A stretch of DNA of 64,000 nucleotides, taken from contig DAOVER010000003.1 of the NCBI GenBank assembly GCA_030668875.1, positions 3,395 to 67,394 of the forward strand. Reading direction: 5' to 3'. This document shows positions 1 through 64,000 of the stretch, one piece after another (the first letter of the stretch is position 1; each line of letters starts with the position of its first letter). This DNA is from Candidatus Heimdallarchaeota archaeon (GTDB taxonomy: Archaea > Asgardarchaeota > Heimdallarchaeia > Heimdallarchaeales > Heimdallarchaeaceae). The position numbers were made by a program, and so were the translations under genes. The notes under the pieces were generated by a model. That model was not told where the DNA came from, did no database searches, and saw nothing but the letters and a program-made list of their open reading frames with translations.

Positions 1-70
1 TACATCTTCTAACTCCTTTATTCCAATAATCAATCTATCTGTTACACACTTATTTATTTAAGGTATTTTG

Positions 71-610
71 TTAATAATACAAGCATATGCGAGGGATATC
101 TTCATCGTCTCCACCAGGTGGATCAAATACACATCTATCATATGCTGTTATTCCCCATGCGCTTATGGATCCTCTGATAGATGTTTTATACCATCCCGAT
201 CCTGTCGCATGATTGAAGTAAACTAACATTGCTTCTGTTTCTTCTTTGGTAATTTTCATTTTTAGCTTGTATACATATGCTAGACCTGAAGGGAGTGTTA
301 GTTCTACTTCAAGATCGAGAATCAAAGTTGCTGTATCGGGGAAATCATCATTATCAAAATACAATTCTACTTCAAATTCAACAACAATGTCATTTTCTAA
401 TCCTGAATTATCGAAGTCCATGTAGTATGCTTTTACGATATGTATATCCAATTCTGCATCAACATCACCTGCCAAAACTCCAACCGAGCTTATTGTTAAA
501 GCAAATAAGAAGACTGTACCAAATAAGTATTTTATTTTCTTATTGTTGTTCATTGTAGAACAATAGCTAACTTGTTTATTAAAAGTTGGGAAAAAAGACA
601 AATTCTTCAC
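71..610 (-). CDS. Secreted hypothetical protein. The likely true start is the internal Met near 553 that begins the signal-peptide-like segment MNNNKKIKYLFGTVFLFALTISSVGVLAG.
   Basis: ORF track; hydrophobic signal-like segment followed by an acidic beta-rich region; no recognisable catalytic motif. Confidence 0.35.
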   Translation of the reverse strand: MKNLSFFPTFNKQVSYCSTMNNNKKIKYLFGTVFLFALTISSVGVLAGDVDAELDIHIVKAYYMDFDNSGLENDIVVEFEVELYFDNDDFPDTATLILDLEVELTLPSGLAYVYKLKMKITKEETEAMLVYFNHATGSGWYKTSIRGSISAWGITAYDRCVFDPPGGDDEDIPRICLYY

Positions 611-907
611 GTTTTTATTGCCATTAATTTCAATTTATGCATTATCAACTAACGCAATAAATATTTTTCTTTTTCGTTATTTTGTAGTATTATGCTATTA
701 GATACCTTTTTGTTGAATATTGACCTTGATTCACCTTCTTCCACGAGTTTTCTGTATTTACTATTCTATGTACTGCAAAGTAATACTGTTGTATTACATG
801 TCACTGTAATTTTTCAAAAACAAACATTCTTTTCAAGTGAAATCATAAATTTTGTTCAAACGTTGGGTTTGATATCTTAAAGGTAAAAAATCAGTTAGGA
901 GATTATT

Positions 908-1801
908 TTGGTGCGACTGATGTTTAATGTTGCCAGTTTTTTAATCACATTGAGAGAAACAATTGAAGCTGTCTTGATTATCGGCATAGTATTGACTTAT
1001 GTCATTAAAGTCAAGCAAGATGGACTTAAACGAGACATTTGGATAGGAACCGCTTTAGGAATAGTTCTTTCAATTGGATTTGGTATTCTATTCATTTTTG
1101 TATTAGGTAGTTTTGAAGAACATGAAAATATCATTGAAGGCTTTTCAATGATTCTAGCTACAATTTTAATGACCTTAATGATTATTTGGATGAGCGAAAC
1201 TGGAAGAGATTACCAAAAGAATCTTGAATCAAAAATAGATGTAACTATTAAAAATGAACAGCTTTTTGGATTAATTGCTTTAGCTTTTATTACAGTTCTT
1301 CGAGAAGGTATAGAAACAGTAATTTTCCTTACTGGTGTTGAGGCAGTAAATGAAGTTCCAATAGACATTCTATGGTCAGGATTAACTGGGATTTTGGTAG
1401 CTTTAATTATTGCATTGATTCTTTTCTTTGGTAGCAAAAAAATTAACTTGAAATTTTTATTTAGTGTGACTAGTGTTTTTTTAATACTCTTTGCAGCTGG
1501 AATGCTTTCTCATGGCTTCCATGAACTCCAGGAACTTGGATGGTTTGGAAATGAAACCCAGTTCTTGCAAACAATTGCATGGGATACGAGTTCATTTTTA
1601 GCTGACAAAACAACAGAATTGGGGAAGTTTCTTAGAACACTCTTTGGGTATCAAGATAAACCAATATGGTTAGAAATCATCTCATATTTTGGCTACTTTC
1701 AATCATTAGTTGGTCTTTTCTTCCTAGTGAAAATATTGAAAAAAAACCAGACAAAACATAAGGTAGAAACAACAGCTTTACTAGAAACTGAGGTTAGTTA
1801 G
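908..1801 (+). CDS. FTR1/EfeU-family high-affinity iron permease
   Basis: Polytopic membrane protein with two RExxE motifs (LRETIEAV near the N-terminus and LREGIETVIFL mid-protein), as in FTR1 iron permeases; GTG start. Confidence 0.6.
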   Translation: MVRLMFNVASFLITLRETIEAVLIIGIVLTYVIKVKQDGLKRDIWIGTALGIVLSIGFGILFIFVLGSFEEHENIIEGFSMILATILMTLMIIWMSETGRDYQKNLESKIDVTIKNEQLFGLIALAFITVLREGIETVIFLTGVEAVNEVPIDILWSGLTGILVALIIALILFFGSKKINLKFLFSVTSVFLILFAAGMLSHGFHELQELGWFGNETQFLQTIAWDTSSFLADKTTELGKFLRTLFGYQDKPIWLEIISYFGYFQSLVGLFFLVKILKKNQTKHKVETTALLETEVS

Positions 1802-2121
1802 TAATTCCTACGATAAATGCTAGCATATTTTGTTTTATATGTCCCTTCCTCCAATCTATCTGATTCTTTAGGCCATTGATAGACTTCTAGTGGAGTTTCA
1901 CATTTTCCACAAACTATCTCTGTTTGTTCAGGAAGGCCACTGTCATTGTACAAAAATTTAATCTTTATTGAATGATCACAGATATAATCAGTCTTACAAT
2001 AAGGACAATGATAATAATCATAGTTGTTCGAAACCGTAGGTTTGAGTATTCCTACTGGACAGTAATAGGCATTCACAGCTTTTTTACAATCACATTTTAA
2101 ATGATGTGCTATTTCTGTCAT
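1798..2121 (-). CDS. Small Cys-rich putative zinc-binding protein, paralog of 18122..18382
   Basis: HLKCDCKK...CP...HCPYCKTDY.C...CGKC pattern with 8 Cys and 1 His conserved in the same spacing in the 18122..18382 ORF. Confidence 0.5.
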   Translation of the reverse strand: MTEIAHHLKCDCKKAVNAYYCPVGILKPTVSNNYDYYHCPYCKTDYICDHSIKIKFLYNDSGLPEQTEIVCGKCETPLEVYQWPKESDRLEEGTYKTKYASIYRRNY

Positions 2122-2244
2122 CGAAAAGTCTAGAATGTTCCCATATTTATATTTAACTTAAAAATGAACAATAATTTTAGAAACTAATGGAATTCTAGAC
2201 AAATTATTGACCTTTTTAGTATTTATTTACATCAAAATCGCATT

Positions 2245-2820
2245 TTATAAATAAAACGCATTTATCTCCTCAAGAAGCCCATATGTTTTGGCAACCGCTT
2301 CATGAACCTGTTCCTCGCTTTTCCCACCAGTACAAACTAAATTTCCAGATTGAAATAGAAGTAGAACATTCTTAGGTTTTTGTAAACGATAGATAAGTCC
2401 AGGGAACTGTTCTGGCTCATACATACTATGGTCTAGCCAAAGTGCGATCAGCTCAAGATTTAATCGTTTATGGTTGAAATTACCTGAAGCAACAATATTT
2501 TGGATAATGATTTCTGGTTCCTCTGTAATTACTACGCCCTTTCTTCTCAATATATCCGATATTTTTTTTACACCAATTTTTACATTTTCAGTAGATTTTG
2601 CTCCTGTCAGTACTAGTTTTCCTGAACTGAAAACTAGACTCGAAACTTTGGGTTTCTTAATCTTTAATATCACTCCTGGAAATTTATCTGGATAATAGCT
2701 TATGTCAACTGACTCATCATCTATTAGATTCTGATACGTTTCGACTAATTCAATAGATGTAAACAAGTCTATTGAAGCAACGATGTTTTGAATTGTTATA
2801 TTGAATTCGGGTTTTTTCAT
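2245..2820 (-). CDS. tbp: TATA-box binding protein (TBP). The track ORF runs to 2928, but the conserved TBP core starts at the MKKPEF Met.
   Basis: Two TBP repeats: IQNIVASIDL...LVFSSGKLVLTGAKS and IQNIVASGNF...LLFQSGNLVCTGGKSEE; close match to archaeal TBPs by motif recall. Confidence 0.9.
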   Translation of the reverse strand: MKKPEFNITIQNIVASIDLFTSIELVETYQNLIDDESVDISYYPDKFPGVILKIKKPKVSSLVFSSGKLVLTGAKSTENVKIGVKKISDILRRKGVVITEEPEIIIQNIVASGNFNHKRLNLELIALWLDHSMYEPEQFPGLIYRLQKPKNVLLLFQSGNLVCTGGKSEEQVHEAVAKTYGLLEEINAFYL

Positions 2821-3047
2821 TTTAAATTGTTTTCCTTGTCCCTTTATACTCATAAAGCAATTTTCACCTTGTGCATGTAAGTATTTTGATGTGTAATAAG
2901 AAATCTCACTTATCAATTGAAGCCACAAGATATCTTCAAATGAGGGCTTTTCTTGCTGTAGAAAAAAGTTTACAATAAGATAATTCAGTATCCATATTAA
3001 TAATGGATTCTGAGAAAAAACAATCTATGATGAATCCTTCTTCTCAA

Positions 3048-3734
3048 TTAGCTAATAATTTTCTCTGCCATTTCTTTATATTTTCCAGAATTAAGGGCAA
3101 AGTACAAAATTCGAAATACATAGAGGATTCTATCTGATTCTGTAAAGGTTACATCTCTAAATATCTCTTGAACCTCTTCTTCCCTTTCTTCAAATACTCG
3201 GAAGATTTCAGTTTCAGAATCAGCGTCGATTTTAGTCATGATTTCTGCTAATTTTTCTGGTTTTGGAGGTTTTATTCCTTTAGAAAGTGATAATAATTCA
3301 GATGCTTTTGACAAATGTTTCATGCAGATTTTACATCTCCAATTGTCATCTTCCAGATTTTTTAGATAAAAGATTTTAGCTGTTCTTGCATACAGGATTT
3401 CTGTTGCTGTTTTTCCTATTACTACCCTACGGCTTGCAGGTGCTACTAAACCCACTTTGGTTAACTCTTTAATATACCTGTATATTGATTTGTCGGATCG
3501 TTCGAGCTTAAGATTCTCAATTTGCTCCTTACTTAAACCTCGTTCTTTAGCTTTTTTCAATACAATTTTATTGTAGCTGTCTTCAATTTCCTTAACTGTC
3601 TTCTGTCCATCCCTTAGAACCCAGAAGATGGGTGCATAGCTCTCATCATAAAAGATTTTCACTAATTTGGGATCGCGTACAACTCTTACTTCCTCTTGTA
3701 CGAAGTCTTTATCTGGTATATCTGTGTAACCCAT
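3048..3734 (-). CDS. Winged-helix transcriptional regulator, tandem paralog A
   Basis: Shares SIYRYIKELTKVGLV, GKTATE and DDNWRCKIC regions with the downstream 3870..4559 ORF; HTH-like segment. Confidence 0.45.
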   Translation of the reverse strand: MGYTDIPDKDFVQEEVRVVRDPKLVKIFYDESYAPIFWVLRDGQKTVKEIEDSYNKIVLKKAKERGLSKEQIENLKLERSDKSIYRYIKELTKVGLVAPASRRVVIGKTATEILYARTAKIFYLKNLEDDNWRCKICMKHLSKASELLSLSKGIKPPKPEKLAEIMTKIDADSETEIFRVFEEREEEVQEIFRDVTFTESDRILYVFRILYFALNSGKYKEMAEKIIS

Positions 3735-3869
3735 GTTATATTTCTCCTGTTCTTTTTGAATCTGTTATATTGTTGATTGAAATAAAGAAATAATTATATA
3801 AGATTAAAACTGGTGTAGAATAAGTGGAATAAGAAAATAAAACACTTCTTTGTAAATACTTTTCCTTTA

Positions 3870-4559
3870 TCATTTTTTAAGACACTTCATGAGACTTTCT
3901 TCTTTTGCTTCAGAATAGAGTGATGACACTATGCTGAGAACATATAATAGTTTCTTGCTCTCTTCAAAACCCCCTTCTGTGAGGATTTTTGAAACCTCTT
4001 CATATCTCTCATTCAGTGCATTGAAAACGTAATTATTTCCAGAATTCATTATATCAACAACTCGTTTGCTGAAGCAATTAAGATCAATTTCTTGAACATC
4101 CTCAACAATTTGTAGTATTCTAGCAGCTCTTTGAATGATAGTTTGCCCCTCACTTTCTCTCCACCACTTATCTTCTCCGCTCTTTGGTAATATGACTTTA
4201 GCCACACGACAATAAAGATTTTCTGTGACTGTCTTGCCTTCAACAAATCTTTGTCCACAATTAGCAACTATTCCCAAATCTGATAACTCCTTGATATAGC
4301 GATAAATGGTTTTTTCAGAACGTTTTAATTTTTTTTCAAACTCATCTTTCGGTATATCCAGCTTGATAGCTTTATTTCTAACAATATCATTATACTTATC
4401 TGTTATTTGTCTAACAGGCATTGGTCCTTCTCTGAGGGCCGATATTACTGGAATATATGCTGTGTCAGAAAATTTCTTAATCAGTTCTTTATCTTCTACT
4501 ACCCAAACTTCCTTTTGTTTAAAATTCTCGTCCATTATCTCCATTTTCTTTTTACCCAC
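3870..4559 (-). CDS. Winged-helix transcriptional regulator, tandem paralog B
   Basis: TIYRYIKELSDLGIV, GKTVTE and EDKWW regions; same domain order as 3048..3734. Confidence 0.45.
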   Translation of the reverse strand: MGKKKMEIMDENFKQKEVWVVEDKELIKKFSDTAYIPVISALREGPMPVRQITDKYNDIVRNKAIKLDIPKDEFEKKLKRSEKTIYRYIKELSDLGIVANCGQRFVEGKTVTENLYCRVAKVILPKSGEDKWWRESEGQTIIQRAARILQIVEDVQEIDLNCFSKRVVDIMNSGNNYVFNALNERYEEVSKILTEGGFEESKKLLYVLSIVSSLYSEAKEESLMKCLKK

Positions 4560-4620
4560 TATTCCCTTACTAAAATTACCTAACGAGACTTAATAAACGT
4601 TTCTGTTTGCATAAGAACGT

Positions 4621-4680
4621 GCTCTCTTTGTGAGAACTATATTCTCACGATGAGAGAAACGCTTATATATTTGTGAGAGT
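4621..4680. promoter_or_regulatory. Candidate operator: inverted repeat GTGAGAA-N5-TTCTCAC (4630-4648) plus two more TGTGAGAG-like half sites (4651-4657, 4671-4679). It sits between the divergent regulator gene and the 4680 ORF.
   Basis: Read directly from the sequence. Confidence 0.3.
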
Positions 4681-5000
4681 TGATGTATTTAGACACGAAA
4701 AAACAGTGTCTCTATCAATCAATAAAACAAAGAGGTAAAATCAAAATGGCAGTAAAATATGAACAAAAAAATGAACTGTTAAAAAATTTCAATGCTCTGA
4801 AGGCATTGTACGATCTCGAATTTGTTGAAGAAGAGAACTTAAGCAACATCTTAAACCAGCTAGCTGAGAACATGTATAGTAACGATCTCCGCAAAGCGTA
4901 TCCTGATATGAAACATTATCAGAACTATCGCCTCCGACAATCAGTAGAAAACGATAGGAATCGTTCTCTCTCGAAACTCGTGCTACACAGAGGTTCTTAA
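4680..5000 (+). CDS. Hypothetical protein
   Basis: ORF track only; charged and helical composition. Confidence 0.3.
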   Translation: MMYLDTKKQCLYQSIKQRGKIKMAVKYEQKNELLKNFNALKALYDLEFVEEENLSNILNQLAENMYSNDLRKAYPDMKHYQNYRLRQSVENDRNRSLSKLVLHRGS

Positions 5001-5116
5001 CTTAACTAATTCTTTTTCATATAATGAAATCAGTAGGACGACTATCACAACTTGTGCTAACAAGTAGTGAGTTATCATTAATAAATATCAAGTGAGAAAA
5101 ATAATGAGGTGGTTTC

Positions 5117-5380
5117 ATGATTAATAAAACCGAAAAAAAAGAAGAGTTAATAAGATTATTCCAAAATCTCAAGGAAATCAAACATTACGCCTTTGAGGAT
5201 GAAGACCTAATCTTGTCCCTCTTGGATAAATTATCTGCATCCTTGTTTGGATCAAAGTATGATTATTGTTCAACACCTGAATACAAAGAACACTGTAAAA
5301 ACATCATCAAAGAAGATCTAAAGAGAGAGAAAGAAAAAAATCTTGTTACAAAAGCATTGATGACTGGAACATTATTCTAA
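5117..5380 (+). CDS. Hypothetical protein
   Basis: ORF track only. Confidence 0.3.
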   Translation: MINKTEKKEELIRLFQNLKEIKHYAFEDEDLILSLLDKLSASLFGSKYDYCSTPEYKEHCKNIIKEDLKREKEKNLVTKALMTGTLF

Positions 5381-5546
5381 ATCAGTCAACTTTCTCTCTC
5401 CCACTCTTTCTTTTTTATTTTTCAAAAAATAATGGATTAATGTTTGTTATCAACTAGCTATTTTTTGTGCCTGTCTTTACTTTTTTCCCTTTTCCCCTTA
5501 AGTAATCTTTAAAATCATTCCTATCTAATGTAGACAATATACTTCA

Positions 5547-6335
5547 ATGGTGAATACCGTGGGAAAGAAAAAATCTACTGAGCAACTTGACAGAGATATA
5601 CAAAACCTGGTGAAGAAGATTTCAGTTATTGAAAAATTCGTTAATGTGGAAAAGAATCAGCAAGATACTCGGGTTGGAAAACTTGAAAAATCCTCTGAGT
5701 CGATAGATAATTACCTCAAGGCTCTTCGTATCGAAGTACAGGCTTTAAATCAGAATTTTGAAAAGGATATAATTGAACATGATGAAAAACTTGCTAAAAT
5801 CCTCGAAGATTTTAGTTCATTCCAAAACACCTTAGATTCTGAGATAGAAAAAGTTGTAGAAAAAGATAAAGTTATGGAAGAACTTCGATCAACAGTTAAA
5901 GAAAAGACTGCTTTGCTTGAAGAAAGAGAAAAAAACCTTGCAAATATGGAAGAAAAGTATTCTAAGGCTTTGGAGAAAATCGCTAAACTTGAGTCTAATT
6001 TAGCTAATATTGAAATAAAATATGAACAAACAAAAACCCTTCAAGAAGAAATAAAGAAAAACTTAGAATCCATTGAAGGAGAATATAGTGATTTCAAATT
6101 GAAAGAAGAACCTATCCGTGCACAAAATGAGAGTATTCGACGTCTTTTAAATGCTCATGATCAAGGAAAGATCTATCTAGCTCTTGTTTCTGCTTCATCA
6201 AATAGTTTATCTCTCGATGAATTAGCTGATGTGACAGGTTCCACCGCTGTTATGCTTAAACCTTCCTTGCTTGCAATGGAAGATTTAGAAGTAATAGAAT
6301 TCAATCCTAGTACGCGAGAAGTTAAATTAATATAA
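5547..6335 (+). CDS. Coiled-coil protein with C-terminal winged-helix-like domain
   Basis: About 200 aa of heptad-like E/K/L-rich sequence, then LALVSASSNSLSLDELADVTGSTAVMLKPSLLAMEDLEVIE. Confidence 0.4.
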   Translation: MVNTVGKKKSTEQLDRDIQNLVKKISVIEKFVNVEKNQQDTRVGKLEKSSESIDNYLKALRIEVQALNQNFEKDIIEHDEKLAKILEDFSSFQNTLDSEIEKVVEKDKVMEELRSTVKEKTALLEEREKNLANMEEKYSKALEKIAKLESNLANIEIKYEQTKTLQEEIKKNLESIEGEYSDFKLKEEPIRAQNESIRRLLNAHDQGKIYLALVSASSNSLSLDELADVTGSTAVMLKPSLLAMEDLEVIEFNPSTREVKLI

Positions 6336-6403
6336 ACTTCATTTATCTACTTTTTTCTATGTCGTTAAAAGTTAATATTTTATATTAAGTTTAGAGATTC
6401 TAA

Positions 6404-7216
6404 ATGGTTACCATGGATAAATACTTTGAAACCAATCTGAAACATTGGAACGAGCTTGTATCTGTTCATACTGATAAGAACTGTTACAACCTTGATGATT
6501 TTATGAAAAACCCTAACTCTCTTCATTCTGTTGAATTGGAAGCTTTGGGAAATGTACAAGACAAAACTCTTCTGCATCTTCAATGTCATTTCGGAATGGA
6601 TTCTTTGTCTTGGGCAAAACTAGGTGCCAAAGTTACTGCAATGGATTTTTCTGATAAAGGAATAGAGTTTGCAAAAACTTTGAGCAAAAAATTAAATATT
6701 CCAACTTATTTTATTTGTTCTAATATTTATGACTTACCTGATGTTTTAGATGAAAAATTCGATATAGTTTTCACTTCTTATGGTGCTTTATATTGGTTAC
6801 ATGATATTCCTAGATGGGCAAAAATTGTTTCCAACTATGTCAAAAAGGGTGGTACCTTCTTCATTGCAGAATTTCATCCCGTGTTCGGTGTTTTTGATGA
6901 TAACAACAAGACAGATCTAGTTGTAAAGTATCCATATTTCGATATTGGTGAACCAATGTATTTTGATGAATGTGGTAGCTATGCTGATCCTAATGCTAAA
7001 CTTAAAAATAATGAAACATATGGCTGGTCTCATAGTTTAAGCACTATAATTAACTCATTGATTAGTGCAGGATTAACAATACAAAGTTTTAATGAATTTC
7101 CTTTTTCCGTTGATTTTCTTCTACCATTTATGGTCAAAGGAAGTGATGGATATTATCGTTTAAGAGATACTGACCAAGAATTACCTTTAATGTTTTCAAT
7201 TAAAGCAACAAAATAA
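6404..7216 (+). CDS. Class I SAM-dependent methyltransferase (small-molecule type)
   Basis: LHLQCHFGMDSL...VTAMDFSD (motif I-like) and DIVFTSYGALYWL; no DNA methyltransferase DPPY/NPPY motif. Confidence 0.55.
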   Translation: MVTMDKYFETNLKHWNELVSVHTDKNCYNLDDFMKNPNSLHSVELEALGNVQDKTLLHLQCHFGMDSLSWAKLGAKVTAMDFSDKGIEFAKTLSKKLNIPTYFICSNIYDLPDVLDEKFDIVFTSYGALYWLHDIPRWAKIVSNYVKKGGTFFIAEFHPVFGVFDDNNKTDLVVKYPYFDIGEPMYFDECGSYADPNAKLKNNETYGWSHSLSTIINSLISAGLTIQSFNEFPFSVDFLLPFMVKGSDGYYRLRDTDQELPLMFSIKATK

Positions 7217-7381
7217 AATGGGATAGATACGGACTACGGACTTGTTCTGACCAAAACTCAAAAAAACATCCGACATAAAGGTTAAAAACCCTATCTAACT
7301 CTTAGTATTACAATCACTTTTTAAGTGATTTATAAATAATGTAAGTGAAAACAACAGAGTCACATAAAAACTGTTTACAAG

Positions 7382-7612
7382 GTGTATCAATTGAAATTAG
7401 ATGACAATATATTCTATTTATTGGATGCTGGAGAAAATAAATGGATTTTCACCAATCGCACTGAAGCTATCACTCAGATGAAAGGTGTTGTGAAAGATGG
7501 TAATATTGATGCTATCAAGCTGCTGAGTATTAATGCTGAAGATGATAATTGGGTCATCCAACAATATCCGTGGAAAGAAATAGCTTTCGAATTAATTAAA
7601 GAACAGGGGTGA
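7382..7612 (+). CDS. Hypothetical small protein
   Basis: ORF track; ends 7 nt before the ParB-like gene. Confidence 0.3.
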   Translation: MYQLKLDDNIFYLLDAGENKWIFTNRTEAITQMKGVVKDGNIDAIKLLSINAEDDNWVIQQYPWKEIAFELIKEQG

Positions 7613-7618
7613 GTTTGA

Positions 7619-8713
7619 ATGGAAATAGTTCAAATCCCAATAAACAAAATAAGTCCAAGTCCCTTCCAACCAAGAGAAACGTTTGATAAAGAAGCGATAG
7701 AAGAATTAGCAGCTTCAATTAAAGAATTTGATCTTCTTAATCCTATACTAGTTAGACCAACTGGTGACGAAAGCTACCAAATCGTAGCTGGTGAAAGAAG
7801 ATGGAGAGCTGCTCAATTTGCAGATCTAGACACAATCTACGCTATTGTAAGAGATATAGATGAAAGTAGACAGCGTGTTGAATCTTTAATAGAAAATATT
7901 CATAGAAAAGATCTTTACATGATTGAAAAAGGACGAGGAGTTTTAGAAATATTTAGAGCAGAAGGTATTATACAAAGTCCAAAAAGTTTAGCTAATATTA
8001 TTAATAGTATTGAAAGGAAGAAATCAAAAAATCTTTCACTTATCCCAACAGAGGATAGAATTAATGAGATCTGCCAGAAAATTCACATTAAATCTAATAC
8101 AATTAGGCTTTGGTTAGAATCTGCTTCAGTTAGTGAGGATATCATCAGTGAAGAATTCTCAAAACCTGAAGAAGAGAGAATTCCTGAAAGAATTTTATCA
8201 AGATTATCTACAATAGCTGATCCTGATTTGCAAAAGAAAACTTATGCAAAAATAGTCAATCAAGACATGGGTAAAGATGAAGCTAGTAAATTTGTTTCTC
8301 AAATTAAAAAAGTACCCAAGGCTGAACGAGAAGCTATCTTAACTACTGGAATTCCAATAGAAGTAATAGGAGATGCAAAAGAAGGCTACAGTATTGAAAT
8401 TCCTAAAGAGGAAATTGAATCTGTGAAGAAGGCAGTTGGAGTTGGCAAGAAGAAAGCAGCTGCAATACTAACCAAACCCATAATCGAAGAAAGAGGAAAA
8501 CATCGAAGGAATCAACAAGCCCATAGTAAACTTCTTGATTTACTTAACGATCTTTTCTGTCCTTGGTGTGGTAAACCCGCTTCTACTCATCTTCGTTGGA
8601 CCTGTCATTCCGATGAAACTTTAGCTGAGGCCAAAGAACAAGCAAAAGAAAACTATTCTGATGCAAATAAACGAGAAGAAGTTGATTCTCGATTTATGAA
8701 GAAGAAGAAATGA
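7619..8713 (+). CDS. ParB/Srx-like nuclease-domain protein with C-terminal zinc ribbon
   Basis: ILVRPTGDESYQIVAGERRWRAA (ParB N-terminal GERRxRAA motif); C-terminal CPWCGK...C..H. Confidence 0.55.
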   Translation: MEIVQIPINKISPSPFQPRETFDKEAIEELAASIKEFDLLNPILVRPTGDESYQIVAGERRWRAAQFADLDTIYAIVRDIDESRQRVESLIENIHRKDLYMIEKGRGVLEIFRAEGIIQSPKSLANIINSIERKKSKNLSLIPTEDRINEICQKIHIKSNTIRLWLESASVSEDIISEEFSKPEEERIPERILSRLSTIADPDLQKKTYAKIVNQDMGKDEASKFVSQIKKVPKAEREAILTTGIPIEVIGDAKEGYSIEIPKEEIESVKKAVGVGKKKAAAILTKPIIEERGKHRRNQQAHSKLLDLLNDLFCPWCGKPASTHLRWTCHSDETLAEAKEQAKENYSDANKREEVDSRFMKKKK

Positions 8714-8801
8714 TTTATTCCTATTCTTTCTTTTTATTTCATTTAATTGTTGATGTTGATAGCTAATCTCTTAAATACATTTTAGAAGATTTAGCTTTGA
8801 T

Positions 8802-10010
8802 ATGGTTGCAATCAAAGTAGTTTACGGTGCTACATGGTGTCCTGGGTGTTCACGATTAATGTCTTATCTAGATGAACACAAGGTTGAATATAAGTGGATA
8901 AACATAGACGATGACCCAGAAGCTCTAGGAATTGTTGAAAAAATTAACGATGGTAAAAAACGTGTTCCCACGGTTGAGTTTACAGATGGAGCTTTTATGG
9001 TACATCCAACCCAGGAGGAAATTGCTAAAAAGATTGGTTTGATCAAAGATATGGGATTAGATTTTCATGATTTGATCATTATTGGAGGAGGATTAGCTGG
9101 TTTAAATTGCGCCCTGTATGCTGCAAGAGAAGGTCATGACATCGTCGTCATAGAAAAAAGTGGAATAGGAAGTCCTAATGCTTATATTGAGATTCTAGAT
9201 GATTATCCGGGATTTATTGACGCAATAGACGGAGTAGAGCTAACGAAAAGATTTTCCAAACAAGCAAAAGCAATTGGTGTTGAATTCCTTACATCTACTG
9301 AAGTAGTTGATATCCTCTTCAGAGGTTCTCATCTCATGGTTAGAACCACAGCTGGAAGAACTATTGGTGGAAAAGCAGTTTTGTCTGCAACTGGTAGAAA
9401 ATATAGAATGCTTCACATTCCTGGTGAAAAAGAATTACTTGGATATAGTGTTCATTATTGTGCAACTTGTGATGGAGTGTTCTATAAAGGCAAAGAAATA
9501 GTGATTATTGGTGGTGGAGTAAAGGCTCACGAAGATGCTATCTTTCTTTCTCGTTTTGCAAGTAAAGTTACGATTGTAGGTAGATCAGATATCTGGAAAG
9601 CCCCCTATGAATTGAGACGTTTAGTCTCCGAAAAAGAGAATATTGAGCTGATAAAAAACCATGAAGCTATAGAATTCATATTTAAGGATAAACACGTTCT
9701 TAATGGTATTAAATTCTATGATAAAAAATCGGATAAGGAAGTAATATTCAAGGCTGATGGAGCTTTTGTTTCAATAGGTTATACACCAGATGTCGGTTTT
9801 GCAGTTGGATTGTTTAACTATAATGAGGATGGTTTCATTGAAACCAATACGAATTTAATGACAAAAACTCCTGGTTTGTTCGCTGCTGGAGACTGTAGAA
9901 CATGCTGTACTCATCAACCAATTTTAGCTGCAGGTGATGGAATTGCATCTGCTGTTATAATACACGAATATCTATTAGAGAAGAAGAAGGAAAAAGGATT
10001 GAAGTCTTAA
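8802..10010 (+). CDS. Glutaredoxin-like domain fused to a thioredoxin-reductase-like flavoprotein
   Basis: N-terminal VYGATWCPGCSRL (CPGC thioredoxin fold); then IIIGGGLAGLNCALYAA (FAD), HYCATCDG redox CxxC, GGGVKAHEDA (NAD(P)) and LFAAGDC. Confidence 0.7.
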   Translation: MVAIKVVYGATWCPGCSRLMSYLDEHKVEYKWINIDDDPEALGIVEKINDGKKRVPTVEFTDGAFMVHPTQEEIAKKIGLIKDMGLDFHDLIIIGGGLAGLNCALYAAREGHDIVVIEKSGIGSPNAYIEILDDYPGFIDAIDGVELTKRFSKQAKAIGVEFLTSTEVVDILFRGSHLMVRTTAGRTIGGKAVLSATGRKYRMLHIPGEKELLGYSVHYCATCDGVFYKGKEIVIIGGGVKAHEDAIFLSRFASKVTIVGRSDIWKAPYELRRLVSEKENIELIKNHEAIEFIFKDKHVLNGIKFYDKKSDKEVIFKADGAFVSIGYTPDVGFAVGLFNYNEDGFIETNTNLMTKTPGLFAAGDCRTCCTHQPILAAGDGIASAVIIHEYLLEKKKEKGLKS

Positions 10011-10073
10011 CAACATATAGAAGGTTATTTTCCTTCAGAGAATGTTCATATATTATTAAGAATTGAGTATAGT

Positions 10074-12071
10074 GTGAAATCAAATAGTTCTCCCCATTCT
10101 AAATCAAAAGAAGTACATTTTTCAAAAATAACTATTACTGATGAGTTCTGGAAAACAAAGCAGGAAACAAATCGAAACTCAGCTATTTTACATCAATGGG
10201 AACAGTTAGAAAAGTCCAAAACAATAGATAATTTTAGGTGTTTATCCGGGGAAAAGGAAGGATTTAGGACAGGATATTTTTACACAGATTCTGATTCACA
10301 TAAATGGGCAGAAGCTGCTTCTTTAATTCTAACCAATTCTAAATCTAGAAAACTTGAAAAATTAGTTGAAGATTATTTTAACTTAATTGACAAAGTGCAA
10401 GAAGATGATGGTTATATTTTTACTTACAATCAATTTCACTTTCCGGAGCAAAGGTGGAAAAACTTCCAAATTGAGCATGAACTATACTGCTTAGGGCATC
10501 TTATTGAAGCTACATGTGCATATTATTTAGCAACTGGAAATAAAAGAATACTTGAAATTGGAGAAACAGCTGCTAAGCTTGTTATTAATGGCTTGTCAGA
10601 TTTCACAGCCAAGCACACACCAGGACATCCTGAAATAGAAATAGCTTTAATCAAACTTTTTAGAATTACAAAGGAGAAATGTTATTTAGAACTTGCTGAA
10701 AAAATATTAGAAAAAAGAGGTCGAATGAAATTCTTTGTTTTACAAATTCTTAAGGAGAATTTTTCACAATCAAAACGAACAAAACTCGTAGAAAAACAAA
10801 GGAAAACAGCATCTATTGATAGTATGACTAGTGAAACAAAGATTATGTCAGATTTATCAAAAGATGGTCCTTCTGGTCTATTTATACGAACCTATTTACA
10901 ATTTTTGTCTGGTAAGTATTTCCAGCAAAATGCGCCCATAAGGAAACTTAACAAACCAATTGGTCATAGTGTAAGATGGGGATATCTTGCAACTTCTATT
11001 ACAATGTTATTCCAAGAAACAGGTGATGAAAGTTTACTAAATACTCTCGAAGAATCTTGGGATCATATGGTTTGTAAAAGAATGTATGTAACTGGGGGAA
11101 TAGGATCTTTGCCTTTGTCAGAGGGATTTGGTAGAGATTATGAATTGAATAATAGACACGCATATAATGAGACATGTGCTGCCATAAGTTCAATCTATTG
11201 GAGTTGGGAAATGCTCATCGCAACAGGTCAAGCTCAATATGCAGATTTGATGGAGTGGCAATTATATAATGCTTTTCTGGTTGGAATGTCAGAGGATGGA
11301 ACAACTTACTTCTATAGAAATCCGCTTGAAACCAATGGAAATTTTGAAAGAAAACCTTGGTACAAAACAGCTTGTTGCCCCTCAAATATATCTAGAACAT
11401 TAGCTAAAATAGGCCAATATATTTACTCTATAGATGATTCTACGCTGTGGATACATCAATATGTAGGTAGCTCCTTCAATTATGATTTAGAAGATGGCAA
11501 AGTGATTTCTGTATCAATGAAATCCGGATTCCCTTGGAAGGGCAATGTCAAAATAACTATTGACAATGGATCAGAAAAGAAATTAGCTATTAAGTTAAGA
11601 ATTCCTAGCTGGACAAGAAAAGCGTTAATCCTTGTAAATGGAAAGGAAGAAAGTATCCCTGAATTCTGTGAGTTAGACGAGAGTACAGCTTCTGGATACT
11701 CTCCTTACAATTCCTATTATCTACCTTTAGAATTAGATTCAGGAAAATCTGAGATTGAAATGAATCTCCCCATGGAAACTCTCCTAAGGAAATCTGATAA
11801 GAGGGTTAAAGGTAATAGAGGAAAAATAGCTCTTACTCGGGGACCTTTAGTTTATTGCTTTGAAAGTATAGATAATCTAACATCAGATATCCCAGATTCT
11901 AGAATAAATTCCAACATGGTCATTAAAAAATTATCTTCTGATTCAGAAGATAAAGTAGTAATTTTAGGAATAGAAGACCCAAGTGGAGAAGCCCTGAAAG
12001 CAATCCCATACTTTAGCTGGGGGAACAGAGGGAAAACAGCTATGCAAGTATGGATTGATTATGAAAAATAA
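10074..12071 (+). CDS. GH127 / DUF1680 family glycoside hydrolase (beta-L-arabinofuranosidase-like)
   Basis: NETCAAI and ACCPSN motifs match the Glu/Cys and Cys-Cys zinc site of GH127 HypBA1; about 660 aa. Confidence 0.5.
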   Translation: MKSNSSPHSKSKEVHFSKITITDEFWKTKQETNRNSAILHQWEQLEKSKTIDNFRCLSGEKEGFRTGYFYTDSDSHKWAEAASLILTNSKSRKLEKLVEDYFNLIDKVQEDDGYIFTYNQFHFPEQRWKNFQIEHELYCLGHLIEATCAYYLATGNKRILEIGETAAKLVINGLSDFTAKHTPGHPEIEIALIKLFRITKEKCYLELAEKILEKRGRMKFFVLQILKENFSQSKRTKLVEKQRKTASIDSMTSETKIMSDLSKDGPSGLFIRTYLQFLSGKYFQQNAPIRKLNKPIGHSVRWGYLATSITMLFQETGDESLLNTLEESWDHMVCKRMYVTGGIGSLPLSEGFGRDYELNNRHAYNETCAAISSIYWSWEMLIATGQAQYADLMEWQLYNAFLVGMSEDGTTYFYRNPLETNGNFERKPWYKTACCPSNISRTLAKIGQYIYSIDDSTLWIHQYVGSSFNYDLEDGKVISVSMKSGFPWKGNVKITIDNGSEKKLAIKLRIPSWTRKALILVNGKEESIPEFCELDESTASGYSPYNSYYLPLELDSGKSEIEMNLPMETLLRKSDKRVKGNRGKIALTRGPLVYCFESIDNLTSDIPDSRINSNMVIKKLSSDSEDKVVILGIEDPSGEALKAIPYFSWGNRGKTAMQVWIDYEK

Positions 12072-12160
12072 ATACTTGAGAAAGATGATTTCTTCTCTCT
12101 TATATTACCACTAATTTTATATTTAACTATGTTTCAGCTTTTTCGATTAGGTGACTTTTA

Positions 12161-12970
12161 GTGATAGAGAAGAAGACCATCTTAGTAACAGGTGCTGCAA
12201 ATGGTATTGGTAAGTCAATTTCCCTGTATCTTGCATCAAAGGATTATTTTGTTTTTGCAACAGATGTTGATGAGAAAGGATTGAAATCTCTTGAAAAAAT
12301 AGAGAATATCAAATCTATTAATCTAAATATTAGTAATTCATCAGAAATTGATAGAGCAGTTAACGAAATAACAAATATTACAGCAGGTTTAGATGGTTTA
12401 GTTAATAGCGCAGGAATCTTTATTGGAGGACCCATGCTAGAAATTTCAATTGAAGATATGCGCGCAATTCTAGAGACAAATGTTCTTGGAATGATTGATT
12501 TGACACAAAAATTCTATCCTCTTCTACAGAAAAGAAAAGGGAAAATAATCAATCTTAGCTCAGAGGTAGGTAGATTTTCCTATCCTTTTAATGGTCCATA
12601 CGGTATCTCAAAATATGCTGTTGAAGCCTATTCAGATTCACTTAGAAGAGAATTAATGTTTAAAGGAATGAAAGTTATTAAGATACAACCTGGTGCATTT
12701 GACACTCAATTTATGACAGAAACAGAAGTTGAATACAAAAAGCTTATTGAAAAATCAAAGTTTAAAAATCAATTATCACGAATTTTGCCAGTTCTAGCGA
12801 AAGAGAAAAGGAAAAGTTCCAATCCCATTGTTATAGCAAAACTTGTTCACAAGATCATGAAAAAGAAATATCCACGCAGCTGCTATAAGGTTAAGAACAA
12901 CAGATCTAGAATCATTTTGGAGTATCTTCCAACATCTTTAGCTGATTTCTTAATAAAACATTTCATCTAA
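12161..12970 (+). CDS. Short-chain dehydrogenase/reductase (SDR)
   Basis: ILVTGAANGIGKSI (TGxxxGxG) and YGISKYAVEAY (YxxxK). Confidence 0.75.
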   Translation: MIEKKTILVTGAANGIGKSISLYLASKDYFVFATDVDEKGLKSLEKIENIKSINLNISNSSEIDRAVNEITNITAGLDGLVNSAGIFIGGPMLEISIEDMRAILETNVLGMIDLTQKFYPLLQKRKGKIINLSSEVGRFSYPFNGPYGISKYAVEAYSDSLRRELMFKGMKVIKIQPGAFDTQFMTETEVEYKKLIEKSKFKNQLSRILPVLAKEKRKSSNPIVIAKLVHKIMKKKYPRSCYKVKNNRSRIILEYLPTSLADFLIKHFI

Positions 12971-13017
12971 TATTTTTGCTAATAACATTTAAAATAAACT
13001 AAAGAAATTTTCTCTCT

Positions 13018-13803
13018 ATGGCAATGGAACATATTGTTGCACGTTTGTTTGATATGGATTTTATTTATTTTGATTTGCTTTTTTGTGCATTATGGATGAC
13101 AATTCTTCTAATAAGAAAAAAGCGTTTACAATGGGTATTTGGTCTTTTTGGTGCAGTTATTGTATTCATTTCTGACGATTTAGTATGGTATCATTTGCAA
13201 GGAACAAGAGTATTAGAAACTGTTCCCTTTAACAATGATCTCTTCTTACTCTACTTTTCTTTCACTTATGGTATGATAGAGTTTTCATATGTTGCTACAA
13301 TGATTTCTGCAAAGAATTGGAAGACTATGTTATCATGGTCTCTGTTTCTCTATGGTGGTTGGTTTGCAACGGGTTTTCTTTCAAATTGGTTGCATATAGA
13401 TGATAGAATTATTGACATCCATAGGGAAATGACTGAAATTGGAAGATGGATTCAAATTGCGATGGTTGTAGGAGGCTATCTCCTCCTTATTTTATTCAAA
13501 TATAAATGGAAACCATTTAAAAATCTATCATGGTTAAAACTCGGATATCTATTTCTTGTTGGTTTTTTAGTCCATTTTGGAATGGAGATAACTTTACTTG
13601 CAGCAGGTATTCGACCTTTGGATGGTTCTCTTGTCATTCTCATTTTTAACAGCTTTCTTGAATTTAACTCAGGGGTACCAGTAATTTTTATCGCTTGGAC
13701 TTTGTTAGAAAACAGAGGAAGTAGCATGGAATCAGATGATTTACATTTAGAATCAGCTGAGTTAAGTGTATCAACAACAATAAAAAAGAGTAAGATTGAG
13801 TGA
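13018..13803 (+). CDS. Polytopic membrane protein, hypothetical. Its 3' end is duplicated as a remnant at 16293..16535.
   Basis: Multiple TM segments; C-terminal tail WTLLENRGSSMESDDLHLESAELS. Confidence 0.4.
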   Translation: MAMEHIVARLFDMDFIYFDLLFCALWMTILLIRKKRLQWVFGLFGAVIVFISDDLVWYHLQGTRVLETVPFNNDLFLLYFSFTYGMIEFSYVATMISAKNWKTMLSWSLFLYGGWFATGFLSNWLHIDDRIIDIHREMTEIGRWIQIAMVVGGYLLLILFKYKWKPFKNLSWLKLGYLFLVGFLVHFGMEITLLAAGIRPLDGSLVILIFNSFLEFNSGVPVIFIAWTLLENRGSSMESDDLHLESAELSVSTTIKKSKIE

Positions 13804-13889
13804 AAGAAACAAATCCATCTCTCTGCTATTTCCAGATTCTTAATCGCTAGTTTACTTAAACACAGGAATTTCTTTGACAGAGGTAGAAT

Positions 13890-15206
13890 CTATTTGTGTT
13901 GAGAAGAATTGCTTTTTACTTTCTTTTTAAACAAATAAACTAACATAGCAAATGTCAAAGATAAAATTAGAAGAATATATGTAGAATTAATTTTGCATAT
14001 ATAAGGTGAATTCGGAGGCTGAACAACTGTTATATTGTCATTCATTAAATTCAATAGGTCACATTCATAAAATGTCTCTAGAGCAAAAACTGTATCATCT
14101 ACCCATACAAATGTTGTATAATTATCCCAAAATGTTGGAAAACCTCCATAGACTTCATCTTGTGAGTTTTTAATATCTATACACAGCTCTAAAGTTTCTG
14201 GGGAGATCTCGCTTAAACTGAGGTTATTTTCCCATGCGAATTGTATAAAACCATGAATTGATCGCACACGATGTGAAAATCCCTCATAGAGATTATATTC
14301 ATCGTAAACCATCAAATACATTTTTGTCAAATAAGGAATAAGTTCCTGAATAGTTGAAACATTAATTGTTTCTAATTGATTTGTGTAAGAAAGATATGTA
14401 TAGGCATCTAATGTTGAAATAATATTTAGCGAATCCGGTAAAAGAGGGTCTTGAAAGAAACCATTGCCTAGATATTGACTTAAAACGTATTGTGTACTTA
14501 ATGTCCAATTTATTGAATCCAAACTTTCAAACTCTGAAAGGAGCAAATATGCAGATTTTACAGCGGGAATACTCGCAGGTACATTATCAAATGGACGAAA
14601 TGAACCATCTGGTAAAAAATCATCCAAAGTCCAAGATATAAAATCCTCAATATAAACAATGTCTGTAGCGTTCAATTTCTCTAGAAGGGAAAATGTTAAC
14701 CATAAATCACTTGGACCATGTTCATTCTCTCCTTCTTCCCCATGACTAGAATCATACAAATATCCCTCAATGTAATTAATTATTGAATTTGTGTCCAACT
14801 TGCTTAACTCATTTAATAAAAATAAAGTTGAAACCGCATAATACGTCGAAAAAATATCTGATGCCATTTTAGTAGCTCCAAAAATTTGGTAAAACTGTCG
14901 AAAAGGAATTGGAGAAAAACCTCCATCTTTGTTATGTCCACTCAAGATATAATTAATTGCAGCTTCATAGCTACTCATTGTGACATTATTCAGAGTAAAA
15001 TCATATTCCAAAAAATTATTGCTTTCCCTAATTAATTTTGTTGTTAAAAAAATGGTTGAAATTATCAAAAATATGAAAACCAACGTTGCTATAAAGGTAT
15101 ATTTTCTTTTCCAAGTGATCTGTTTGTATTTTTTGATAAAAAAATTCTGGTTTAATGATGGTTTCTTATGTTCTTTAGAAAATGAAGTCTTTTTTTCCAT
15201 CTTCAT
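13890..15206 (-). CDS. Membrane-anchored extracellular protein with possible alpha/alpha-toroid (prenyltransferase / squalene-cyclase-like) repeats
   Basis: N-terminal and C-terminal TM segments; HNKDGGFSP and LPDGSFRPF resemble the QxxDGGF repeats. Confidence 0.3.
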   Translation of the reverse strand: MKMEKKTSFSKEHKKPSLNQNFFIKKYKQITWKRKYTFIATLVFIFLIISTIFLTTKLIRESNNFLEYDFTLNNVTMSSYEAAINYILSGHNKDGGFSPIPFRQFYQIFGATKMASDIFSTYYAVSTLFLLNELSKLDTNSIINYIEGYLYDSSHGEEGENEHGPSDLWLTFSLLEKLNATDIVYIEDFISWTLDDFLPDGSFRPFDNVPASIPAVKSAYLLLSEFESLDSINWTLSTQYVLSQYLGNGFFQDPLLPDSLNIISTLDAYTYLSYTNQLETINVSTIQELIPYLTKMYLMVYDEYNLYEGFSHRVRSIHGFIQFAWENNLSLSEISPETLELCIDIKNSQDEVYGGFPTFWDNYTTFVWVDDTVFALETFYECDLLNLMNDNITVVQPPNSPYICKINSTYILLILSLTFAMLVYLFKKKVKSNSSQHK

Positions 15207-15245
15207 TAAACCTTTTCATACTTCTATAGCTAACTATTGTTTAAC

Positions 15246-16274
15246 TTATAGATATAATTTGTTATTCGGATCGAAATCCATCATGCCCATATAAAATTCT
15301 AAACTGAGTTCAAGAGATATTAATATAATGAGGATGCACACAAGAATAATTATAATCGCAATTGCTGCTAAGAAAGCTAAGGTTGTTGGAAAACCACAAA
15401 GGGATCCTAAAGCTTCTGCTGCAGTTTGAATCCAACCATAAACACCTAATGCTGCAACGTATAACCCTTGAGTTGCCACTGTAAAAAGTAGTTCTGTGAG
15501 AACTATTATATTAAGACATATTAATGCCATATAGATTATAGCTGCCAAAGCTGTAGCTCTATTGAATTCATAGTGTGTCTTGGTAAAGGAATCTTCAACA
15601 GACATAAACTCATTAAATACATTGTTATAGAAAATATTGGCTAATTCTCTCTCAACTTCAATTATCTGTTCTCCTGAGTAACCTATAACAACTTTAGCTC
15701 CTAAACTATTGAAACCTTGTGCTAATCGATAATCTAATGTGCTTTCTGTTCCAAAAGAGTAACAGCTTGAAAGATAAACGAAACGTAAATTCCTATCTGG
15801 AGTTGACCTTGCTAGTTCTTCTAAGTTATACTTATTAGCTACTTCATAGTTACGCATTATTAGTGCTGGACCATTTGAGGTATAAGCTCCGTGTCCAATG
15901 AAGTTCATTGTTAAATAAGTACTTTTGGAATTTGCATAGCTAAGATCTTCTATGAATGCACTAGTGGATGTTGCTGTTGATGCACGTCTGTAATAACCAT
16001 CATTACTGAAAAATGTATCTACTTCATAAACTTCACCAAGTCTAACATCATCTGTGTAACTGGATAAAAGTGTACCAAAATGATACTCAGGATCAGCACC
16101 TCCTCCTCCTCCACCTTCTCCAGGATCTAATCCTATTGGACCGGGTATTCCCCAAGTTTTGATATTCCCTCTAGCTTTATTCTTTAAGATACTAATGTAT
16201 GTCTCACTAAATATTTTTGGTGAAAAAACATAAAAACTTTTGCTAATATTTGTGTTTTCAAGTATAAATAGCGA
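15246..16274 (-). pseudogene. Clan CD (gingipain/clostripain-like) cysteine peptidase, 5'-truncated. The frame is open from a TAG at 16275-16277 but has no start codon until the ATG at 15908.
   Basis: His-Gly dyad FIGHGAY and catalytic-Cys-like VYLSSCYSFG; I translated the upstream 97 codons in frame (..TWGIPGPIGLDPGEGGGGGGADPEYHFG..) and found no ATG, GTG or TTG. Confidence 0.5.
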
Positions 16275-16292
16275 CTAGATTTTTCGATAGTT

Positions 16293-16535
16293 TTGTTCTA
16301 TGTTGTAACTACTAAGGAAGGAAAAGAGAACATCAATAATAGAGTAAGAGAAAATCATATTTTTGTTGGAGAAGAGCAGTCGAAAAGAAGATTTGACAAA
16401 ACTATTGACTATTTATACCAGAGAATTCACCTATCTTGGACTGTATTAAAAAACAGAGGAATCAGTACGAGATCAGATGATCTTCATATAAAATCAGCTG
16501 AAACAAGTGAATTAACGAAATTAAAAAAGGAATAA
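16293..16535 (+). pseudogene. Remnant copy of the 3' end of gene 13018..13803
   Basis: WTVLKNRGISTRSDDLHIKSAE matches WTLLENRGSSMESDDLHLESAE; the DNA similarity runs about 40 bp past the stop to ctctctg(c/t)tatt (13690-13845 vs 16430-16575). Confidence 0.5.
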
Positions 16536-16567
16536 GATTGAGAGAAATAAACAAATCAATCTCTCTG

Positions 16568-17455
16568 TTATTTATACGCATCTACAGCTGAATCAGGGAT
16601 TTTCATTATCCCTAATCCGAAGACATAGGGTCCTACATGGCATAGAATATTTGCTCCAATAGGTTCGTAGAAGAAATACAATGGTTTGAATTGCTTATTT
16701 ATTTCCTCTGAAAAAGCCATGATCTCAGGATTATCAAGACCATACATAATAACCATAACATGGTTCACAAATTCTTTTGAGTACTGCTCTGCAATAGCTC
16801 GAAATTTATCCATACCCTCACTATAATTCTTGACTGTTCCAGCTGAAGTTATCTCTCCATCTTTCACAATAAGATGAGGTTTCAAACCCATTATAGTCCC
16901 CAATAGACTCTTTGCAGCTCCTATTCTTCCTCCTCTGCGTAGATATTCTAATGTATCTACCATGAAATGTAATTGGATATTCTTTTTCATTTCATTAATT
17001 TCATCTATGACAGTTTCAATAGGAATCCCTTGGTCTCTTCTTCTTATAGCATGATCAATCAGTAGGGATTGACCCCATGAAACAGTTTCGGTATCGACTG
17101 TGATGAAATCATCAGTCTTAAGACGTTTAGCAGTCATAATCGCATTCTGTAATGTTGCAGACATTTTAGCGCTGATTCCTAAATAGAGCACTTTCTCATA
17201 TTTTTTCAAAGCTGCTCTTATCACTTGATCAAAATCTATAGGAGGAGCAACTGATGTTGATGTTTTAGCTTTAACATTAATCATTTTATCAATAATTTCT
17301 TCTCTTGTAATATTATCTCGATCTATGTATTCTGTATCTCCAATCATTATTCTTGTTCTGATTAGAATTAAATCATGTTTCTTCATATAATCAAGACTAA
17401 AATCTGCACCAGAATCAGTCATGATACCAAATTTGTGGGTCATAGCTAGAAACAT
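16568..17455 (-). CDS. DegV-family (fatty-acid-binding, EDD-fold) protein
   Basis: N-terminal FGIMTDSGADFSLDY resembles the DegV TDSxxDL motif; size is typical. Confidence 0.65.
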   Translation of the reverse strand: MFLAMTHKFGIMTDSGADFSLDYMKKHDLILIRTRIMIGDTEYIDRDNITREEIIDKMINVKAKTSTSVAPPIDFDQVIRAALKKYEKVLYLGISAKMSATLQNAIMTAKRLKTDDFITVDTETVSWGQSLLIDHAIRRRDQGIPIETVIDEINEMKKNIQLHFMVDTLEYLRRGGRIGAAKSLLGTIMGLKPHLIVKDGEITSAGTVKNYSEGMDKFRAIAEQYSKEFVNHVMVIMYGLDNPEIMAFSEEINKQFKPLYFFYEPIGANILCHVGPYVFGLGIMKIPDSAVDAYK

Positions 17456-17573
17456 CTTGGAGTAGTATAAAAATTATTACTTAAAATGTATAAACTAATC
17501 TGTCTTTTCTTCAGACATAACCTTTCCAATTTAACTGAAAACATTTATATCTCTGATATACACTTCATTCTAT

Positions 17574-18041
17574 ATGGGAAAAGGATTAACAGCATTTTTG
17601 ATAATATTTTTTGTTATTTTAGCAGCTGGGGGTGTAATTGGCGTTGACATTTACATGAGTTATAAGGATGTTGAAGTAAATTATGATCAATTCACAATTG
17701 GTACTCCTACGTTTGACATAAGTTCAGATAATACTACAGTTACTGTCACAGCAACGGTAGGGACACCTAAGCTAGGATATATCCCTAAATCTATTAGATT
17801 AGATATACAGTTGAAAAAAGGTGGAACTAACTACGGAGATCTCCAACAAATAACCATCAAACTAGGAGAATCTGCGCCTGTCGAATTCGTGTTTGTTCTT
17901 ACATCAGCTGATGTATCAAATGTAGGCTCAGGAGGAACAATAACTATTACAATAGAAATTTCAGCTGTGCCAATCTATTTTGGTATTCCACTGACATTTC
18001 TAACTCAAGATTTACCTCCAACAGACATAATAATACCTTAA
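17574..18041 (+). CDS. Membrane-anchored hypothetical protein
   Basis: N-terminal TM, then a T/V-rich beta-strand region. Confidence 0.3.
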   Translation: MGKGLTAFLIIFFVILAAGGVIGVDIYMSYKDVEVNYDQFTIGTPTFDISSDNTTVTVTATVGTPKLGYIPKSIRLDIQLKKGGTNYGDLQQITIKLGESAPVEFVFVLTSADVSNVGSGGTITITIEISAVPIYFGIPLTFLTQDLPPTDIIIP

Positions 18042-18121
18042 GAATAGAACATTGTAATGTTCCAAACCTTCTTTTTTTCTTTTTTGAATAAGTTTTTAAC
18101 TATATCTAATTATTTGCGATT

Positions 18122-18382
18122 GTGACTATTGTAGCTAACCATCTCAAGTGTGACTGTGCTAAAGTTGTGAAAATAGCTTCATGCCCCCGTCCCATTATTT
18201 CACCTACACTAGAACAAGATAATTCCTATTTTCACTGTCCTTATTGCAAACTTGATTATACTTGTAGTCAAGCTGTAAAAACTGTTCATGAAAAAGATAA
18301 ATATGGTTATCCACAATTGAAAAAGACAGTTTGTAGAAAATGTGGAACTGAAGTTGAAAGAAGAAAATGGCCTAATGATTAG
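18122..18382 (+). CDS. Small Cys-rich putative zinc-binding protein, paralog of 1798..2121
   Basis: HLKCDCAKVV...CP...HCPYCKLDY.C...CRKCGTEVE..WP; same Cys/His spacing as the 1798 ORF. Confidence 0.5.
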   Translation: MTIVANHLKCDCAKVVKIASCPRPIISPTLEQDNSYFHCPYCKLDYTCSQAVKTVHEKDKYGYPQLKKTVCRKCGTEVERRKWPND

Positions 18383-19835
18383 GGTTATTTTTATTTGAAC
18401 CAATTCTTTCAAGTTTTATGTTAAAAACAGCTCCTGAAGGCTTATTGTCTTCAACTGAAATACACCCACCGAATTTTGCTAAAGTTAATTTTGCCAGATA
18501 TAATCCCATACCACTTGTGCCTCCTTTATTCCCTTGAAAATTCTTCAAAAAGATTTGGTTTTTCAAACCATCTGGTACTCCTATCCCATTATCGATTATT
18601 TTTAGAATTACAGTACTATTCATTTCCTCGACAATTATAGAAACTTGAACTGAATCTGAGTTTTGTTGGAATGCGTTTTGAACTACATTTAATACTATTG
18701 GAAAAAGTAATTTGTTAGCTTTAACATACACTGGTTCAGCTGGCAGAGTTAGATTTACACCATTAAAAGCTCTTTGAATTCCATCTAATATATTAAGATT
18801 AGTGGGTTGAATTTTTAATGAATTCAAAATATGAGTTGGTGTTTCAAATTTCTTCTGTCTCTCTTCCATCAAACCTACTCTATTATTGATCATATCCAGA
18901 AAACTAGTTTCTGAGGTTTCGTCATACAATTCCATTGCATTATTAATGACACTCAGATCATTTTGAAGATCGTGAAACCATAATTCAGTAACAGTAAGCA
19001 AATCTTTGGATAAATACTCTATCTCTTCATATCTTTGTTTGTAAAACTCTCTCTCCATATCGATATCTCTCATTGACTGAATTTTGAAATCAGGATTAAA
19101 CGTAGCTATAAGCGCCGTTATCATTGTTGAATAGAAAATAAAATTCAGTACATCGGGTGTTAAAACCTGTAATTCTTCTTGTATCGCCATGGAATACACA
19201 CTAGAAAGATCTCTGAAAAGCATAATTAGAAATCCTGCTGTTATAAATAACCAATGATAACCATATTTCATTCTAGAATATAACACCATTAGGATAATAA
19301 GTACAACAAAGGAAATAAGTTCAACTATTATAAAAGTTACAAATACTGCTAATTCAGAAGTTGTGATATGTTGACCTAACTTTCCATAAGAATAGTAAAG
19401 TGTCGGGGATACAATGACTGTAGATAGGCTGACAATTGCTATTCCAATGAAAAATAATGCTTTTGTTATATACTTATAATCTTTGATTATTCTATCAATA
19501 GAAATCCCTAAGAAAGGGAAATACGCTGCAATGTGGAAGATTGTCCAGTAATTTAAAGTTAATATTGTTGGATTCTCATTTAAGTAATAATCGAAAAACT
19601 CGAAAATAAGAAGCATTATCAATGAAAAAGTTATAGCAATACTAAAGATTCTTGTATCCTTGTTTTTTGCCTTGAAAATTGTTATTATACCTAAAATCCC
19701 CCCTACAGTAGGCAGAAAGAAACTTAATGCGTATATATAGAGATAGCTGTATAAACCCCAAAGCCTAATTATCATAGGTATGACACTCATGATATACATA
19801 GTTGCCCATATTGAAGCTAGTACTCTAGTGCGCAA
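18372..19835 (-). CDS. Membrane sensor histidine kinase (orphan)
   Basis: About 7 TM helices; H-box-like ELWFHDLQNDLSV; HATPase_c motifs IIDNGIGVP (G1) and GGTSGMGLYLAK (G2). Confidence 0.7.
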   Translation of the reverse strand: MRTRVLASIWATMYIMSVIPMIIRLWGLYSYLYIYALSFFLPTVGGILGIITIFKAKNKDTRIFSIAITFSLIMLLIFEFFDYYLNENPTILTLNYWTIFHIAAYFPFLGISIDRIIKDYKYITKALFFIGIAIVSLSTVIVSPTLYYSYGKLGQHITTSELAVFVTFIIVELISFVVLIILMVLYSRMKYGYHWLFITAGFLIMLFRDLSSVYSMAIQEELQVLTPDVLNFIFYSTMITALIATFNPDFKIQSMRDIDMEREFYKQRYEEIEYLSKDLLTVTELWFHDLQNDLSVINNAMELYDETSETSFLDMINNRVGLMEERQKKFETPTHILNSLKIQPTNLNILDGIQRAFNGVNLTLPAEPVYVKANKLLFPIVLNVVQNAFQQNSDSVQVSIIVEEMNSTVILKIIDNGIGVPDGLKNQIFLKNFQGNKGGTSGMGLYLAKLTLAKFGGCISVEDNKPSGAVFNIKLERIGSNKNNPNH

Positions 19836-19890
19836 AAAAACACCCTTACTTACCTCTCTTCAACAATATTTAAACCCTTATCATAAAGGC

Positions 19891-19938
19891 AAGAAACCTG
19901 ATGGAGTAGCGACTAAACATATGAACATTGGGATGCTA
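19891..19938 (+). repeat. Decayed copy of the 3' end of the downstream lipid kinase gene (compare 21019-21067)
   Basis: aagaaacctgatggagtagcgactaaacatatgaacattgggatgcta vs aaaaaacccgatggtgtggctactaaacatatgaaacattgggatgcta. Confidence 0.6.
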
Positions 19939-20037
19939 TAATGTGACAGGAGAAAAACCAGTAAACACTTATGCGTTAATCTCAATTTGAGCAGTAAATC
20001 TGTAAAGGTTTATTTACAACCTTTTTTTTCTTAAGCT

Positions 20038-21090
20038 ATGTCTGAAAAATGGAAATTTATAGTTAATCCTAACGCTGGTACTCAAAGGTGTATTGAAAGA
20101 TGGGAGAAAGCTGAGCCAGTTATTAAAAAAAGTGGAATTGATTATGATGTTGTCTTCACAGAAGCTCGCAAACAAGGAAAGGAGCTAGTGACAAAGGCAA
20201 TTAATGATGGTTTTAACAGAATTATTATAGCAAGCGGTGATGGAGTTGTAAATGAGGCTATTAATGGGATAATGTCTTTTCCAGAAAAAAAGCGAAAGGA
20301 GATTGCTTTTGGAGTCTTACCTTTTGGAACTGGAAATGATTTAGCAACTTACATGGGCATCCCTTGGGAGCCAAAACATGCGGCTAAGACATTGATAGAG
20401 AAAACAGCTGTTTCACCTTCATCTATTGGTAAAGTAAAATATCATGATACAAAATTCGAAGTGTATTTTGGGAATATGTTTGATTTTGGGATATCATCTT
20501 TAGTTAATCTAGGTAATATGGCTGGGGAAATGAATTGGATAAAGGGTCCATCAAGGTATACTTTCTTAGCAATCAAGAAACTAGTGACTGTTAAACAAAG
20601 AAAAGGAACAATTATTCTAGATGATGGAGATCCAATAGACTTCAAATTGATGCTTTTAGCTATTGGAATTGGAAAATCTGTAGGTGGAGGTATGTTAGCT
20701 TGTGTCAATGCTCATCCCCAAAACGATTTCTTTGATGTATGTATAACTCAAAATCTTACAAAACCTAGAACTCTATTAGGGATTCAAAAGATTTTCAAAG
20801 GAGAGCACCTTAATTTAAAGGGAATGCAATACAAGCAAGCTAAGAAAATTGAAGTGACACTTGAAAGTCCAATAGGAATGGAGCATGATGGAGAAATCTA
20901 TGAAGAAGACGTTAGCTCTCATGTAGAAGTAAATATTATGCCACAAGCTTACAATGTTCTCTACAATACTGAACATCCATCTATGCACTGGTTGACTGAA
21001 GAAGAGCTTAAGCAGGGTAAAAAACCCGATGGTGTGGCTACTAAACATATGAAACATTGGGATGCTAGAATTTGGCAAGAGAAAAATTAG
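20038..21090 (+). CDS. Diacylglycerol-kinase catalytic-domain lipid kinase (YegS/BmrU-like)
   Basis: IVNPNAGT, IIIASGDGVVNEAINGI and GVLPFGTGNDLA, the DAGK_cat signature. Confidence 0.7.
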   Translation: MSEKWKFIVNPNAGTQRCIERWEKAEPVIKKSGIDYDVVFTEARKQGKELVTKAINDGFNRIIIASGDGVVNEAINGIMSFPEKKRKEIAFGVLPFGTGNDLATYMGIPWEPKHAAKTLIEKTAVSPSSIGKVKYHDTKFEVYFGNMFDFGISSLVNLGNMAGEMNWIKGPSRYTFLAIKKLVTVKQRKGTIILDDGDPIDFKLMLLAIGIGKSVGGGMLACVNAHPQNDFFDVCITQNLTKPRTLLGIQKIFKGEHLNLKGMQYKQAKKIEVTLESPIGMEHDGEIYEEDVSSHVEVNIMPQAYNVLYNTEHPSMHWLTEEELKQGKKPDGVATKHMKHWDARIWQEKN

Positions 21091-21147
21091 TTGTACAATA
21101 ATTGTAACAGAAATAATATATACAACTTTTTCTTAATTTCTGAGTAG

Positions 21148-21510
21148 ATGAGTGATAAAAAGGAAAAATCCAAAGAAACTAAGATAAGTTATAAAATTGA
21201 AAATCTGCGAAGATTCTTGAAAACTCGAAAGATGTTTCTAATTATGCTTATTTTCTCACAATTGTGGGTTTCAGTATTATCCTTTATTACCACTCAATTT
21301 GTTTACATAGATTCATTAGACATTTATGCAAAAAGAATCATCGCAAGAATTATACCTGTATCCTTCTTTCTTGTACAAGCTCTGAATGCTGCGTTTATTA
21401 TCTATTTATTCGAAAAGAAGCATATTAAAACAAAACTAGCTTTCCTCCTGCCCATAACCAATTTGATAGTCTCTGGAATAGCATTTGCTCTTTTATATGT
21501 TATCCCCTAA
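21148..21510 (+). CDS. Hypothetical membrane protein
   Basis: ORF track; 3 TM segments. Confidence 0.3.
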   Translation: MSDKKEKSKETKISYKIENLRRFLKTRKMFLIMLIFSQLWVSVLSFITTQFVYIDSLDIYAKRIIARIIPVSFFLVQALNAAFIIYLFEKKHIKTKLAFLLPITNLIVSGIAFALLYVIP

Positions 21511-21544
21511 TGGTAACGAGCTGTTTTTATCTAGAAGAAATTTC

Positions 21545-22992
21545 CTACAATCCTATAGCTATTAGAATCATTGAATAGCCTATACTGAGAGCAGTAAAAG
21601 TCAGAGTCAAAGGTAGCATCTTTTTGACATATTGCAAAAATGACATAGGATATCTCTCTCTATTAAGAATTTCCAGCGCCATTAAAATTGTTATAGAACC
21701 TAAGGGCGTGAGAGCTCCTCCTATGTTGCCGGAGAGGACAAAACCTATCCATAAACCTGTAGTAATTCCTACAGGGAGAGATTTGAAAATGTAAGAGAAA
21801 ATTAGCGAAACTGACGACCCATTTAGAAATCCTGTAATTGGTAGTCCAATAACACCTATAATGAGTGCTACCAGGATTTGTCCTCCTATTGTTGGATTTC
21901 CACTCCTTAAGTAAATATCTGCAACGGAAGATGGAAGAACGAGCACTGAGTTATTCCCTAAAACTCCTCCTAAGATGGTGTTCAGTGGAACTAGGGCACC
22001 TGCTGCTGTTAACACACCCATCAGAACAAATAAAGCTACGAAGAAAACAACAATATTCCATTCCACCCCTTCTTCGAGGTAATGTTTCAGATCAGCTCTA
22101 AACAGAAAAATCCCATTATCGTTGTTATTAAAGATACTAGTGCTACATCGATTGGATTCCCCTTAATACTAGTTAGTAAAAAGCCAACGAAAAGGATTCC
22201 AAGAAGAATTACAGATTTCCAGATATTCATGCGGTTTTCTATTCCATTCCATGGATTTATTCTCCCCAACTGTTTCTTCTTCTCTTCAGGGACTTCCTTA
22301 AAAATTTCTTTCTTGTAAATTAAGAAGAAGAAACCTGTTGCAAGACCAAAGAAAATTATTGCAATTGGAAGCATGTATGCCATAAAACGAATGAAGTTCA
22401 TCCCTTCTCCTGCGTACAAGTTGAAAAATATAATGTTGGGTAGTGACGAAACTGGCGTTGGAAGCCCCCCGATTATGGTATTGATGCCTACGAATAGCAC
22501 AAATGGTTTTGGATTTATCTCTAGCTGTTTACAAATAACTACTGTTAATGAGCCTAAAAGAATTATAGCACTTAGATTATCAAAAAACATTGAAACAAAA
22601 AAAGTTAGTGCGCCTAATGAGACAATAAGTTTTTTTGGATCTCCTTTAGTTAATTTGACCATAGATAATGAGATGAAATCAAAGAAACCCGCTCCTTTAG
22701 TCATTGCTACAATTATACTTACAGAGAAAATAATGACTATCGCTTCAACATTGACTGTTTTGGCTAAGGCTTCAAGAAAGTTATGCGGAACCACTTCATA
22801 CTCTAGATTTTAGATGAATCCTGCTCCCCAATCCATAAAAACCAAATAAATTATTGAGACAACAAGAGCACCAGTTACAGTGATCTTATTTGCATCCACC
22901 CCCTCTTTCATCAGTAATAGAATAGTGGTTAGTACAATTATAACAATAATAATTGTTATTATCCAATCTAGCTCTCCTAGAATACCAGCCAA
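21545..22992 (-). pseudogene. ArsB/NhaD-superfamily anion/cation permease, disrupted. Three collinear pieces (22992-22810, 22794-22087, 22066-21545) are split by an in-frame TAA and a frameshift.
   Basis: FFDNLSAIILLG-type motif and about 12 TM in total. The TAA at 22810-22812 is in frame with the next piece; both frames are open across 22067-22110, next to an A5 run. Confidence 0.5.
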
Positions 22993-23093
22993 CTGTTCAC
23001 CTTTACAAAATATTATTTTAATTCTGTGATGAAAATCACATTTCTATGGATGTTGCTCAGTTTATTTGAGCAGTGATATGGAATTTAATGTAC

Positions 23094-24776
23094 TTATTCA
23101 AATTCCATTCTAGAGGAAACTTCTTTTTCTTCTTCTTCTTCAGATTCAGTTTTTTCTGTTTCTGCTTCCTCTATTATCTCTTCGATTACTTTCTCTTTCA
23201 GTTCCTTCTTAGGTTCTTTAAGATCACGTTTAAGTTCAAATTTAATCTCTTCCTTGATTTCTTCCTTGATTTCTTCAAGAATCGTTTCTTTGAGCTCTTC
23301 CATGCTTTCTTCTGTTTTCAGTTCCTTAGAGACTTCTCTCTTAACTTCTCTCTTTGGTTCTTCCTTGATTTCTTTTTTAACTTCTTTTTTGATTTCCTCA
23401 ATAACTTCTTCTTTCACTTCTTCCTTGATTTCTTCAATATCAGTCATTTCTGTTTCCTTCTCTTCTTCTTCTTTTTCCAATAAATCTAAATCTTCAAGCT
23501 GTTTTTCAACTTTAGCGTCTATTTCTTTTTCTTTCTTTTTATCATCGGTTTTTTCTTCAGATATAACGTTTTCAGCTTGTTCCTTTTTCTCTTCTTCTGT
23601 CTCTTCCTTATGTCCAAGTATGTCTTGCTTAACTTCTTCTTTAATCTGTTCTTTTAACGATTCATCTATTGCTATCATTTCTTTTTCTTCAATTTCTTCT
23701 TCAATAATATCTTCTTTTGCAATATCTTCGTCTTCTTTTTCATCGGCAGATTCATCAGTTTTTTCTTTGTCAATTATTTCTTTCTTTGGTTCTTCTTTGC
23801 GTTTAGCAATAAGTATTGGAAAAGTAATCTCACGATCTTCCAATAATTCAATAAAATATGAGTATAAACTTGAATGTTTGGTCGGCATATATATGATTAA
23901 TATTCCAACATCTTTTCCAAATGATGTAATTTCATCTTTGAATACTTCCATTTTATTTGTTGTAATAAGAAGGTACTCAATGAATCTTGATGCTTCTTTA
24001 AATACTTCAGAATTAGCTCGGTCAAACCTATCTAAATCTTCTTTATTCTTTTTAACAAATTCTGCGAATTCTTCCTCACTCTTGTCTTCATGGTAATTCT
24101 GATCAATATTAACTAAACAGTGAATCTCGCCTTTCTTTAGACTTAATGAGAGAGCTTTTTCAGTAAGATAACTCAATTGTAAACTGTTACTTGCCATAAT
24201 ACATGTATTTTTCCAAAGTAATTCCACGTTGATTTTATCACTTTGAATCAAAAGAACTGGAATTTCTTTTACTTCTTCTAAAAGATATTCAAAAATATCT
24301 CCCATAACGGTGATTCTGGCTTCAGATTCAATATCTCCCTCTTCGACTTGTGTTATTCCGATGAAGGATGAAGGCACAATTATTAATTCATAATCTCCTT
24401 CAGTCAAAATTGCATCTATGATGCTTTTCAGCATTTCCACACTCTCAATAACCTGTCCTTTTATCTCAAATTCCTCACTACGCAGATGTTCGTAAGCAAA
24501 TGAAAGTGAATCTTCGTAACTTTCCTTTGATGTTTTTGATACAGTAGAGGTGTTTTCGGTGTAAAAACAGACTACATCGATTTTAGTGCCAAAATGATGG
24601 TTTAATTGTTCTGCTACTAAGACTGAAGTTCTGGATTTTGATGTTCCATCAATTAATACTAGAGCCTTTTTAACAGGATCTTGTTGAGGTCTAACAGAAG
24701 GAAGTAATTCTGTGAATTTTTGCAATGTCTTTTCTATTGCTGTCTTCTGTTTATCTCTATCTTTAATGCTCATCAC
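23094..24776 (-). CDS. Tandem universal-stress-protein (USP)-like domains with a roughly 230-aa Glu/Lys-rich low-complexity C-terminal tail
   Basis: KALVLIDGTSKSRTSVLVAEQL and a second alpha/beta repeat; the tail is EEIKEEVKEEVIEEIKKEVKKEIKEEPKREVK... Confidence 0.45.
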   Translation of the reverse strand: MMSIKDRDKQKTAIEKTLQKFTELLPSVRPQQDPVKKALVLIDGTSKSRTSVLVAEQLNHHFGTKIDVVCFYTENTSTVSKTSKESYEDSLSFAYEHLRSEEFEIKGQVIESVEMLKSIIDAILTEGDYELIIVPSSFIGITQVEEGDIESEARITVMGDIFEYLLEEVKEIPVLLIQSDKINVELLWKNTCIMASNSLQLSYLTEKALSLSLKKGEIHCLVNIDQNYHEDKSEEEFAEFVKKNKEDLDRFDRANSEVFKEASRFIEYLLITTNKMEVFKDEITSFGKDVGILIIYMPTKHSSLYSYFIELLEDREITFPILIAKRKEEPKKEIIDKEKTDESADEKEDEDIAKEDIIEEEIEEKEMIAIDESLKEQIKEEVKQDILGHKEETEEEKKEQAENVISEEKTDDKKKEKEIDAKVEKQLEDLDLLEKEEEEKETEMTDIEEIKEEVKEEVIEEIKKEVKKEIKEEPKREVKREVSKELKTEESMEELKETILEEIKEEIKEEIKFELKRDLKEPKKELKEKVIEEIIEEAETEKTESEEEEEKEVSSRMEFE

Positions 24777-25032
24777 AAACTCTTTTCACCATTACCTAAA
24801 AAAGCTTACCATAATAATCACAACCTATTTTCTTCATAAATCGCTTCTAACTGCTAAGATTAACAAAACTGGGCGAATTTGCTCTTGATTTTAGGAATTG
24901 CCTGAATAATTGTAATACTTGAAGAAATTTTGACTAAAAAATAAATTTTTTATTAAGTGAATTTATACTGTTGTCATGATTATTTTTAACTAAAAAATTT
25001 TTATAGGTATCCAAGAATACGATATACTGATA

Positions 25033-25539
25033 ATGTTTCATAATAAGCAGAGAAAAGAGAATATTCTTAGAGAAGGAGTTATTGTCACACTGTTCTTTGT
25101 CACTTTTGCAGCTTTTCTACTTATTTTAGATATTTTCTTCCCAACTTTTCTTCTCGTTGTTTTTTCAGTTGTATTCTTTGCAATTGGTGCAGTTGTTTTA
25201 TTCATGATACTCTTTATTCTAATAATTAAGGCAAGAGGAAGTGAAATTCTGTTTTATCTAGGATATGAATCATTATTTACATTTGTAGGGATTCCACTTG
25301 CTTCCATATGCATTCTAATCCTCCCCGTTTCAATCTATCTTCTATTCTTCTCAGGGAATGCTTTTGAAATATTAATTTTTGCAGTAATTTTTACATTTAG
25401 CCTAATGCTAAGCTCTCTAATTTATACAGGAATTAAATTATGGTTATCGTCTAGAACAAGTGGGATTTTGGTACCAGAGAAAGTTGAAAAAGAACCAATC
25501 GAGCAGCTGTTAGATTGTTTTCCAAATTTGGAAGATTAA
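25033..25539 (+). CDS. Hypothetical membrane protein
   Basis: ORF track; 4-5 TM segments. Confidence 0.3.
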   Translation: MFHNKQRKENILREGVIVTLFFVTFAAFLLILDIFFPTFLLVVFSVVFFAIGAVVLFMILFILIIKARGSEILFYLGYESLFTFVGIPLASICILILPVSIYLLFFSGNAFEILIFAVIFTFSLMLSSLIYTGIKLWLSSRTSGILVPEKVEKEPIEQLLDCFPNLED

Positions 25540-25597
25540 AACTTTTATCCACAGCAAAATTCTTTTATGGTGTGTAAATCTAATAAATCGTAATTAG

Positions 25598-26683
25598 GTG
25601 ATATTATTGCACAAAAAATTATGGATTCCAGGACCGACTGAGGTCAAAGATGATGTTCTTGAACAGCAATCCAAAAAATTATTCGGTCACAGAAGTAACG
25701 ACTTTACTATATTATATAATAGTGTGTTAGATCAATTGAGAGAGTTCTTCAAAACTGAACAACACATTACAGTAATAACAGCTTCTGGGACTTTGTTTAT
25801 GGATATCTCAGGAAGAAATTTGATTCGACCTGGTAAAAAAGCACTATGTATGGTGAATGGTTCTTTTTCTGATAGAATGTACAAAACACTTGTTAATTGT
25901 GGTGTTGAAGCTGAAAAAGTTGATATTGAATGGGGTAAAGCGATAAAACTTGAGCATATCAAAGAAAAATTAGATCAATCAGAATATGATGTTGTAACAG
26001 TTTGTCAAAACGAAACTTCTACTGGAGTAAAGTTGGATCTCAAAGCAATTGGAGATTTGCTTAAAAACTATCCTGATACATTGCTTGTTGTAGACGCAGT
26101 TTCATCTCTCGGAGGAGATTTAATTTTGCCAGATGAAATGAGTACAGATTTAATTTTCGCTTCTACCCAGAAATGCTTTGCACTTCCTCCAGGACTTGCA
26201 ATTGGAATAGTATCTCAAAAGGCACTAGACCGGACTAATGATGTTCCTAATAGAGGTTCTTATACAGATCTTAACAGTATATTTGCATACTTCGAAAAGA
26301 AGAAGCAAACTCCTTCCACACCAAATATCTCTTTGTTATTTGCTTTTGATTATAAATTAAAACAAATGCTAGAAGAAGGAGCAGAAAATATTAGTGCAAG
26401 GTTAACAGAACTTAGAGATTATACACACAAATGGGCCTTAGATCATGGTTTTGGTTTGTTCGCAGAAGAAGGATACAGCTCAGTAACTGTATCAACAATA
26501 GTAAACAAATTGGAAAAGGATGTTGGAGCTCTCAATAAAGCTTTAGGTGAGAAAGGTTTTGTTATAGCAAATGGTTATGGTAAACTAAAGAATCAAACAT
26601 TCAGAATTGGTCACATGGGTGATCATACCTTAGATGATTTGAAGGAGCTACTTGCTGCTATCGAAGAAATCTGGGAACTCTAA
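25598..26683 (+). CDS. Class V aminotransferase, probably the archaeal-type phosphoserine aminotransferase (next to serA)
   Basis: ETSTGV, DAVSSLGG and FASTQKCFALPPGLAIG (PLP-Lys region); ends 3 nt before the serA-like gene. Confidence 0.65.
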   Translation: MILLHKKLWIPGPTEVKDDVLEQQSKKLFGHRSNDFTILYNSVLDQLREFFKTEQHITVITASGTLFMDISGRNLIRPGKKALCMVNGSFSDRMYKTLVNCGVEAEKVDIEWGKAIKLEHIKEKLDQSEYDVVTVCQNETSTGVKLDLKAIGDLLKNYPDTLLVVDAVSSLGGDLILPDEMSTDLIFASTQKCFALPPGLAIGIVSQKALDRTNDVPNRGSYTDLNSIFAYFEKKKQTPSTPNISLLFAFDYKLKQMLEEGAENISARLTELRDYTHKWALDHGFGLFAEEGYSSVTVSTIVNKLEKDVGALNKALGEKGFVIANGYGKLKNQTFRIGHMGDHTLDDLKELLAAIEEIWEL

Positions 26684-26685
26684 AG

Positions 26686-27627
26686 GTGAAAGAAATGCCA
26701 AAAATTATACTAACAGATAAATTAAACGAAAAAGCAGTTGAGGTTTTAGAAGCAGCTGGTTTTGAAGTAAAAATTGCTTGGGACATTCCTAAGGATGAAC
26801 TTCCAAAAATTATTGGTGAATATGACGCAATTATTGTTAGATCTGCTACAAAGGTTAGGGGAGATTTATTTGATGAAGCAGTTAATCTCAAAGTGATTGG
26901 AAGAGCTGGTGTAGGTCTTGATAACATTGATATGGAAACAGCACTTGCACGAAACATCAAAGTTGTAAACACTCCTGCAGCTACAACCAACTCTGTTGCT
27001 GAATTAGCATTAACAATGATTCTATCCTCAACACGTGATATAGTTAAAGGTACTTGTGAAATCAAATCTGATCCAAGTAGTTTCAAAGCTCTGAAGAAAG
27101 AATTATTCTCCCGTGAAATTGACGGAAAAACTCTAGGGCTAATAGGAACTGGTAGAATTGGTACAAGTCTTGCAGTCAAATGCAAAGCTCTAGGTATGAA
27201 TGCGATCGGATATGATGCTTATGTTGCTGAGAATCCTGTTGTAGAAATGAAACCTACAATGGATGATGTCCTCAAAGAAGCAGATTATATTAGTCTCCAT
27301 CTTCCTCTAAATAAAGACACCAAACATATGATTGGAAAAGAAGCTATTTCTAAAATGAAAAGTACAGCTGTTTTAATTAACTGTGCTAGAGGTGGAATAG
27401 TTGATGAGATTGCAGCACATGAAGCATTAGAATCTGGGGTACTAGGTTACTACTGTACTGATGTTTTCGAAATTGAACCTCCAAGCATCGATAATCCTCT
27501 ACTTCATCACGAAAACATAATAATTAGCCCTCATATTGGTGCTCAAACAGCAGAAGGTAACATGAGAGCTAGCGTTCAAGCTGCTGAAAGAGTTATTGAC
27601 GCTTTTAAAGAACTTGAGGATCTCTAA
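26686..27627 (+). CDS. serA: D-3-phosphoglycerate dehydrogenase-like 2-hydroxyacid dehydrogenase
   Basis: GLIGTGRIGTSLA (NAD GxGxxG), VIGRAGVGLDNID, LINCARGGIVDE and SPHIGAQT; no ACT domain. Confidence 0.7.
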   Translation: MKEMPKIILTDKLNEKAVEVLEAAGFEVKIAWDIPKDELPKIIGEYDAIIVRSATKVRGDLFDEAVNLKVIGRAGVGLDNIDMETALARNIKVVNTPAATTNSVAELALTMILSSTRDIVKGTCEIKSDPSSFKALKKELFSREIDGKTLGLIGTGRIGTSLAVKCKALGMNAIGYDAYVAENPVVEMKPTMDDVLKEADYISLHLPLNKDTKHMIGKEAISKMKSTAVLINCARGGIVDEIAAHEALESGVLGYYCTDVFEIEPPSIDNPLLHHENIIISPHIGAQTAEGNMRASVQAAERVIDAFKELEDL

Positions 27628-27631
27628 TCCA

Positions 27632-27660
27632 AAGGAATAGTTTATTCCTTTTTTCTTTCT
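27632..27660 (+). terminator. Hairpin aaggaat-agttt-attcctt followed by a T-run, just downstream of serA
   Basis: Read directly from the sequence. Confidence 0.35.
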
Positions 27661-27737
27661 ATTTTATTATAATTGAAATCAAACTGATTAGAACATACAA
27701 GAAACCTTTAAGAGAAGTTTATTTTCCTATTTCCTAT

Positions 27738-28787
27738 ATGAAAATTGCTTTAGTAGGTTTAGGGGCTATCGGAGCTATTGTAGCAGCTGATATAGCAAAA
27801 AGTGGTCATCCTGTTTATATCCCTTGTAAATATCAAGAAACTTTGGACATAGTTAAAGAGCGAGGGATTAAAGTAACAGGTGTAAGTGGTGAATATTACG
27901 TAAAGGATAATCTCCATCCAGTTTTGGCAATTGAAGATTTACCTACTGATCTTGATCTTGTTTTTCTTGTTACAAAGCTAAATGATGTAGAAGATGCTAT
28001 GAAACGACTAGAAGATAAGCTGAGTACAAACTACACTGTTGTTACAATGACTAATGGTATGATTGAGGAGAAAATATGTCCTAAGATTGGAAGTGATCAT
28101 TTACTTGGATGTGTTACAAGTTTCGGAGCTACAAAATCTGGACATGCTGAAGCCATTAAAACGTCTTCAGGGGAGATGGTGATTGGACGATTAGATGGTC
28201 AGAAAAGAGAAGTTGATGATCAGATAGTAGAAATGTTGTCATCAACGGTTCCTACTACTTGGTCAGATAATGTGAAAAACGAAAAATTTTCCAAATTGCT
28301 TATTAACCTATCAGTAGCTTCTTTTGGAGTTATAAGTGGAATGACTCTAGGTGAAATGCTTCAAAGAAGAATGACAAGAATAGCTTTTCTTACTGTTATG
28401 ACTGAAGGAGCAAAAGTAGCAGATTTGAAAGGAATTGAACTTCAGAAACTAAATGGTTTGAATCTTAATTTCTTAGTACTAACGAAGAAGGAATTATATG
28501 GATTTTCGTTCAAACATTTCATGAAGCAGATAATCATAAAAATTATCAGATTAAAATACAAGGATTTGAAATCATCAAGTCTTCAATCAATTGAACGAGG
28601 AAAGAAAACAGAGATAGATTTTCTTAATGGATACTTAGTTGCTGAAGGAGAGAAGTATGGGGTTGAAACACCTTTGAACAAATATGTTCAAGAAACAATT
28701 CATGTGATTGAGCAAGGAAAGGAAAAACCATCTCTAGAAGGATTAGAACGTTTAGAAGAAAAAACAAAAGAAATTTGGGGACTTTGA
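27738..28787 (+). CDS. panE: 2-dehydropantoate 2-reductase (ketopantoate reductase, ApbA/PanE family)
   Basis: MKIALVGLGAIGAIVAADIA N-terminal Rossmann; C-terminal SSLQSIERGKKTEIDFLNGYLV matches the PanE signature. Confidence 0.7.
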   Translation: MKIALVGLGAIGAIVAADIAKSGHPVYIPCKYQETLDIVKERGIKVTGVSGEYYVKDNLHPVLAIEDLPTDLDLVFLVTKLNDVEDAMKRLEDKLSTNYTVVTMTNGMIEEKICPKIGSDHLLGCVTSFGATKSGHAEAIKTSSGEMVIGRLDGQKREVDDQIVEMLSSTVPTTWSDNVKNEKFSKLLINLSVASFGVISGMTLGEMLQRRMTRIAFLTVMTEGAKVADLKGIELQKLNGLNLNFLVLTKKELYGFSFKHFMKQIIIKIIRLKYKDLKSSSLQSIERGKKTEIDFLNGYLVAEGEKYGVETPLNKYVQETIHVIEQGKEKPSLEGLERLEEKTKEIWGL

Positions 28788-28799
28788 AGCTGATTTCGT

Positions 28800-30272
28800 T
28801 CATAAGCATCTATCTACAGCTGAAGAACCCTTTTCATCATATTCTACTTTCGTTACCCAGAGGTTTCTTTCATTGAAAAGTTTCAAAGAAGCAAGAATTG
28901 AACCCCCTATCCAACTTTTGATTAATCTGTTTCTATCAGCTTTAACCTTAATTTCTATATGATTTGGAAGTTTGCTTCTAATATCTGAATAGAATCTTTC
29001 CTTGAAACCTCTATATAATGTGCCTCCACCAATTAGAACAATATTTGATAAAACAACTTTAAGTAAATCTGAATCGCATTTCTGAGCAGATTCTATTACG
29101 GCATCAGTTAGATCTCCAAGTTCTCCTGTTACACTTAAAGGTTCATTTCGGAATAGTATTTCAGGTGCTTTATACAAAATTTCTTCATATTTTACGAAAT
29201 CGTTATTGATGATATTTGCAGACCTTATCTGTCTATCTGTTTTCTGCCAAATCTGTTTTTCTTTCTTTGGGTTTTCAGAAACATAGCACAATTCTTCAGT
29301 AGCATATCGAATGTTGCTATCTATGATACTTTTTTGATTTGGGGTGCTTTTAGAATGAGCGATATGTTTGTTAGTATAGTCTTTCATCAATCTAGTAACA
29401 TCATTTGCTCCTGTATCTCGAATACTAACACTGTGAGTAATTAACCAACCATCGTAAATGGGAAGGATTCTAGTTGCTGAAGCCCCAATATTTACGATTA
29501 ATCCTGTTACATTTCCATCAGCATAAAGAGACAATAACTCTTTTATCGCAAAATACATCTTGGAAACGTTAAATTGGTCAAAAAGAACTCTAGCAATTTT
29601 CCTTCTAATTACCTTTGTTTGGTCATAAACTCCAACATAATCAAGCGCTTCTTCCTCACGAAGAATATTTTTTGCTTTTTCAGGTAACGTAGAATTGTTT
29701 ATCACATCCTTTTTTCCTTTAAGGGAATCAACATATTTGTCCATTTGTGGTCTCTCAAGAATCAGTATTGCTATCTTCGAAGGGTCTACTTCCATTTTCT
29801 CGAAGATATGACTAAAGAAAATCTCAAGATGTTTAAGGTCTATTTTCTCTTCAATAATGTCTGTATCAAGATAAATAGAAACTTTTTTGATAATTTTCTT
29901 CTTTGCTTTAATATTTGAATGTTGAATAAATGTATCTCCTTCTGCAGAATAAAATATTGTAGATTCAAAGATGTACCTCGGTTGATTTTCTCCTGCGAAC
30001 CCTACTTTGGTGAAGCTTGATCCTAAGTCAATTACCATAATTGTTGGGTTCTTTATTTTTTCAACCAATTGGACATTCTCTTCTAGAATCTTTAGACCTC
30101 TCTGTAATTTCATAAGATCAGTATTTTTCAAGAACTTCGAACATTGTTCACAATAATAACCAATTGTGATCCACTTGCGTTGTTCTGTTCCCTTCCTTAT
30201 ATAGACTCTTTGCATAGCTTTTCCACAATGTTTTGGTCTGGTTTTTTGCAGTTTTTCTGGCACTTTTTCCAC
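28800..30272 (-). CDS. Actin-family protein close to eukaryotic actin, with a Cys/His-containing N-terminal extension and altered phosphate-2 residues
   Basis: [23 protein letters not shown] matches actin [43 protein letters not shown] matches [48 protein letters not shown] matches [29 protein letters not shown]. Confidence 0.8.
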   Translation of the reverse strand: [490 protein letters not shown]

Positions 30273-30321
30273 CTATATTGTATTTAACTAATTATCTGCA
30301 ATTATTAAAGATTATCAAGGG

Positions 30322-30341
30322 TATATCGTATTAACGATATA
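30322..30341. promoter_or_regulatory. Inverted repeat tatatcgt-atta-acgatata in the divergent region between the actin-like gene and the DUF1015 gene
   Basis: 8-bp arms with a 4-nt spacer, read from the sequence. Confidence 0.3.
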
Positions 30342-30472
30342 TCGCAATGTAATGGTATATCATTATATGTTTACAATATCTGTACCAAAAGCGAATAGAA
30401 AAGTAAGATTTCATTATACTGATATGCTATAGGTCGATGAAAAAATTAAAAAAGAGCAAATAATGAATCAGC

Positions 30473-31756
30473 TTGATAAGAATGGTTGATATCAAACCCT
30501 TTCGAGCAATAAGGTATACAGAAAAGGCGGGAGCCATAGAAAAACTGATTGTTCAGCCTTATGATAAGATAGATGAAGAAATGCAAGAAGCATATTATGC
30601 TCAATCAGAGTATAATTACAGCAGATTAACTCTTCCAAGTGAAGAGAACAGATATGAAATATCACGTCAAAGATTAGTAAAATGGTTGGAAGAAGGTATT
30701 CTAAAACAAGATGAAGTTCCTGGAATATACGTCTATTACCAAAAATATGAACTCTTTGGTAAAGAATACATAAGAAAAGGGTTCATTGGAGCATTAAAAT
30801 TACATCCTTTTGATGAAAATATAGTTCTTCCTCACGAAAAAACTCACAAAGGACCCAAGATTGACCGTCTGAATATGTTGAAAACAACCAGACACACTCT
30901 AGAAACAGGATTTATTCTGTATTCTGATTCAGAGAAAAAAACTATCAATCTTTTCGATGAAATTGCCCAAGGGGAACCTTTAATCGATGCTAAAGATGAT
31001 CTTGGAGTTCAAAATAAAATATGGAAAATGACTGATTCAGCACAAATAAGAATAGTTCAAGATGTATTCAAAGAACAGCAGTTAGTTATAGCTGATGGCC
31101 ACCATAGGTATGAAACTGCTATAACCTATCGTGATATGAGAAGAAAAGATGCTGGAGCTTTAAGAGATTATGATACCTTTGAATACCGTATGACATATCT
31201 AGTTCCCGTTGAAGATGAAGGTTTGATAATTTTAGCAACTCATCGTTGTTTGGCTAAAGAATCTGTCTCTGAAGAAAAAATGAGTGAACTTAAGCTTTTC
31301 TTCCATATGAATGAGATTATGAGATCTGAAATTCCCCAATTCTTAGAAGATAATAGAGATAAACGCGCTTTTGTTATGTATCAAGATAGAAGAGCAATCT
31401 CTATGATTATGAAGGATCCTTCTGCAATCAACAGATATGTGAGTGATGCCAGTGATGACTTCAAGACTCTAGATGTTGTTATCTTGCGAGATATGATTTT
31501 CCATGGTATTATGGGGCTTAAAGAACTCCACATTGATGATGATATTTTCTATGAGAGATGGTGGAATGAAGCCGTTGAAGAGGTAGACGCTGGAAAATAC
31601 AAGGTTGCTTTTATTCTAAACCCTACTAGTGCAGATGAAGTTCTCAAAGTTGCAAAGAACCATGAAAGAATGCCTCAAAAAGCAACAGATTTTTATCCAA
31701 AAATGATCAGTGGTTTTACAATGCTTAGTTTAGAAGATGGAGAAAAAATTCTCTAA
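30473..31756 (+). CDS. DUF1015/COG4198-like conserved protein
   Basis: IADGHHRYETA motif, recalled as characteristic of DUF1015. Confidence 0.35.
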   Translation: MIRMVDIKPFRAIRYTEKAGAIEKLIVQPYDKIDEEMQEAYYAQSEYNYSRLTLPSEENRYEISRQRLVKWLEEGILKQDEVPGIYVYYQKYELFGKEYIRKGFIGALKLHPFDENIVLPHEKTHKGPKIDRLNMLKTTRHTLETGFILYSDSEKKTINLFDEIAQGEPLIDAKDDLGVQNKIWKMTDSAQIRIVQDVFKEQQLVIADGHHRYETAITYRDMRRKDAGALRDYDTFEYRMTYLVPVEDEGLIILATHRCLAKESVSEEKMSELKLFFHMNEIMRSEIPQFLEDNRDKRAFVMYQDRRAISMIMKDPSAINRYVSDASDDFKTLDVVILRDMIFHGIMGLKELHIDDDIFYERWWNEAVEEVDAGKYKVAFILNPTSADEVLKVAKNHERMPQKATDFYPKMISGFTMLSLEDGEKIL

Positions 31757-31797
31757 TCTTTCATTTCTATTTTTACAAAAAAAGGGGATACTAATCT

Positions 31798-32166
31798 TTA
31801 GAGATTAGCTCCACAATTTATGCAGAACTTTGTATCCATTTCATTCTTTCCACCACAATGGGAACAATACTTATTGTTTTGTGCTTGAGTAGTTGGTTGT
31901 TCTGTATTGAGTGGTTGGTAGTGAATTGGTTGTTGACCTCCACTGGGTTGGTGTCCTGTATGTGATATGATTGGAGTTTGTCTAGATCCTCGTCTTCTGC
32001 GTCTAATGATGTCAAATATTAGTATTATCGTAAATAAAACTCCAACCGCAAGCAGAGCTCCTCCAATTTCTGGGTCATAGAAAAGATAAATTATCCCAAA
32101 AATAATTAATGAAGGCGCACCAAAAATTATCCTTCGAAAGAAATAACGATTATGTCGACGATGCAT
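31798..32166 (-). CDS. Membrane protein with C-terminal zinc ribbon
   Basis: Two TM segments; C-terminal CSHCGGKNEMDTKFCINCGANL. Confidence 0.35.
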   Translation of the reverse strand: MHRRHNRYFFRRIIFGAPSLIIFGIIYLFYDPEIGGALLAVGVLFTIILIFDIIRRRRRGSRQTPIISHTGHQPSGGQQPIHYQPLNTEQPTTQAQNNKYCSHCGGKNEMDTKFCINCGANL

Positions 32167-32218
32167 GTATAACGATGCTATTCACTTTCTTTAAATATTA
32201 TGTAAGATTTTAATAAGT

Positions 32219-32470
32219 TCATCTTCCAAATTCAGCTTCAATTAAGCCAATTAATTCTCCAATGGTATTAAATTCTTTGAAAATATTCTTTGGTAGTTTA
32301 ACACCGAATTCATCCATTATTTTGATTCTAAGAATCTTCAAATCATTCTTATCCAATCCTAAATCCTTTTCAAAATATGTGTTGATTGTAAGGTTTTTCT
32401 TTTTAGCATCAGTCATCTCTAAAAGAAGTTTTGTAAACCTTCTATATATACTTGAATACATTGTTTTCAC
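32219..32470 (-). CDS. Acyl-carrier-protein-like 4-helix protein with Lys at the phosphopantetheine Ser position
   Basis: DLGLDKNDLKILRIKIMDEFGV aligns with ACP [22 protein letters not shown]; the start is 2 nt after the stop of the LLM gene. Confidence 0.4.
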   Translation of the reverse strand: MKTMYSSIYRRFTKLLLEMTDAKKKNLTINTYFEKDLGLDKNDLKILRIKIMDEFGVKLPKNIFKEFNTIGELIGLIEAEFGR

Positions 32471-32471
32471 T

Positions 32472-33404
32472 TCACATTATTTTTTCTGCAAACAATTTCA
32501 TTGGATTATCCACAATCTTGGATTTTCTAATCGCAATAACCATCTTTTGTATGCCCATTTCTTCAACTTTTGCTATCTGATTCGTTAGATCTTCTGTAAA
32601 ACCTATGAATGAGTTTCGAAGGATGTATTCTTCTGAGGGTTTTTTATCTTCAGGAGCTGCCTTGATTATTCTTTCAACAATTGCATCAAGCTCCTCTTGA
32701 GAATCTACAACATTGACTGTATTGAAGTAAGATATTTCAAAGTTTTCTACATCTCTGTGATATTTTTCTAAGTTTGCTTTAACTCTGCCAATTGTATTTG
32801 GTAGATCATCAATTTTTGTATAGGGTAAATTAATCCCATCTGCTTCTCTACAAGCTATATCCGTCATCCTCTTACTATCTGTTCCGAGAACAATTTGAGG
32901 ATGTGGTTTCTGAATAGGTTTAGGATAATTTCTATTGTTCTCAAGCTTCCAGAACTTACCTTCATAATCTGTAGAATCTTCCGTAAAAAGTTTCTTGTAG
33001 ATTGTAAGAGATTCTTCTAATTCATCTACTCTTCTCTTTGGATTTGGAAATGGATAACCATATGCTTTGTACTCTTCTTCATACCAACCTGCACCTAGCC
33101 ACAATAAAGCTCTTCCTTTAGAAATATGGTCAAGTGTGCTAATCATTTTTGCTAGATATGCCGGGTTTCGGAATGAATTACAAAGTACTATATGTCCTAA
33201 TTTAATTTTCTCCGTTTCGATTGCCAAAGCACTCATAAGCATTAGAGCTTCAAGATATGGTTCTTTCTTTTCTTGTTTCTCATCAAATCCTATAAGGTGG
33301 TCATTTACATGAGCAGACTCAAACCTTAGTTTTTCTGCTTTTATAGTTAAATCTCTTATGTCCTCATAATTATGAACTGATCGTACATAATATCCATACT
33401 TCAT
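32472..33404 (-). CDS. Luciferase-like (LLM) flavin/F420-dependent oxidoreductase
   Basis: TIM-barrel LLM-like sequence (..LRFESAHVNDHL.., ..LWLGAGW..); about 310 aa. Confidence 0.55.
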   Translation of the reverse strand: MKYGYYVRSVHNYEDIRDLTIKAEKLRFESAHVNDHLIGFDEKQEKKEPYLEALMLMSALAIETEKIKLGHIVLCNSFRNPAYLAKMISTLDHISKGRALLWLGAGWYEEEYKAYGYPFPNPKRRVDELEESLTIYKKLFTEDSTDYEGKFWKLENNRNYPKPIQKPHPQIVLGTDSKRMTDIACREADGINLPYTKIDDLPNTIGRVKANLEKYHRDVENFEISYFNTVNVVDSQEELDAIVERIIKAAPEDKKPSEEYILRNSFIGFTEDLTNQIAKVEEMGIQKMVIAIRKSKIVDNPMKLFAEKIM

Positions 33405-33594
33405 GATTTACTGTCTAATTTAGGTTATTTAACGATTTACATTTTGAAAGAAACCATTATAATCTGTTCAATCACAATATTATTAAGTTTAATTTTTTCT
33501 GTTAGAGTGTGTAATATCTAATCTAGTAATTGTTTATACTTTACCCAAGATATAAAAAGTCTAGATATGATAGACACATACTACATACGTTGAA

Positions 33595-34038
33595 GTGACT
33601 AAATTGAGTGAAGAAAATAAATATACTAAAGTTAGCGATCTCTCCCCAAACGTCAGAGACATCAATCTTTTAGCAAAAATTGTAGCTCTTGGTGAAATAA
33701 GAGAAGTATCAAATAGAAACACAGGAGAAGAACACAAAGTTATGGATGTTCTCATCGCAGATGATACTGCAAAAGTTCTCTATTCAGCATGGAACGAGCA
33801 AATCGACACCATCAAGGAAGGTGAGACTTACCAATTCTTAAATGCAAAAACTATACTATTCCGTAGTCACATTAGACTATCTTTAGGCAGAAATGGAACA
33901 ATTGAAGAATCTGAGGAAAAGATAGAAGAAACTAATGATGAAATAGACATGTCAGAAAAAGAACATGAATATGAAAGAAGAGGATATAGGGGCGGCGGTG
34001 GCGGTTCTTATAACAGAAGACCTAGATACGACAGATAA
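33595..34038 (+). CDS. ssb: Single-stranded-DNA-binding OB-fold protein with RGG/Gly-rich C-terminal tail
   Basis: OB-fold-like core (VMDVLIADDTAKVLYSAWNEQ) and tail RRGYRGGGGGSYNRRPRYDR; TATA-like aagatataaaaag about 27 nt upstream of the GTG start. Confidence 0.55.
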   Translation: MTKLSEENKYTKVSDLSPNVRDINLLAKIVALGEIREVSNRNTGEEHKVMDVLIADDTAKVLYSAWNEQIDTIKEGETYQFLNAKTILFRSHIRLSLGRNGTIEESEEKIEETNDEIDMSEKEHEYERRGYRGGGGGSYNRRPRYDR

Positions 34039-34150
34039 AACGATCAGTGAAAGGTTTTTTAGAAAATCTTCCTAACGTTTTTTTATTTTCATTATTTACA
34101 TTATTCATTAAAGCTCATGAAAATTAATTATTGTTTAGTTATCACTATCT

Positions 34151-34975
34151 TCATTGTTTATCGTCTACATCACTACTGCTATTTCTATGTTTTCTATTAA
34201 CTTGTTGTGCAATTTTAGCTGCCATAGCTCCTGCACTTATCCCCCCATCAATATTAACTACCGCTATTCCAAGTGCACAACTTTGTAACATACTCATCAA
34301 CGCAGTTTCACCCTTTCCTCCAAAACCATATCCTGTTGATATGGGTAGTCCAATGACTGGGATATCAACTAAACCTGCTACAACCGTTGGTAATGCTCCT
34401 TCCATACCTGCAGCAACAATCAGAACATCAACATCCTTCTTTAGTAGATTGTTCAAGGGCTCAAACAAGCGATGAATACCTGCAACACCAACGTCATGGA
34501 TCATAAATACTTCACACCCCATCATCTCTGCAATTGCCTTAGCTTCCTCAGCTACAGGGATATCTGAAGTTCCAGCGGTAATTATACCTATCCTTCCATT
34601 TTCTTTGGATGGAATATAATTATGTTTTTTTATAATACAAAACTTTTTTCCAGTTCCATATTTCACAATAAAATCACTGCTGAATTCTGCTATTTTTGGG
34701 ATGTGTTCTTCTGTAAGTCTTGAGAGCAGTACAATATTCTTTTTTTCAAGAACTTTCTTAGTAATTTCAACAACCGTCTCAGGAGATTTTGTTTCTGAAT
34801 AGATTACTTCTGGAATTCCAGTTCTAGCTTCTCTAAAAATGTCGTATTTAGCAAACTCTTCAATAACCTCAATCTGATTTGAGTTTAGATAGTTCTCTGC
34901 TTCTTCAACTGAAATCTTTCCAGAAGCCAGTTGCTCAAGAATTTCTTTTCTATTCATGATTCTCAGTTCCTTCAT
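34151..34975 (-). CDS. larB: LarB-like nickel-pincer cofactor biosynthesis carboxylase/hydrolase (PurE fold)
   Basis: C-terminal PurE-like IGIITAGTSDIPVAEEA...VGVAGIHRL; overlaps the larC-like gene by 26 nt. Confidence 0.65.
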   Translation of the reverse strand: MKELRIMNRKEILEQLASGKISVEEAENYLNSNQIEVIEEFAKYDIFREARTGIPEVIYSETKSPETVVEITKKVLEKKNIVLLSRLTEEHIPKIAEFSSDFIVKYGTGKKFCIIKKHNYIPSKENGRIGIITAGTSDIPVAEEAKAIAEMMGCEVFMIHDVGVAGIHRLFEPLNNLLKKDVDVLIVAAGMEGALPTVVAGLVDIPVIGLPISTGYGFGGKGETALMSMLQSCALGIAVVNIDGGISAGAMAAKIAQQVNRKHRNSSSDVDDKQ

Positions 34976-36185
34976 AATACATGTTAACCAGCTTAATTTC
35001 TAATTCATTAATTGGGACCTTGGTTTCATTTGCAATACTTGCAATATCCTCAAATTCAGGTTTTACACCTACTATTTCTCCGTCTAACATCCTTTCCTTA
35101 AAACGACATTGGAAACCCTTTCCTTCTACAGTTATCTCCTTTGTGACTACTCTTCTTTCTAGTTCATATCGTCCAAATCTATCCTCTCTAACGCCCAAAG
35201 TACCGAGTTCTTTCATCATGAATTTAGCTAATATTGAGGCTTTATCTTCATCACAAATTACTCTTAAACACCAAGCAGGTCTGTTCTTCTTCATAATAAG
35301 AGGGTAATAGGAAACATCTAGTGCTCCATGTTCCATTAGTTTGCTAACAATTCCTCCTAGTATCTCACCCGATACATCATCTAGATGAGTTTCTAGCATT
35401 GAGAGATAGTGTTTTGAACTTTCTTTATGCAAATCAACGAGAAGTGTTCTCAAAACATTTGACCTTGATGGAATATCTTTATTGCCTGAACCATACCCAA
35501 TACTCTGAACTCTTAGGGGTGGAAGCTGATTGATTTGATTAGTTACTAATCCGCCTAAAAGAATTATTCCTGTAGGAGTCAATAACTCACCATCGACTTC
35601 ATCACTGAAAAATGAATATTCTAATTTCTGAAGAATTTCTAATACAGCTGGAGGTGGCACAGAAACTTTTCCATGTGAAAAAGTAATAAATCCGCTTCCT
35701 ACATTTACTGGAAGTCCATAGATTGGTATATCTAGTAAACCATGCTTTTCTAATAACCAAATTGTTCCAACTATGTCCAGTATTGTATCAACACTTGCAG
35801 TTTCGTGCAAATGTAATTTTTCAATAGATCCTCCATGAACCTTGGATTCAGCTTGAAAAAGCAGCTGTAACATTTGTTGAGCTTTGTTTTTTGCTACACC
35901 AGAAAGATTAAGATTGTCAAGAACCTTCTTTAAAGAATCCATTAGATCTGAAGCATGATGACTCTTCAGATCCTCTTCTATATCTATCACTAAATGAGTT
36001 GAATTAATTCCTTTTTTGAGTATTTTTTCAACTTTTACATTCATTTTTGTGGATAATGTTGTGTTAATTGATGAAACAAGTTCGTCTAAATTTTCCTTAC
36101 TTTCTGTCAGATCTAAGATGCTTGAAAGAAACATGTCTCCAGAGCAACCTGCGATTCTAGGGTCAATAATTAATGCTTTACTCAC
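34950..36185 (-). CDS. larC: LarC-like (DUF111) nickel insertion protein
   Basis: N-terminal IDPRIAGCSGDMFLSSI matches the LarC G(I/C)SGDM motif; about 410 aa. Confidence 0.65.
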   Translation of the reverse strand: MSKALIIDPRIAGCSGDMFLSSILDLTESKENLDELVSSINTTLSTKMNVKVEKILKKGINSTHLVIDIEEDLKSHHASDLMDSLKKVLDNLNLSGVAKNKAQQMLQLLFQAESKVHGGSIEKLHLHETASVDTILDIVGTIWLLEKHGLLDIPIYGLPVNVGSGFITFSHGKVSVPPPAVLEILQKLEYSFFSDEVDGELLTPTGIILLGGLVTNQINQLPPLRVQSIGYGSGNKDIPSRSNVLRTLLVDLHKESSKHYLSMLETHLDDVSGEILGGIVSKLMEHGALDVSYYPLIMKKNRPAWCLRVICDEDKASILAKFMMKELGTLGVREDRFGRYELERRVVTKEITVEGKGFQCRFKERMLDGEIVGVKPEFEDIASIANETKVPINELEIKLVNMYYEGTENHE

Positions 36186-36999
36186 TGTCTATCACATCTT
36201 GAGGTAAAGGAATATTCATGGAACCTTGCCTATACCCTTCTAAATCAATTGTTATGTAATGAAAGCCAAGTCTTCTAAGTTTCATCACTAACATCTCTCG
36301 TTTTTCTTCTTCTAGAAATATTCCCATTTCTGAAATAGGAACTTCTATTCTAGCAATATTTTCATGTGCTCTTAATCTTAATGTTGTGACTCCAAAGATT
36401 TCACGAATAATAATTTCAGCTTGTTCAATCTTCTCTAATGTTGTTTCTGATATTTGTTGACCATAAGGGATTCTTGTTGCTAAACATGTTGATGCAGGTT
36501 TTTTAACAATTTCTAGTTCCATCTTACTTGCGATTTGCTTAATTTCTTCTTTTGTTATATTCAATTCTAAATAGGGACTTTTTATCCCTAGTTCTTTGAC
36601 TGCCTTCAATCCTGGTCTGTAATCAGAGAGATCTGTTTCATTTGATCCTTCTACGATAATATCGTAATTATGACTTTGCACTTCTTTAATGATACTTTGG
36701 ATGATTAATGTTTTACAGTAATAACATCTATCAGGACTGTTTTCAGTAATTTTTGGATGTTTTAAGGGATTTACACTGATTATCCTGTACTTTATTCTTC
36801 TACTTGTTAAATATCCAATAGCATATTGTGTATCCTTAGCTGGTACTAGAGAAGACTTTACAATAACTGGTAAAACGCTTTGAGATGTTTTCCTAGCAAT
36901 TTCTAATAAAACTGTACTGTCTAAACCTCCTGAAAATGCTACAACAATATTCTTATCGTGAAAATATTCTTGAAGCTTATTAATGATCTCATTTACCAT
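36178..36999 (-). CDS. larE: LarE-like PP-loop ATP pyrophosphatase (sulfur transferase)
   Basis: VVAFSGGLDSTVLL (SGGxDS PP-loop); about 270 aa; overlaps the larC-like gene by 8 nt. Confidence 0.65.
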   Translation of the reverse strand: MVNEIINKLQEYFHDKNIVVAFSGGLDSTVLLEIARKTSQSVLPVIVKSSLVPAKDTQYAIGYLTSRRIKYRIISVNPLKHPKITENSPDRCYYCKTLIIQSIIKEVQSHNYDIIVEGSNETDLSDYRPGLKAVKELGIKSPYLELNITKEEIKQIASKMELEIVKKPASTCLATRIPYGQQISETTLEKIEQAEIIIREIFGVTTLRLRAHENIARIEVPISEMGIFLEEEKREMLVMKLRRLGFHYITIDLEGYRQGSMNIPLPQDVIDSE

Positions 37000-37253
37000 G
37001 TTTTTCAGATAATTTAACTTTGATGTGTTTTTATCTTCTATGTTTTGTCAAGATTTTAAAGACACAGTACTTGTTCCTCAATTACTTTTCTTTTCCCTAA
37101 TAAAATCCAAAATAATGAAAAGAAAAATCAGAAGAAACCAACTTAGAATCTACTTTTTTGAGTAATAAAATTATTCCGACAAAATTCAGTAGCCCCTTCC
37201 TATCATGCTAGTATTACACTATGTTATAAAAAGGTGGGACCTTCTGGTAATCT

Positions 37254-38003
37254 ATGCATGTCAATGTTATTTGTTATGTGAGAGTCAGTACAGCGGATCA
37301 AACATCAGGAAGAGATACGCAAATTGATGTAATAGAAAAGAAAATCCAATCTTTGGGTTATAGACATATTTTAGAAACCTTCATCGATGAAGATGTTTCT
37401 GGTGATAGCCATATAGAAGAAAGACCAGGATTCAAGAGCCTTCTAAGTTATGTTAAAGAGTTTAACAAAAGCAATCCTGGTAACACTGTGAAGGAAATAT
37501 GGGTTCAGACAAGAGATCGTATATCAAGAAACGTAGATATGCTTGGTTACGCTTCAGTTGTTTTAAGAGCGAATGGTGTTGAAATCAGAGCTACTGAAGA
37601 ATCAGATGAAATGCTGGTTACAAGGATCTACGATATGCTTGGAGAAGAAGAACTCAAGAAATACAAACTGAAAAGAATGTATGGAATCAAAAGGAGAATC
37701 CAAGATAATAAGATAATGTCAAGACCACCTTTGGGATACATAATCAATGATGGAAAACTCGAGATTGATGAAGAAATGCGACCTAAGTTAATCGAGATAT
37801 TCCAAATGTTTGAAGACAACGAAACAATGTCAAAAATAAGTAACAAATTCGAAATACCAAGAAGTACTTTAGCTTATTTGAGGAAGAATCCCATTTATCG
37901 AACTGGAGAATATTATTGGAAAGGAAAGATCGTTTATCAAGTAGAACCAGTACTTAAAGAAGGAGACTTAATAGAACGCGATGAAGACGATTTCTACTAT
38001 TGA
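37254..38003 (+). CDS. Serine recombinase (resolvase/invertase family)
   Basis: CYVRVSTADQ (catalytic Ser), DEDVSGDS...RPGFKSLLSYV, RDRISRN, and C-terminal HTH ISNKFEIPRSTLAYL. Confidence 0.7.
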   Translation: MHVNVICYVRVSTADQTSGRDTQIDVIEKKIQSLGYRHILETFIDEDVSGDSHIEERPGFKSLLSYVKEFNKSNPGNTVKEIWVQTRDRISRNVDMLGYASVVLRANGVEIRATEESDEMLVTRIYDMLGEEELKKYKLKRMYGIKRRIQDNKIMSRPPLGYIINDGKLEIDEEMRPKLIEIFQMFEDNETMSKISNKFEIPRSTLAYLRKNPIYRTGEYYWKGKIVYQVEPVLKEGDLIERDEDDFYY

Positions 38004-38118
38004 ATTTCAAATGATTGCAGGATAATTACTCGATCATTTGCTAATTTCATTTTTTCCTAATATTGCTTTTTTAGTTTTTTTCAGTAACATTTATGATATT
38101 TAGTTCTATTATCATCTT

Positions 38119-39258
38119 ATGAAGCTCAATAAAACTACACTTACAATTGCTATTATTGCGTCAATGGTGTTATTGAGTATTAGTTCAAAAGAGAGATTTG
38201 TTAATTTTACCTACGCTGTAGATTATGAAAATGATTGGCATCATCCATTAATACACAGTGAAGATGCTTGGGAAATAACTCAAGGAAGAAAGGATATCAT
38301 TGTCGCTGTCATAGATTCTGGTATTGACTTTTCTCATCCAGATCTCATTAATACTCAATGGATCAACACTGGAGAGATTGTAAATAATTCAATAGATGAT
38401 GACGGAAATGGTTATGTGGATGATGTGTATGGATGGGATTTTGTTAAAAATGACAGTACCCCCGGACCAGCTTCTGGTGATCCTGTGAATTGGCATGCAA
38501 CTTTCATTGCAGGAATTATTGCTGCACCTAAAGATGATCTTGGTGTAGTAGGTATTGCCCCTAATGTTACAATAATGAATGTCCGAGTTCTTGATGCATC
38601 AAACTTTCTCTATAGTTATGAAACTTTTGGTGCTGCAATAAGATATGCAGCTGAAAATGGTGCAGATATTATCAATTTGAGTATAATTGCTTCTACTAAT
38701 TCATCACTATATATGGATGAAATAGAGTACGCAAATAGCTTAAACATTCCAGTAGTAGCAGTAACTGGAAACAGTGAACTTTCTGTAGTAGCTTATCCTG
38801 CTAAAAGTGACAATGTAATCGCAGTAGGGGCTTCAAATCGTCACAATGAAAAAGCAGATTATAGTAACTATGGAGAAGAAACTGAACTTGTTGCTCCTGT
38901 TGGAGATTCTGATGAAACTAATATCATAAGTACTGTTCCGCCTGATAAATATGGGCTTGGATGGGGTACTTCCTTTGCGGCACCTCAGGTAGCTGCTACT
39001 ATAGCTTTGATGAAATCCCTAAATGATTCTCTATCAATTGCTGTGATTCGTGATATCTTACATAAATCCGCAAAAGACTTAGGTGATCCTGGGCATGATG
39101 TTGAAACTGGTTATGGCTTATTGAATGTTCTAAGAGCAGTTCAGGCTGTATTAGATCCATCTATACTCCTGCTTCCTGATGACAGCAACTATCAGTTTTT
39201 AGCGATTCTTCCAATATTAACACTCATCACAATAGTAGTTTTTAGAAAAAGAAAATAA
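38119..39258 (+). CDS. Subtilisin-like S8 serine protease, secreted, with C-terminal TM anchor
   Basis: VAVIDSGID (Asp), NWHATFIAG (His), VTGNSE (oxyanion Asn), GTSFAAPQVAA (Ser); signal peptide and C-terminal hydrophobic segment. Confidence 0.8.
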   Translation: MKLNKTTLTIAIIASMVLLSISSKERFVNFTYAVDYENDWHHPLIHSEDAWEITQGRKDIIVAVIDSGIDFSHPDLINTQWINTGEIVNNSIDDDGNGYVDDVYGWDFVKNDSTPGPASGDPVNWHATFIAGIIAAPKDDLGVVGIAPNVTIMNVRVLDASNFLYSYETFGAAIRYAAENGADIINLSIIASTNSSLYMDEIEYANSLNIPVVAVTGNSELSVVAYPAKSDNVIAVGASNRHNEKADYSNYGEETELVAPVGDSDETNIISTVPPDKYGLGWGTSFAAPQVAATIALMKSLNDSLSIAVIRDILHKSAKDLGDPGHDVETGYGLLNVLRAVQAVLDPSILLLPDDSNYQFLAILPILTLITIVVFRKRK

Positions 39259-39287
39259 TAGAACAGGAAGAATAAAAAGAGAGTGTT

Positions 39288-41120
39288 TTACAACCTTCTT
39301 TTGAAGAAATCGATGAAATGGTTGAAGGTTCGGATTCTCATTCCAATATCAGAGAAAGCACCGTGACCTTCATCAGTAAATTCGACATACTCGAATGTCT
39401 TTTCTCCTTCAGATGCTTCCTTCCAACCCATCTCTATGAGTTTGTCTCTGAATTGTCTACTCTCTTCAACTGGACATCGAGGGTCATTCACACCATGAAT
39501 CATTTGAATTGGAACTTTAATATTATCTATAAAATTCATAGCAGAACCATTTTTCCAAACCTCTTTGTTTTCTTCATAAGATCCTAGATGTTGAATAAGG
39601 AAGTATTGGAAATGAGGTTTAGATTTGTCAAACATTGTTTTTAGATCAGAAATACCTATCCATGCAGAACCAGTTTTCCATCCTTCATCAGCAAATTTTG
39701 TTAATTGGATGAATGTCATAAATCCACCGTATGATCCACCAAAAACACCAATTCTATCTGGGTCAACATAGTCTAATTTTTCTAGATATTTCTTTGCCCA
39801 AACAACATCTTTTCCGTCTCCTCCGCCCCAATCTTTTAGATTGAGTTCCATGAATTCCTTTCCATAACCAGTACTGCCTCTGATGTTTGGATTAAGAATA
39901 ACAAACCCTTCATGAGCAAATACTTGAGAAAACATATCGAACATTTGGAAGTATTGACTGGTTGGTCCTCCATGAACATTAACTAACGCAGGATATTTTT
40001 TACCTGATTCAAGTTTAGGTGTATAGAGGGTAGCAGCAATTTCTCTTTCATCAAAAGACGGGTATTTGATATACTGTTGCCTATAGAAGTCATCTGCGTC
40101 TAAATCAGTTTGAGGTGGAATCAAGATTTTCTCTTCACCATTTTCTATGTCATACCTTCCTAAAATCATAGGTGTTTCAGAATCCATCCTCATGTAAACA
40201 AGATATTTATCATTCAGACACCAACGAGCATTGTATGTAAGCCCTTTGAACCCTAGTTCTTTTACATCTCCAGATTCAACATTATATATACTTGGTATTA
40301 ACTCTGCTTCATGATTTTTTAAGACTATTAACTTTTTACTGTCATCTGAGAATAAGATGGGATTTTCTTCATGTTTCCCTTCTCCTAACCACTTGATTTG
40401 GTTAGTTTCAAGATTATAAAGACCAGTAGTTACTATCCCAGTTTGATCACTTGATATTGCTAGGTATTTACCATCTTTACTTACATGGCTGAAGGAATCA
40501 TTAGAATCGTCAGAGATATTGACTAATTTTTTAATCTCACTACCATCCTCTTTGATTGCCCAAATATCAGTATTTTTCACGTTGTAAGTTTCGTTATAAT
40601 TGAAATAGATCCAACCATTTTTTGCCCATTCAGCAAGACCCCAAACAGGTTTATCAAAAGCAGTCAGTTGCAGTACTTCTTTAGTTTCGAGATCTAAGGT
40701 AAATAGATTCATTTGGTCATGCCTGTTTGAAGAGAAAAGAAGCTTCTTTCCATCAGGACTCACATCTATGGGATATTCCATAGCCTCTGGTGTATCTGTA
40801 AGTTGAATGCTTTCTTTAGTCTCAGTGTTGAAAAGAAAGATATTATGTTGTTCATCTCCATCTACATCACGAGTATAGGTTATGTGAATATCATCTTTTA
40901 ACCAAATGTAACCTGCTCGAATAGCTTTAGGAAGCTCACCATCAGTAATTTGACTATATTCTAAAGTTGCCGGATCTAAAATATAAAACTCCTGTCTTTT
41001 TGTTTTATTCCAGTAAAAACTTATTTTATCTCTTTTATTATTAGCCGATATGAACGAAAAACTAGGGATGGAAGCTAGTTTTTCTAATGTAATTTCTTTA
41101 ACCATAATTATCAAACACAA
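39288..41120 (-). CDS. S9 family peptidase (acylaminoacyl-peptidase / dipeptidyl-peptidase-like): beta-propeller plus alpha/beta hydrolase
   Basis: GVFGGSYGGFMT (GxSxGG nucleophile), later Asp and His (HGVNDPRCP, EGHG); N-terminal TolB-like propeller repeats. Confidence 0.75.
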   Translation of the reverse strand: MCLIIMVKEITLEKLASIPSFSFISANNKRDKISFYWNKTKRQEFYILDPATLEYSQITDGELPKAIRAGYIWLKDDIHITYTRDVDGDEQHNIFLFNTETKESIQLTDTPEAMEYPIDVSPDGKKLLFSSNRHDQMNLFTLDLETKEVLQLTAFDKPVWGLAEWAKNGWIYFNYNETYNVKNTDIWAIKEDGSEIKKLVNISDDSNDSFSHVSKDGKYLAISSDQTGIVTTGLYNLETNQIKWLGEGKHEENPILFSDDSKKLIVLKNHEAELIPSIYNVESGDVKELGFKGLTYNARWCLNDKYLVYMRMDSETPMILGRYDIENGEEKILIPPQTDLDADDFYRQQYIKYPSFDEREIAATLYTPKLESGKKYPALVNVHGGPTSQYFQMFDMFSQVFAHEGFVILNPNIRGSTGYGKEFMELNLKDWGGGDGKDVVWAKKYLEKLDYVDPDRIGVFGGSYGGFMTFIQLTKFADEGWKTGSAWIGISDLKTMFDKSKPHFQYFLIQHLGSYEENKEVWKNGSAMNFIDNIKVPIQMIHGVNDPRCPVEESRQFRDKLIEMGWKEASEGEKTFEYVEFTDEGHGAFSDIGMRIRTFNHFIDFFKRRL

Positions 41121-41246
41121 ATTTGAACTGTGTTAAAAAATATTACTGAACGACAAGAAGAATCTGAAATTACAAAAAGTGGAGATTTTGATATAAAAAT
41201 GTTCCAGAATAGAATTATAGTGAAAGAAAAATGAAATAATGAACAA

Positions 41247-42539
41247 CTAAAGTTTGCCAAAAACTTCTTCTATTTCTTCCAAAACCTTATTTGCTTGATC
41301 TTCGTTGATACATAGAGGAGGTTGAAGTCGTAAAACATTACCAAAGATACCTCCAAGACCGATAATTATGCCTTCATCCTTGAGATAGTTAACTATTTTG
41401 TTCGTTTCTTCAGAAGCTGGTTTTTTTGTTTCTTGGTTTTGAACTAATTCAATTCCAATCATTAAACCCTTACCTCTTATGTCACCTATCAGAGAGTGTT
41501 TCTTCTGTAGATCTAAGAGACCATCGAAGAATATTTTTCCAATCTTAGTTGCATTTTGGATTAAGTTTTCATCTCTTAGTATCTCAATATTTTCAAGGGC
41601 AACAGCACTGCAAACTGGATTTCCACCATATGTTGAGAAGAAATCGCCAGATTCAACGCTATTAGCTATCTTGCTACTAGCTATCACAGCTCCTATTGGC
41701 ATACCTCCTCCCATTCCTTTTGCCATAGTCATAAGGTCAGGATTAAGATCCCAGTGTTCAGCTGCGAAGAGTTTTCCTGTTCTCCCAAAACCTGATTGAA
41801 CTTCGTCTAGAATGAACGGAATGTCTCTCTCCTTTAGAATACGAGCAATTGTTTCAAAGTATGAAACAGGTGGGACAATTATACCTCCTTCTCCAAGAAT
41901 AGGTTCCATAATAAATGCAGCAACATCTCCAACTATGTGTTTATCAATAATTTCTTCAACAGCAAGTGCACAGTCAGTACCTAATTCATCCTCATCCATT
42001 TTTGTTCTATAACTATAAGGAACTGGAGCATGAACTATTCCGGGAATATTTGTATAATTAGCTAAACCTTTTTTGTATTTTCCCTGTCCTGTAAGACTTA
42101 AGGCATAACCCAATCTTCCATGAAAAGAACCTTCTAGAGCGATTAAAGTTCCACCAGGTTTTCCTTGTGAATATGCATGTTTTTTAACTAATTTTACTGC
42201 ATTTTCAACTGCTTCTGTTCCGCTATTACATAGATAAGTGTGTTTTAAGTATGTTGGAGTGATTTCTTCAAGCTTTTCGACTAGAAGTGTTTGAGGAATA
42301 TTGAAAAACCTCCCTGATGTATGTATTAATTTCTTCATTTGATTTGTTGCAGCCTGAACTAATCTATCGTGTGCATGTCCAACATTAGAAACTGCTATCC
42401 CTGCAAAACAATCTATGTACTCTTTTCCATTAATATCTTTTAGAATTGCTCCTTGTCCTTCAACTAGCACCAGAGGTACTCTAGCATATCCTTGTACAAA
42501 AAATTCTTTGTCTTTTTTTACTATTTCCTCAAAATTCAC
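41247..42539 (-). CDS. Class III aminotransferase (acetylornithine / GABA / ornithine aminotransferase family)
   Basis: DEVQSGFGRTGKLFA and TMAKGMGGGMPIGA (PLP-Lys region). Confidence 0.8.
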   Translation of the reverse strand: MNFEEIVKKDKEFFVQGYARVPLVLVEGQGAILKDINGKEYIDCFAGIAVSNVGHAHDRLVQAATNQMKKLIHTSGRFFNIPQTLLVEKLEEITPTYLKHTYLCNSGTEAVENAVKLVKKHAYSQGKPGGTLIALEGSFHGRLGYALSLTGQGKYKKGLANYTNIPGIVHAPVPYSYRTKMDEDELGTDCALAVEEIIDKHIVGDVAAFIMEPILGEGGIIVPPVSYFETIARILKERDIPFILDEVQSGFGRTGKLFAAEHWDLNPDLMTMAKGMGGGMPIGAVIASSKIANSVESGDFFSTYGGNPVCSAVALENIEILRDENLIQNATKIGKIFFDGLLDLQKKHSLIGDIRGKGLMIGIELVQNQETKKPASEETNKIVNYLKDEGIIIGLGGIFGNVLRLQPPLCINEDQANKVLEEIEEVFGKL

Positions 42540-42623
42540 GACTTACACCTATTAATATTAACAAAATATTGTGCATAAAAAGACAATGGAACCAGAAGAA
42601 AATATCTAGTTCGTTAAATAACT

Positions 42624-42905
42624 TTAACTTGGAATATATCTTCCAGTAAATCTTTCGTATCTCCCTGGTAGTTTATCATTATCAGTAAGATGTATCATCC
42701 AAGCATGAACTTCTCCTTCAGTCATAGCTTCTCCTGATGATCTGTCTGATCCTGAACCTGTACCTGTTCCAAAACGTGCGTTAAATAGACCAAATGGACC
42801 CACGCCTGACATAAATCCTGCTTCAGCTTGGATTAATGCTGCAATGTCTTTCAAATACATTGGTTCTTCTGAGTTAAGTATGAGTCTAACAAACGACCTT
42901 ACCAA
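42624..42905 (-). CDS. Hypothetical protein (with a 49-aa upstream ORF at about 42924-43073)
   Basis: ORF track only. Confidence 0.2.
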   Translation of the reverse strand: MVRSFVRLILNSEEPMYLKDIAALIQAEAGFMSGVGPFGLFNARFGTGTGSGSDRSSGEAMTEGEVHAWMIHLTDNDKLPGRYERFTGRYIPS

Positions 42906-43108
42906 CCATGTGACATATTAAGTTATCCAGCTTCCCATCATAGACTTGGCCATAGACTGAGCCATTTTAGAAAAAGGCATGCTGGATTTATACTTGCTAA
43001 AGTCAAATCTATCTTGTGCAAAAGGAAGTAGAAAACCTTCCAATTCTTCGATAATTTTTTCTGACATGATTTATTGATTGTCTGATAGCCTACTTATATC
43101 TATTCAAT

Positions 43109-44293
43109 CTAAAACCAAACCATTAATGAACAAGGCTTCATTGGAAACAAGTAAGGCTCTAGCCACTCTTCTGGTATATATGATTCTTCCGCTTCAAGTA
43201 ACTTGGGCAGTGATGCATATCCTGCTAATAACTGTGTTAGCTTATTCACAGAGATTTCCAATGTTCTGTCTTTTGATACATCTTCTTCAGTGGCTTTTAC
43301 TGCAATACATTTTCCGTTACTAATGTTCAGTTTCCATGTACCAGTATTTTCTTCAATTATTTTATCTTCAATTTTCAAATAAAGTTTTGTTGATATATTT
43401 GTTGGATAATTTAAATCTTCAAAACACATTTTCAAATTTAGAACTCGTAACATCCCTGGCCACGAAGCAAACTTATGTTCTGAGTTGTAGTCTACTAAGT
43501 AGCTCAAAATCTCTTCTTCATAGGGTAAATTTATCATTATATGTTTAACATCACTATCAAAATTCCTAAGAAAGGATAGCATTGTCTTTTTAGTAGAGAT
43601 ATCAATGTAAGCAAGATCGAGTATATTCATATCATGTTGATATTCGTCTGTTTTTTTTAGCTTGAAGCAAAAGTAACCTACAGGTTCCTCTCCTCTCTCA
43701 AATAGATACATCTTGAACCTTTGTGGATAACCCCTAAGTTTCCAAGCATCTTCTTTTCCAACAATTCTAGTATATTTATTAACCGCATTCTGAGCTATTT
43801 TGTTTAGTTTCTCGAAATCTTTCGAATGATCATATCTTATAATTGAAATGTTCTCATCTTTCTGAATATCTTTTCGAATATTTGATGGTTTTATCTTATA
43901 GGATATAGCTTTCTCAACGCTTGCATAACCAAATTTACTATAAAACTTATGTTCAAAAGGCCAAAGTGCGCTATAAATGTAACCGTCATCCTTCATTTTT
44001 CGAAGCAAAATATTCATCAGTTTATTTATTAAACCTTTTCTTCTATGAACTGGGCTAGTCATAACAAAAGCTATTCCTGCACATTTAAACAACTGATTTC
44101 TTATGAATATTTCAAAGAATCTTCCATCTGCAGCAGCTTGTAAATTATTGTCTTCAAATGCTCCAAGAAAATATTGCTCACTAAATTCTTTGAAATCTTT
44201 TTTCATATCTTCTACAGATTCATGAAAACAAGTAGCAGCTAATTCAGCTAATTGATCATATTCATCTTTTGATGAAATCTGTCTAAATTTCAT
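43109..44293 (-). CDS. Eis-like GNAT acetyltransferase (GNAT plus SCP2-like C-terminal region)
   Basis: GIAFVMTSPVHRRKGLINKLM (acetyl-CoA binding motif A); about 400 aa, as in Eis-family proteins. Confidence 0.55.
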   Translation of the reverse strand: MKFRQISSKDEYDQLAELAATCFHESVEDMKKDFKEFSEQYFLGAFEDNNLQAAADGRFFEIFIRNQLFKCAGIAFVMTSPVHRRKGLINKLMNILLRKMKDDGYIYSALWPFEHKFYSKFGYASVEKAISYKIKPSNIRKDIQKDENISIIRYDHSKDFEKLNKIAQNAVNKYTRIVGKEDAWKLRGYPQRFKMYLFERGEEPVGYFCFKLKKTDEYQHDMNILDLAYIDISTKKTMLSFLRNFDSDVKHIMINLPYEEEILSYLVDYNSEHKFASWPGMLRVLNLKMCFEDLNYPTNISTKLYLKIEDKIIEENTGTWKLNISNGKCIAVKATEEDVSKDRTLEISVNKLTQLLAGYASLPKLLEAEESYIPEEWLEPYLFPMKPCSLMVWF

Positions 44294-44384
44294 AATCTGC
44301 GATGAAACTACGAAGTTTTAAATATTGTTTTCAACTAGAAATATATTGTTGAAATATTTAATAGCAGGTAAATTGAATATATAA

Positions 44385-45848
44385 TTGAATTTCTTAGCTG
44401 GGGTTACTTTGACAATTACTGAATTGAGAGATGAAACGGAGGAAGATCAACCAAAAGAAATGAAGAGGATTGTAACGTTAGATTTCCTAAGAGGTGTGGC
44501 AATCTTTGCAGTTATTTTCATTCATTCCTTCCAGTATCTTTATGACTATACTTGGATTATAGAAGACCCCTCTCTTGTTCTGGAATTTCCTATACCTTTT
44601 CTCATCATAGCTGGTGTTTTAGGATATTTCGGACTTTGGGTTGCTTTCTTCATCTTGATTTCAGGAACAGTTAATGCTTATGTAATGACACGAAAAGCTG
44701 TATCTATAAAGAAAAGGCACGTTATTTTAACCAAGCAATTAGTAACAGGTGTCTTCATTTTAATTCTTGGTTATATTAAGGAAGCTTTCTTTTATTGGGG
44801 ATATATTGGACACTCTTTTAGATCTGGAGATTGGACTAATTTCTATCCTCTTTGGAGTTCATTGTTCGAAATGAAACCTCTTCAAATAATCGGTTGGACG
44901 ATGATTATTAATGGATTTATTCACTATTTACTAATGTTAAGAGATGGTCATAAGAAGTACATTAGAAACATGATACTATATGGTTTGTTTATCCTAATTG
45001 TTCTGGTATTAACACCTTTCCTTCAGAGTTGGGCAAAATCTATTTACTCTGACTGGGGTTCCATTACTTGGAGTAATTTGTCTCCTTATATTGAGCATTG
45101 GGGGCGTGATGGATGGCCAAACCATCATCTGGCTACGGCAAATGCTTCGTTTCCAATTTGGTTTTTGACTTTAATTACTGGTGAAAATCAACCTCTATTT
45201 CCGTTTTTAGCAACTTCATTTGCGGGTTCTATGATTGGTATTTCTCTTGCTAAACCAAACCAAAGAAAGCTCTTCCCATTATGGGGTGGTGTCGCTGGTT
45301 TAACATGTATCTTAACAGGTGTTTTGTTAGGTGTTTTTGGAGTTCCTTTTACATTTGTATCAACACCTCCTGCGATTCCAACATATCTTGTACATCTTGG
45401 AGGACAAACAATTGTTCTGATGGTTTTTCTAGGCTTAGTAGAATTCAGAGGACGTGGAAAAATTTTCGCTAATCGAAAAACAGTGAAATTCTTTCGGTTA
45501 TGGTCAATGGTTTCATTGACAGTTTTTATGACTGATTTGTATTTTTATGTGCCAAGATATTTCCTTTCATTAATATTGGATATTTTCACGGAATACAATA
45601 TTATGGAAGATGGAATATTCACAGATGTTGAGGGACTTCCATGGGTTTTGTTAGTATCTTTTGTAGTTCTGTTATTCTATGAACTTCTTGTCTGGGTGTG
45701 GAGTAAACTGAATTTTGTTGGAACAGCTGAATGGATGCTAATCCAGATGCAAGGTAAGTTAACAGGACAGAAGTCATCAAGATTAGATGTGAAAACTATG
45801 ATGAACAAGGTTCACTGGGTTAATTTTCCAAAAAGCAAAAAGTTGTAG
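44385..45848 (+). CDS. DUF1624 / HGSNAT-like membrane acyltransferase family protein
   Basis: LDFLRGVAIFAVIFIHS N-terminal motif; 10 or more TM segments. Confidence 0.4.
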   Translation: MNFLAGVTLTITELRDETEEDQPKEMKRIVTLDFLRGVAIFAVIFIHSFQYLYDYTWIIEDPSLVLEFPIPFLIIAGVLGYFGLWVAFFILISGTVNAYVMTRKAVSIKKRHVILTKQLVTGVFILILGYIKEAFFYWGYIGHSFRSGDWTNFYPLWSSLFEMKPLQIIGWTMIINGFIHYLLMLRDGHKKYIRNMILYGLFILIVLVLTPFLQSWAKSIYSDWGSITWSNLSPYIEHWGRDGWPNHHLATANASFPIWFLTLITGENQPLFPFLATSFAGSMIGISLAKPNQRKLFPLWGGVAGLTCILTGVLLGVFGVPFTFVSTPPAIPTYLVHLGGQTIVLMVFLGLVEFRGRGKIFANRKTVKFFRLWSMVSLTVFMTDLYFYVPRYFLSLILDIFTEYNIMEDGIFTDVEGLPWVLLVSFVVLLFYELLVWVWSKLNFVGTAEWMLIQMQGKLTGQKSSRLDVKTMMNKVHWVNFPKSKKL

Positions 45849-45930
45849 ATTAGTAATGCTAAATATATTTCTTACAGTATTATCTTTTCTCGAATAAAGT
45901 TTTTAAAGAAGTTAAAGAAGAAAATCAAAT

Positions 45931-46665
45931 ATGATAACTATTGATGTTCTATGGGCTACAGCCTTAGGTTATCTTTTAGGATCAATCCCTATCGCTTGGA
46001 TAGTAGTAAAATTATGGTTGAAAATAGATATTCGTACCGTAGGATCTAAAAATGTTGGAGGACGCAATGTTGTTAGAGCTTTCCGAGAACAAGAAAAACC
46101 AAAAGGTTTAGCTTACACAGTTGGAATTATTGAAGCTATACTTGATATGCTAAAAGGTTTCTTTGCAATGTGGTTAGCAGTCTGGATTTCATACGCTACT
46201 GCTGCAGATGGAGTTGTAGATCCATGGGTGATTGCTTTCGCTGGTCCAGCAGCTATTTTAGGTCATAATTGGCCAATTTGGTTGTGGGGTCCTGGAGGAA
46301 AAGGTGTTGCTTCAACACTTGGTTCATTAGCTTTCTTTAATCCCGTATTTATCCCAATCTGGATATTAGCATTCTTTGTTTTTGGATCAGCCATTATGTA
46401 CAGTTCGATAACTTACCTAGTTACCTTCGTAGTAATGGGAGTTATTCTGTTCTTTTGGACATGGATTGTATCTCCAATGGAGATGTTTCTGGTACCTGCA
46501 GATACGCCTGAACTAGGTCTTATTGCAATGGTAACAATGTTTGCAATAACATTAGTTGTACTTTCTCGACAAGGAGAGAACTTCCGTAAGATCAAGAATG
46601 GCGAAGCTAAAAAGATGAAACTTTGGAAAATTTTCAAAGGAAAAGCAGATGAAGCTTTAAAGTAA
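45931..46665 (+). CDS. plsY: PlsY-family (DUF205) acyl-phosphate:glycerol-3-phosphate acyltransferase-like protein
   Basis: GSKNVGGRNVVRAF matches GSGNPGATNVLR; LDMLKGF; GHNWPIWLWGPGGKGVAST matches HIWPVFFGFKGGKGVAT. Confidence 0.6.
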   Translation: MITIDVLWATALGYLLGSIPIAWIVVKLWLKIDIRTVGSKNVGGRNVVRAFREQEKPKGLAYTVGIIEAILDMLKGFFAMWLAVWISYATAADGVVDPWVIAFAGPAAILGHNWPIWLWGPGGKGVASTLGSLAFFNPVFIPIWILAFFVFGSAIMYSSITYLVTFVVMGVILFFWTWIVSPMEMFLVPADTPELGLIAMVTMFAITLVVLSRQGENFRKIKNGEAKKMKLWKIFKGKADEALK

Positions 46666-46705
46666 AATCTCTTTTTCCTTTCTTACTTTCTTTTTTCAAG
46701 TAAAA

Positions 46706-48004
46706 TTATATAGAGTAAAGGATATCAACTGCTTTTTCTATGTTTTTCTCACTTATAGAACAGAAAGCAACTCTAACACCATTCAAACCATTCTTAGTAT
46801 TTTCAAAGGGTACTGTTCCTAATCCTTTTTCTAGAAGCTTATGACTAATTTCAGAAGCTAGTCGTTTACCTTTAATTTGGAAGTAACCAAAAAATCCAGA
46901 GTTAAATCCAACAGGTTGAAGAACAGAACTTTCTCTTTCTCCTAACAGCTTTTTCATAAAGTTATATCTATCTTCTAGGATGCTAATGTTTCTCTTTTTC
47001 TCTTCGTGAACTTGGTTGTTCTTTTCGGAATCATTCAGCACATTACTCATTGCAACTTGAATGCCTTTTGGAGCACTTGAAGTGTTAGTTCTTGCAGCTT
47101 TGGCCATAAGTTCTCTAACCTCCATCTTATCCTCCTCAGAGGTTTCTTCTCCAAAACCTACGGTTACTAATCCCAATCTTGCACCATAAGCAAAATATCG
47201 TTTAGAAACACCATCAACCTTAATCGTAACAACGTCTTCGTTTAATCCTATTAAATAAGGAAAGAGTGAATGCTCAATTACTGAATCTTCATATGCACAT
47301 CCTTCATACGCGTCATCTAGAAATATGGTAGTTGGTATAGAAATTTCCTCTACTATTTCTTGAAACTTCTTTACTTCATCATAAGTTGGGCTTATTCCAG
47401 AAGGATTATTCGGGAAATTTAGATATATTCCGATTTTCTTATCCTCTTTTTCAGCTTTATGAATTTTTGATATCAGATTATCAAAGTTGAGATTTCCTTC
47501 TTTATCAAGTAATTCATAAGTAGATTCTTTAAATTGTAAATTCTTGAAGAAAACGTTGTCAATATTCCTCCATCTAAAGTTGGGTGCAATTATGGTGTTC
47601 CCTTTGTCAAAAAGTACCTGGGCAGAAATCATTAACCCACCTGTTAAGCCCCCACAAGCTGTAATTGGCAAAGTGGAAAAAGTAACCGCTCCTTCTCTAA
47701 GGTAAGCAGGGTAAGTATCAATTGTGTCTTTCCTCCAAGCTTGAATAAAATCATTTACTCCTCTTACATTTGCATAACTGAAAATTTGATCGCCGTTTAG
47801 GTTACTCAATTCTTCAATCAAAGTTGGGAGCACCATAAGTTCTCCATCGTCTTCAGTTGCACTCCCGATAGTAGCATTAATGAACCCGTCCATTTCACTT
47901 GCTTTCCTTTTTGATCTTAAATTCCAAGCTAAAGTTCCTGCAGACAAGTCAACGGTATCTTCTATGTGTTTACCTCGTTTAGAGAGAAAATCTCGAAGAA
48001 TCAT
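46706..48004 (-). CDS. Class I/II aminotransferase (aspartate / aromatic aminotransferase-like)
   Basis: KVDGVSKRYFAYGARLGLV (SxSKxxxxxGxRxG PLP-Lys motif); about 430 aa. Confidence 0.7.
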   Translation of the reverse strand: MILRDFLSKRGKHIEDTVDLSAGTLAWNLRSKRKASEMDGFINATIGSATEDDGELMVLPTLIEELSNLNGDQIFSYANVRGVNDFIQAWRKDTIDTYPAYLREGAVTFSTLPITACGGLTGGLMISAQVLFDKGNTIIAPNFRWRNIDNVFFKNLQFKESTYELLDKEGNLNFDNLISKIHKAEKEDKKIGIYLNFPNNPSGISPTYDEVKKFQEIVEEISIPTTIFLDDAYEGCAYEDSVIEHSLFPYLIGLNEDVVTIKVDGVSKRYFAYGARLGLVTVGFGEETSEEDKMEVRELMAKAARTNTSSAPKGIQVAMSNVLNDSEKNNQVHEEKKRNISILEDRYNFMKKLLGERESSVLQPVGFNSGFFGYFQIKGKRLASEISHKLLEKGLGTVPFENTKNGLNGVRVAFCSISEKNIEKAVDILYSI

Positions 48005-48215
48005 GGGTAAAACGAGGATTAAAGATAGAATTTAAACATTCACCATGTTACATCTTATTAGTATCTATCACATTCACAGTAATCTCTTTCAAAGTATTCT
48101 ACAATCAAAATAGCATGATATCCTTCATGCCCTTTACCTTTTTTCCTGTAACCAAAAAGAGATTTAATGGTAACTGGTGCACAGTAAACAACTGTGTCTG
48201 CAAATCTTATCCAAT

Positions 48216-48553
48216 CTTGCCAGAAGGGTTGTGGTGGGGAGTCATTGCACTCTACAAGGGAGGGCGGAAGTATTTTTACCTGCAGTACTTTTTCTACGGG
48301 TTTATATAGGAAAGTGCGGATAAGGAGGTAGTGCTAGGTGAATACTCACCGACAACTTGGTTCACAGGTGCTCGTTCACCTGTCCCTCAGCTAGTAGTAT
48401 TAGAACCAAGGAGCACTAAGCGCAACTGTAGGATGCAAATGGAGCACTTGCACACTCCGCTTCCTCCTACCCCTAATCATGAACCTCATGATTCTTCCCC
48501 TCAACGCACGTGAGGGAACCCACTTAAACGACGGTCAGAATGCTTCTGGCAAG
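48216..48553. ncRNA. GC-rich structured non-coding RNA candidate with an 11-bp terminal helix; candidate RNase P RNA or SRP RNA, strand and identity unresolved
   Basis: GC content is far above the flanking sequence. cttgccagaag (48216-48226) is complementary to cttctggcaag (48543-48553). Several internal hairpins (caggtg..cacctg, ggtga..tcacc, aatcatga..tcatgatt). Plus strand has a GGAAAGUGCGG element. The small ORFs 48115..48309 and 48331..48513 here are probably spurious. Confidence 0.45.
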
Positions 48554-48558
48554 TTTGA

Positions 48559-49626
48559 CCAAGTTTCATAACGTGCGTTTCCTATGATCCACCATCTTAC
48601 TCCTCACTAACACCACATGATCCAATATACATTACCTCTGATAGCAATTTCACAGATTATGGTTTTACCGGTTCAGGAGCGGAAGAAAATCCTTATCTTA
48701 TTGAGGAATATTATATAATAACAACAGATAACTATGGTATTCAGATTAAAGAGACAACAAAATATTTTGTTATTCGTAACTGCTATGTTGACGCAGGTTT
48801 CACGGGCATTTATATCACTGATGTAGCTGATGGATCAGCAACAATCATTAGCAATTCGTGCACAAACAACAGTAATGGTATCTATCTTTGGGATTCTAGT
48901 AATTCTATTGTTTCCAACAACACGTGCAACAACAACGACTATGGCATCGTTCTTGAGCATTCTGATAATTCTATTGTTTCAAACAACACGTGCAATTATA
49001 ACGACTGGGGCATTTATCTTGCAGGGTCAGGGAGTTTGACTGTTTCCAACAACACGTGCTACAACAACAAATGGAACGGCATTCTCCATTCCTCTTCTAG
49101 TAGCTCGATTATCATTAACAACATATGTAACAATAATGACTATGACGGCATTCGCCTTTCCTCTTCTGAAAGTTTGACTATCATTAACAACACGTGTAAC
49201 AACAATAATGTTTCTGGCATCTATTTTTTCTATTCTGATCTTTGTGTAGTTATTTACAATCTTATACAAGAAAATGAAGTCTATGGAGTCATCTTAAATC
49301 CAGATTCTGATAACAATATATTTCACCATAACACCTTTGTAGACAATAATCTAGGAGGAACTTCACAAGCGCATGATACGGGCAGTAACAATATTTGGCA
49401 TGACTCTGAAACACTTGAAGGCAACTATTGGTCAGATTGGTCAGGAACAGGAAGTTATTCTATTGATGGTTCTGCTGAAGCAATCGATCTCTATCCTCTA
49501 GATGAAGAAGGTAATCCTCCTGTTGTTCCTGAATATGACTCCCTTTCTTTATTTACTCTTCTAATACTGGTATTTCCTTTATTACTCACAATTGTTATCT
49601 ATCGAAAAAGAAAAAAAATAGCTTAA
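48559..49626 (+). pseudogene. 5'-truncated paralog of the beta-helix surface protein 55812..57851. The frame is open from a TGA at 48556-48558 but has no ATG, GTG or TTG before 49036.
   Basis: Hand translation gives ..DYGFTGSGAEENPYLIEEYYIITTDNYGIQIKETTKYFVIRNCYVDAGFTGIYITD.., matching GPTGYNFNGSGTTGDPYRIEDLTIDTE..YFVIQNCWIDAYDVGIYIQN in the intact paralog. Shared TLEGNYWS motif and C-terminal TM anchor. No signal peptide. The 5' end abuts the ncRNA candidate. Confidence 0.5.
48900..49100 (+). repeat. About 66-nt (22-aa) tandem repeats encoding NNTCNNN beta-helix coils
   Basis: attctattgtttccaacaacacgtgcaac recurs at about 48901, 48967 and 49035. Confidence 0.6.
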
Positions 49627-49788
49627 GTAACAACTCTTCCTCCTTTTTTTCCTTTAATATATCTCTAACCACAACGGATAATTTTCAAAATTAATTCTAT
49701 CTTGTTGAATGCAGAAAATTTTCGTGAGAAACATGATCTTTCAATTCGTAATAAGTAAGTTTTTTAGAAACGATGCGTTTTGTGAAGT

Positions 49789-50340
49789 GTGACCAACTCT
49801 GAATTCATTTTCAAAATCACTCTTATTGGTGACGGTGCCGTAGGTAAAACTTCTATTCGTCATCGTTACATGGGTTATGGTTTCAAAGAGTCACATTTGA
49901 TGACTTTAGGTGCAGATTTCAGTGTGATTGATAAGGAATTTAGAGAAGGTGAAACTTGGACTTATCAGATCTGGGACATTGCCGGACAGAAAATATTCGA
50001 AGAAATCAGGTCTAGATTCTATAAAGGTAGTATGGGTGCATTGGTCGTTTTTGACGTGACTGATAAGCAAACACTCCGTAATTGTCTTTCTTGGGTTAAG
50101 GAACTTTATCGTTTTTCAGGTAGTGATGCAATACCTGTTGTTTTATTAGCTAACAAATCTGATTTACGAAATCGCAAAAGTGTTGATATGAAAAAGGCTC
50201 ATAAGTTTGTGAAGATTCTAAATGAAGGAACAGCTAGTTATGGTTTTACTAATCATGTTCTAGAAACAAGTGCAAAAACAGGACTTAACATTGAAACAGC
50301 TTTCAAGTTGCTAGGTGATGCAATCCGGGCAAGATTTTAA
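49789..50340 (+). CDS. Ras-superfamily small GTPase (Rab/Ras-like)
   Basis: G1 LIGDGAVGKTS, G2 Thr in LMTLGADF, G3 WDIAGQ, G4 NKSDL, G5 ETSAK. Confidence 0.8.
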   Translation: MTNSEFIFKITLIGDGAVGKTSIRHRYMGYGFKESHLMTLGADFSVIDKEFREGETWTYQIWDIAGQKIFEEIRSRFYKGSMGALVVFDVTDKQTLRNCLSWVKELYRFSGSDAIPVVLLANKSDLRNRKSVDMKKAHKFVKILNEGTASYGFTNHVLETSAKTGLNIETAFKLLGDAIRARF

Positions 50341-50407
50341 TATTGTAATGATAAGAACGTTTTTGAAAGGAAAAATATTTAGTTAAATTGTTAGGGTAGT
50401 CTTATTT

Positions 50408-50971
50408 ATGGCTTACAAGATTCTTATACTTGGAGATTATGGTGTCGGAAAAACATCTCTTTACAATTACTACAAAGATAATGCTCCTGAAGCACAAGAA
50501 AAACCTGCTTTAAAGGTTAAATTACTTGAAATAAACAGAAGAATAGATGGAGAAGAAACTATCATTCATCTTTGTGATATCCCTGCTAAAGAATTATCTC
50601 CAATTAATAGACCCAAATTATATAAAAGAACTGTAGGAGCAATAATTTTGTTCGATATTAGTCGTCCAGATACTTTTAGACATGCACTATTTTGGATAGA
50701 AGAACTAATGAATTACAATGGTTTTGGTAAAGTTCCTATTGCTTTGCTAGGTAATAAAACCGATATAAGACATTCAAGTGAAAGAGTATTGAACCCCATT
50801 GATGCACAACAATTTATCTATAGATTAAACCGTTCCGCTAAAGCTTCAGGAACTAATATTGACAGCTCCTTCCATGAAATGTCAACAAAAGCAAAAGAAG
50901 CAAAAGGTTTGTTAGGTATTCTTGACCAGCTGATTAGAGCAATTATCAAACATAATGTTGAGAAGAAATAA
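50408..50971 (+). CDS. Divergent small GTPase (P-loop and NKxD present, switch II degenerate)
   Basis: ILGDYGVGKTSL, GNKTD and EMSTKA, but DxxGQ is replaced by LCDIPAKE. Confidence 0.55.
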   Translation: MAYKILILGDYGVGKTSLYNYYKDNAPEAQEKPALKVKLLEINRRIDGEETIIHLCDIPAKELSPINRPKLYKRTVGAIILFDISRPDTFRHALFWIEELMNYNGFGKVPIALLGNKTDIRHSSERVLNPIDAQQFIYRLNRSAKASGTNIDSSFHEMSTKAKEAKGLLGILDQLIRAIIKHNVEKK

Positions 50972-50983
50972 AAGCGTGTTTTT

Positions 50984-51565
50984 ATGTATCCCCTCGCTCA
51001 TATAGGTTACACATTATTTCTTGTAGAATTAGTTTTTATTTTCACTTATATTTTCCAAAAACTGAGAAATAGAGATCGAGTTACAATTCAATGGGGTATT
51101 AGATATGTTTCTTTGTACGCATTGTTATTGGGGTCATTAGGTCCTGATATTATAGACAAAGCAATATCCTTACCAATTACGGGAAATGGAAGATATGTTG
51201 GGCATTCTTTGCTCTTTAATGTAGTAATTTCGCTGAGTGTTCTTGCAATATTCTGGAAAAATAAACGAATCTGGATAGGATTCATTGTTGGATGGCAAAT
51301 GCATATTCTCTTGGATTTAGGTGGTTTCATACCTTGGTTATTTCCATTCGTAAACTATGAATTTCCAGAGAGAGTACATACATTTTGGGAAATGCTCCAA
51401 CTTCCTTCAGTTTATCTCAATGAGATATTCGGTTCTTTATGTTTGATTCTTCTGATTATGCTTTATTTACATAGAAAAATACCTGTACGAAACATGCTAA
51501 AAGAGGATTTCTTTAAACACCCTTCTTATCTCAAACCTATCGACAAAAATGGGAAAAATATTTAG
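50984..51565 (+). CDS. Membrane protein, possibly DUF457/YdjM-like metal-dependent hydrolase
   Basis: N-terminal MYPLAHIGYTLFL and several His residues in TM context; weak. Confidence 0.25.
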   Translation: MYPLAHIGYTLFLVELVFIFTYIFQKLRNRDRVTIQWGIRYVSLYALLLGSLGPDIIDKAISLPITGNGRYVGHSLLFNVVISLSVLAIFWKNKRIWIGFIVGWQMHILLDLGGFIPWLFPFVNYEFPERVHTFWEMLQLPSVYLNEIFGSLCLILLIMLYLHRKIPVRNMLKEDFFKHPSYLKPIDKNGKNI

Positions 51566-52730
51566 GGTAGATTCGATTATAGGATTCATGGATTCTTATG
51601 TTAAAAAGATTAGAGAAGAATCACCCACATTACAGAACCACATTTATCTTAACCATGCTTCAACTGGACCCTTACATGGTCTAACTTTAGAAGCTCTCAA
51701 AAAATTCTCCCTTCACTGGGCAGAGTCAGATTTTGAAGAAGTTGATGCAGCCTGTAAAAATGTTAAAACTCAATTTGCTAAATTGATTAACGCTTCAGCT
51801 GAAGAAATTGTTTTTACTCCTGATGTTACTCATGGGACAAAACTAGCTGTGAATATGCTAGAATATGACGAAAAGAGCAATATTGTTTGTTACTGGAATG
51901 ACTATCCTGGGCAAGTTTACGAGGCACTATATCTAAAAGAGAAAAAAAATGTTGAATATCGACCTGTTCCAGATAAAAAGAATGAGATATTAGTTGAGGG
52001 ATTTGCTGATAGAATAGATAAAAACACGAAAATAGTACTACTATCCCATGTTCAATGGCTCTCAGGTTATAGATCAAACGTGAAAGAAATAGCGAAAATA
52101 GCACATGAAAACGGAGCATACATTTTAGTAGATTCCATTCAATCCACTGGTGCTTTAGTTAATGATGTGAAAGATTGGGATATAGACTTTCTAACTTGTG
52201 GAGTTGCTAAATGGTTACTAGGACCCAATCACAAAGGTCTATTTTACATCAATAAGAAATTGATTGATGAATTTTATCCCCCCTTTGCAGGATACCATGG
52301 AACGGATTTAGGATCACGGGAGGAACCTTACTGGAATGTAAACAAATTAGAATTCTTACCTTCAGTTGATAAATTCATGGATACAAACCCTGGAACCTTG
52401 TTATATTATGTTGCAGATGCAGGAATGAAAATACTTCTAGACTATGGTGCAGATAAGATAGAGGAAAGAATAATGCAACTAACTGATTACTTATTTGAGA
52501 AACTAGAAGAGCTGAAAAATACTGAATTAATAACTTCAAGAAATGAAGAGAATCGATCAGGAATAGTTAATGTACGAATTCAAAATAACGTTGAAATAGT
52601 TAAGAAATTGAAAGAGAAGAAAATGATTGTATCGAGTCGCTATGGTGGAATAAGAATAAGCCCTCACTTCTATAACATCGAGGAAGATATAGATAGTTTA
52701 ATTGAACTGATAAAACAACATCAAAGTTAG
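51549..52730 (+). CDS. Class V aminotransferase / cysteine-desulfurase-family PLP enzyme
   Basis: NHASTGPL; LVDSIQSTGAL..DFLTCGVAKWLLGPNHKGLFY (PLP-Lys region). Confidence 0.6.
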   Translation: MGKIFRVDSIIGFMDSYVKKIREESPTLQNHIYLNHASTGPLHGLTLEALKKFSLHWAESDFEEVDAACKNVKTQFAKLINASAEEIVFTPDVTHGTKLAVNMLEYDEKSNIVCYWNDYPGQVYEALYLKEKKNVEYRPVPDKKNEILVEGFADRIDKNTKIVLLSHVQWLSGYRSNVKEIAKIAHENGAYILVDSIQSTGALVNDVKDWDIDFLTCGVAKWLLGPNHKGLFYINKKLIDEFYPPFAGYHGTDLGSREEPYWNVNKLEFLPSVDKFMDTNPGTLLYYVADAGMKILLDYGADKIEERIMQLTDYLFEKLEELKNTELITSRNEENRSGIVNVRIQNNVEIVKKLKEKKMIVSSRYGGIRISPHFYNIEEDIDSLIELIKQHQS

Positions 52731-52826
52731 CGTGATATTTCTTTCTCTTTGTATTTTTAATTTTTATCTCTACTACAAAAATTTTTTAAGGCAGAGCTAA
52801 AATCCTATTTTAAAGCGTTCATTTTA

Positions 52827-55715
52827 ATGAAGAAAGTGTCTATTATGCTAAAGAAGAAGAAAACAGAAATGGAATCTGAATTAGTACAAGAAGTAACGCC
52901 GTGGCACAGTTTTGAGACACAAGAAGTCTTTAAACAATTAGATACAAACGAAAAGGGTCTAAGCAACAATGAAGTTGTTACTAGACTTGAGAAGTTTGGA
53001 CCCAATATGATCACAATTTCAGAGCGTTTCAAAATACTAAAAATGATTGTGGGGCAGTTTACTAATTTCTTAGTAATGCTGCTTATTGTCGCAGGAACTA
53101 TCAGTCTAGTGCTAGGATTAATTGGAGCAGGGGAAGCGGGAACATCCGAAATAATTGATGCAATAGCGATTTTTACTATAGTTGTTATTAATGCGATAAT
53201 AGGATTCGTTCAAGATTATAGATCTAATCAAGCATTAGAGAAATTGAAAGAATATTTCGAACAAGATGTAATAGTAGTAAGGGAAGGGAAAGAAAAAGTT
53301 GTACACAGTAGTGATCTTGTTCCAGGAGATATAATTCGATTAGAGGTTGGAGAAAAAATACCGGCAGATTGTAGATTACTCGAGGCTAACAGCTTCAAAG
53401 TAGATGAAGCAGCATTAACAGGTGAATCATCTTCAGTAACAAAAAACCTTGATATAGTTCCAGTAGAAGCAAGAATTCATGATAGAAAGAACATGATTTA
53501 TTCAGGAACAACTTGTGTATATGGAAGAGGAGAAGCAGTTGTTGCAAATACAGGTATGAGAACCGAGATGGGGAGAATAGCTGAATTAACACAAGTGAAA
53601 GAGGAGCTAACCCCATTACAAGAAGCATTAGATAAACTAGGGAAAGTTTTAGGAATTATTATTCTAATACTCTGTGCACTAGTCATGGGAATTGATTGGT
53701 TGTGGTTAGGAGAAAGTTTTCTAGAAAGTTTTGAGACTGCAGTTGCTCTAGCAATTTCAGCAGTTCCAGAAGGATTACCAGCAGCTATTGTCATCACACT
53801 TGCAATAGGTGTTTCAAAGATGGCAAAGAAAAATACTATCGTCTCAAAATTACCAGCTGTTGAAACACTAGGCTCAGTAGATTATATCTGCAGTGATAAA
53901 ACAGGTACATTAACTCGTAATGAAATGACAGTTAAGGAAATATGGACGATTGATGGACTGTATGAAGTTGAAGGTTCAGGTTATCTGCTAGATGGAGATT
54001 TCATTAAAGATGGAAAGAAAGTTAATCCAATGGAAATACCAACGTTGAAAACAGTGCTACAAACAAGTTATCACTGTAATAATTCAGCTGTTATAAGAGA
54101 GGGCGACAGAATAAGCATCAAAGGAGACCCAACAGAAGCAGCTATGCTTGTAGCAGCAGAAAAAGGTGGATTTTCAGAAGAAATGTTGTTGAAAATGGAA
54201 CATGAAATATTCTTTGATTCAGATAGAAAAAGAATGACAACAATTCATGATGAAAAAGGAAAGAAATACGCTTTCATGAAAGGAAGTCCTCCAGTTGTTC
54301 TTACAAGATGTAATTCAGCAATGAAGAAAGGCAAAGAAAGCATGATGACTAAAGCTATAGAACAAGAAATAATTAAATCTAATCTTGCTCTTGCAGAAAA
54401 AGCACTAAGAGTATTAGCAGTTGCCTATAGAGAATTACCAAAAAATTATGATAAGACAAAAAACGATGAAATAGAAGATGATATGATATTTCTAGGTCTA
54501 GCAGGAATGATTGATCCACCAAGACCAGAAGTAAAAGATGCTATAGAAGAATGTAGAATGGCAGGAATTACTACTGTAATGATAACTGGTGATCAAGAAG
54601 CAACAGCAGTTGCAATCGCAAAGGAGGTTGGTCTTATAGAATCAGATAAGCATTTGGTAGTGAGCGGTGAAAAATTCTCTCTTATGACAAATGAAGAATT
54701 AATCGAAAAGATCGAGAATATAAGAGTTTACAGCAGGATGAGTCCAAAAGACAAATATCGCGTAGTAGAAATATTACAAGAAAAAGATCATGTTGTTGCA
54801 GTAACAGGAGATGGTGTCAATGATGCGCCAGCATTAAAGAAAGCAGATATCGGTGTAGCGATGGGAATAACTGGAACTGACGTTTCTAAAGAGGTTGCAG
54901 CTATGGTTATTACAGATGATGCATTCAATACCATTGTCGCAGCTGTAGAAGAAGGTCGTAATATCTTTGAGAACATGAAAAAATTCATTCGTTATCTCTT
55001 AAGTTGTAACTTCGATGAGATTTTTGCAGTCTTAATAATTTATGCAGCATTCCAAGAACTACCGTTCCTACCTCTACAGATACTTTTCTTAAACTTACTA
55101 ACTGATGCTCTGCCAGCTCTATCTTTGTCTTTTGATCCTTATGATCCTGAATTGATGAAGCGACCACCACGAGGCAAGAAGTCCTCATTTGTAATGGATA
55201 TGTACGCCTTCGCAAGTTTCGCTGGTGTTATAGCTCTTATCGGTTCCCTTGGTATTTTCCTTGTCGGATACCTAGGTATAGGTGACCGAGTTATTACTAA
55301 TTGGGCACATTCGAACAATCAATATTTAGGAGCAGAACAATTCCATGAAGCTAAAGTTGCTTATTCTCAAACACTAGCTTTTGTTGCTACTCTTTCCTTT
55401 GAATTGTGGTTTGTGTTTATAGCTCGAAACGACAATGCAACGTCTTTCCTCAAATCTAAACCTTTTAAGAACAAATACCTGATTGGCGCTGTTGTGCTTT
55501 CATGGATATTACTACTTGGCGTAGTTTATATACCACTATTCCAAGCAACGTTTACTGGATTTAAGGAAGTTCTCCCTTACTACCTAATTAGTTTGGAAGA
55601 TTGGGCTTATATTATAGGTTTCACTCTTGGTTTGTGTATCTTGTTTGAAATCTTTAGATATGCTCTGAGAACCGAACGTATGGCTGGTTTTGCCAAAATG
55701 GTTGGAATGCATTAA
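52827..55715 (+). CDS. P-type cation-transporting ATPase (type II, Ca2+/Mg2+-like)
   Basis: ICSDKTGTLT phosphorylation site, MITGDQEATA, VTGDGVNDAPALKKA, TGES in the actuator domain; 10 TM. Confidence 0.9.
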   Translation: MKKVSIMLKKKKTEMESELVQEVTPWHSFETQEVFKQLDTNEKGLSNNEVVTRLEKFGPNMITISERFKILKMIVGQFTNFLVMLLIVAGTISLVLGLIGAGEAGTSEIIDAIAIFTIVVINAIIGFVQDYRSNQALEKLKEYFEQDVIVVREGKEKVVHSSDLVPGDIIRLEVGEKIPADCRLLEANSFKVDEAALTGESSSVTKNLDIVPVEARIHDRKNMIYSGTTCVYGRGEAVVANTGMRTEMGRIAELTQVKEELTPLQEALDKLGKVLGIIILILCALVMGIDWLWLGESFLESFETAVALAISAVPEGLPAAIVITLAIGVSKMAKKNTIVSKLPAVETLGSVDYICSDKTGTLTRNEMTVKEIWTIDGLYEVEGSGYLLDGDFIKDGKKVNPMEIPTLKTVLQTSYHCNNSAVIREGDRISIKGDPTEAAMLVAAEKGGFSEEMLLKMEHEIFFDSDRKRMTTIHDEKGKKYAFMKGSPPVVLTRCNSAMKKGKESMMTKAIEQEIIKSNLALAEKALRVLAVAYRELPKNYDKTKNDEIEDDMIFLGLAGMIDPPRPEVKDAIEECRMAGITTVMITGDQEATAVAIAKEVGLIESDKHLVVSGEKFSLMTNEELIEKIENIRVYSRMSPKDKYRVVEILQEKDHVVAVTGDGVNDAPALKKADIGVAMGITGTDVSKEVAAMVITDDAFNTIVAAVEEGRNIFENMKKFIRYLLSCNFDEIFAVLIIYAAFQELPFLPLQILFLNLLTDALPALSLSFDPYDPELMKRPPRGKKSSFVMDMYAFASFAGVIALIGSLGIFLVGYLGIGDRVITNWAHSNNQYLGAEQFHEAKVAYSQTLAFVATLSFELWFVFIARNDNATSFLKSKPFKNKYLIGAVVLSWILLLGVVYIPLFQATFTGFKEVLPYYLISLEDWAYIIGFTLGLCILFEIFRYALRTERMAGFAKMVGMH

Positions 55716-55811
55716 ACCTCCCTCTCTTCTTTTTTTATTTTTTTTAATAACTTGCATAATGCTTATTAATTCCCATACTGAAATTTGTTCAAAATGGTAA
55801 AGGTATTTTAA

Positions 55812-57851
55812 ATGAAGTTAGAAGAAGGTAAGGTTTGCAGCAAAATGGGAATAGCAGTTATAATCAGCCTAGCTATACTTTCTTCCTCATTACTGAACTC
55901 TGCTCAAGTTGATATTTATGAAGATCATACTGTCATATTAAATGCCATAACTGATGGTATATACATTGATGATGACTTAGATTTTGGTCCTACTGGATAT
56001 AATTTCAATGGTTCCGGAACAACAGGAGATCCATATAGGATTGAAGATTTAACTATTGATACGGAGAATTCCATAGGAATTTTCATTGCTGATGTTAGTG
56101 TCTACTTTGTTATACAAAACTGTTGGATTGATGCTTACGATGTAGGTATTTATATACAAAATGTGCCCAATGGAAGAGCTAATCTCTACAATAACATTTG
56201 TAACCATATTAAAGGTGGGCATGGGATGATAATAAGCAATGTCGAAAATATTACAATTCAAGAAAATAGTTTCATAAATAATTACTTTGGTCTACATCTG
56301 TATGATACTCCAAATAGTAGAATTCTAAACAACTCGATTGAATTCAACACAGAGGGCATATCTATAGATTTAGGCGTAAATTTAATCATTGCTAATAATT
56401 CAATAATATATGGTACAAATACGGGAATTTCAATCCGTGATTCAAATTACACTGTTTTTGAAAACAACGAGATTGAAAATATTGATGGATATGGTGTTAT
56501 AATAGATAATTGTGATTATGCGAACTATAGCAATAATGTGATAAATGATAATTGGGTTGGAATACAAGGATATTCAGTCAGACACCATGTTTTTACTGAT
56601 AACTTCATTTACCTAAATGATTACTATGGAATAATAATATATTATTTAGGATATACAGGAGTTGAACCAAGCGCAAATAATGTTTTTCATCACAATATTT
56701 TCATAAATAATATAAATGATATTCCACCCTGGTTCAACGTAGAATTTCAAGCATATGATACTTCAATAAATAGTCTCTGGTATGATGAAGCAACATTAGA
56801 AGGTAATTACTGGTCGGAATATAATGGGTCTTTACCTTATTACATAATTGCTGGAAGCTATACATTAGATCTGTATCCGTTAAATGGAACAGATACAGAT
56901 GGTGACAATCTAGATGATTTACAAGAAGAGTACGTCTATTTCACAGATTTATATGATAACGACACTGATAGTGATGGGCTAGATGACTTTGAAGAGATAT
57001 TTGTTTATGATACAAATCCAAACAATTTTGATAGCGATTATGATGGACTAGCTGACGGTGAAGAGATTTTAATATACAATACTAATGCTCTAAATACAGA
57101 TACCGACGCAGATGGTTTAAATGATTATAATGAAGTTGTAGTGTATCTGACTAATCCTCTAGATGCTGATTCTGATGATGATTTGATGCCTGACGGTTGG
57201 GAGGTATCCCATTCTCTTAATCCTCTTGTCGATGATGCTGGAGACGATCTTGATGATGATGGGCTTGTCAATCTAGACGAATTTGAGTATTATACAAATA
57301 CTAATTTAAACGATACTGATTCAGATGGTCTTTTTGATGGGGAAGAGGTTCATACTTACCTAACCAATCCAAAAGATTCAGATTCTGACGATGACAAATT
57401 AAACGACGGTGATGAAGTAAATATCTACTTAACTGACCCAGCTGATTATGATTCTGACGATGACAAATTAAACGACGGTGCAGAAATAAATCAATACAAT
57501 ACAGACCCTCTAGATGCTGATTCTGACGATGATTTGATGCCCGACGGTTGGGAGGTATCCCATTCTCTTGATCCTCTTGTCGATGATGCTGCAGGTGATC
57601 CTGACGAGGATGAATTGTCTAATCTTGAGGAATATGAAGAAGGTACAAATCCACATGATCCAGATAGCGATGGAGATACTTATTACGATGGTGAAGAAGT
57701 TAGAAAAGGTAGAGATCCTTTGGATCCTGAATCTCATCCTTTAGCTGATGATATTCGCAACCAAATTATTGGTGGTTCAGTATTTGGTGTGCTATTTATC
57801 GGTGGTCTTACAATCTATATTCTGATTAAAAAGAGGATTATTAGCTTCTAA
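55812..57851 (+). CDS. Cell-surface right-handed beta-helix protein with calcium-binding thrombospondin-type-3-like Asp repeats and C-terminal TM anchor
   Basis: Signal peptide; NxIxNN beta-helix coils; TLEGNYWSEY; about 10 repeats of DxDxDGLxDxxE; near-identical internal 75-bp duplication (57163-57240 vs 57513-57590); C-terminal hydrophobic segment plus KKR. Confidence 0.6.
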   Translation: MKLEEGKVCSKMGIAVIISLAILSSSLLNSAQVDIYEDHTVILNAITDGIYIDDDLDFGPTGYNFNGSGTTGDPYRIEDLTIDTENSIGIFIADVSVYFVIQNCWIDAYDVGIYIQNVPNGRANLYNNICNHIKGGHGMIISNVENITIQENSFINNYFGLHLYDTPNSRILNNSIEFNTEGISIDLGVNLIIANNSIIYGTNTGISIRDSNYTVFENNEIENIDGYGVIIDNCDYANYSNNVINDNWVGIQGYSVRHHVFTDNFIYLNDYYGIIIYYLGYTGVEPSANNVFHHNIFINNINDIPPWFNVEFQAYDTSINSLWYDEATLEGNYWSEYNGSLPYYIIAGSYTLDLYPLNGTDTDGDNLDDLQEEYVYFTDLYDNDTDSDGLDDFEEIFVYDTNPNNFDSDYDGLADGEEILIYNTNALNTDTDADGLNDYNEVVVYLTNPLDADSDDDLMPDGWEVSHSLNPLVDDAGDDLDDDGLVNLDEFEYYTNTNLNDTDSDGLFDGEEVHTYLTNPKDSDSDDDKLNDGDEVNIYLTDPADYDSDDDKLNDGAEINQYNTDPLDADSDDDLMPDGWEVSHSLDPLVDDAAGDPDEDELSNLEEYEEGTNPHDPDSDGDTYYDGEEVRKGRDPLDPESHPLADDIRNQIIGGSVFGVLFIGGLTIYILIKKRIISF

Positions 57852-57939
57852 AATTGTACGAAAATTTTATGAGGTTTAAATAGTCTTTACTCATAGTTTG
57901 TAGTAGCGTTCCTTGTTGGGTAGCTTACACGAAATGGAA

Positions 57940-58020
57940 AAAAGCGAAACTGTAACTCATTAGCGTGCTAATGACGGGCAGTGTAGGAGAGACCGTGGCG
58001 GTCCCATTCAGTCGTCTGTA
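57940..58020. other. GC-rich hairpin-forming segment in the convergent intergenic region (possible small RNA or termination structure)
   Basis: cattagcgtgctaatg is a perfect hairpin, followed by gagaccgtggcggtccc; no tRNA or C/D-box signature recognised. Confidence 0.2.
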
Positions 58021-58097
58021 ATAAACAACTGATAAAGTTGGTTGTACAAAACTAGCATGCCATAAGAATTAAGAGGTAATCTCTCTTCTTTTTCTTA

Positions 58098-58658
58098 CTA
58101 GATACCTAATCTCATGTAAATCTTACTTATCAAATTTTGAAAAGAATTATCTACATTTTGTCCTGATAGTGCTGATGTTTCTATGTAATCTACTCTTAAT
58201 CCTCCCCATTGGGATAAAGTTTCAGCATAAGCCATTGCTGATAGTTTGTCAACTTGCACCTCTGCTGGAGTAGTTGCTCTTAGATCTGATTTATTTCCTA
58301 CTATCATCATAGGAACAAGTTTGTGATTGTTGTATTTTATCAGTTCGTTTATCCAGTAATCAATGTTGGTAAACGTGTTTGGTCTGGTTATATCAAATAC
58401 GACTAATGCTCCATAAGTACCTGCATAATAAGCTCCTCGTACTTCTGAAAACCTTGGCTGTCCAGCTAAATCCCACAATTGTAAATTAATTACATAATCT
58501 TCAAAAGATACTTGTTTGACAGAAAAATCAGCTCCTATTGTCATCAAATAATTTTCTCTAAAACTTTTTCCTATAAAATTCCTTCTCAGACTTGTCTTAC
58601 CTACAGCTCCGTCACCAATCAAAACTACTTTAAATATTTTTCCAACATCGCCTGACAT
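58098..58658 (-). CDS. Ras-superfamily small GTPase (Rab-like)
   Basis: G1 LIGDGAVGKTSL, G2 Thr in LMTIGADF, G3 WDLAGQ, G4 GNKSDL, G5 ETSAL. Confidence 0.8.
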   Translation of the reverse strand: MSGDVGKIFKVVLIGDGAVGKTSLRRNFIGKSFRENYLMTIGADFSVKQVSFEDYVINLQLWDLAGQPRFSEVRGAYYAGTYGALVVFDITRPNTFTNIDYWINELIKYNNHKLVPMMIVGNKSDLRATTPAEVQVDKLSAMAYAETLSQWGGLRVDYIETSALSGQNVDNSFQNLISKIYMRLGI

Positions 58659-58767
58659 AGTCTACCAAACAATTTAGTGCTGGATAGTATTTATATCTTA
58701 TTGTTATTCAAAAGCAATTCTTCTTCTTTTTTTTGATTTAAAGAAGCTTTTAAAACAGATAAAAATA

Positions 58768-59259
58768 ATGGTAATTCGTGTTGATTTTATGTTAAATGAT
58801 GGTGATTTAGCTCCTAAGTTTTGCTTACTTAATGAATCCAACGAGAAAATCTGTTTGAAAGATTTTCTAGGTAAATGGGTTGTTCTTTACTTCTATCCTA
58901 AAGATAACACTCCTGGATGTACTACTGAAGCTTGTGATTTTACTTCTAGTATCGATGATTTCAATAATCTTGATGCAATTGTTGTTGGTATCAGTCCTGA
59001 TTCTCCTGAAAGCCACCAGAAATTCATTAAAAAATTTTTGCTCAAACACATTCTTCTGAGTGATCCTAAACATGAAATTCTTCAGCTATATGGTGCCTGG
59101 AAAGAAAAAACTATTTACGGAAAAAGTTTCTTAGGTGTTATACGAAGCACTTTCCTAATTGATCATGAAGGTAAGCTCGCTAAGATTTGGATAAAGGTTA
59201 AAGTCAAAGGACATGCTGATGAAGTAAAAGCAGTTATAGATAAATTGCAAATCTCATGA
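58768..59259 (+). CDS. bcp: Bcp-type peroxiredoxin (AhpC/TSA family)
   Basis: YFYPKDNTPGCTTEACDF (peroxidatic and resolving Cys, PxxxTxxC motif). Confidence 0.8.
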   Translation: MVIRVDFMLNDGDLAPKFCLLNESNEKICLKDFLGKWVVLYFYPKDNTPGCTTEACDFTSSIDDFNNLDAIVVGISPDSPESHQKFIKKFLLKHILLSDPKHEILQLYGAWKEKTIYGKSFLGVIRSTFLIDHEGKLAKIWIKVKVKGHADEVKAVIDKLQIS

Positions 59260-59341
59260 AATCTTTTTTTGATTATTTCTTATCTTCCTCCTATGTTCTA
59301 TTTAATCTAATAAATCAAAATGGAATTTTCTATTAAAGCAA

Positions 59342-59703
59342 ATGGTTAGAGAATTTGTTGAAGATGCATCTATGTTAATTGCTATTTTTAGCAAACCAGA
59401 CCTTGATTGTATTGTTGGGGAACTTGAGTATTATCTTTTTGATACTGGAATGGCGACGCTTCAATTAATGTTAGCTCTTGTCAACAAAGGTTTAGTAGCT
59501 CATGCAATGGCTTGTTTTAATGAGAAGATTGCTAAAGAAGTATTTAATATACCTGAAGAGATGAGACTGGTCACCCTTTAGCAGTAGGAAAGCACAGTTC
59601 TAATCTTGAGGATAAATTCGGTAAGAAATATATTGAACAGGAACAAATAGTATCAAAAAGAATGATATTTGATGAATTTGCTTACATTGATTCAATGCAG
59701 TAG
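59342..59703 (+). pseudogene. Nitroreductase-family gene fragment: C-terminal half only, with a frameshift at about 59578
   Basis: ..MATLQLMLALVNKGLVAHAMACFNEKIAKEVFNIPEEMRLVTL stop; after a +1 shift it continues LAVGKHSS..; the N-terminal FMN-binding half is absent and the upstream frame is closed. Confidence 0.45.
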
Positions 59704-59809
59704 TTCAATATTTTGCTAGACTCTGACCCTTAATTTTCTTCTAATTGTCATTATGTAATTCCTTTTTAAGGTAAAACATTTATTATGTTATTAGTTTCGA
59801 GGTTTATCT

Positions 59810-60877
59810 ATGACGAGATTTGATCAAGGTCCTTCCTTTAATAAGTACAAAAGAGAACTCTCTACTTCATCAAAAAATGTAAAGAATTCTCTAGTTTTTA
59901 TTCTCATTTTAGGTTTTGTACTAACTATCACATCTATACTTAGTATATTTTTTATTATTATTCCTTCAAGTTTTACCGTAATGGAATTAGATCTCCTCTC
60001 TTTATATGCTATAGAGATTATTTCAGACTTTTATGCTCTGAATGCTGTATTATTCATTATTTTTGCTATTTCAGAAATAATATTTCTCGGTTTTTTCGCT
60101 TTCTATCTCGTCCAAATCTCTTTGCATGCTAGGAACCATTTTAAAATTTATAGTCTAGAGAGGGAAGAAAAAAGGTTCCAATACACTGGACTGTTTCTTA
60201 TCCTTTACGTAATATTTTCATTGTTAGGATTTATTCCTATCAATTATCTAAATACGACTATGTTTTTTATTGGTAATATTATGTTGTTTCTGGCTCTGTT
60301 CATGAACTTTAGAATTTTCCAAACTTTCCAAAATCAGATGAGATTCATCAAAAAGCCATCCTTCCTTCCGTTGATAGGAGGCACTATCAATATTCTCTCT
60401 TGGATAGTCATGTATTTTACAATTATAGGTATTTATGGAAATTTAATAGGATTATTTCTAATCTTTTTAGGATTCAGAAAATTGGTTGTTGATTTCAAGC
60501 TTATTACCACTGAAAGTAAATCCTTTATAAAGGATCCAAGTGCTCCAGCTCCTGCTACACCTATCCCAAAAGCTCCAAGTATTTACAATAGAACTATGAT
60601 ACAAGATGAGGCACCTAAACCTACTCCAATTGAAGACTCATCCGTTGTTCCATCAGCTGTTCCTGAACCTACCCCAATTGAAGATCCAACATCTTCTCTT
60701 CCTATTGCACCTAAGCCTTCTTTTACTCCTGCTCCATCAATAGATGCTCCCACCTTAACAGCTCCGAAACCTTTAGATATAAACCAAAAGTTCTGCCCAA
60801 ACTGTAAAGGTGTTGTCTACAAAACTGACAGAGTATGCAATAATTGTAATGCTGACTTAACTCAATCACAAAGCTAA
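59810..60877 (+). CDS. Membrane protein with Pro/Thr-rich linker and C-terminal zinc ribbon
   Basis: 6 TM; PAPATPIPKAPS...PEPTPIEDP repeats; C-terminal CPNCKGVVYKTDRVCNNCNADL. Confidence 0.4.
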   Translation: MTRFDQGPSFNKYKRELSTSSKNVKNSLVFILILGFVLTITSILSIFFIIIPSSFTVMELDLLSLYAIEIISDFYALNAVLFIIFAISEIIFLGFFAFYLVQISLHARNHFKIYSLEREEKRFQYTGLFLILYVIFSLLGFIPINYLNTTMFFIGNIMLFLALFMNFRIFQTFQNQMRFIKKPSFLPLIGGTINILSWIVMYFTIIGIYGNLIGLFLIFLGFRKLVVDFKLITTESKSFIKDPSAPAPATPIPKAPSIYNRTMIQDEAPKPTPIEDSSVVPSAVPEPTPIEDPTSSLPIAPKPSFTPAPSIDAPTLTAPKPLDINQKFCPNCKGVVYKTDRVCNNCNADLTQSQS

Positions 60878-60924
60878 AGTTATTTTCTTGTATAACGGAT
60901 ATTGATTGATAACATCTCCTCTTC

Positions 60925-60990
60925 CAGCTGTTCCTGAACCCTCTCTCATTGGTGAACCATCAATAGAAGCTCCATCCTTGACAGCTCCAA
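60925..60990 (+). repeat. Decayed partial copy of the 3' coding region of the upstream gene (compare 60650-60790)
   Basis: cagctgttcctgaacc...atcaatagaagctccatccttgacagctccaaaacc vs cagctgttcctgaacc...atcaatagatgctcccaccttaacagctccgaaacc. Confidence 0.5.
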
Positions 60991-61060
60991 AACCATTATG
61001 ACTCATAAGTTTAATAAGAAAAATATCCTTGATTAAATTAATTCAAACACTTAGTAGTTT

Positions 61061-61624
61061 CTATTCAATTCCAGATTCCAGTTTCCTTAAATCTCTATTG
61101 AATAGGATTATAGTTTTGATTCTCATATAAATGATGCTTATTACTTTGAGCAGTATAATTAAGAGTGATAAAGAAAAAAACATTGAAATCTGGTCTGTCA
61201 TGTCTATAGAGCCTTGATAGTTGAATGAATATCTTATGATGATATTTATTTCAAAAAACATAATCAATATTTGAGAAAACAACGATGCAAATAGAAGCGG
61301 TTTTACTTTATTATACGTTTTTAGAGAAATAATGAATATGCAAATTGTTAATAAAATAAGAATGGTTACTGGTATTAAATCTGATCGAGAAAACATTATC
61401 CTATAAAATGAGGACCCTATACTAATGAGTGACCTATCGCTCTCAAATACAACCAGGTAGTTTAATATTGGTAGTAATATCAATGAGTACACGAAAAACC
61501 ACTTATCTAATTTCGTCTCATCTGTGAACAATGTCTTCAAGGAATGTGACAAAGCTTTAAGGTTTTTCCATGATAGATTCCACTTGATTTTTCTTATACC
61601 TCTGATTATAGGCATCATAACCAC
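61061..61624 (-). CDS. Hypothetical membrane protein (downstream of the ABC transporter genes)
   Basis: ORF track; 4 TM. Confidence 0.3.
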   Translation of the reverse strand: MVMMPIIRGIRKIKWNLSWKNLKALSHSLKTLFTDETKLDKWFFVYSLILLPILNYLVVFESDRSLISIGSSFYRIMFSRSDLIPVTILILLTICIFIISLKTYNKVKPLLFASLFSQILIMFFEINIIIRYSFNYQGSIDMTDQISMFFSLSLLIILLKVISIIYMRIKTIILFNRDLRKLESGIE

Positions 61625-61696
61625 TATTCCGGAATCAGCTCTCTACCGAATATATATTACTATCGTTAAAAAATGAAGAAAAGTGTGATTGAAGCC

Positions 61697-62524
61697 TTAA
61701 TACTTCAATTCTCTTTTTTGGAATATTAGTAATGCACCTATTAGAGCTGCTAGGCCCACTCCTAGTAACACAAAGAAATCTCCTACAGGGAAAGTTCCTG
61801 ATGACACAATTGCTGCAAAGTTCATATAATTAAAGACAGAGAAGTATTTTATAATTTCTACTGATTCTGTCATGTCACCAATCCTAAACAGAAGGAACAT
61901 GCCAAATATTACAGTTGCTGATACTCCTAAAGCTTTTCTTGGATCTAATATTAAAACTGAACAAAACAGAGCAATAGCCCCTAAACTGAAAAAAAGCATC
62001 CAAGTTCCAATCATTGAATAAGTTAATGCTAAATAATCAAATTCAACATTTAGATGAGCATAGTTATATTGTAAGTATTCAGTACTGATGAAAGTAAACA
62101 GCATTAGTAATAATGGGTAGAGTAAACTATAGAACAGATACACGCTGAATTTCTCTAACAAAAATCTCCAACGAGGGATAGGATAGCTTAATGTCACGTC
62201 AAGAGTTTTCTTGTTGATCTCCTCAGTTATAATTTTTGTTGGAATGAAAATTGTGACAGCAATAATATAATATTCAAGCATTATACTCATATACATCTGA
62301 TGTGCTCCGGGCCATACTGCGATATTAAAAATACCCATATCTCCTAGCATAGCTGCATATACTGGGCTTTCAAGAATTACAGCGAATAAGTCAGCTGCTT
62401 CTCTCATGTCAGGCCAGATTGCTGCTATTAAAAGAACAAATAATCCGAGTGAAAGAGGAATTATAATTCCAGCTTTCCATTTTTTTACTAAGTTTTTTAG
62501 AAATATATGTACCATATTTTTCAC
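61697..62524 (-). CDS. ABC-2 type transporter permease
   Basis: 6 TM, about 275 aa; start abuts the stop of the ATPase gene (62524/62525). Confidence 0.5.
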   Translation of the reverse strand: MKNMVHIFLKNLVKKWKAGIIIPLSLGLFVLLIAAIWPDMREAADLFAVILESPVYAAMLGDMGIFNIAVWPGAHQMYMSIMLEYYIIAVTIFIPTKIITEEINKKTLDVTLSYPIPRWRFLLEKFSVYLFYSLLYPLLLMLFTFISTEYLQYNYAHLNVEFDYLALTYSMIGTWMLFFSLGAIALFCSVLILDPRKALGVSATVIFGMFLLFRIGDMTESVEIIKYFSVFNYMNFAAIVSSGTFPVGDFFVLLGVGLAALIGALLIFQKRELKY

Positions 62525-63454
62525 CTAATCGTAATAATGTAAGAAGATTTCTTCCAAGCTTGCGTCTTCAATTGACAATCTCTCTATTTCATATCCTTTC
62601 AACCAATTTATGAGGTCATCAATATTCTCCTTTATTTTGAGTTTGAAGTCTCCGTTATTTTTTTGATTTGCATCTAAAACAAAATCAAGCTCCTTTATTT
62701 CTTCTAATTGCGGCACTTTGCTAGAGGAAAATCTCACAAATACATGCTGTAAGAATTTTTTCCTGAGGTTTTCTACATCCTCAACAAGAACCATCTCGCC
62801 ATTCTTTATAATGCCAACTCTATCACAGATAGCTTGTACTTCAGTTAAATCATGAGAACTAAGAAAAATAGTTACACCTTCTTTTTTAAGACGTTTTAAT
62901 AATTTATGAAATTTGGCTGTAATCAAAGGGTCCAGTCCTGAACTGGGTTCATCTAGAATTAGAAATTCAGGTTTAGAAGCTAAAGCTAAGATGATTCCTA
63001 CCTGTTGTCTGTTACCTGAGGATAACGTTCTTGTTTTTTGTTTTAGATTTACTGTAAAAATTGTTCTCAATTCTTCTAATAATTCTAAATTATTTTGTCG
63101 GAAATGGTTGAAATATTTAATAAGTTCTTCTCCTGTGAAATTGTCATAAACCGCTAAATCACCTGGTATATAGCCTATTCTTTTTCTTATTTCTAGAGAA
63201 TTTTTTCTATGGTCTAGACCAAAGACGCTAATTTCTCCCTCTTCAATCCTTAGATAATTCAATATTGATCTCATAACTGTGGTTTTTCCAGCTCCATTCG
63301 GACCTAAAAACCCGAAAATTTCGCCTTTAGAAACTGAAAAACTTACATTTTGAGCTCCGATAATCTTCTTACCGAATTTTCTTAAACCTAAATGTATCTC
63401 TCTTCCGTAAACTTTTGTTAGATTGCTTACTTGAAGAACCGTTGCTTGTGTCAT
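62525..63454 (-). CDS. ABC transporter ATP-binding protein
   Basis: Walker A GPNGAGKTT, signature LSSGNRQQV, Walker B LILDEPSSGLD, H-loop SSHDL. Confidence 0.85.
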   Translation of the reverse strand: MTQATVLQVSNLTKVYGREIHLGLRKFGKKIIGAQNVSFSVSKGEIFGFLGPNGAGKTTVMRSILNYLRIEEGEISVFGLDHRKNSLEIRKRIGYIPGDLAVYDNFTGEELIKYFNHFRQNNLELLEELRTIFTVNLKQKTRTLSSGNRQQVGIILALASKPEFLILDEPSSGLDPLITAKFHKLLKRLKKEGVTIFLSSHDLTEVQAICDRVGIIKNGEMVLVEDVENLRKKFLQHVFVRFSSSKVPQLEEIKELDFVLDANQKNNGDFKLKIKENIDDLINWLKGYEIERLSIEDASLEEIFLHYYD

Positions 63455-63484
63455 TGCTCTCTGATTGCTTTTCAGATAGGATAT

Positions 63485-64000
63485 TTATATGTTTTCTATT
63501 CTGGTTTTTATCCTTCCTATTGCTTCTTTTATCGTTTCTAATTTTTGTGAGTAAGAGAATCTAAGATATTTTCTTCCTGATTTCTTAGTATTATTATCTC
63601 CATAGAAACTTGTTCCAGGCACTGTTGCGACTCCTTTATCCTTAACTAGAAAATCAGCAAATTCCAAATCTGTTTGACCAAAGGAACTAATATCTGCAAA
63701 CACATAGTATGCCCCTGAAGGAATGAAAGTATCAAATCCTATATTGTTTAATTCTTTTGTTAGGAAATCTCTGTTTGTTCGATATCTTTGCTTTAACTCA
63801 TCGAAATAATCCTCTTTAAGATTAAAGGATTCAAGAACGGAATATTGTAAAGGTGACGGGGCACAAACTGTTAGATAATCATGCACTTTCCTAACTCCTG
63901 ACATTAATTCCTTCTCAGCTGCAGCATAACCTATTCTCCAACCTGTTATAGAAAATGTTTTACTGAATCCTGAAATTGTAATTGTTCTTTCGTACATATC
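63485..64000 (-). CDS. Class I/II aminotransferase, C-terminal part (gene continues past the window end)
   Basis: FSKTFSITGWRIGYAAA (PLP-Lys SxSKxxxxxGxRxGY motif); the frame is open to the window edge. Confidence 0.6.
   Translation of the reverse strand, partial: DMYERTITISGFSKTFSITGWRIGYAAAEKELMSGVRKVHDYLTVCAPSPLQYSVLESFNLKEDYFDELKQRYRTNRDFLTKELNNIGFDTFIPSGAYYVFADISSFGQTDLEFADFLVKDKGVATVPGTSFYGDNNTKKSGRKYLRFSYSQKLETIKEAIGRIKTRIENI

Follow-up and report, generated by a model that had tools for sequence, protein, structure and literature searches.

ZnARP, a divergent actin-related protein of Heimdallarchaeia with a putative N-terminal zinc ribbon

In the 64,000-nucleotide stretch of Candidatus Heimdallarchaeota archaeon DNA analysed here (contig DAOVER010000003.1, positions 3,395 to 67,394; the window), we have identified the gene of a real, conserved and very divergent actin relative. 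We name it ZnARP and regard it as an actin-related protein specific to the Heimdallarchaeia lineage. Purifying selection acts on the family, most strongly on a putative N-terminal zinc module. Because ZnARP has kept the barbed face of actin and has lost the parts used for polymerisation and for splitting ATP, it probably binds or anchors something instead of forming filaments.

Asgard archaea possess lokiactin together with profilin and gelsolin regulators, and their phylogenies also list 'ARPs'. We know of no Asgard ARP with a known function.

Results

Gene model, family and genomic context

On the reverse strand, positions 28800..30272 hold a mechanical ORF of 490 aa whose first codon is the GTG at 30272. 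This ORF and all the motifs quoted from it in the first-pass annotation were found in the DNA, and residue numbers given here follow it. The second GTG, at 30263, is most likely the true start, because orthologues carry an ATG at the same position and begin with MPEKL, and because the motifs upstream are conserved. Database proteins of 487 aa (P0001/P0121) are 100% identical to ZnARP.

28800..30263, reverse strand: ZnARP gene, 487 aa plus stop, from the ORF and the 100% identical database proteins
30269..30273, reverse strand: GGTGG, Shine-Dalgarno-like, 5 nt 5' of the GTG at 30263, conserved
30300..30310, reverse strand: A/T-rich box CTTTAATAATT, 37-47 nt 5' of the start, read directly and conserved

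At loci L001, L003 and L002 the box has counterparts reading (t)ctttaataatt or gatttaataatt, and GGTGG is matched by ggtgg, agtgg or ggtag. We consider the box a candidate archaeal TATA/BRE element. A scan for sigma-70 promoters and terminators gave no enrichment and is uninformative for an archaeal host. Met54 had been put forward as a possible real start, but it is not. The N-terminal extension is in frame in the homologues and is the most conserved segment of the protein.

ZnARP belongs to a distinct family that, among the homologues found, counts about 39 members, each of about 487 aa and exclusively from Heimdallarchaeota MAGs, with 20 loci spread over about 17 Heimdallarchaeota species genomes. 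The origin of the window in an Asgard archaeon, originally deduced with the help of three Ras-like GTPases, is borne out by the homologues and syntenic loci, all from Heimdallarchaeota MAGs; the three Ras-family GTPases are real, and a TBP gene is also encoded in the window. The lineage also has canonical actins, among them P0047 and P0051 from 'Heimdallarchaeaceae'. Comparison with orthologues gave a whole-gene dN/dS of 0.14-0.21, with 0.14-0.17 for the closest of them. The protein evolves faster than its neighbours (41-50% versus 75-83% identity, and 72% versus 91-99%).

ZnARP is a single chromosomal gene with conserved synteny, and its conserved neighbours are metabolic (DUF1015, PanE-like, SerA-like and aminotransferase genes). 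Loci L009 and L010 sit in a different context, so there is no universal partner gene; none was found to accompany ZnARP in both contexts. A function could not be drawn from the neighbourhood, given that its conserved members are metabolic and none is universal. Neither Arp-complex accessory genes (ARPC, p62/p25/p27 analogues) near ZnARP nor an HSA-type partner in the genomic contexts was found.

A very divergent actin core

The protein is divided into three parts:

30123..30239, reverse strand: basic module, predicted zinc ribbon, residues 12-50, from conservation, dN/dS and predicted fold
30045..30122, reverse strand: predicted helical linker, residues 51-76, between zinc module and actin core
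28803..30044, reverse strand: actin-fold core, residues 77-490, from Pfam, AF2 and Foldseek

The core matches PF00022 with 202.6 bits (cut-off 27, E=1.1e-59) over residues 78-488 and profile positions 6-407 of 410. The first reading of ZnARP as actin/Arp type rather than MreB/ParM type is upheld by this full-length match; placement with Hsp70, sugar kinases or MreB was rejected, MreB_Mbl reaching only E=0.11. Structure prediction agrees: the AF2 model (pLDDT 84.7, pTM 0.80) has the four-subdomain actin fold, with a TM of 0.86 to G-actin, and the top 50 Foldseek matches, all of them actins or Arp1, have target-normalised TM values of 0.77-0.87 (0.81-0.87 for actins) and E about 1e-30. PDB sequence matches are likewise actin and Arp1 (1e-44 to 1e-50), with 9wc4 ('HC1 actin') on top, and the single NCBIfam match of the full-length protein is syringactin, within the actin core.

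Identity of ZnARP to the actins and Arps compared does not go beyond 27-33%. To say that it closely matches eukaryotic actin was an overstatement, as identity is 27-29% (29% to rabbit actin); to the 375-aa Heimdall actins it is 31-33%. Against rabbit actin, canonical Heimdall actins score 533 bits and the ZnARP family 150-185. The family HMM gave 260 bits for Heimdall actin, 219 for actin, 193-212 for Arp1, 154 for Arp2, 124 for Arp4, 120 for Arp3 and 85 for Arp10, from an Arp reference set that covered Arp1, 2, 3, 4 and 10.

Canonical Asgard actin (lokiactin/asgardactin 01) has the same fold, is the best-scoring relative, belongs to the same lineage and has in common with ZnARP the barbed-face residues, the adenosine loop and the C-terminal helix. 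A canonical lokiactin, however, has about 375 aa (375-378 in Heimdallarchaeial examples), is about 55-60% identical to eukaryotic actin and carries a D-loop and an intact DSGDG. ZnARP, with 487 aa, lacks the D-loop, bears 41 additional aa at the 111/112 loop, has a degenerate DSGDG and replaced Q137 and H161, and adds an N-terminus of about 75 aa with the putative zinc ribbon. It has been found only in Heimdallarchaeota, whereas canonical actin is found across all Asgard. The label of divergent Arp-like paralogue, distinct from canonical lokiactin, holds as a description rather than as a statement of orthology to a eukaryotic Arp class.

Asgard ARPs (asgardactins 02-05) have been described as non-canonical actin paralogues with a patchy distribution (PMC9834061, PMC8850707). 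One Asgard ARP from a Promethearchaeota MAG, P0114, is far closer to Heimdall actin (407 bits) than ZnARP is, has no zinc module and shows a barbed/pointed identity ratio of 1.5, compared with 4.5-5.9 in ZnARP.

A basic, portable N-terminal module

The N-terminal Cys/His extension of about 75 aa exists and is conserved in all 34 homologues that have an N-terminus. Its signature is KPKHCGKxMxRxYIRKGTExRKWIxVGYYCxxCSK, with the pattern H-C-x24-C-x2-C. The earlier suggestion that it may bind zinc finds support in the putative ligands H15, C16, C41 and C44, invariant in 34/34 members, and in relatives of the module that bear CxxC..CxxC. The module is the most conserved part of the protein (0.67), with a dN/dS of 0.015-0.018 and a net charge of +6 to +9. 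Modelled alone, it gives a three-stranded sheet (strands 18-24, 30-37 and 44-46; pLDDT 84-89). Taken together, sequence and model present the hallmarks of a zinc ribbon: four invariant putative Cys/His ligands, two knuckles and a predicted three-stranded antiparallel sheet. The linker that follows is poorly conserved (mean pairwise identity 0.29, dN/dS 0.34-0.74) and is modelled as a helix at residues 50-64 (pLDDT 50-66).

Identification of the module by sequence failed, Pfam and PDB giving no significant match. Its best Pfam match in a search up to E=10 was a GRF-like ribbon (E=0.46), and phmmer against the PDB returned nothing below E=0.6. Weak, non-significant fold matches were to TFIIS and ZPR1, both nucleic-acid-associated zinc ribbons. 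The closest known systems are small C4 zinc-ribbon proteins of the TFIIS C-terminal ribbon type and an uncharacterised metagenomic CxxC..YIR..W.P.G[YW]YCxxC family.

The module is portable, since it occurs alone and also fused to an unrelated protein (P0159). Three module relatives (P0159, P0137 and P0132) had no NCBIfam match, and the C-terminal 380 aa of P0159, which is encoded on a short contig, had no match in Pfam, NCBIfam or PDB. When the module alignment was used in a word-indexed search, P0162 was the sole protein returned, and a scan of viral contigs found no module. Stand-alone relatives have integrase or mobile-element-like surroundings, of the sort in which small DNA-binding zinc ribbons are often seen.

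A reduced subdomain 2 and a fixed insertion

29844..29960, reverse strand: shortened, divergent subdomain-2 region, residues 105-143, from alignment to rabbit and Heimdall actin
29631..29753, reverse strand: family-specific 41-aa insertion, residues ~174-214, between actin N111 and P112

A Lys-rich insert of about 120 aa had been described between phosphate-1 and the connect region. No such insert is present: residues 105-222 align to actin positions 33-115, and the real differences are the deletion of about 11 aa that removes the D-loop, a change of +5 aa in subdomain 2 and the 41-aa insertion. The region of actin 33-70 comprises 33-34 aa in the ZnARP family versus 38-40. A Lys-rich run, KAKKKIIKK, does occur at residues 122-130, in the poorly conserved subdomain-2-like region.

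The insertion is exactly 41 aa long in 32/32 full-length members, with a conservation of 0.43 inside the family, and is modelled with helices at 188-192 and 198-206 (pLDDT 72-92). It falls in the actin 111/112 loop, which we take to make inter-strand contacts in F-actin.

A degenerate nucleotide site

29991..30035, reverse strand: phosphate-1 loop, residues 80-94; D82 (=D11), G84 and K89 (=K18) retained
29538..29543, reverse strand: K244-E245, at the actin Q137/A138 positions
29466..29507, reverse strand: degenerate phosphate-2 loop, residues 256-269; D154->N261, D157->A264, G158->S265, H161->R268
29007..29045, reverse strand: retained adenosine-binding loop, residues 410-422; G415/G416 (=G301/G302) invariant, Y306 retained

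In actin, Q137, D154 and H161 position and activate the hydrolytic water. By sequence, ZnARP lacks this catalytic set of an active actin-type ATPase. The replacement of DSGDG by NIGAS, reported in the first-pass annotation, was verified for both D154N and D157A, and only G263 and T267 are retained there. None of the 39 members keeps either Asp or the second Gly, which supports the altered catalytic site across the family: the D154 position is N, G, S, K or H, H161 is R in 38/39, and the Q137 position is G, K or E. S14 and G15 of phosphate-1 also vary, while E214 is kept. Identity at the nucleotide site is 0.41, as compared with 0.40 for Arp10 and 0.50 for Arp4.

Next to the Q137 position, 38/39 members carry Glu where actin has A138. 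E245 and R268, both fixed, could together make up an alternative catalytic site, so that ZnARP may yet be an active ATPase.

An actin-like barbed face without the pointed-face contacts

28860..28913, reverse strand: C-terminal barbed-face helix and cleft residues 454-471, actin-like (barbed-cleft identity 0.57)

We used F-actin contact lists based on published filament structures. As the barbed face we took the subdomain 1/3 cleft, the 283-294 helix and the C-terminal helix, and as the pointed face the D-loop, 61-65, 200-205 and 241-247. Identity of ZnARP to canonical Heimdall actin is 0.57 (cleft) and 0.42 on the barbed face, versus 0.33 overall, and falls to 0.03 (D-loop), 0.04 and 0.15 on the pointed face and to 0.07-0.16 at lateral contacts. 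According to these lists, the F-actin-type contact residues for filament formation are not retained: they have been deleted or substituted, or are broken up by the 41-aa insertion, which sits in the 110-115 loop.

The ratio of barbed to pointed identity is 4.5-5.9 in ZnARP, and 1.2-1.8 in the polymerisers Arp1 and Heimdall actin. Arp3 (3.5), Arp4 (3.6) and Arp10 (2.8) also exceed the polymerisers, Arp3 and Arp10 having retained the barbed face and not the pointed one. Arp2, unlike ZnARP, lacks the pattern, and its ratio of 1.0, in a protein that polymerises no more than Arp3, makes the measure an imperfect separator of end-binding Arps from polymerisers. Barbed-face residues partly overlap a structural hinge and are often conserved anyway; the Arp1 and Arp2 controls speak against such conservation being universal. 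Within the ZnARP family, conservation is 0.54 in the plug region and 0.11-0.27 in the pointed-face region. The conservation of plug and insertion may point to an interface for homo-oligomers that is specific to the family.

Discussion

The reading that we prefer, on the strength of the residues kept and lost, is that ZnARP may be a non-polymerising Arp with an impaired ATPase, a partner on its barbed face and a zinc-ribbon tether; we hold it tentatively, at somewhat under an even chance. The nucleotide may still be held, with hydrolysis slow or absent, as in Arp4, which binds ATP without turnover. ZnARP would be a monomeric (or non-F-actin-like) adaptor with its ligand docked on the barbed face, and the ribbon would tether the complex to a polyanion or a protein, be it nucleic acid, an acidic membrane or a shared partner. 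In the most specific version, the ligand would be a lokiactin subunit or filament, bound at its exposed D-loop and pointed end, and ZnARP would cap or seed filaments there, as eukaryotic Arp2/3 and Arp10/11 do. Arp2/3 and Arp11 contact actin or Arp1 via their barbed faces, and such Arps sit at pointed ends. We consider it possible, but unlikely, that ZnARP is a single-polypeptide pointed-end cap or seeder of lokiactin whose ribbon would anchor the filament end at DNA, at a membrane-associated partner or at a hub shared with the P0159-type protein.

ZnARP could instead be a chromatin or nucleic-acid scaffold resembling Arp4 and Arp8, in which the ribbon would bind DNA or RNA, the barbed groove would clamp a partner helix and the nucleotide would be structural. 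In the eukaryotic systems Arp4 and actin bind an HSA helix, and the N-terminal extension of Arp8 binds DNA, which conceptually resembles the basic tether of ZnARP. The barbed/pointed ratio of ZnARP is nearest to those of Arp4 and Arp3, the nuclear Arps are non-polymerising and have an actin-like barbed face, and the phosphate-2 'IGA(S/T)xT' of the family parallels 'SGATHT' in the verified BAF53A sequence, with D157 replaced by A and G158 by T (T/S in ZnARP). The positive charge of the module, its weak resemblance to TFIIS and ZPR1 and the mobile-element-like setting of its relatives also fit. However, those fold matches are not significant, neither genomic context holds an Snf2/HSA-type or other nucleic-acid enzyme, and by score Arp4 is further from the family than actin and Arp1 are. 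Arp4 moreover keeps D154, has its insertions at other sites and gains no support from the tree, and the tether of ZnARP is a discrete putative zinc ribbon rather than a disordered basic tail. We regard such a scaffold as improbable.

Somewhat less probable still is that ZnARP itself polymerises into cytomotive filaments whose architecture is not that of F-actin, in which the insertion and a remodelled pointed face would serve as new interfaces and the basic ribbon would couple DNA or cargo, as the built-in adaptor of a segregation-type system. The filaments of crenactin, ParM and MamK do differ in architecture from those of actin. The ASKHA/actin fold of ZnARP is intact, D11, K18, E214 and the GG loop are retained, the insertion and the plug are conserved, and the fixed Glu beside Q137 recalls the catalytic Glu used by MreB, ParM and Hsp70. 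But the Gly and Ser that cradle the phosphates in phosphate-1 and phosphate-2 vary within the family, an uncommon feature in a dynamic polymer that runs on ATP hydrolysis; the pointed face is poorly conserved even among members, which argues against a new longitudinal interface; and this single chromosomal gene, with its metabolic surroundings, has no ParR-like partner in the genomic contexts examined.

ZnARP might also be an archaeal orthologue or sister of Arp10/Arp11, perhaps identical with 'asgardactin 04/05' as described by Da Cunha et al. (2022). The lead came from the 'IDLG..FTK.GFAGE' motif, and we have kept it as a doubtful, low-confidence rival. An NJ tree joins ZnARP and ARP10 with 78% bootstrap, using simple distances and a single ARP10 sequence. 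The verified ACTR10 sequence has in common with ZnARP a 'DLG' phosphate-1 variant (N12L) and a reduced subdomain 2, and its nucleotide site is degenerate to a similar degree. Asgardactins 04-05 have been reported to group with ARP10 (PMC8850707). Yet ARP10 is the lowest-scoring class in both directions (85 versus 260 bits with the family HMM; 49 for ZnARP versus 95 for actin in the reciprocal comparison), and its phosphate-2 changes differ, as D154 is still present in ARP10 and position 161 is L. ZnARP and ARP10 are the two longest branches of the NJ tree, and with simple distances and one ARP10 sequence long-branch attraction is expected, so the pairing is probably of that kind. The zinc ribbon is absent from the eukaryotic Arp classes examined. 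If true, this kinship would document a pre-eukaryotic origin of that Arp class. As a separate observation, the ZnARP accessions (MHA..., MCK..., MCE..., MCG..., MEE...) differ from RLI71419, the Heimdall representative in a 2020 preprint.

Finally, that ZnARP is a decaying gene encoding a functionless pseudo-actin, or owes its extension to a wrong start, is rejected as extremely improbable: degenerate catalytic motifs and divergence faster than that of the neighbours would suit it, but dN/dS is low across the gene and 0.015 on the extension, the ORF is intact and of constant length with indels fixed in about 39 proteins, and the start and upstream motifs are conserved.

The family is well defined, and its pattern of kept and lost residues agrees with that of non-polymerising eukaryotic Arps. 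Pointed-end capping or anchoring, or scaffolding of the Arp4/8 type, would be testable with recombinant proteins and the reported Heimdallarchaeaceae enrichments, among them HC4 (10.1101/2025.02.26.640444). Should ZnARP act at pointed ends, it would represent an archaeal 'Arp as pointed-end anchor' that either arose independently of Arp2/3 and Arp10/11 or was ancestral to them, and would give Heimdallarchaeia a means to position actin filaments. The finding is relevant to the question of whether Arp-type specialisation is older than eukaryotes or evolved several times in archaea. Even if its function proves trivial, ZnARP brings a new domain architecture, putative zinc ribbon plus actin fold, and with it an uncharacterised zinc-ribbon family.

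ZnARP is a distant member of the actin family

Pfam Actin (PF00022) matches residues 78-488 of ZnARP, the zinc-ribbon-tagged actin-related protein (numbered on the 490-aa ORF), with 202.6 bits (E=1.1e-59), and the only other Pfam match is MreB, with an E-value of 0.11. In the best PDB sequence matches, phmmer aligned no more than residues 77-109 and 223-488. The top match, at 2.6e-50, was 'HC1 actin' (9wc4), the lokiactin of strain HC1, a cultured member of the Hodarchaeales (10.1101/2025.02.26.640444); Arp1 (~4e-48) and actins (~1e-45) came next. An AlphaFold2 model built from 20 family sequences was confident (pLDDT 84.7, pTM 0.80). Both profile search and structure prediction thus returned actin, as the first-pass annotation had anticipated; its description of a close match to eukaryotic actin applies to the fold and to the C-terminal half but not to the overall sequence, since target-normalised TM scores against G-actins were 0.81-0.87 at 26-29% identity. 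ZnARP belongs to the actin family as a distant member, and the window contains no second actin-family gene.

The mechanical ORF occupies 28800..30272 on the minus strand (490 aa), and all the actin motifs originally quoted for it are present. Its GTG at 30272 falls within a GGTGG motif, and a second GTG lies at 30263, five bases past it. Full-length database relatives are all ~487 aa long with N-termini reading 'MPEKL/MSEKL...', the closest orthologous loci have an ATG at the position of GTG 30263, and those loci also keep GGTGG and, upstream, a CTTTAATAATT box, so that the gene most likely covers 28800..30263 and encodes 487 aa. This product is identical to the database proteins P0001 and P0121. 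Met54, put forward as a possible start, was discarded: the segment before it is the most conserved stretch of the protein.

Searching 5.8 billion proteins, we found ~35 full-length relatives (471-519 aa, 88% down to 41% identity). All the named ones belong to MAGs of 'Candidatus Heimdallarchaeota' or 'Heimdallarchaeaceae', and their annotation is 'actin family protein', nothing more. The lowest full-length member scored 409 bits, followed by a sharp gap; below it come the canonical 375-378-aa Heimdall actins (~200 bits, 31-33% identity to ZnARP), and then eukaryotic Arp1 and actins. With each GTDB species represented by a single genome, a scan gave 20 loci in ~17 assemblies, labelled Heimdallarchaeota or Promethearchaeati with the exception of one MAG, Candidatus Thorarchaeota archaeon QM1B.68 (JBHLQZ01; loci L017 and L019). 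Gene order at these two loci matches that of the Heimdallarchaeota MAGs, the neighbours being 53-78% identical; the MAG is either mislabelled or a mixed bin. By these searches, ZnARP appears as a discrete family confined to Heimdallarchaeota.

The N-terminus carries a portable, putative zinc-ribbon module

Residues 12-50 follow the signature KPKHCGKxMxRxYIRKGTExRKWIxVGYYCxxCSK. No other part of the protein reaches the mean pairwise identity of this module (0.67, versus 0.48 in the core and 0.29 in the adjoining linker helix); its dN/dS is by far the lowest (0.015-0.018, versus 0.14-0.17 for the whole gene) and its net charge is +6 to +9. All 34 sequences share H15, C16, C41 and C44, and the module, modelled by itself, forms a three-stranded sheet (pLDDT 84-89), in line with the zinc binding proposed for this Cys/His extension; we regard these residues as a putative zinc site.

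The module itself had no Pfam or PDB-sequence match, three of its relatives had no NCBIfam match, and we found no further copy in the window and none in IMG/VR. An exhaustive HMMER run of its profile against 1.84 billion representatives revealed it, outside the ARP family, in small stand-alone proteins (37-96 aa) and in tandem-module proteins. Most of these have a canonical CxxC...CxxC arrangement (e.g. P0134, 'CVHCGTIMNRVYVR..WLPIGWACVVC'), and the His-Cys variant also occurs stand-alone (P0144, P0146, P0148 and the 76-aa P0162). In P0131/P0159 (L023 2601-3944), a near-identical module (PRHCGKAMSRLYIRKGTDRRKWIPVGYYCEICSKM) is joined to an unrelated ~380-aa domain without Pfam, NCBIfam or PDB match. 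Its occurrence alone, in tandem and on an unrelated domain marks this putative zinc ribbon as portable. Together, its relatives make up a family of zinc ribbons, so far uncharacterised, whose signature is CxxC/HC..M.R.YIR..(R)KW.P.G[YW]YCxxC. The ARP lineage has Pro13 in place of the first Cys; the neighbouring His15, which is invariant, probably serves as fourth ligand.

Regarding the surroundings of these relatives, P0138 (L021 6001-6471) adjoins a phage-type integrase, and P0146 (L024 2380-2496) is one of a series of small unknown ORFs pointing the same way, a setting reminiscent of mobile elements.

ZnARP keeps the barbed face and loses the other contacts

We examined the core in MAFFT alignments with canonical Heimdall actins and Arp1, using rabbit alpha-actin numbering (sequence checked against PDB chains, residues 1-375 being identical). 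The insert of about 120 aa described initially is not one insert: residues 105-222 align to actin 33-115, with a single insertion between N111 and P112, exactly 41 aa long in 32/32 full-length members. It carries a conserved motif and is predicted to be largely helical (pLDDT 72-92 in the AlphaFold2 model). The DNase-I-binding (D) loop is deleted (~11 aa), and subdomain 2 shows a +5 aa change in a poorly conserved region that holds the Lys-rich KAKKKIIKK. There are further, smaller indels of +5 near actin 205, +2 in the hydrophobic plug and +2 near 353.

Contact classes were compared by identity between the family and canonical Heimdall actins, using F-actin contact residue lists that we take to be those of published filament structures.

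Identity of ZnARP to Heimdall actin by contact class
Barbed-face cleft (143-148, 166-169, 345-355, 375): 0.57
Barbed-face SD3 (283-294, 322-325): 0.42
Pointed face, D-loop: 0.03
Pointed face, 61-65: 0.04
Pointed face, 200-205 and 241-247: 0.15
Lateral contacts: 0.07-0.16
Overall: 0.33

As a calibration, we calculated the barbed/pointed identity ratio per protein, with human ARP10, ARP2, ARP3 and BAF53A/Arp4 sequences verified against PDB chains. The ratio was 4.5-5.9 for the ZnARP family, 1.2 and 1.8 for the polymerising Arp1 and Heimdall actin, 1.0 for Arp2, 2.8 for Arp10, 3.5 for Arp3 and 3.6 for Arp4.

The nucleotide site is partly dismantled

Nucleotide-site states across 39 family members (actin numbering)
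Retained: D11 (as D82, 38/38), G13, K18 (36/37), G156 (39/39), T160, E214 (36/36), G301, G302, Y306
Lost: S14 and G15 (variable); Q137 (G, K or E); D154 (N25 G7 S5 K1 H1, D never); D157 (A, S, N and others, D never); G158 (G never, often a bulky residue); K213 and K336 (replaced)
Newly fixed: A138 to Glu (E245, 38/39); H161 to Arg (R268, 38/39)

The substitution of D154 and D157, already noticed in the single sequence, holds family-wide (D in 0/39 at either position), and the loss goes further, taking in the residues responsible for positioning the hydrolytic water. At this site ZnARP is close to Arp10 and Arp4 in its identity to actin (0.41, versus 0.40 and 0.50), whereas Arp1-3 are well above (0.63-0.87).

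Relationship to known Arps

Scored with the ZnARP family-core HMM, Heimdall actins reached ~260 bits, rabbit actin 219, Arp1 193-212, P0114 (an ARP from a Promethearchaeota MAG) 192, Arp2 154, Arp4 124, Arp3 120 and Arp10 85. An NJ tree with 200 replicates recovered the family as monophyletic (100%) on a long stem and paired it at 78% with ARP10, one sequence with an equally long branch; it gave no support for ZnARP with Heimdall actin (5%), Arp1 or Arp4. The pairing echoes PMC8850707, in which asgardactins 04-05 group with ARP10, and given the HMM score pattern it is probably long-branch attraction. The family could be a lineage-specific lokiactin duplication or an older ARP lineage.

Genomic context

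Features of the window
2245-2928, minus: archaeal TATA-binding protein (TBP; PF00352, 173 bits, two repeats)
25598-28787, plus: PanE/ApbA-like, SerA-like 2-hydroxyacid dehydrogenase and class-V aminotransferase genes, on the other side of ZnARP
30473-31756, plus: DUF1015 gene, divergent from ZnARP
49789-50340 and 50408-50971, both plus: Ras-family small GTPases in tandem (PF00071; 131 and 71 bits)
58098-58658, minus: Ras-family small GTPase (PF00071; 158 bits)

The ZnARP gene is monocistronic, with the DUF1015 gene divergent and the PanE/ApbA-like reductase gene convergent, followed by the SerA-like and then the aminotransferase genes. This arrangement is kept in ~15 Heimdall loci, and has the appearance of a metabolic cluster, of serine or pantoate type, with the ZnARP gene embedded. 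Since the neighbours are metabolic and two genomes (L009, L010) have the gene at another position, no partner can be inferred from context. ZnARP diverges faster than its neighbours (41-50% versus 75-83% identity, and 72% versus 91-99%), and despite this its dN/dS is 0.14-0.21, which argues that it is functional though fast-evolving outside the zinc module.

The syntenic block is conserved at 75-90%, far above ZnARP itself. On the minus strand are also a 560-aa ORF without Pfam match (23094-24776; 58-83% identity in 10 syntenic Heimdall loci), a small 83-aa ORF (~32219-32470) kept in 14 syntenic loci and, beside it, a 122-aa protein with a C-terminal zinc ribbon (31798-32166; PF13240) kept in 6 loci.

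The ~33% G+C of the window, its TBP and its three Ras-family GTPases, of a kind typical of Asgard genomes, fit an Asgard origin; both this origin and the three GTPases had been recognized beforehand. TBP is flanked by three ~228-aa ORFs without Pfam match (3048-3734, 3870-4559 and 71-610). The tandem GTPases are flanked, on the plus strand, by two NosD/right-handed beta-helix proteins (49036-49626 and 55812-57851) and a P-type cation ATPase (52827-55715).

Interpretation

As read from sequence and model, ZnARP combines a predicted actin fold with a constrained, basic, portable zinc-ribbon module and an actin-like barbed face. The D-loop, pointed and lateral contacts are lost, with a fixed insertion at the lateral-contact loop, and so are the catalytic residues; elements for metal, phosphate-Lys and adenosine are retained. 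Such a protein would build no F-actin-like filaments and hydrolyse ATP poorly, if at all; it would bind a ligand via the barbed face and be tethered by the zinc ribbon. Two main rival readings are each compatible with part of this evidence: in one, ZnARP would be an Arp4/Arp8-like scaffold associated with nucleic acid, and in the other it would itself polymerise into filaments of a new architecture. For a tethered, non-polymerising ZnARP, the most specific version, because of the analogy with Arp2/3 and Arp10/11 and the canonical actin of the same lineage, is that it may cap or seed lokiactin pointed ends.

The first-pass annotation, a divergent Arp-like paralog of Asgard origin, was essentially right; the insert and the start site had to be revised. 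General statements in the literature credit Asgard archaea with ARPs whose function is unknown (PMC9834061), so ZnARP is not a new kind of system. We found no report of an ARP with a zinc ribbon in the searchable literature and, as far as this literature shows, ZnARP is an undescribed variant. It has a new domain architecture, and its sequence signature suggests a function that could be tested, either at filament ends or as a tethered scaffold.

Follow-up and report, generated by a model that had tools for sequence, protein, structure and literature searches.

A 64-kb stretch of DNA from a Heimdallarchaeaceae archaeon, referred to below as the window, carries three minus-strand genes resembling larE, larC and larB of nickel-pincer nucleotide biosynthesis, with no gene for LarA beside them, which raises the question of whether these genes encode the cofactor pathway and, if so, which enzyme uses its product. 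The host is a Heimdall-type Asgard archaeon: the LarC protein shares 90% identity with its counterpart in Ca. Heimdallarchaeota 7H_bin4, and the window also contains actin-family, Ras-family and TBP genes, in keeping with such an origin. Close relatives of this LarC already bear the NCBI name 'nickel pincer cofactor biosynthesis protein LarC'. The analysis presented here indicates that the larECB trio very probably constitutes the nickel-pincer nucleotide cofactor pathway and that the enzyme using the cofactor is encoded outside the window.

The three open reading frames, as read from the window, are transcribed in the order larE–larC–larB. A preliminary description had recognized them as mutually overlapping lar genes from short motifs, proposing profile searches as a check and naming PurE/PurK and QueC/ThiI-type enzymes as the competing assignment. 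Each of the proteins passes the curated cutoff of its own equivalog model: LarE scores 267.9 bits against TIGR00268 (cutoff 150; profile positions 7–259 of 259), LarB 256.6 bits against NF033503 (cutoff 175), and the two parts of LarC 155.9 bits (LarC1 domain, TIGR00299; cutoff 90) and 118 bits (LarC2, NF052512; cutoff 50). Sub-threshold matches to purE, QueC, NAD synthase and MnmA were also obtained, as expected from shared folds, but purE reaches 46.4 bits against a cutoff of 149.6 and QueC 21.7 against 150.3, far below the 256–268 bits of the Lar models, and a full-length LarC is encoded between larE and larB. The probability that the cluster represents PurE purine and QueC/ThiI-type PP-loop enzymes instead of Lar proteins is negligible, and the curated cutoffs rule this reassignment out.

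The product of larB (34151..34975, minus strand; 274 amino acids from the first ATG) is a predicted NaAD C5-carboxylase/hydrolase forming P2CMN. A second ATG at 34957, which is the start used by an independent gene call in a Logan assembly, would give a protein of 268 residues. The PurE-like C-terminal domain announced for LarB is located at residues 129–265 (AIRC/PurE-like), and alignment with LarB from L. plantarum (7mj0; 170 bits) places Cys233 opposite Cys221, the catalytic cysteine, whose attack on C4 of the pyridinium ring was reportedly described by Rankin et al. in 2021.

The larE gene (36178..36999, minus strand) encodes a 273-amino-acid ATP-dependent PP-loop sulfur insertase, predicted to convert P2CMN to P2TMN and to be of the [4Fe-4S] type. 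The PP-loop SGGLDS is found at residues 23–28, in agreement with the preliminary description, and Thr175, Arg208 and Arg210 match the L. plantarum positions proposed for binding of the substrate phosphate. Alignment with 5udq, which together with 8cnz is among the relatives of solved structure, places Thr171 at the position of the sacrificial Cys176 of L. plantarum, with Cys172 one residue later; the cysteine that characterizes the sacrificial subclass is thus replaced by threonine. The protein displays instead a CXXC...C motif (Cys92, Cys95 and Cys172) at positions identical to those of the cluster ligands Cys92/Cys95/Cys172 of T. maritima LarE (PMC9283937), with which it also shares the SGGXDS signature and in which the third cysteine is likewise reported to lie one residue off L. 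plantarum Cys176 (PMC9283937). On the other hand, the window LarE does not have the fourth, adjacent cysteine of the T. maritima enzyme (Cys174), its host is archaeal and its cluster is predicted from the motif. From this pattern of residues, LarE most likely belongs to the catalytic [4Fe-4S] class rather than to the sacrificial-cysteine class, so that 'sacrificial sulfur transferase', as NCBI calls the family, is probably a misleading name in this case. The third PDB match of LarE, 8cnz, is annotated merely as a NAD_synthase domain-containing protein.

The larC gene (34950..36185, minus strand; GTG start) encodes a 411-amino-acid protein in which LarC1 and LarC2 are fused in a single reading frame, a predicted CTP-dependent nickel insertase (cyclometallase). 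It matches PF01969 with 362 bits over 373 of the 375 profile positions, and the IAGCSGDM motif previously noticed spans residues 11–18. The M. thermoacetica LarC, known from cryo-EM (12bi), displays the same LarC1–LarC2 fusion, and its histidine cluster and acidic pocket have been shown to be essential, with the roles of the individual residues described (PMC13510736). Alignment to 12bi reveals that His77, His117, His125, His127 and His171 of the window protein correspond to His72, His108, His116, His118 and His160 of the M. thermoacetica enzyme, and that Asp17, Glu113, Glu128, Asp133, Asp137 and Glu200 correspond to Asp15, Glu104, Glu119, Asp124, Asp128 and Glu187. Conservation therefore extends to all five position-conserved histidines and, among the seven pocket residues tested, to six; the two proteins differ in the replacement of Arg71 by His76 in the window, and their overall similarity is modest (152 bits).

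The L. plantarum lar operon (larA–larB–larC1/C2–larD–larE) encodes the same three biosynthetic enzymes, and the same pathway from NaAD to NPN is therefore predicted for the window. LarB would carboxylate C5 of nicotinic acid adenine dinucleotide and hydrolyse off AMP to give P2CMN, both carboxylates of which would be adenylylated by LarE and then made thiocarboxylates, most likely in a catalytic manner through a [4Fe-4S] cluster on Cys92, Cys95 and Cys172 with no cysteine sacrificed. A cysteine desulfurase would recharge this cluster. CTP-driven insertion of nickel by LarC would then create the C–Ni bond, and the finished cofactor would be delivered to an apo-enzyme whose gene lies outside the 64-kb window. 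The LarB Cys221 and the PP-loop and phosphate-binding residues of LarE are conserved between the two systems, which differ in the gene order and in several other respects: the window is devoid of larA and larD, its LarC is encoded in one frame instead of two ORFs joined by a frameshift, and its LarE has a threonine at the Cys176 position and the CXXC...C motif instead. No clear cysteine desulfurase linked to lar was found in the window, the closest class-V aminotransferase (51549–52730) scoring just 114.8 bits for SufS against a cutoff of 475, and no nickel transporter linked to lar was found.

Overlaps of 8 and 26 nt had been reported between the genes, and both are present, the second depending on the choice of the larB start codon. 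The larE and larC genes overlap by 8 nt (GTGAGTAA), the GTG start of larC lying over the larE stop, while larC and larB overlap by 26 nt if the first ATG of larB is used and by 8 nt (ATGAATAG) if the second, at 34957, is used. The latter choice results in an 8-nt overlap at each junction, which suggests that translation of larE–larC–larB is coupled. Such tight junctions are kept in relatives, with overlaps of up to 32 nt and gaps of at most 10 nt. Upstream of larE, an AT-rich intergenic region of 254 bp (37000..37253), common to larE and a divergent resolvase-like gene, is presumed to be an archaeal promoter region, with a TATA-like element (TTTAAAAT; 37060–37053, minus strand) that precedes the larE start codon by ~57 nt. 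A scan for bacterial-type promoters and terminators returned counts at or below those expected by chance, its models being bacterial and not applicable to an archaeon, and an Rfam scan of the whole window yielded no match.

The absence of LarA, initially claimed for 10 kb on either side of the cluster, extends to the whole 64 kb. None of the window ORFs of at least 150 amino acids has a Pfam match to LarA (Lar_N/LarA_C, PF09861/PF21113), and a tblastn search with the verified L. plantarum LarA (5HUQ) gave no match at E ≤ 10 in the window and none in 19 related loci. LarA is likewise absent from a Logan contig (L016) that overlaps the high-coordinate end of the window and, by gene content, reaches ~4.4 kb beyond it, as well as from the gene context of a Thorarchaeota LarC. 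Genomes with larBCE but without larA amount to ~15% and include most cyanobacteria (PMC11796402), and LarA homologues are carried by seven of eight Asgard genomes in the COG collection, with a mean of 2.8 (PMC11770544, Table S1); for these reasons, an unlinked LarA homologue is the likeliest user. One or more LarA-family 2-hydroxyacid racemases or epimerases encoded outside the window thus probably use the cofactor, an assignment that represents a prior and not an observation.

The same ~15% of genomes, together with 64 kb of sequence free of LarA, is also compatible with an organism that has no LarA at all and in which the cofactor serves another acceptor encoded elsewhere, such as an NphT-type aldo-keto reductase (AKR), a dinucleotide-variant ornithine cyclodeaminase or an unknown scaffold. 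Two non-LarA users are known: NphT, which is of the AKR type (PMC13524815), and an ornithine cyclodeaminase dependent on NPAD, to which the same paper refers. Both families were discovered through reasoning of this kind from genomic context (PMC13524815). This possibility is nevertheless unlikely: LarA homologues are usual in Asgard genomes, Pfam detects no aldo-keto reductase (PF00248) or ornithine cyclodeaminase domain in window ORFs of at least 150 amino acids, and the oxidoreductase genes close to the cluster (LLM, ApbA and 2-hydroxyacid dehydrogenase) belong to the syntenic backbone, with at least LLM and ApbA also found in L015, the corresponding locus of a relative, which is devoid of lar genes. 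The published larBCE-only genomes (PMC11796402) and LarA-less NphT clusters (PMC13524815) resemble the window in that the trio is present and the nearest 20 ORFs contain no larA; in those studies, however, a candidate user (AKR) is adjacent or the absence of larA is known genome-wide, whereas here no lar-specific gene is adjacent and the absence of larA applies to the 64 kb covered. With larBCE-only genomes and non-LarA users already described, the suggestion of an unlinked or unrecognized acceptor made in the preliminary description is reasonable but not new.

The 3' side of the cluster has been rearranged. Alignments to three related loci (L003, L005 and L006) identify, at 34128..34154 (minus strand), the scar that the deletion of a fourth gene left in the operon, where ATGAAGATAGTGATAACT (34154–34137) encodes MKIVIT, the counterpart of codons 1–6 (MKVVIT) of an SDR gene located 3' of larB in relatives. 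The ATG of the scar overlaps the larB TGA exactly as the SDR gene does in relatives, and the six codons are followed by AAA CAA TAA. Homology to L005 ends at position 11998 of that locus, near the 3' end of larB, and restarts at 14523, just beyond the stop codon of a PAS-like gene (14514). As judged from these alignments, the window has undergone a ~4-kb deletion after larB that removed four genes, encoding the SDR, a membrane protein of 525–547 amino acids, a DUF1684 protein and a PAS-like protein of ~295 amino acids, and left six SDR codons as a scar. The C-terminal tail of larB has diverged beside the breakpoint.

The lost SDR, coupled to larB in relatives, might itself have been the local nickel-pincer user, in which case the deletion would have orphaned the window cluster. 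In L003, L005–L008 and L013, loci whose LarC identity goes as low as 58%, its gene overlaps larB or starts shortly after it; a truncated copy follows larB in L004, only the six codons remain in the window, and NAD(P)H oxidoreductase is a frequent annotation among genes next to lar (PMC13524815). This role is nonetheless very unlikely, because the SDR occurs without adjoining lar genes, both in L015, where its syntenic position is unchanged, and on a Promethearchaeota contig (L014) with unrelated surroundings, and because it retains all of the classical dinucleotide-binding motifs (TGxxxGxG, NNAG and YxxxK). Moreover, its family is a broad one, shared by Asgard archaea and eukaryotes and annotated as chlorophyll(ide) b reductase-like, and the SDR gene is interrupted by an in-frame stop codon in L005, is truncated in L004 and is absent from Ca. 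Heimdallarchaeum endolithica (CP084167.1), although larECB is present there.

The four-gene deletion next door, the diverged larB tail and the lack of lar in L015 might also be taken as signs that the cluster is a decaying relic heading for loss. Such a fate is highly improbable, as the three ORFs are intact with conserved catalytic residues, larE, larC and larB are held by purifying selection (dN/dS of 0.07–0.17 against two relatives) and the junction seen in the window is found again in an independently assembled Logan contig. The overlapping larE–larC–larB arrangement also recurs in three other Heimdallarchaeaceae loci, L006, L008 and L013 (GCA_054385855.1, GCA_030603365.1 and GCA_013166775.1), which share with the window a backbone of SSB-like and LLM genes, in addition to the resolvase gene in L006 and L013 and an S8 peptidase gene in L006 and L008, but which have after larB the SDR, membrane protein, DUF1684 and PAS-like genes, all four of which the window has lost.

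On the other flank, the divergent neighbour of larE is a serine-resolvase-like gene (37254..38003, plus strand; 249 amino acids; PF00239, E value 4e-17). Among the lar-containing loci for which the upstream flank was recovered, it adjoins larE in L001, L002, L004–L007, L009, L010 and L013, with L008 as the exception, and it is also present in L015, which lacks lar. With 94–98% amino-acid identity and a dN/dS of 0.05, it is a conserved backbone gene that is not part of the nickel-pincer pathway, and its interpretation as the mark of a lar-carrying mobile element is unsupported. The GC and GC3 contents of the lar genes equal the genomic background, which also speaks against their location on a mobile element. 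The lar cassette exists as two deeply diverged haplotypes within otherwise similar flanks, and lar is missing at the syntenic locus of L015 (GCA_029856355.1). It is rather improbable that larECB is an exchangeable cassette at a single syntenic site and, at the same time, that its cofactor serves an enzyme unrelated to LarA and built on a scaffold not yet tied to nickel.

The complete pathway to the nickel-pincer cofactor is thus encoded in a Heimdallarchaeaceae genome, and its LarE is predicted to be of the catalytic Fe–S class. The finding is real but ordinary, since larBCE without a nearby LarA is a common and already published situation; LarA-less clusters have already been exploited for finding new nickel-pincer enzymes, and the locus is of little import beyond annotation. 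The recent four-gene deletion, its six-codon scar and the divergent lar haplotypes leave the known picture of the pathway unchanged, but may be of interest to the study of genome dynamics in uncultured Asgard archaea.

The three overlapping minus-strand ORFs of the window, which lie exactly at the positions reported in the preliminary description, encode LarE (36999-36178, 273 residues), LarC (36185-34950, 411 residues, with a GTG start) and LarB (34975-34151, 274 residues from the first ATG). Their identities were settled by the scores against NCBIfam equivalog models: 267.9 bits for LarE against TIGR00268 (cutoff 150), 155.9 and 118 bits for LarC against the LarC1 and LarC2 models (cutoffs 90 and 50, respectively) and 256.6 bits for LarB against NF033503 (cutoff 175). 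The alternative identities, named in the preliminary description as grounds for refutation, fell far under their own cutoffs, with 46.4 bits versus 149.6 for purE and 21.7 bits versus 150.3 for QueC, and the original larE, larC and larB assignments are thus upheld. LarC also matched the full length of the Pfam Ni_insertion profile (362 bits). The SGGLDS and IAGCSGDM motifs previously quoted were found at residues 23-28 of LarE and 11-18 of LarC, respectively, as was the AIRC/PurE-like domain of LarB at residues 129-265. The closest solved structures are those of L. plantarum LarE (5udq, 125 bits), L. plantarum LarB (7mj0, 170 bits) and M. thermoacetica LarC (12bi, 152 bits).

In the window sequence, larE and larC share 8 nt (GTGAGTAA), from the GTG start of the latter to the stop codon of the former, as first described. 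The 26 nt overlap claimed for larC and larB holds only from the first larB ATG; from a second in-frame ATG at 34957 it is reduced to 8 nt (ATGAATAG), and a gene call made independently on a Logan assembly chose this start, which yields a LarB of 268 residues.

The catalytic residues are largely retained. By alignment, Cys221 of L. plantarum LarB corresponds to Cys233, and the five histidines position-conserved between the L. plantarum and M. thermoacetica LarC proteins correspond to His77, His117, His125, His127 and His171 in the window. Of the seven pocket residues tested in M. thermoacetica LarC, six are kept (Asp17, Glu113, Glu128, Asp133, Asp137 and Glu200 in window numbering), the sole difference being the replacement of Arg71 by His76. 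LarE preserves the PP-loop, as in the L. plantarum enzyme, and the proposed substrate-phosphate-binding positions Thr175, Arg208 and Arg210, whereas Thr171 stands where L. plantarum LarE has its sacrificial Cys176. The only cysteines of the window protein are Cys92, Cys95 and Cys172, and it shares with T. maritima LarE both the CXXC...C motif and its one-residue shift; in that enzyme the motif was shown to bind a [4Fe-4S] cluster, by which the protein is catalytic instead of sacrificial (PMC9283937). From this shared motif we infer that the window LarE most likely works by an Fe-S mechanism, and the protein is probably misdescribed by its NCBIfam product name, 'sacrificial sulfur transferase'.

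The reported lack of a larA within 10 kb was borne out and reaches 34 kb to one side of the cluster and ~31 kb to the other. A tblastn search with a LarA sequence (100% match to PDB 5HUQ) gave no match at E<=10 in the window or at E<=1 across 19 related loci, and no LarA was found in a Logan contig that overlaps the high-coordinate end of the window and reaches ~4.4 kb past it. Pfam scans of all ORFs of at least 150 residues in the 64 kb returned no Lar_N/LarA_C, aldo-keto reductase or ornithine cyclodeaminase domain. Such an arrangement is not unusual: about 15% of surveyed genomes possess larB, larE and larC without larA (PMC11796402). A screen of clusters devoid of LarA within 20 ORFs of LarC led to an AKR-fold nickel-pincer enzyme (PMC13524815), and that paper cites an ornithine cyclodeaminase using a dinucleotide variant of the cofactor. 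Since LarA homologues occur in seven of the eight Asgard genomes in COG (mean of 2.8 per genome; PMC11770544), the prior that this organism would carry an unlinked LarA homologue is high. The earlier proposal that the cofactor may serve a different, unlinked racemase or epimerase or an unrecognised acceptor is reasonable, and the general phenomenon has already been published.

In related loci with LarC identities of 58-80% (L006/L007, L008 and L013), larB is followed, through an ATGA overlap or within ~40 nt, by a gene for an SDR of 263-264 residues and then by genes for a 525-547-residue membrane protein, a DUF1684 protein, a PAS-like protein of ~295 residues, an SSB-like OB-fold protein, a luciferase-like oxidoreductase and an ACP-like protein, with DUF1015 and actin coming next in L006 and L008. 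A resolvase gene diverges from larE-larC-larB in L006/L007 and L013, its place being taken by an S8 peptidase in L008. In the window, the SSB-like gene comes 112 nt after larB. Nucleotide homology to L005, another lar-bearing locus, ends near the larB 3' end and restarts just beyond the PAS-like stop codon, and the window keeps ATGAAGATAGTGATAACT (34154-34137) directly at the larB TGA. This encodes MKIVIT, compared with MKVVIT in the SDR of the relatives, with the same ATGA overlap and a stop two codons on. These six SDR codons, with an ATG still overlapping the larB stop, are a deletion scar (34128-34154, minus strand; compare L006 12032-16110 and L005 11998-14523): the window lineage lost the SDR, membrane-protein, DUF1684 and PAS-like genes, ~4 kb on the L006 map. 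A Logan contig from an independent assembly shows the same junction. A short similar sequence is common to both breakpoints, and the deletion possibly arose through it.

The SDR is probably not the missing nickel-pincer acceptor. A locus without lar genes, L015, has the same backbone with the SDR in place, a Promethearchaeota homologue (L014) lies in an unrelated context, and Ca. Heimdallarchaeum endolithica carries larECB without the SDR. The TGxxxGxG, NNAG and YxxxK motifs are all kept, the family is broad, with non-Asgard relatives annotated as chlorophyll(ide) b reductase-like, and the gene is interrupted by an in-frame stop in L005 and shortened in L004. The stop in L005 (12032-12823) falls at codon 130, and in the 68-residue ORF of L004 (12032-12238) homology to the L006 SDR is confined to the first 44 residues; these defects reflect either repeated gene decay or MAG errors. 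The family (L006 12032-12823 and homologues) occurs widely across Heimdall-, Hod- and Promethearchaeota, and its nearest non-archaeal relatives are eukaryotic (41-47% identity; NYC1/NOL-like chlorophyll(ide) b reductases by annotation), including Balamuthia, Kipferlia and plants.

The dN/dS values of all three lar genes (0.07-0.17, window versus L006 and L003) and GC and GC3 contents matching those of neighbouring genes show that the cluster is alive and not decaying. When the lar genes (34151-36999) and flanks (33595-34038 and 37254-41120) were compared among loci L003-L006, the lar genes formed two haplotype groups, {window, L003} and {L004, L005, L006}, and lar synonymous divergence between them was 0.9-2.7, against 0.28-0.64 for the flanking S9 peptidase, resolvase and SSB-like genes and 0.70 for the SDR; inside each group, lar and flank values were alike (0.27-0.84). 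As NG86 estimates at saturated sites of MAG sequences, these values are reliable in direction and not in magnitude. At the L015 locus (GCA_029856355.1, JAHQWT010000012.1, 4883-14737) the lar genes are absent and the resolvase, S8 peptidase, SDR, SSB-like, LLM, ACP-like and DUF1015 backbone is kept; at this site, therefore, the lar cluster is polymorphic for presence or absence. The lar-to-flank contrast and the lar-less L015 together suggest that these archaea exchange larECB by recombination, as a cassette.

Divergent from larE lies the serine-resolvase-like gene (37254-38003, plus strand). Relatives share it at 94-98% identity (dN/dS 0.05), with or without lar nearby, and it looks like a conserved host gene, not part of a mobile element. 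On the other side, the conserved block of luciferase-like oxidoreductase, ACP-like (83 residues), zinc-ribbon and DUF1015 genes (31798-33404, minus strand, and 30473-31756, plus strand) is syntenic in relatives whose contigs reach there, the zinc-ribbon gene being uncalled in L008 and L015; the best match of the oxidoreductase is the F420-dependent TIGR03560 (196.6 bits, under the cutoff of 231.4). No Pfam family was found at E<=0.001 for the ORFs at 23094-24776 (minus, 560 residues), 44385-45848 (plus, 487 residues) and 59810-60877 (plus, 355 residues), and an Rfam scan of positions 1-64000 gave no family at gathering score.

The window also holds eukaryote-signature genes typical of Asgard archaea, encoding an actin-family protein (28800-30272, minus; 490 residues, 203 bits to PF00022, with no more than 48% identity to the counterpart in L008), three Ras-family small GTPases (49789-50340 and 50408-50971, plus; 58098-58658, minus) and a TATA-binding protein (2245-2928, minus). 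An identical LarC is already present in NCBI and Logan, and the protein shares 90% identity with the LarC of Candidatus Heimdallarchaeota MAG 7H_bin4 and 80-81% with those of two other such MAGs, close relatives being labelled 'nickel pincer cofactor biosynthesis protein LarC [Candidatus Heimdallarchaeaceae archaeon]' by NCBI. These LarC relatives and the signature genes fit an Asgard archaeon.

As an instance of a known system the locus is ordinary; what it adds to the picture is the probable Fe-S class of LarE, the caveat on the larB start codon, the deletion scar downstream of larB and a population structure suggestive of a cassette.

Follow-up and report, generated by a model that had tools for sequence, protein, structure and literature searches.

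Results

A beta-helix gene without its 5' end

The window, by which we mean the whole 64,000-nt stretch of Heimdallarchaeota DNA analysed here, carries on its plus strand (48559–49626) a reading frame of 355 codons without a stop, preceded in frame by a TGA and closed by a TAA at 49624–49626 (Table 1). Its translation is a NosD/Beta_helix protein (Pfam NosD, E 4e-35; Beta_helix, E 3.5e-33) with five TIGR03804 repeats (NCBIfam), and it shares 40–64% identity with more than 100 homologs. A preliminary description of this DNA had aligned the N-terminal part with residues ~55–120 of the paralog at 55812–57851; the alignment, once run, came close to this (residues 21–314 versus 48–357, 35% identity, E 4e-35). 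The 66-nt (22-aa) coil repeats that had been seen by eye in the DNA were recovered by TRF as tandem periods of 66 nt (48892–49068, 2.7 copies) and 69 nt (49048–49211, 2.4 copies). At the C-terminus the protein retains a P-x-x-x-EY motif, a hydrophobic helix and a basic tail as an anchor, and PPVVPEYDSLSLFTLLILVFPLLLTIVIYRKRKKIA lines up with the homologs.

As had been proposed, the frame stays open upstream of 49036 back to the TGA without any ATG, GTG or TTG: the earliest start-type codon is the TTG at 49036 (codon 160), and the only other one in the entire frame is a TTG at codon 206. As the protein is rich in N, S, T and I, this scarcity of start codons is expected from composition and is no anomaly in itself. 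All ten aligned homologs carry a hydrophobic leader of 25–45 aa, a signal peptide, ahead of a VSY(D/N)PPSYSSLTPHD block. None is encoded in the window frame, where homology to the orthologs starts ~6 codons past the in-frame TGA, too few codons for a signal peptide behind a non-canonical start. A tblastn search of the 64-kb window with homolog N-termini matched the known locus only, and the remaining frames upstream of the remnant hold no hydrophobic leader. The 355 codons contain no stop or frameshift, and all columns invariant across the ten homologs are kept.

Table 1. Annotated features around the truncated beta-helix gene (window positions)
Feature	Position	Strand	Remarks
DinB_2-family gene, 3' remnant	48058..48185	-	41 codons and TAA stop; 5' side cut off by the element; translation CAPVTIKSLFGYRKKGKGHEGYHAILIVEYFERDYCECDRY, then stop
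Motif at left end of element	48181..48185	+	ACAGT in the window; ACCGT in Logan contigs L006/L007 from the same population
Mobile element, non-coding, GC-rich, 393 nt	48186..48578	+	GC up to 51.5% versus a window mean of 33.5%; sole GC island in 64 kb
Subterminal inverted repeat, left arm (11 bp, CTTGCCAGAAG)	48216..48226	+	Self-BLAST pairs 48212-48226 with 48557-48543; closes the MFE fold
Two T5 runs (48273-77, 48289-93), then TTTATATA (48301-08)	48273..48308	+	Read from the sequence; identical in the L008 copy
Strongly folding 3' half, several hairpins	48328..48578	+	Terminal ACGTGCGT(T) pairs with AACGCACGT at 48503-11
31 nt missing from the L008 copy	48410..48440	+	GGAGCAC direct repeat on both sides
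Subterminal inverted repeat, right arm (CTTCTGGCAAG)	48543..48553	+	Sequence, fold, self-BLAST
In-frame TGA closing the beta-helix frame upstream	48556..48558	+	Located within the element
Beta-helix surface-protein gene remnant	48577..49626	+	Ancestral codons 38 to end; frame intact; C-terminal hydrophobic anchor and RKRKK; window 48577-50193 versus L011 2078-3676, 80% nt identity
66-/69-nt tandem periods, 22-23-aa beta-helix coils	48892..49211	+	TRF
TTG ORF, 196 aa	49036..49626	+	Called by annotation pipelines; database protein P0011
Ras-like GTPase gene, synteny anchor	49789..50340	+	97% aa identity with its counterpart downstream of the L011 ortholog; 163-nt spacer in both

An intact syntenic ortholog

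Comparison of gene neighbourhoods, sought for an ortholog with a signal peptide, yielded one on the JGI contig L011. This gene is intact, encodes 380 aa, is 80% identical to the window at the nucleotide level and lies next to the same Ras-GTPase gene. It starts with an ATG at 1967 followed by MKNYSKQSKNSIRKFLCVLLIIAVISTLSSVRINATT, a signal peptide, directly before VSYNPP, and thereby has 37 codons more than the remnant. The earlier reading that a signal peptide and about 50 residues are missing thus holds for the signal peptide, but the lost segment measures 37 codons against this ortholog. DNA homology between L011 and the window begins at 48577. Upstream of the L011 gene lies an MFS transporter gene that is absent from the window. 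Rather than being an additional duplicate, the window gene is orthologous to a syntenic gene present in single copy, and with its undamaged frame and conserved invariant columns it does not fit the decaying duplicate that had been offered as one option.

On the far side of the break, the window holds only the end of a DinB-like gene. It aligns with an intact 167-aa gene of L003, L004 and L005 (DinB_2 in L004, Pfam E 1.3e-6) up to ...GGTGCAC(A/C)GT and is divergent beyond. Synteny between the window and four relatives stops precisely at the intervening segment. The same relatives also lose synteny with the window at 42554, where there is no such repeat, indicating that these genomes are often rearranged relative to one another in any case. 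L015 and L016, two contigs that reach towards the segment from the Ras gene, both stop within the beta-helix gene (49333/49335).

The intervening segment is a repeated insertion

Window positions 48181–48578 match positions 5278–5643 of L008, a Heimdall contig, at ~97% identity besides a 31-nt indel, and the flanks of the two copies are unrelated. In L008, the copy (5283–5643) interrupts the gene of a 623-aa TPR protein. This gene is uninterrupted in L010 (86–87% nucleotide identity, colinear), where the empty site reads AATTAATAGT/GATGTT (slash, insertion point), and in seven further homologs. We considered whether flanking sequence shared by the two copies could be a host-gene exon, as the L008 frame looked TPR-like at this point; this was ruled out, the residues being missing in all eight intact homologs. 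The element is likewise missing at the orthologous sites of L010, L011 and L003–L005. It lies antisense to the DinB-like gene, and in sense orientation to the TPR and beta-helix genes.

The boundaries of this insertion are those of the truncation: homology to the L008 copy ends at 48578 and homology to the L011 ortholog starts at 48577, so that the gene is indeed broken where the GC-rich segment ends. The further proposal that an insertion or rearrangement decapitated the gene is supported by the intact L011 ortholog, by the break at the edge of a segment shown by L008 versus L010 to be inserted, and by the DinB-like gene cut at its other edge. Logan contigs of two runs end at 48209 and another begins at 48553, which at k=31 brackets the repeat at 48180–48582. 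Two copies have been sequenced; the multi-copy state in the source genome is inferred from these de Bruijn contig ends. The right-hand contig break implies 4 nt (TTCC) shared past the element, and the continuation of the DinB gene in the relatives does not account for TTCC. As an independent Logan contig reproduces the junction from 48553 onward at 100%, a sequencing error hiding a start codon is unlikely.

Further copies were searched for at several levels. Exact look-ups of the two ORFs within the element (60 and 64 aa) returned no database record, and a six-frame concatenated query against 5.8 billion proteins gave a single match, P0121, which leads back to L008. A 20-mer scan of JGI metagenome contigs produced one chance match only (L009); scans of viral contigs and BLAST against plasmids and phages found no match. 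A covariance model of the right-end domain recovered the two known copies and no others over 200 kb of loci, and a search for the terminal-repeat motif in the window and the loci revealed no further copy. The reciprocal junctions, that is, the beta-helix 5' part joined to the element and the element joined to the DinB 5' part, were not found, the protein search having given just one ORF that reads into the element. Overall, 48186–48578 is a repeated insertion and not a resident RNA gene.

Ends, target motif and fold of the element

Besides the window copy, the motif at the left end recurs as ACCGT flanking the L008 copy and as ACTGT in L011 exactly at the homology breakpoint, and the right flanks of the copies are unrelated. 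The ends of the element, AAACAACTGTG... and ...CATAACGTGCGT, do not form inverted repeats, leaving it without terminal inverted repeats. When the L008 junctions are set against the empty site AATAGT/GAT, GT (possibly CGT) is common to both, which is compatible with zero duplication; at the element any target duplication is absent or at most 2–3 bp. The subterminal 11-bp inverted-repeat pairing is not kept in L008, where a G>T change leaves one uncompensated mismatch.

The RNA fold of the 3' half is stronger than in any of 200 shuffles (z = -4.6), and the L008 copy gives z = -3.7. Folded as DNA, the right end, whose last 8 nt pair with 48503–48511, reaches z = -2.8; the left end forms only a 6-bp hairpin, flank included, and does not resemble it. 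From their sequence, the T5 runs and TTTATATA form a putative archaeal arrangement of terminator and then TATA box, directed to the right end. Rfam 15 gave nothing at gathering scores over the 64 kb, nor at E<=10 on both strands of 47900–48800, and ARAGORN found no tRNA. RNase P or SRP RNA, suspected from GGAAAGUGCGG-like strings, is unsupported, with no Rfam match. Minimum-free-energy and duplex folds of both copies with their flanks, a weak test, contained no bulge-helix-bulge at the junctions. The label of a GC-rich structured RNA element was apt in one respect, as the fold is strong and the segment may well encode a structured RNA, but what carries this fold is a mobile, repeated, non-coding sequence without an Rfam match.

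Among 36 ORFs of the window scanned with Pfam there was no transposase or TnpB, and neither TnpA(Y1) nor TnpB was present at any locus examined. A parent element sharing the same ends was found neither in the window nor in 200 kb of loci. The sole recombinase in the window is a solitary resolvase-type serine recombinase (37254–38003), which does not have IS607 architecture.

Comparison with known small elements

Among the described systems closest to the element are PATEs, known from Haloquadratum as derivatives of IS200/IS605-family transposons that carry no ORF (PMC3119063); one PATE has been shown with IStron ends (bioRxiv 10.1101/2023.11.20.567912). Like these, the element is a few hundred nucleotides long and ORF-less, lacks both terminal inverted repeats and a clear target-site duplication, bears a short motif at its left end only (AC(C/A)GT here, compare the TAM/target TTAC or TTGAT), has folded subterminal sequences, here with the right-terminal 8 nt pairing with an internal complement, and must be mobilised in trans. 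It differs in that the window and loci yielded neither an IS200/IS605 parent whose ends match nor TnpA(Y1) or TnpB, in that its left and right ends lack the family's two similar hairpins, one 11-bp inverted repeat joining the subterminal regions instead, and in being far more GC-rich than its host. We refer to the element as PATE-like, with putative membership of the family.

Classical MITEs, deletion derivatives of DDE transposons, are also small, non-coding and repeated, insert into genes and cause rearrangements by recombination between copies. However, MITEs have their inverted repeats at the extreme termini, whereas here the two arms are set in from the left end by 30 nt and from the right end by 25 nt, and MITEs duplicate a target of fixed length, compared with at most GT or CGT here. 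With the omega-RNAs of TnpB/IscB and with IStrons (IS605/IS607, guide RNAs, group I introns) the element shares a structured RNA-like domain in its right half that is directed outward over the right boundary, a fixed motif adjoining the left end, and insertion within protein-coding genes. In contrast to them, it has no nuclease gene and no group I or other Rfam match, one copy runs antisense to the gene it interrupts, and a guide role is hypothetical. The outcome at the locus has no essential difference from truncation or deletion between IS repeats, a generic prokaryotic route to pseudogenes, in that a 5' end is lost at the repeat edge, the opposite edge cuts the neighbour and synteny does not continue past it.

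Discussion

We consider it probable, at roughly 80%, that the locus holds a recent pseudogene: the 3' 90% of a beta-helix gene, cut from its first 37 codons by a 393-nt element through PATE- or MITE-like insertions and recombination. In this model, a gene for a secreted, membrane-anchored parallel beta-helix protein would have been separated from its ATG and signal peptide by an ORF-less mobile element. As both edges in the window have the look of true insertion junctions, the locus would be most simply explained by two independent insertions, one in the DinB-like gene and one in the beta-helix gene, after which the two copies underwent homologous recombination. Such recombination would have removed or relocated the 5' part of DinB, the 5' part of the beta-helix gene and the MFS-transporter gene. 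Movement of the element itself would be of an IS200/IS605-like (PATE-like) kind, in trans. As the remnant lacks a start codon and a signal peptide, the exported protein cannot be made. Its absence of decay fits a very recent event, and would fit continued function too.

An assembler joining two loci across the repeat would produce the same picture, and the MAG contig may contain such a mis-join at the ~390-nt repeat. The element would then lie once in a complete DinB-like gene and once in a complete beta-helix gene, the flanks of different copies having been joined, and the beta-helix gene would be split by simple insertion with its 5' part on another contig. We regard this as possible, if on balance unlikely. 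The element exceeds short-read length, three independent Logan contigs break at its two edges, both window junctions resemble primary insertion junctions at AC(C/A)GT, and synteny with four relatives stops exactly there. The left contig break, moreover, fits a second copy after ...CACCGT, a possible reading of the beta-helix 5' T-T-V (ACC ACC GT). However, 400-nt repeats are usually resolved by paired-end scaffolders, the loss of synteny at the repeat-free 42554 points to frequent rearrangement among these genomes, and not one of 5.8 billion proteins, including those of this MAG and the Logan assemblies, begins with a beta-helix signal peptide and continues into the element.

Could the insertions instead be silent? 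If the element were an intron-like RNA, self-splicing or enzymatically excised (a mini-IStron, or group-I-like), the beta-helix gene would be functional. The element is indeed in sense orientation in both the TPR and the beta-helix gene and folds strongly as RNA. The last base of its 5' flank is U (ACNGU/), and 3 nt short of the right edge there is a G (..AACGUG/CGU), so that splicing at these points would be in frame with one added codon; ACUGUG, immediately inside the element, can base-pair with the left flank in a P1-helix-like manner. Transposons with group I introns, the IStrons, also occur in Clostridia (bioRxiv 10.1101/2023.11.20.567912). Removing the L008 insertion restores the TPR frame, which is equally true for a DNA insertion. 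Against splicing, group I, group II and other Rfam models remain unmatched at E<=10 on both strands, the junction folds are free of bulge-helix-bulge motifs, the element is antisense in the DinB-like gene and the window contains no upstream exon. A U at -1 and a terminal G are incompatible with restoring the exact wild-type sequence, and the 11-bp closing stem is broken without compensation in L008. Taken together, an intron is very unlikely.

Still less probable is a gene that functions as it stands, whether it is translated from an unorthodox start codon such as ATA at 48568 or ATT, or acts as a silent cassette that has no promoter and recombines into an expressed paralog. The intact 355-codon frame with every family-invariant residue speaks for this, and the element's TATA-like box could drive read-through transcription. 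Yet the ~6 codons between TGA and homology leave no room for a signal peptide, the sole paralog in the window is at 35% identity too distant for conversion, and the truncation point is set by the edge of a mobile element rather than by a repeated cassette boundary. That the GC-rich segment is a resident housekeeping RNA gene, with an old decaying duplicate beside it by chance, is hardly credible: its high GC content, typical of structural RNAs in AT-rich archaea, and its significant fold are outweighed by the conserved protein-coding gene that the same segment breaks in L008, by its absence from the orthologous sites of L010, L011 and L003–L005, by the lack of an Rfam family and by a remnant that is undecayed and syntenic with an intact gene.

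Under the pseudogene reading, the gene loss is ordinary, and the element is an undescribed Asgard mobile element. A more far-reaching and rather doubtful proposal is that it represents a new ORF-less, RNA-bearing transposon of Heimdallarchaeia, in which transcription from an internal archaeal promoter at TTTATATA (48301–48308), preceded by the two T5 terminators, would yield a ~250-nt structured RNA that crosses the right end into the flanking DNA. This RNA might act as an omega-RNA-like guide for homing by a TnpB/IscB-type nuclease in trans, or might mask insertions in genes by working like a ribozyme or an intron, with AC(C/A)GT as the TAM or target.

For annotation, the deposited 196-aa P0011 is artefactual, its start having been placed at the first TTG of a beheaded gene, and the locus is better described as a pseudogene with a mobile element at its flank. 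Filled and empty sites together document a small, site-specific, non-coding mobile element that inactivates genes and sits at a synteny breakpoint. Heimdallarchaeia are the archaeal lineage closest to eukaryotes. Their genomes are repeat-rich (PMC8813620), and literature searches for Asgard MITE- or TnpB-type elements gave no description of MITE- or PATE-type elements in these genomes. If the GC-rich half encodes no guide-like or self-excising RNA, the locus would add another MITE-like element and an ordinary pseudogene; if it does, RNA-guided transposon biology would extend to the Asgard archaea.

A beta-helix gene without its start

As the preliminary description stated, the frame of the 49036 ORF stays open back to the TGA at 48556–48558, without ATG, GTG or TTG before 49036; it comprises 355 codons and ends at the TAA at 49624–49626. 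The first in-frame start-type codon, TTG 49036, opens the only publicly annotated ORF of the locus (196 aa, P0011). Because the entire frame holds only two start-type codons, which fits its Asn/Ser/Thr-rich composition, the 159 start-less codons are unremarkable in themselves. The frame encodes a parallel beta-helix protein of the NosD/PbH1 type; its coil repeats are indeed visible in the DNA (66 and 69 nt), and the proposed homology to the paralog at 55812–57851 was confirmed (35% identity to paralog residues 48–357). In this paralog, the beta-helix domain is joined by ~300 aa of Asp-rich calcium-binding repeats that are thrombospondin-type-3-like, with weak NCBIfam matches to CglD and MtsD, and by a TM helix at the C-terminus. 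Two further runs gave Logan contigs (L015, L016) that begin within the remnant at 49333–49335, which suggests that the C-terminal portion of the gene holds another repeat or a stretch shared with paralogs.

All ten close homologs (55–64% identity) carry a hydrophobic leader of 25–45 aa followed by the conserved block VSY(D/N)PPSYSSLTPHD. In the window, this block begins ~6 codons past the TGA, and no leader-like sequence was found elsewhere in the window. The comparison with related genomes, proposed as a search for a signal-peptide-bearing ortholog, yielded one: the closest homolog, P0015 on JGI contig L011. Window 48577–50193 is 80% identical to L011 2078–3676 at the nucleotide level, and the same Ras-like GTPase follows (97% protein identity, 163-nt spacer in both); the L011 gene is a syntenic ortholog of the remnant. 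Its N-terminus reads MKNYSKQSKNSIRKFLCVLLIIAVISTLSSVRINATT/VSYNPP and its ATG lies 111 nt before the homology start, so exactly 37 codons (start and signal peptide) are absent from the window gene. The reported loss of both thus stands, although its extent is 37 codons, not roughly 50 aa. A divergent MFS transporter gene lies upstream of the L011 gene; it is not in the window.

The remnant has no stop or frameshift in its 355 codons and retains all family-invariant residues and the C-terminal anchor. This does not support a decaying duplicate, the other origin proposed earlier, and freedom from decay indicates that the truncation was probably recent. Lacking start codon and signal peptide, the gene cannot give an exported product. 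The only in-frame candidate starts are ATA 48568 and ATT; translation from these would yield a cytoplasmic beta-helix that lacks a leader and is anchored at its C-terminus, implausible as a functional product.

The adjoining GC-rich segment is a mobile element

The remnant adjoins a GC-rich segment (48186–48578, 393 nt), the sole GC island of the 64-kb window (peak 51.5%; window GC 33.5%), with no ORF, tRNA or Rfam match even at E ≤ 10. A six-frame query of protein databases gave one match, P0121; a second copy of the element encodes the C-terminus of this protein. This copy (L008 5278–5643) matches window 48181–48578 at ~97% identity apart from a 31-nt indel, with unrelated flanks, and splits a TPR protein into 370-aa and ~300-aa ORFs. 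The TPR ortholog in L010 (86–87% nucleotide identity) is colinear on both sides of the site; it and seven other TPR homologs are uninterrupted proteins of 619–636 aa with a single residue at the insertion site. The empty site reads AATTAATAGT/GATGTT and the filled site AATTAACCGT/AAACAAC...CATAACGTGCGT/GACGTT. The direct repeat GGAGCAC borders the indel (window 48410–48440), which resembles the outcome of slippage or duplication within the structured half of the element. In L008, gene calling starts the downstream TPR half (5620–6543) anew at TTG/GTG within the right end of the element; in the window, that TTG (48555) does not share the frame of the beta-helix remnant.

For two sequencing runs, the Logan assemblies stop at window 48209, and another begins at 48553; with k=31 contigs, such breaks mean that the samples contain ~48180–48582 in at least two contexts. 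The right break (48553–48582) implies that TTCC also follows the element in its other context(s). In relatives, the DinB sequence continues as T[C/T]TTCC, which is off by 2 nt and may point to a third copy or a small deletion. In four related MAG loci (aminotransferase ortholog 85–91% identical), colinearity with the window ends at 48119–48182, and there is no copy. The element is a mobile repeated segment and not a resident RNA gene, a reading contradicted by the gene-splitting second copy, the assembly breaks at both edges and the absence in relatives.

The termini have no inverted repeats, and the subterminal repeat (see table) is broken, without compensation, in the L008 copy. The last ~250 nt fold into several hairpins, much more stably than shuffled sequences (z of −4.6 for the window copy and −3.7 for that of L008), the terminal ACGTGCGT(T) pairing with AACGCACGT at 48503–11. 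From the sequence, we infer a putative terminator, promoter and RNA. By analogy, the element may be classed as PATE-like: its features are closer to PATEs, ORF-less derivatives of IS200/IS605-type transposons (PMC3119063; bioRxiv 10.1101/2023.11.20.567912), than to classical MITEs. Neither the window nor 200 kb of related loci yielded a parent element, transposase or TnpB. The evidence lends no support to an intron-like element (IStron, group I, BHB): no covariance model matched, the junctions form no BHB motif, one of the copies lies antisense to the gene that hosts it, and an upstream exon is missing from the window copy.

Features of the element and its junctions (window coordinates)
Feature	Position	Strand	Detail
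DinB-like gene remnant	48058-48185	-	last 41 codons only
Subterminal inverted repeat, 11 bp	48216-26 with 48543-53		30 nt from left end, 25 nt from right end
Two T5 runs	48273-77, 48289-93		left third of element, with subterminal repeat arm
Perfect TTTATATA	48301-08		after T5 runs
Left-junction motif, window			ACAGT
Left-junction motif, Logan contigs of same population			ACCGT
Left-junction motif, L008			ACCGT
Motif in intact beta-helix ortholog, L011			ACTGT, exactly before window-homology start

Junctions and history of the locus

Of the four relatives, three possess a complete 167-aa gene of the DinB_2 family upstream of the aminotransferase gene; the window aligns with it to ...GGTGCAC(A/C)GT and then passes into the element. 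Two different genes therefore flank the element, each without its 5' part and facing away. In the fourth relative (L002), the whole DinB-like gene is gone (~24 nt at 9878–9902 versus ~430 nt in L003–L005), indicating that the spot is unstable in several lineages. The right flanks of the element have nothing in common except possibly GT or CGT. In the left-junction motif, one SNP (48183) separates the window, with A, from the Logan contigs (two runs, same population), with C; the left flank differs further at 46257 in both contigs, at 42689 in L006 alone and at 44716 in L007 alone, and the right flank is 100% identical.

As the same short motif occurs at each, both window junctions resemble primary insertions, which argues for two insertions and subsequent recombination. 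One insertion would have been antisense, into the DinB-like gene, and the other in sense, into the beta-helix gene; the two copies would then have recombined. A metagenome assembler joining the DinB and beta-helix loci through the repeat would yield the same sequence, an explanation we consider less likely. Had a single insertion been followed by a random adjacent deletion, one would not expect the break in the second gene to fall on the motif. Under recombination or mis-join alike, the beta-helix gene is cut off from its start by the element. The intact ortholog in L011 and the break at a mobile-element edge support the earlier proposal that the gene was decapitated by an insertion or rearrangement.

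The window comes from a Heimdall-group Asgard archaeon and has Heimdallarchaeota MAGs as its closest database relatives; it encodes an actin homolog (28800–30272, minus strand; Pfam Actin, 1e-59), two tandem Ras-family small GTPases (49789–50971, plus strand) and a P-type ATPase. Actin homologs and Ras-family small GTPases are eukaryotic-signature proteins typical for Asgard archaea. The four related MAGs are colinear with the window only in a 5.6-kb block between 42554 and 48182; they are mutually colinear on both sides of it, and the window genome is rearranged at both borders. No repeat was seen at the 42554 border. A solitary resolvase-type serine recombinase (249 aa, 37254–38003; catalytic domain N-terminal) sits between a LarB/LarE/LarC-like cluster (34151–36999) and a subtilase; neither a partner gene nor a repeat was found for it.

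The loss of the beta-helix gene is itself ordinary. As a by-product, the analysis documents a filled/empty site pair and a target motif for a small, hitherto undescribed non-coding mobile element of Heimdallarchaeia.

Follow-up and report, generated by a model that had tools for sequence, protein, structure and literature searches.

No known relatives of eukaryotes are closer than the Asgard archaea, whose many Ras-like GTPases figure centrally in thinking on the origin of membrane trafficking and signalling; to our knowledge, nearly all attention so far has gone to the canonical members, and "broken switches" (Rnd, RhoH, RGK, and others) have, as far as we know, hitherto been regarded as a eukaryotic elaboration. 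In Ras, whose numbering we use for residue positions throughout, Thr35 and Gly60 make the loaded-spring contacts to the γ-phosphate, the guanine stacks on Phe28, hydrolysis, whether intrinsic or stimulated by GAPs, is abolished by substitutions of Gly12 and Gln61, and Q61R or Q61K keeps the protein locked with GTP bound. The term RasL used below reportedly belongs to the nomenclature of Klinger et al. from 2016.

Among the closest described systems, i) Asgard RasL proteins such as Thor-Rab (PDB 7ezb; Tran et al. 2024, PMC10933270) are single G domains of ~185 aa which find their top-scoring matches in eukaryotic Rab, Ras, and Rho, lack a prenylation cysteine, and usually have no roadblock, longin, or TRAPP operon partners; ii) Rnd1-3/RhoE and RhoH have no glycine at the position of G12, and their G12- and Q61-equivalent changes leave them constitutively GTP-bound and regulated through expression and turnover (PMC13236570); iii) the Roc domain of LRRK2 is a natural Ras-like G domain in which Arg1398, within D-x-x-G-R-E, has been proposed as a γ-phosphate sensor (PMC13345514); and iv) RagA/B-RagC/D (Gtr1-Gtr2) consist of two paralogous G proteins working as a pair, and Rag-like pairs borne by operons are found in an Asgard archaeon (PMC10933270). 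The locus described here shows that Heimdallarchaeia, too, arrived at a non-canonical Ras-like protein, probably one deficient in GTPase activity; this is a modest extension of known Asgard biology which leaves the current picture unchanged. We found no paper describing its clade in the literature on Asgard pseudoGTPases.

The window (the whole 64-kb stretch of DNA analysed here) holds three real ORFs with Ras-family G domains, here called G1, G2, and G3. They lie where the initial annotation had placed a GTPase pair and a third, canonical Rab-like gene, for which it gave no strand; that gene is on the minus strand. The genes needed for what follows are:

28800..30272, minus strand: actin homolog (Pfam Actin, E = 1e-59)
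49789..50340, plus strand: G1, canonical Ras/Rab-like small GTPase of 183 aa, GTG start, no C-terminal Cys (Pfam Ras, 4.4e-38)
50408..50971, plus strand: G2, atypical Ras-like GTPase of 187 aa (Pfam Ras, 1.3e-19; AF2 Rab/Ras fold)
50984..51565, plus strand: YdjM-family membrane protein of 193 aa, 12 nt 3′ of G2 (Pfam YdjM, 2.2e-09)
58098..58658, minus strand: G3, second canonical Ras/Rab-like GTPase of 186 aa, 7 kb downstream (Pfam Ras, 2.7e-46)

Assignment of all three proteins to the Ras superfamily, first made by eye, holds up on several grounds. G1, G2, and G3 score 130.8, 70.8, and 157.6 bits against Pfam Ras (PF00071, gathering cut-off 21.6) and 71.3, 48.4, and 86.8 bits against NCBIfam small_GTP (TIGR00231, cut-off 42.5), and each ranks the Pfam profiles in the order Ras > Roc > Arf, G2 matching Roc at 1.2e-11, more weakly than Ras. 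Their PDB sequence matches are almost all eukaryotic Rabs plus the Thorarchaeota Rab 7ezb, with Rab1/8/11 and the Thorarchaeota Rab at the top (for G1, Rab1B and Rab8A at 1e-31 and 7ezb at 6e-28; for G3, Rab1B at 8e-35 and 7ezb at 1e-34), and the AF2 model of G2 (pLDDT 88) reaches TM 0.7-0.8 to Rab and KRas structures. A closer affinity to MglA- or Era-type GTPases, the outcome named beforehand as fatal to this assignment, did not emerge: the best matches are Rabs, MglA is absent among the best 60 PDB matches listed for each of the three proteins, and no roadblock/LC7 gene is adjacent. Nor are these Roco (Roc-COR) or Rag/Gtr proteins, since all three are single-domain with Roc matches below their Ras matches, and the Ras profile spans residues 9-179 of G1 and 4-161 of G2 with no extra domain; Gtr1_RagA (Pfam) matches G1 weakly (6e-06, 26.3 bits, cut-off 22 bits) and G2 not at all. 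The Asgard origin proposed earlier, partly from the actin homolog, is supported by homologs in Heimdallarchaeaceae/Heimdallarchaeota and by actin and TBP genes, both present in the window; by source, profile order, and Rab/Ras matches, G1, G2, and G3 all fall into the Asgard RasL group, an assignment by similarity and not by phylogeny. Scans of the window for tRNAs and Rfam families gave no matches.

G1 carries all five G motifs, as originally read (GDGAVGKT, the Thr of MTLGADF, DIAGQ, NKSD, and SAK), and G3 has the P-loop GDGAVGKT, NKSD, and a G5 of SAL; this P-loop is of the Rho/Rac type. Thr35 and DxxGQ, the marks of a canonical switch, are present in G1 and G3 and absent from G2, and the catalytic positions are canonical in all orthologs of G1 (20 in number) and G3. 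The Rab-specific motifs RabF1-F5 are said, after Pereira-Leal and Seabra in 2000, to read IGVDF, KLQIW, RFrsiT, YYRGA, and LVYDIT. By eye, G3 comes near this consensus (IGADF, NLQLW, RFSEVR, YYAGT, VVFDIT), G1 agrees in part (LGADF, TYQIW, IFEEIR, FYKGS, VVFDVT), and G2 is mostly divergent (ALKVK, IIHLC, ELSPIN, LYKRT, ILFDIS). "Rab-like" is apt as a statement of similarity, given the PDB matches, but not of membership: the C-termini (...AIRARF in G1, ...KHNVEKK in G2, ...YMRLGI in G3) have no prenylation cysteine of the CC, CXC, or CAAX type, and in the phylogeny of Vargova et al. no Asgard sequences are specifically sister to eukaryotic Rabs (10.1101/2024.02.28.582541).

G2 departs from described Asgard RasL proteins at positions 12, 28, 35, 59, 60, and 61; its motif segments, all on the plus strand, are:

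50432..50455, plus strand: G2 P-loop, GDYGVGKT
50507..50509, plus strand: A34 of G2, at the switch I Thr position (Ras T35)
50576..50593, plus strand: DIPAKE, in place of DxxGQ
50753..50764, plus strand: NKTD

The initial annotation had noted a P-loop and NKTD retained beside a lost DxxGQ, and that is what we see; its phrase "degenerate switch II" captures DIPAKE but understates the case, since Gly12, Phe28, and Thr35 have changed as well. The full set of substitutions is G12Y, F28P (in a segment where the alignment is less certain), T35A, A59P, G60A, and Q61K, while K16, T17, D57, NKxD (as NKTD), and S-x-K (as STK) are kept. With Q61K, G12Y, T35A, and G60A, G2 has the sequence of a pseudoGTPase or GTPase-deficient atypical GTPase.

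These changes have a history. The G2 family is narrow, comprising ~25 distinct sequences from Heimdallarchaeia only, and throughout it i) position 61 is Arg or Lys, once Thr, and never Gln; ii) position 35 is Ser or Ala and never Thr; iii) position 12 is Tyr in most members; iv) Pro59 and Glu62 are invariant, giving the motif D-[IFL]-P-x-[RK]-E; and v) K16, S/T17, D57, NKxD, and S-x-K are invariant too. Loss of DxxGQ is accordingly a family-wide trait as regards Gln61 but not as regards Gly60, where Ala is seen in the window's subclade and in just one lineage besides; most of the family has Ser35 and Gly60, so that the ancestral G2 could still have switched. Whether G2 arose from G1 or from G3 is decided neither by identities (30% vs 31%) nor by HMM cross-scores.

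G2 is under purifying selection. Its dN/dS, taken at unsaturated dS, is 0.10-0.17, compared with 0.06-0.10 for G1 and 0.03-0.08 for G3, making it the fastest-evolving of the three paralogs. That rate and the loss of canonical motifs would suit a duplicate copy that is decaying and serves no purpose of its own, a reading to which we give almost no credence and consider effectively refuted by the dN/dS values, by 44 positions that never vary (some of them new and peculiar to the family), and by an ORF that stays intact in >25 genomes, down to 45% identity; G2 is no pseudogene. The G2 protein is moreover identical on three independent assemblies. Over the same 18 species, G2 shows roughly double the variability of G1 in switch I, switch II, and α1 but less in helix α3 (entropy 0.45 vs 0.97 bits): constraint in G2 has shifted away from the switches and onto α3.

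The explanation we favor overall, at a probability of about one in two, is that G1 and G3 are ordinary Asgard RasL switches with a full apparatus for GTP binding and hydrolysis, and that G2 would be GTP-loaded, very slow to hydrolyse, and non-cycling. G2 appears to be an old paralog confined to Heimdallarchaeia which has probably sat beside G1 since the family arose. The residues it keeps (the P-loop Lys and Thr, Asp57, NKxD, and S-x-K) predict binding of guanine nucleotide and Mg2+. Those it has lost would then i) take away catalysis, with Gln61 replaced by Lys/Arg; ii) weaken the sensing of γ-phosphate and Mg2+, with Ala/Ser for Thr35; iii) put a bulky Tyr at Gly12, where bulk blocks the arginine finger of GAPs in Ras; and iv) in the window's subclade, remove the second loaded-spring residue as well, with Ala for Gly60. 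Such a protein would load GTP, hydrolyse it very slowly, and leave arginine-finger GAPs without effect, making it an "always-on" or non-cycling Ras-like protein, presumably controlled through abundance and partners and not through a GTPase cycle. Its basic residue 61 probably touches the γ-phosphate, and it probably works through its strongly conserved α3/α4 face. The earlier suggestion of a GTPase that is "hydrolysis-deficient or regulated differently" is the best-supported reading of the sequence. One qualification concerns Pro at position 28, which could make nucleotide affinity low or exchange fast.

G2 resembles the eukaryotic atypical GTPases. Like Rnd1-3/RhoE and RhoH, it combines an intact G domain and retained nucleotide-binding motifs with changes at the equivalents of G12 and Q61; unlike G2, those proteins belong to the Rho subfamily, are prenylated, keep Thr35 and Gly60, and have no basic residue at 61. 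There is no evolutionary link between them, so that the likeness is convergent. Oncogenic Ras with G12x or Q61K/R and dominant-negative G60A carry the same kinds of substitution at the same positions, and the window's G2 amounts to a naturally occurring combination of G12Y, T35A, G60A, and Q61K; the Ras mutants, however, are single somatic or engineered changes in a working switch, whereas those of G2 are fixed, ancient, and under purifying selection.

The basic residue at 61 could also be read the other way. G2 might still be a working switch with non-canonical chemistry, in which Arg/Lys61 senses the γ-phosphate in cis or serves as an intrinsic finger, ordering switch II once GTP binds, sustaining slow hydrolysis, and offsetting the lost Thr35. 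A basic residue stands at this position in 24 of the 25 members over saturated synonymous divergence, next to the invariant Pro59 and Glu62, and such long retention suggests a positive role, since after a mere loss of function any residue would do. LRRK2 Roc offers a parallel: its Arg1398, the equivalent of Gln61, touches the γ-phosphate in models and has a supporting part in GTP sensing and hydrolysis, with R1398H lowering hydrolysis (PMC13345514), so that G2 may still cycle; the match of G2 to Pfam Roc points the same way. The parallel is incomplete, however, because LRRK2 Roc sits within a Roc-COR-kinase multidomain protein and keeps its switch I Thr and P-loop geometry, whereas G2 is stand-alone, has neither COR nor an LRRK2-like dimerisation module, and lacks Thr35 and, in the window's clade, Gly60. 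Tyr12, together with Ala35 and Ala60 in that clade, takes away other parts of a sensor, the switch regions of G2 as a whole are relaxed relative to G1, and the same substitutions at Gln61 lock Ras in GTP; on balance we think a sensor in cis unlikely, if worth keeping in mind.

Loss of the cis-Gln is no proof of inactivity, since TBC-type Rab GAPs and Rap1GAP give catalytic residues in trans. For Rap and RapGAP, a GTPase without a cis-Gln is reported, in work by Scrima from 2008, to receive its catalytic residue in this way. G2 could by analogy cycle normally in vivo with a dedicated GAP supplying what is missing (an Asn thumb as in Rap1GAP, or a dual finger as in TBC), its motifs then reflecting obligate dependence on that GAP, and it does retain D57, the P-loop, and E62. 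We consider this improbable: Tyr12 would hinder insertion of a finger, Ala35 and Ala60 touch switching and not catalysis alone, and neither the scanned ORFs of the 64-kb window nor the conserved neighborhood holds a candidate GAP (TBC, RapGAP, roadblock/longin, or MglB-like). The Pfam scan took in ~60 ORFs, namely all those of at least 110 aa other than 61061..61624, 61697..62524, 62525..63454, and 63485..63997 at the 3′ end, and nine smaller ORFs from gaps. No roadblock, longin, TBC, or DENN domain was found among them, and no Robl_LC7/longin domain in the syntenic loci, though very divergent roadblock folds could escape Pfam; the roadblock/longin (MglB-like) partner envisaged at the outset did not turn up in either place.

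In 20 of 23 lineages G2 is immediately preceded by a G1 ortholog, and this holds for G2 proteins as little as 45% identical; in the other three (L013, L030, and L034) genes are inserted between the two, which implies that expression of G2 on its own is possible. Synteny extends over the 10-kb block around the pair, and adjacency may reflect nothing beyond slow rearrangement; G3 belongs to the same block and is syntenic in L003, L004, L008, L011, L013, and L030. The noncoding features, on the plus strand, are:

49748..49767, plus strand: conserved 20-nt element GTAATAAGTAAGTTTTTTAG, 21 nt 5′ of the G1 start codon
50341..50407, plus strand: 67-nt spacer between G1 and G2, with a T5 run 3′ of the G1 stop within promoter-like ATAAGAACGTTTTTGAAAG (50350..50369)
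50393..50399, plus strand: putative SD-like AGGGTAG, 9-15 nt 5′ of the G2 ATG

In 17 of 20 species the locus carries a single copy of the 20-nt element, ~41 nt 5′ of the G1 start, and blastn homology to L014, L016, and L018 starts exactly at the first base of the element, 49748; on the 5′ side, the conserved unit begins with this element. It is probably a BRE/TATA-type promoter, or an operator, of G1; we rejected a generic promoter, since the element is unique within the 64-kb window and present in single copy at each locus. The spacer measures 55-67 nt in 18 lineages, and within it ATAAG..TTTTTG..AAA and GTGAT-like elements recur which look promoter-like and resemble those before G1. Transcription signals were read from this cross-species conservation, a sigma-70 and intrinsic-terminator scan, with models unsuited to archaea, having yielded nothing useful; from them we infer that G2 apparently has its own promoter, similar to that of G1.

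A conserved pair with similar promoter-like elements before both genes could encode a heterodimer of a canonical and an atypical subunit, comparable to RagA/B-RagC/D or Gtr1-Gtr2, in which the nucleotide state or the Lys/Arg of G2 modulates G1, or the reverse. The same-strand order G1-G2 is ancestral, the α3/α4 surface of G2 is unusually conserved away from the switches, and the Asgard Rag-like pairs in operons (PMC10933270) provide a precedent. Rag proteins, however, dimerise through a C-terminal roadblock domain and keep the catalytic machinery in their G domains, whereas G1 and G2 are bare G domains of 183-187 aa with no roadblock; three lineages tolerate inserted genes between the pair; the synteny of the wider block may account for the adjacency; and none of 1.8 billion representatives is a G1-G2 fusion. 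Many of the highest-ranking proteins in the exhaustive profile search have several GTPase domains; none of these proteins contains a G2-type domain (family HMM at most 79 bits, against >220 in true members), and we dismissed Rosetta-stone support for a G1-G2 interaction. A heterodimer strikes us as rather doubtful.

More speculative, and in our view distinctly doubtful, is a combination of these ideas: that the G2 family is a stand-alone archaeal Ras-like protein with Arg/Lys61 as a built-in γ-phosphate sensor or finger, forming with G1 a two-GTPase module without roadblock, at a locus which is also a nursery of GTPase genes. Were it true, such a module would stand as a simple prokaryotic precursor to asymmetric or paired GTPase systems, Rag heterodimers and LRRK2-type sensing among them. 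G2 has long been kept beside a canonical partner, behind a conserved and putatively regulatory element, and the family is a tractable one (small, soluble-looking, and with canonical paralogs as controls), suited to asking what a basic residue does at Gln61, a feature shared with LRRK2, and whether paired GTPases predate eukaryotes.

The 120-aa C-terminal extension of the Arf-like proteins in L030 and L034 has no Pfam match, an instance of a region where a very divergent roadblock fold might go unrecognised; in L034 the Arf-family GTPase genes concerned sit between G1 and G2. In one lineage four Arf-family paralogs are inserted at the G1-G2 locus. On the 3′ side, the YdjM gene follows G2 in the window's clade and in L007, L032, and L034 and is missing in L003, L004, and L013; it is a frequent neighbor of G2 and not a universal one.

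The window encodes three Ras-family GTPases, and all three open reading frames of the initial annotation are present:

49789..50340, plus strand: G1, canonical GTPase, 183 aa, GTG start; Pfam Ras E = 4.4e-38
50408..50971, plus strand: G2, atypical GTPase, 187 aa; Pfam Ras E = 1.3e-19
58098..58658, minus strand: G3, canonical GTPase, 186 aa; Pfam Ras E = 2.7e-46

Each matches Pfam Ras (PF00071) far over the gathering score, with Roc and Arf as weaker secondary Pfam matches, and NCBIfam small_GTP as well. G1 and G3 carry the full set of canonical motifs; G2 has GDYGVGKT, NKTD, and STK, with DIPAKE replacing DxxGQ, and the tandem canonical/atypical pair described initially is confirmed, far above chance. 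When phmmer was run against all PDB chains, the best matches of all three proteins were eukaryotic Rab1, Rab8, and Rab11, the 'Thorarchaeota Rab' 7ezb was among the top matches of G1 and G3, and no MglA or Era chain appeared among the 60 best matches shown for any of the three, placing them in the Ras superfamily. The AlphaFold2 prediction for G2, for which 22 family sequences served as input (pLDDT 88, pTM 0.87), superposes on Rab10, Rab43, Rab7, and KRas with TM 0.7-0.8. The description 'Rab-like' holds for the best PDB matches, but G1, G2, and G3 are not Rabs in the strict sense, since none of the three sequences has C-terminal cysteines.

Ras-numbered residue states were read from an alignment in which G2 and its homologs were set against H-Ras and the orthologs of G1 and G3. 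The G2 of the window has Y12, P28, A35, P59, A60, and K61, and keeps G10, G15, K16, T17, D57, E62, N116, K117, D119, S145, and K147. Among about 25 distinct family members, i) position 61 is never Gln, but R in most species, K in the subclade of the window, and T in one lineage represented twice (protein P0017, locus L022); ii) position 35 holds S or A, but in no member T; iii) position 59 is P in every member; iv) position 12 is Y in most; and v) Gly60 is replaced by Ala only in the subclade of the window (about seven species) and in the family protein P0023, and by Arg at locus L007. All 20 G1 orthologs and all 7 G3 orthologs are canonical at these positions. What marks the family is the motif D-[IFL]-P-x-[RK]-E, combined with the absence of Thr35. 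The 'degenerate switch II' first noticed is thus real in this G2 but represents the extreme end of a family-wide change. A basic residue 61 is unusual, though not unique to the family: the 150 best matches, a set biased by the query profile, contain 245 G domains, with Q in 131, R in 13, and K in 11.

The G2 of the window also has a two-residue insertion at about residues 160-164 (50885..50896 region), directly after the G5 S-T-K motif (STKAKEAKG, vs STKEAKG in all close relatives); the identical protein is on record in two Logan assemblies and one 110-kb NCBI contig, and as these assemblies are independent, a sequencing error is excluded.

Gene decay of G2 is excluded by dN/dS values of 0.10-0.17 (Nei-Gojobori, pairs with unsaturated dS only; 0.06-0.10 for G1, 0.03-0.08 for G3) and by 44 positions invariant across 22 sequences with identity down to 47%; judged from its sequences, G2 is functional. 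In a species-matched set of 18 genomes, G1 is most conserved at the P-loop, α1, switch I, switch II, and β4 (entropy 0.22-0.55 bits), where G2 is about twice as variable (0.67-1.59 bits), whereas G2 is markedly more conserved in helix α3 (RPDTFRHA-FWIEEL-NY-G; 0.45 vs 0.97 bits in G1) and somewhat more so around α4 (LNPIDA--F-FRLNR; 0.73 vs 0.89 bits). Such a shift would be expected if the key interactions of G2 had left the nucleotide-dependent switch surfaces.

In Ras, the water that attacks GTP is placed by Gln61, and Gly12 gives the arginine finger of a GAP the space it needs; Thr35 and Gly60 contact the γ-phosphate and in this way power the 'loaded-spring' switch. The classic oncogenic mutations that kill GTPase activity affect residues 12 and 61, and G60A prevents the conformational change. 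The alignment shows that G2 combines changes of this GTPase-impairing type with intact nucleotide- and Mg-binding residues. The initial suggestion of a GTPase 'hydrolysis-deficient or regulated differently' is the best reading of these residue states. At a probability of about 0.5, we consider G2 a nucleotide-binding, GTPase-impaired, largely non-cycling Ras-like protein, in which the retained residues would bind nucleotide and Mg, the combined changes at 12, 35, 60, and 61 would impair hydrolysis and leave the protein largely non-cycling, and the α3/α4 face would carry its action. Eukaryotic Rnd and RhoH, which like G2 (Y12) are without the G12 glycine, are GTP-loaded on synthesis, constitutively active, and controlled by turnover (PMC13236570). 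The main rival, though an unlikely one, is that Arg/Lys61 of G2 serves as an intramolecular γ-phosphate sensor, the role proposed for LRRK2 Arg1398, which occupies the Gln61 position and would there be needed for switching and hydrolysis (PMC13345514); the strict retention of Arg/Lys in G2 makes this rival serious, because loss of function would tolerate any residue.

An exhaustive profile search of 1.84 billion representatives found two full-length 50%-identity clusters of the G2 family (P0022, 243 bits; P0023, 225 bits), two fragments, and nothing else; the next single-domain matches, at about 109 bits, are canonical WDIAGQ proteins. Multi-domain proteins rank higher because several generic Ras-like domains add up, and none contains a G2-type domain; the lack of any such fusion among the profile-search matches counts against a G1-G2 heterodimer, which we rate as less likely still than a γ-phosphate sensor. 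When one genome was scanned for each GTDB species, 18 G2 loci emerged, labeled Heimdallarchaeota (15, including the original AB_125 MAG), Thorarchaeota (1), and 'uncultured archaeon' (2).

The recurrent gene order is H+-PPase and MFS, an optional NosD-like gene, G1, G2, an optional YdjM, class-V aminotransferase, P-type ATPase, β-helix protein, G3 on the opposite strand, and peroxiredoxin, and it recurs even where G2 is only 45-60% identical to that of the window. Obligate dependence of G2 on a trans-acting GAP has precedents, but the neighborhood offers no candidate gene, and we regard it as improbable, ranking below the sensor. In 20 of the 23 distinct lineages that have upstream DNA, the gene immediately preceding G2, in the same orientation, is a true G1 ortholog, and the spacer mostly measures 55-67 nt. 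Because the exceptions are insertions, not losses, the adjacency is ancestral, but co-transcription is not obligatory: at locus L013 a Kelch-repeat gene on the opposite strand separates G1 and G2, and in the P0022 lineage (loci L034 and L030) an island of about 6 kb holds four Arf-family GTPase genes of about 300 aa and a PAS protein, with G1 still adjoining the MFS gene and G2 still adjoining YdjM.

L034 1670..7909 (GCA_019057815.1) and L030 559..1470: Arf-family GTPase island of one Heimdallarchaeial lineage

One island paralog scanned matched Pfam Arf (1e-32). Each has a C-terminal extension of about 120 aa, without Pfam match in the one scanned, which may, by analogy, be a roadblock/longin-type fusion like those of Tran et al. 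2024.

In relatives, H+-PPase and MFS genes stand ahead of G1; the window has neither at this place. The region 48005..49626 contains a 1-kb stretch of slightly elevated GC in which no long ORF occurs, and after it a shortened gene:

49036..49626: truncated NosD/β-helix ORF, 196 aa vs 434-771 aa in relatives

Nucleotide homology to the NosD gene of locus L011 extends upstream to 48577, beyond the truncated ORF, and 48309..48578 aligns in inverted orientation with the distal end of the L011 contig; the region probably represents a gene broken up where a rearrangement took place.

One element precedes G1:

49748..49767, upstream of G1: GTAATAAGTAAGTTTTTTAG, a 20-mer conserved across species

It occurs nowhere else in the window. 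Of 20 species, 17 carry it, as a single copy per locus some 41 nt ahead of the G1 start codon; its position is also the exact point where nucleotide homology to three relatives sets in, and it is kept although synonymous sites are saturated. We infer from position that the T-run of the element could serve as an archaeal TATA box, in which case the G1 mRNA would be leaderless or nearly so; because the conservation of the element exceeds generic promoter needs, it may include a transcription-factor site. The G1-G2 spacer has a related ATAAG-N3-4-TTTTTG-AAA element and, after it, an SD-like sequence (GTGAT or GGGTAG) that lies 9-15 nt upstream of the G2 ATG, and the conservation of both across clades suggests that G2 has its own promoter, similar to that of G1, the spacer T-run possibly doubling as G1 terminator. 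About 30 nt upstream of the G3 ATG stands AACAATAAGATATAAATA.

That Asgard archaea encode small GTPases has been clear since the first Lokiarchaeota genomes. A Thorarchaeota Rab-like protein of solved structure has a typical core and no prenylation sites (PMC10933270), and a large survey groups such Asgard proteins, under the name 'RasL', with Rab, Ras, Rho, and Ran, without a specific sister relationship to Rabs (10.1101/2024.02.28.582541). As ordinary RasL members, G1 and G3 fit the mosaic picture with a Rho-type P-loop (GDGAVGKT) and Rab-like switch I; G2 is a lineage-specific atypical offshoot. In public annotation G2 goes under 'GTP-binding protein' or 'Rab family GTPase', and we found no paper in the literature describing the family. 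We conclude that the initial interpretation is supported, with refinements, and that G2 represents a conserved atypical paralog family, previously undescribed as far as we found, within a well-known kind of GTPase: not a categorical surprise, but a clean, testable 'broken-switch' example in the archaeal lineage closest to eukaryotes. The Asgard reading is right, because the G2 relatives are Heimdallarchaeal (named Candidatus Heimdallarchaeaceae or Heimdallarchaeota) and the window also encodes TBP and an actin homolog.

28800..30272, minus strand: actin homolog, Pfam Actin 1e-59

The Pfam match spans residues 78-488, and the ~75 additional residues at the N-terminus, which include two CxxC pairs (CGKAMQ...CEQC), look like a zinc ribbon fused to actin.

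Other genes of the window include bacterial-type lipid genes in an archaeal genome (the first three below):

45931..46665, plus strand: PlsY-like glycerol-3-phosphate acyltransferase, Pfam 2e-34
16568..17455, minus strand: DegV fatty-acid-binding protein, Pfam 5e-61
20038..21090, plus strand: DAGK/YegS-type lipid kinase, Pfam 1e-29
34151..36999, minus strand: LarB/LarC/LarE-like cluster for nickel-pincer cofactor (AIRC, Ni_insertion 5e-108, PP-loop ATPase)
13890..15206, minus strand: 438-aa protein, hydrophobic segments predicted at the termini; weak match to prenyltransferase α-α toroid repeat, Pfam 3e-08
37254..38003, plus strand: serine recombinase, Resolvase 4e-17
7619..8713, plus strand: ParB_N-domain protein
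1801..2157, minus strand, and 18110..18379, plus strand: two small Cys-rich paralogous ORFs with common motif HLKCDC-K-V---CP...Y(Y/F)HCPYCK-DY-C...C-KC-T

The 438-aa protein adjoins a peptidase C25-like fragment and probably sits at the cell surface; since the GTPases are without Cys, it is unlikely to be connected with their prenylation. The recombinase and ParB_N protein may be mobile-element remnants. Neither Cys-rich ORF has a Pfam match; one adjoins TBP, the other a histidine-kinase-like gene. Two pairs of paralogous ORFs, encoding two similar HTH-like proteins of about 228 aa (3048..3734 and 3870..4559, minus strand) and two proteins of about 90-107 aa with a common motif (4677..4997 and 5108..5377, plus strand), adjoin a coiled-coil protein at 5547..6335.
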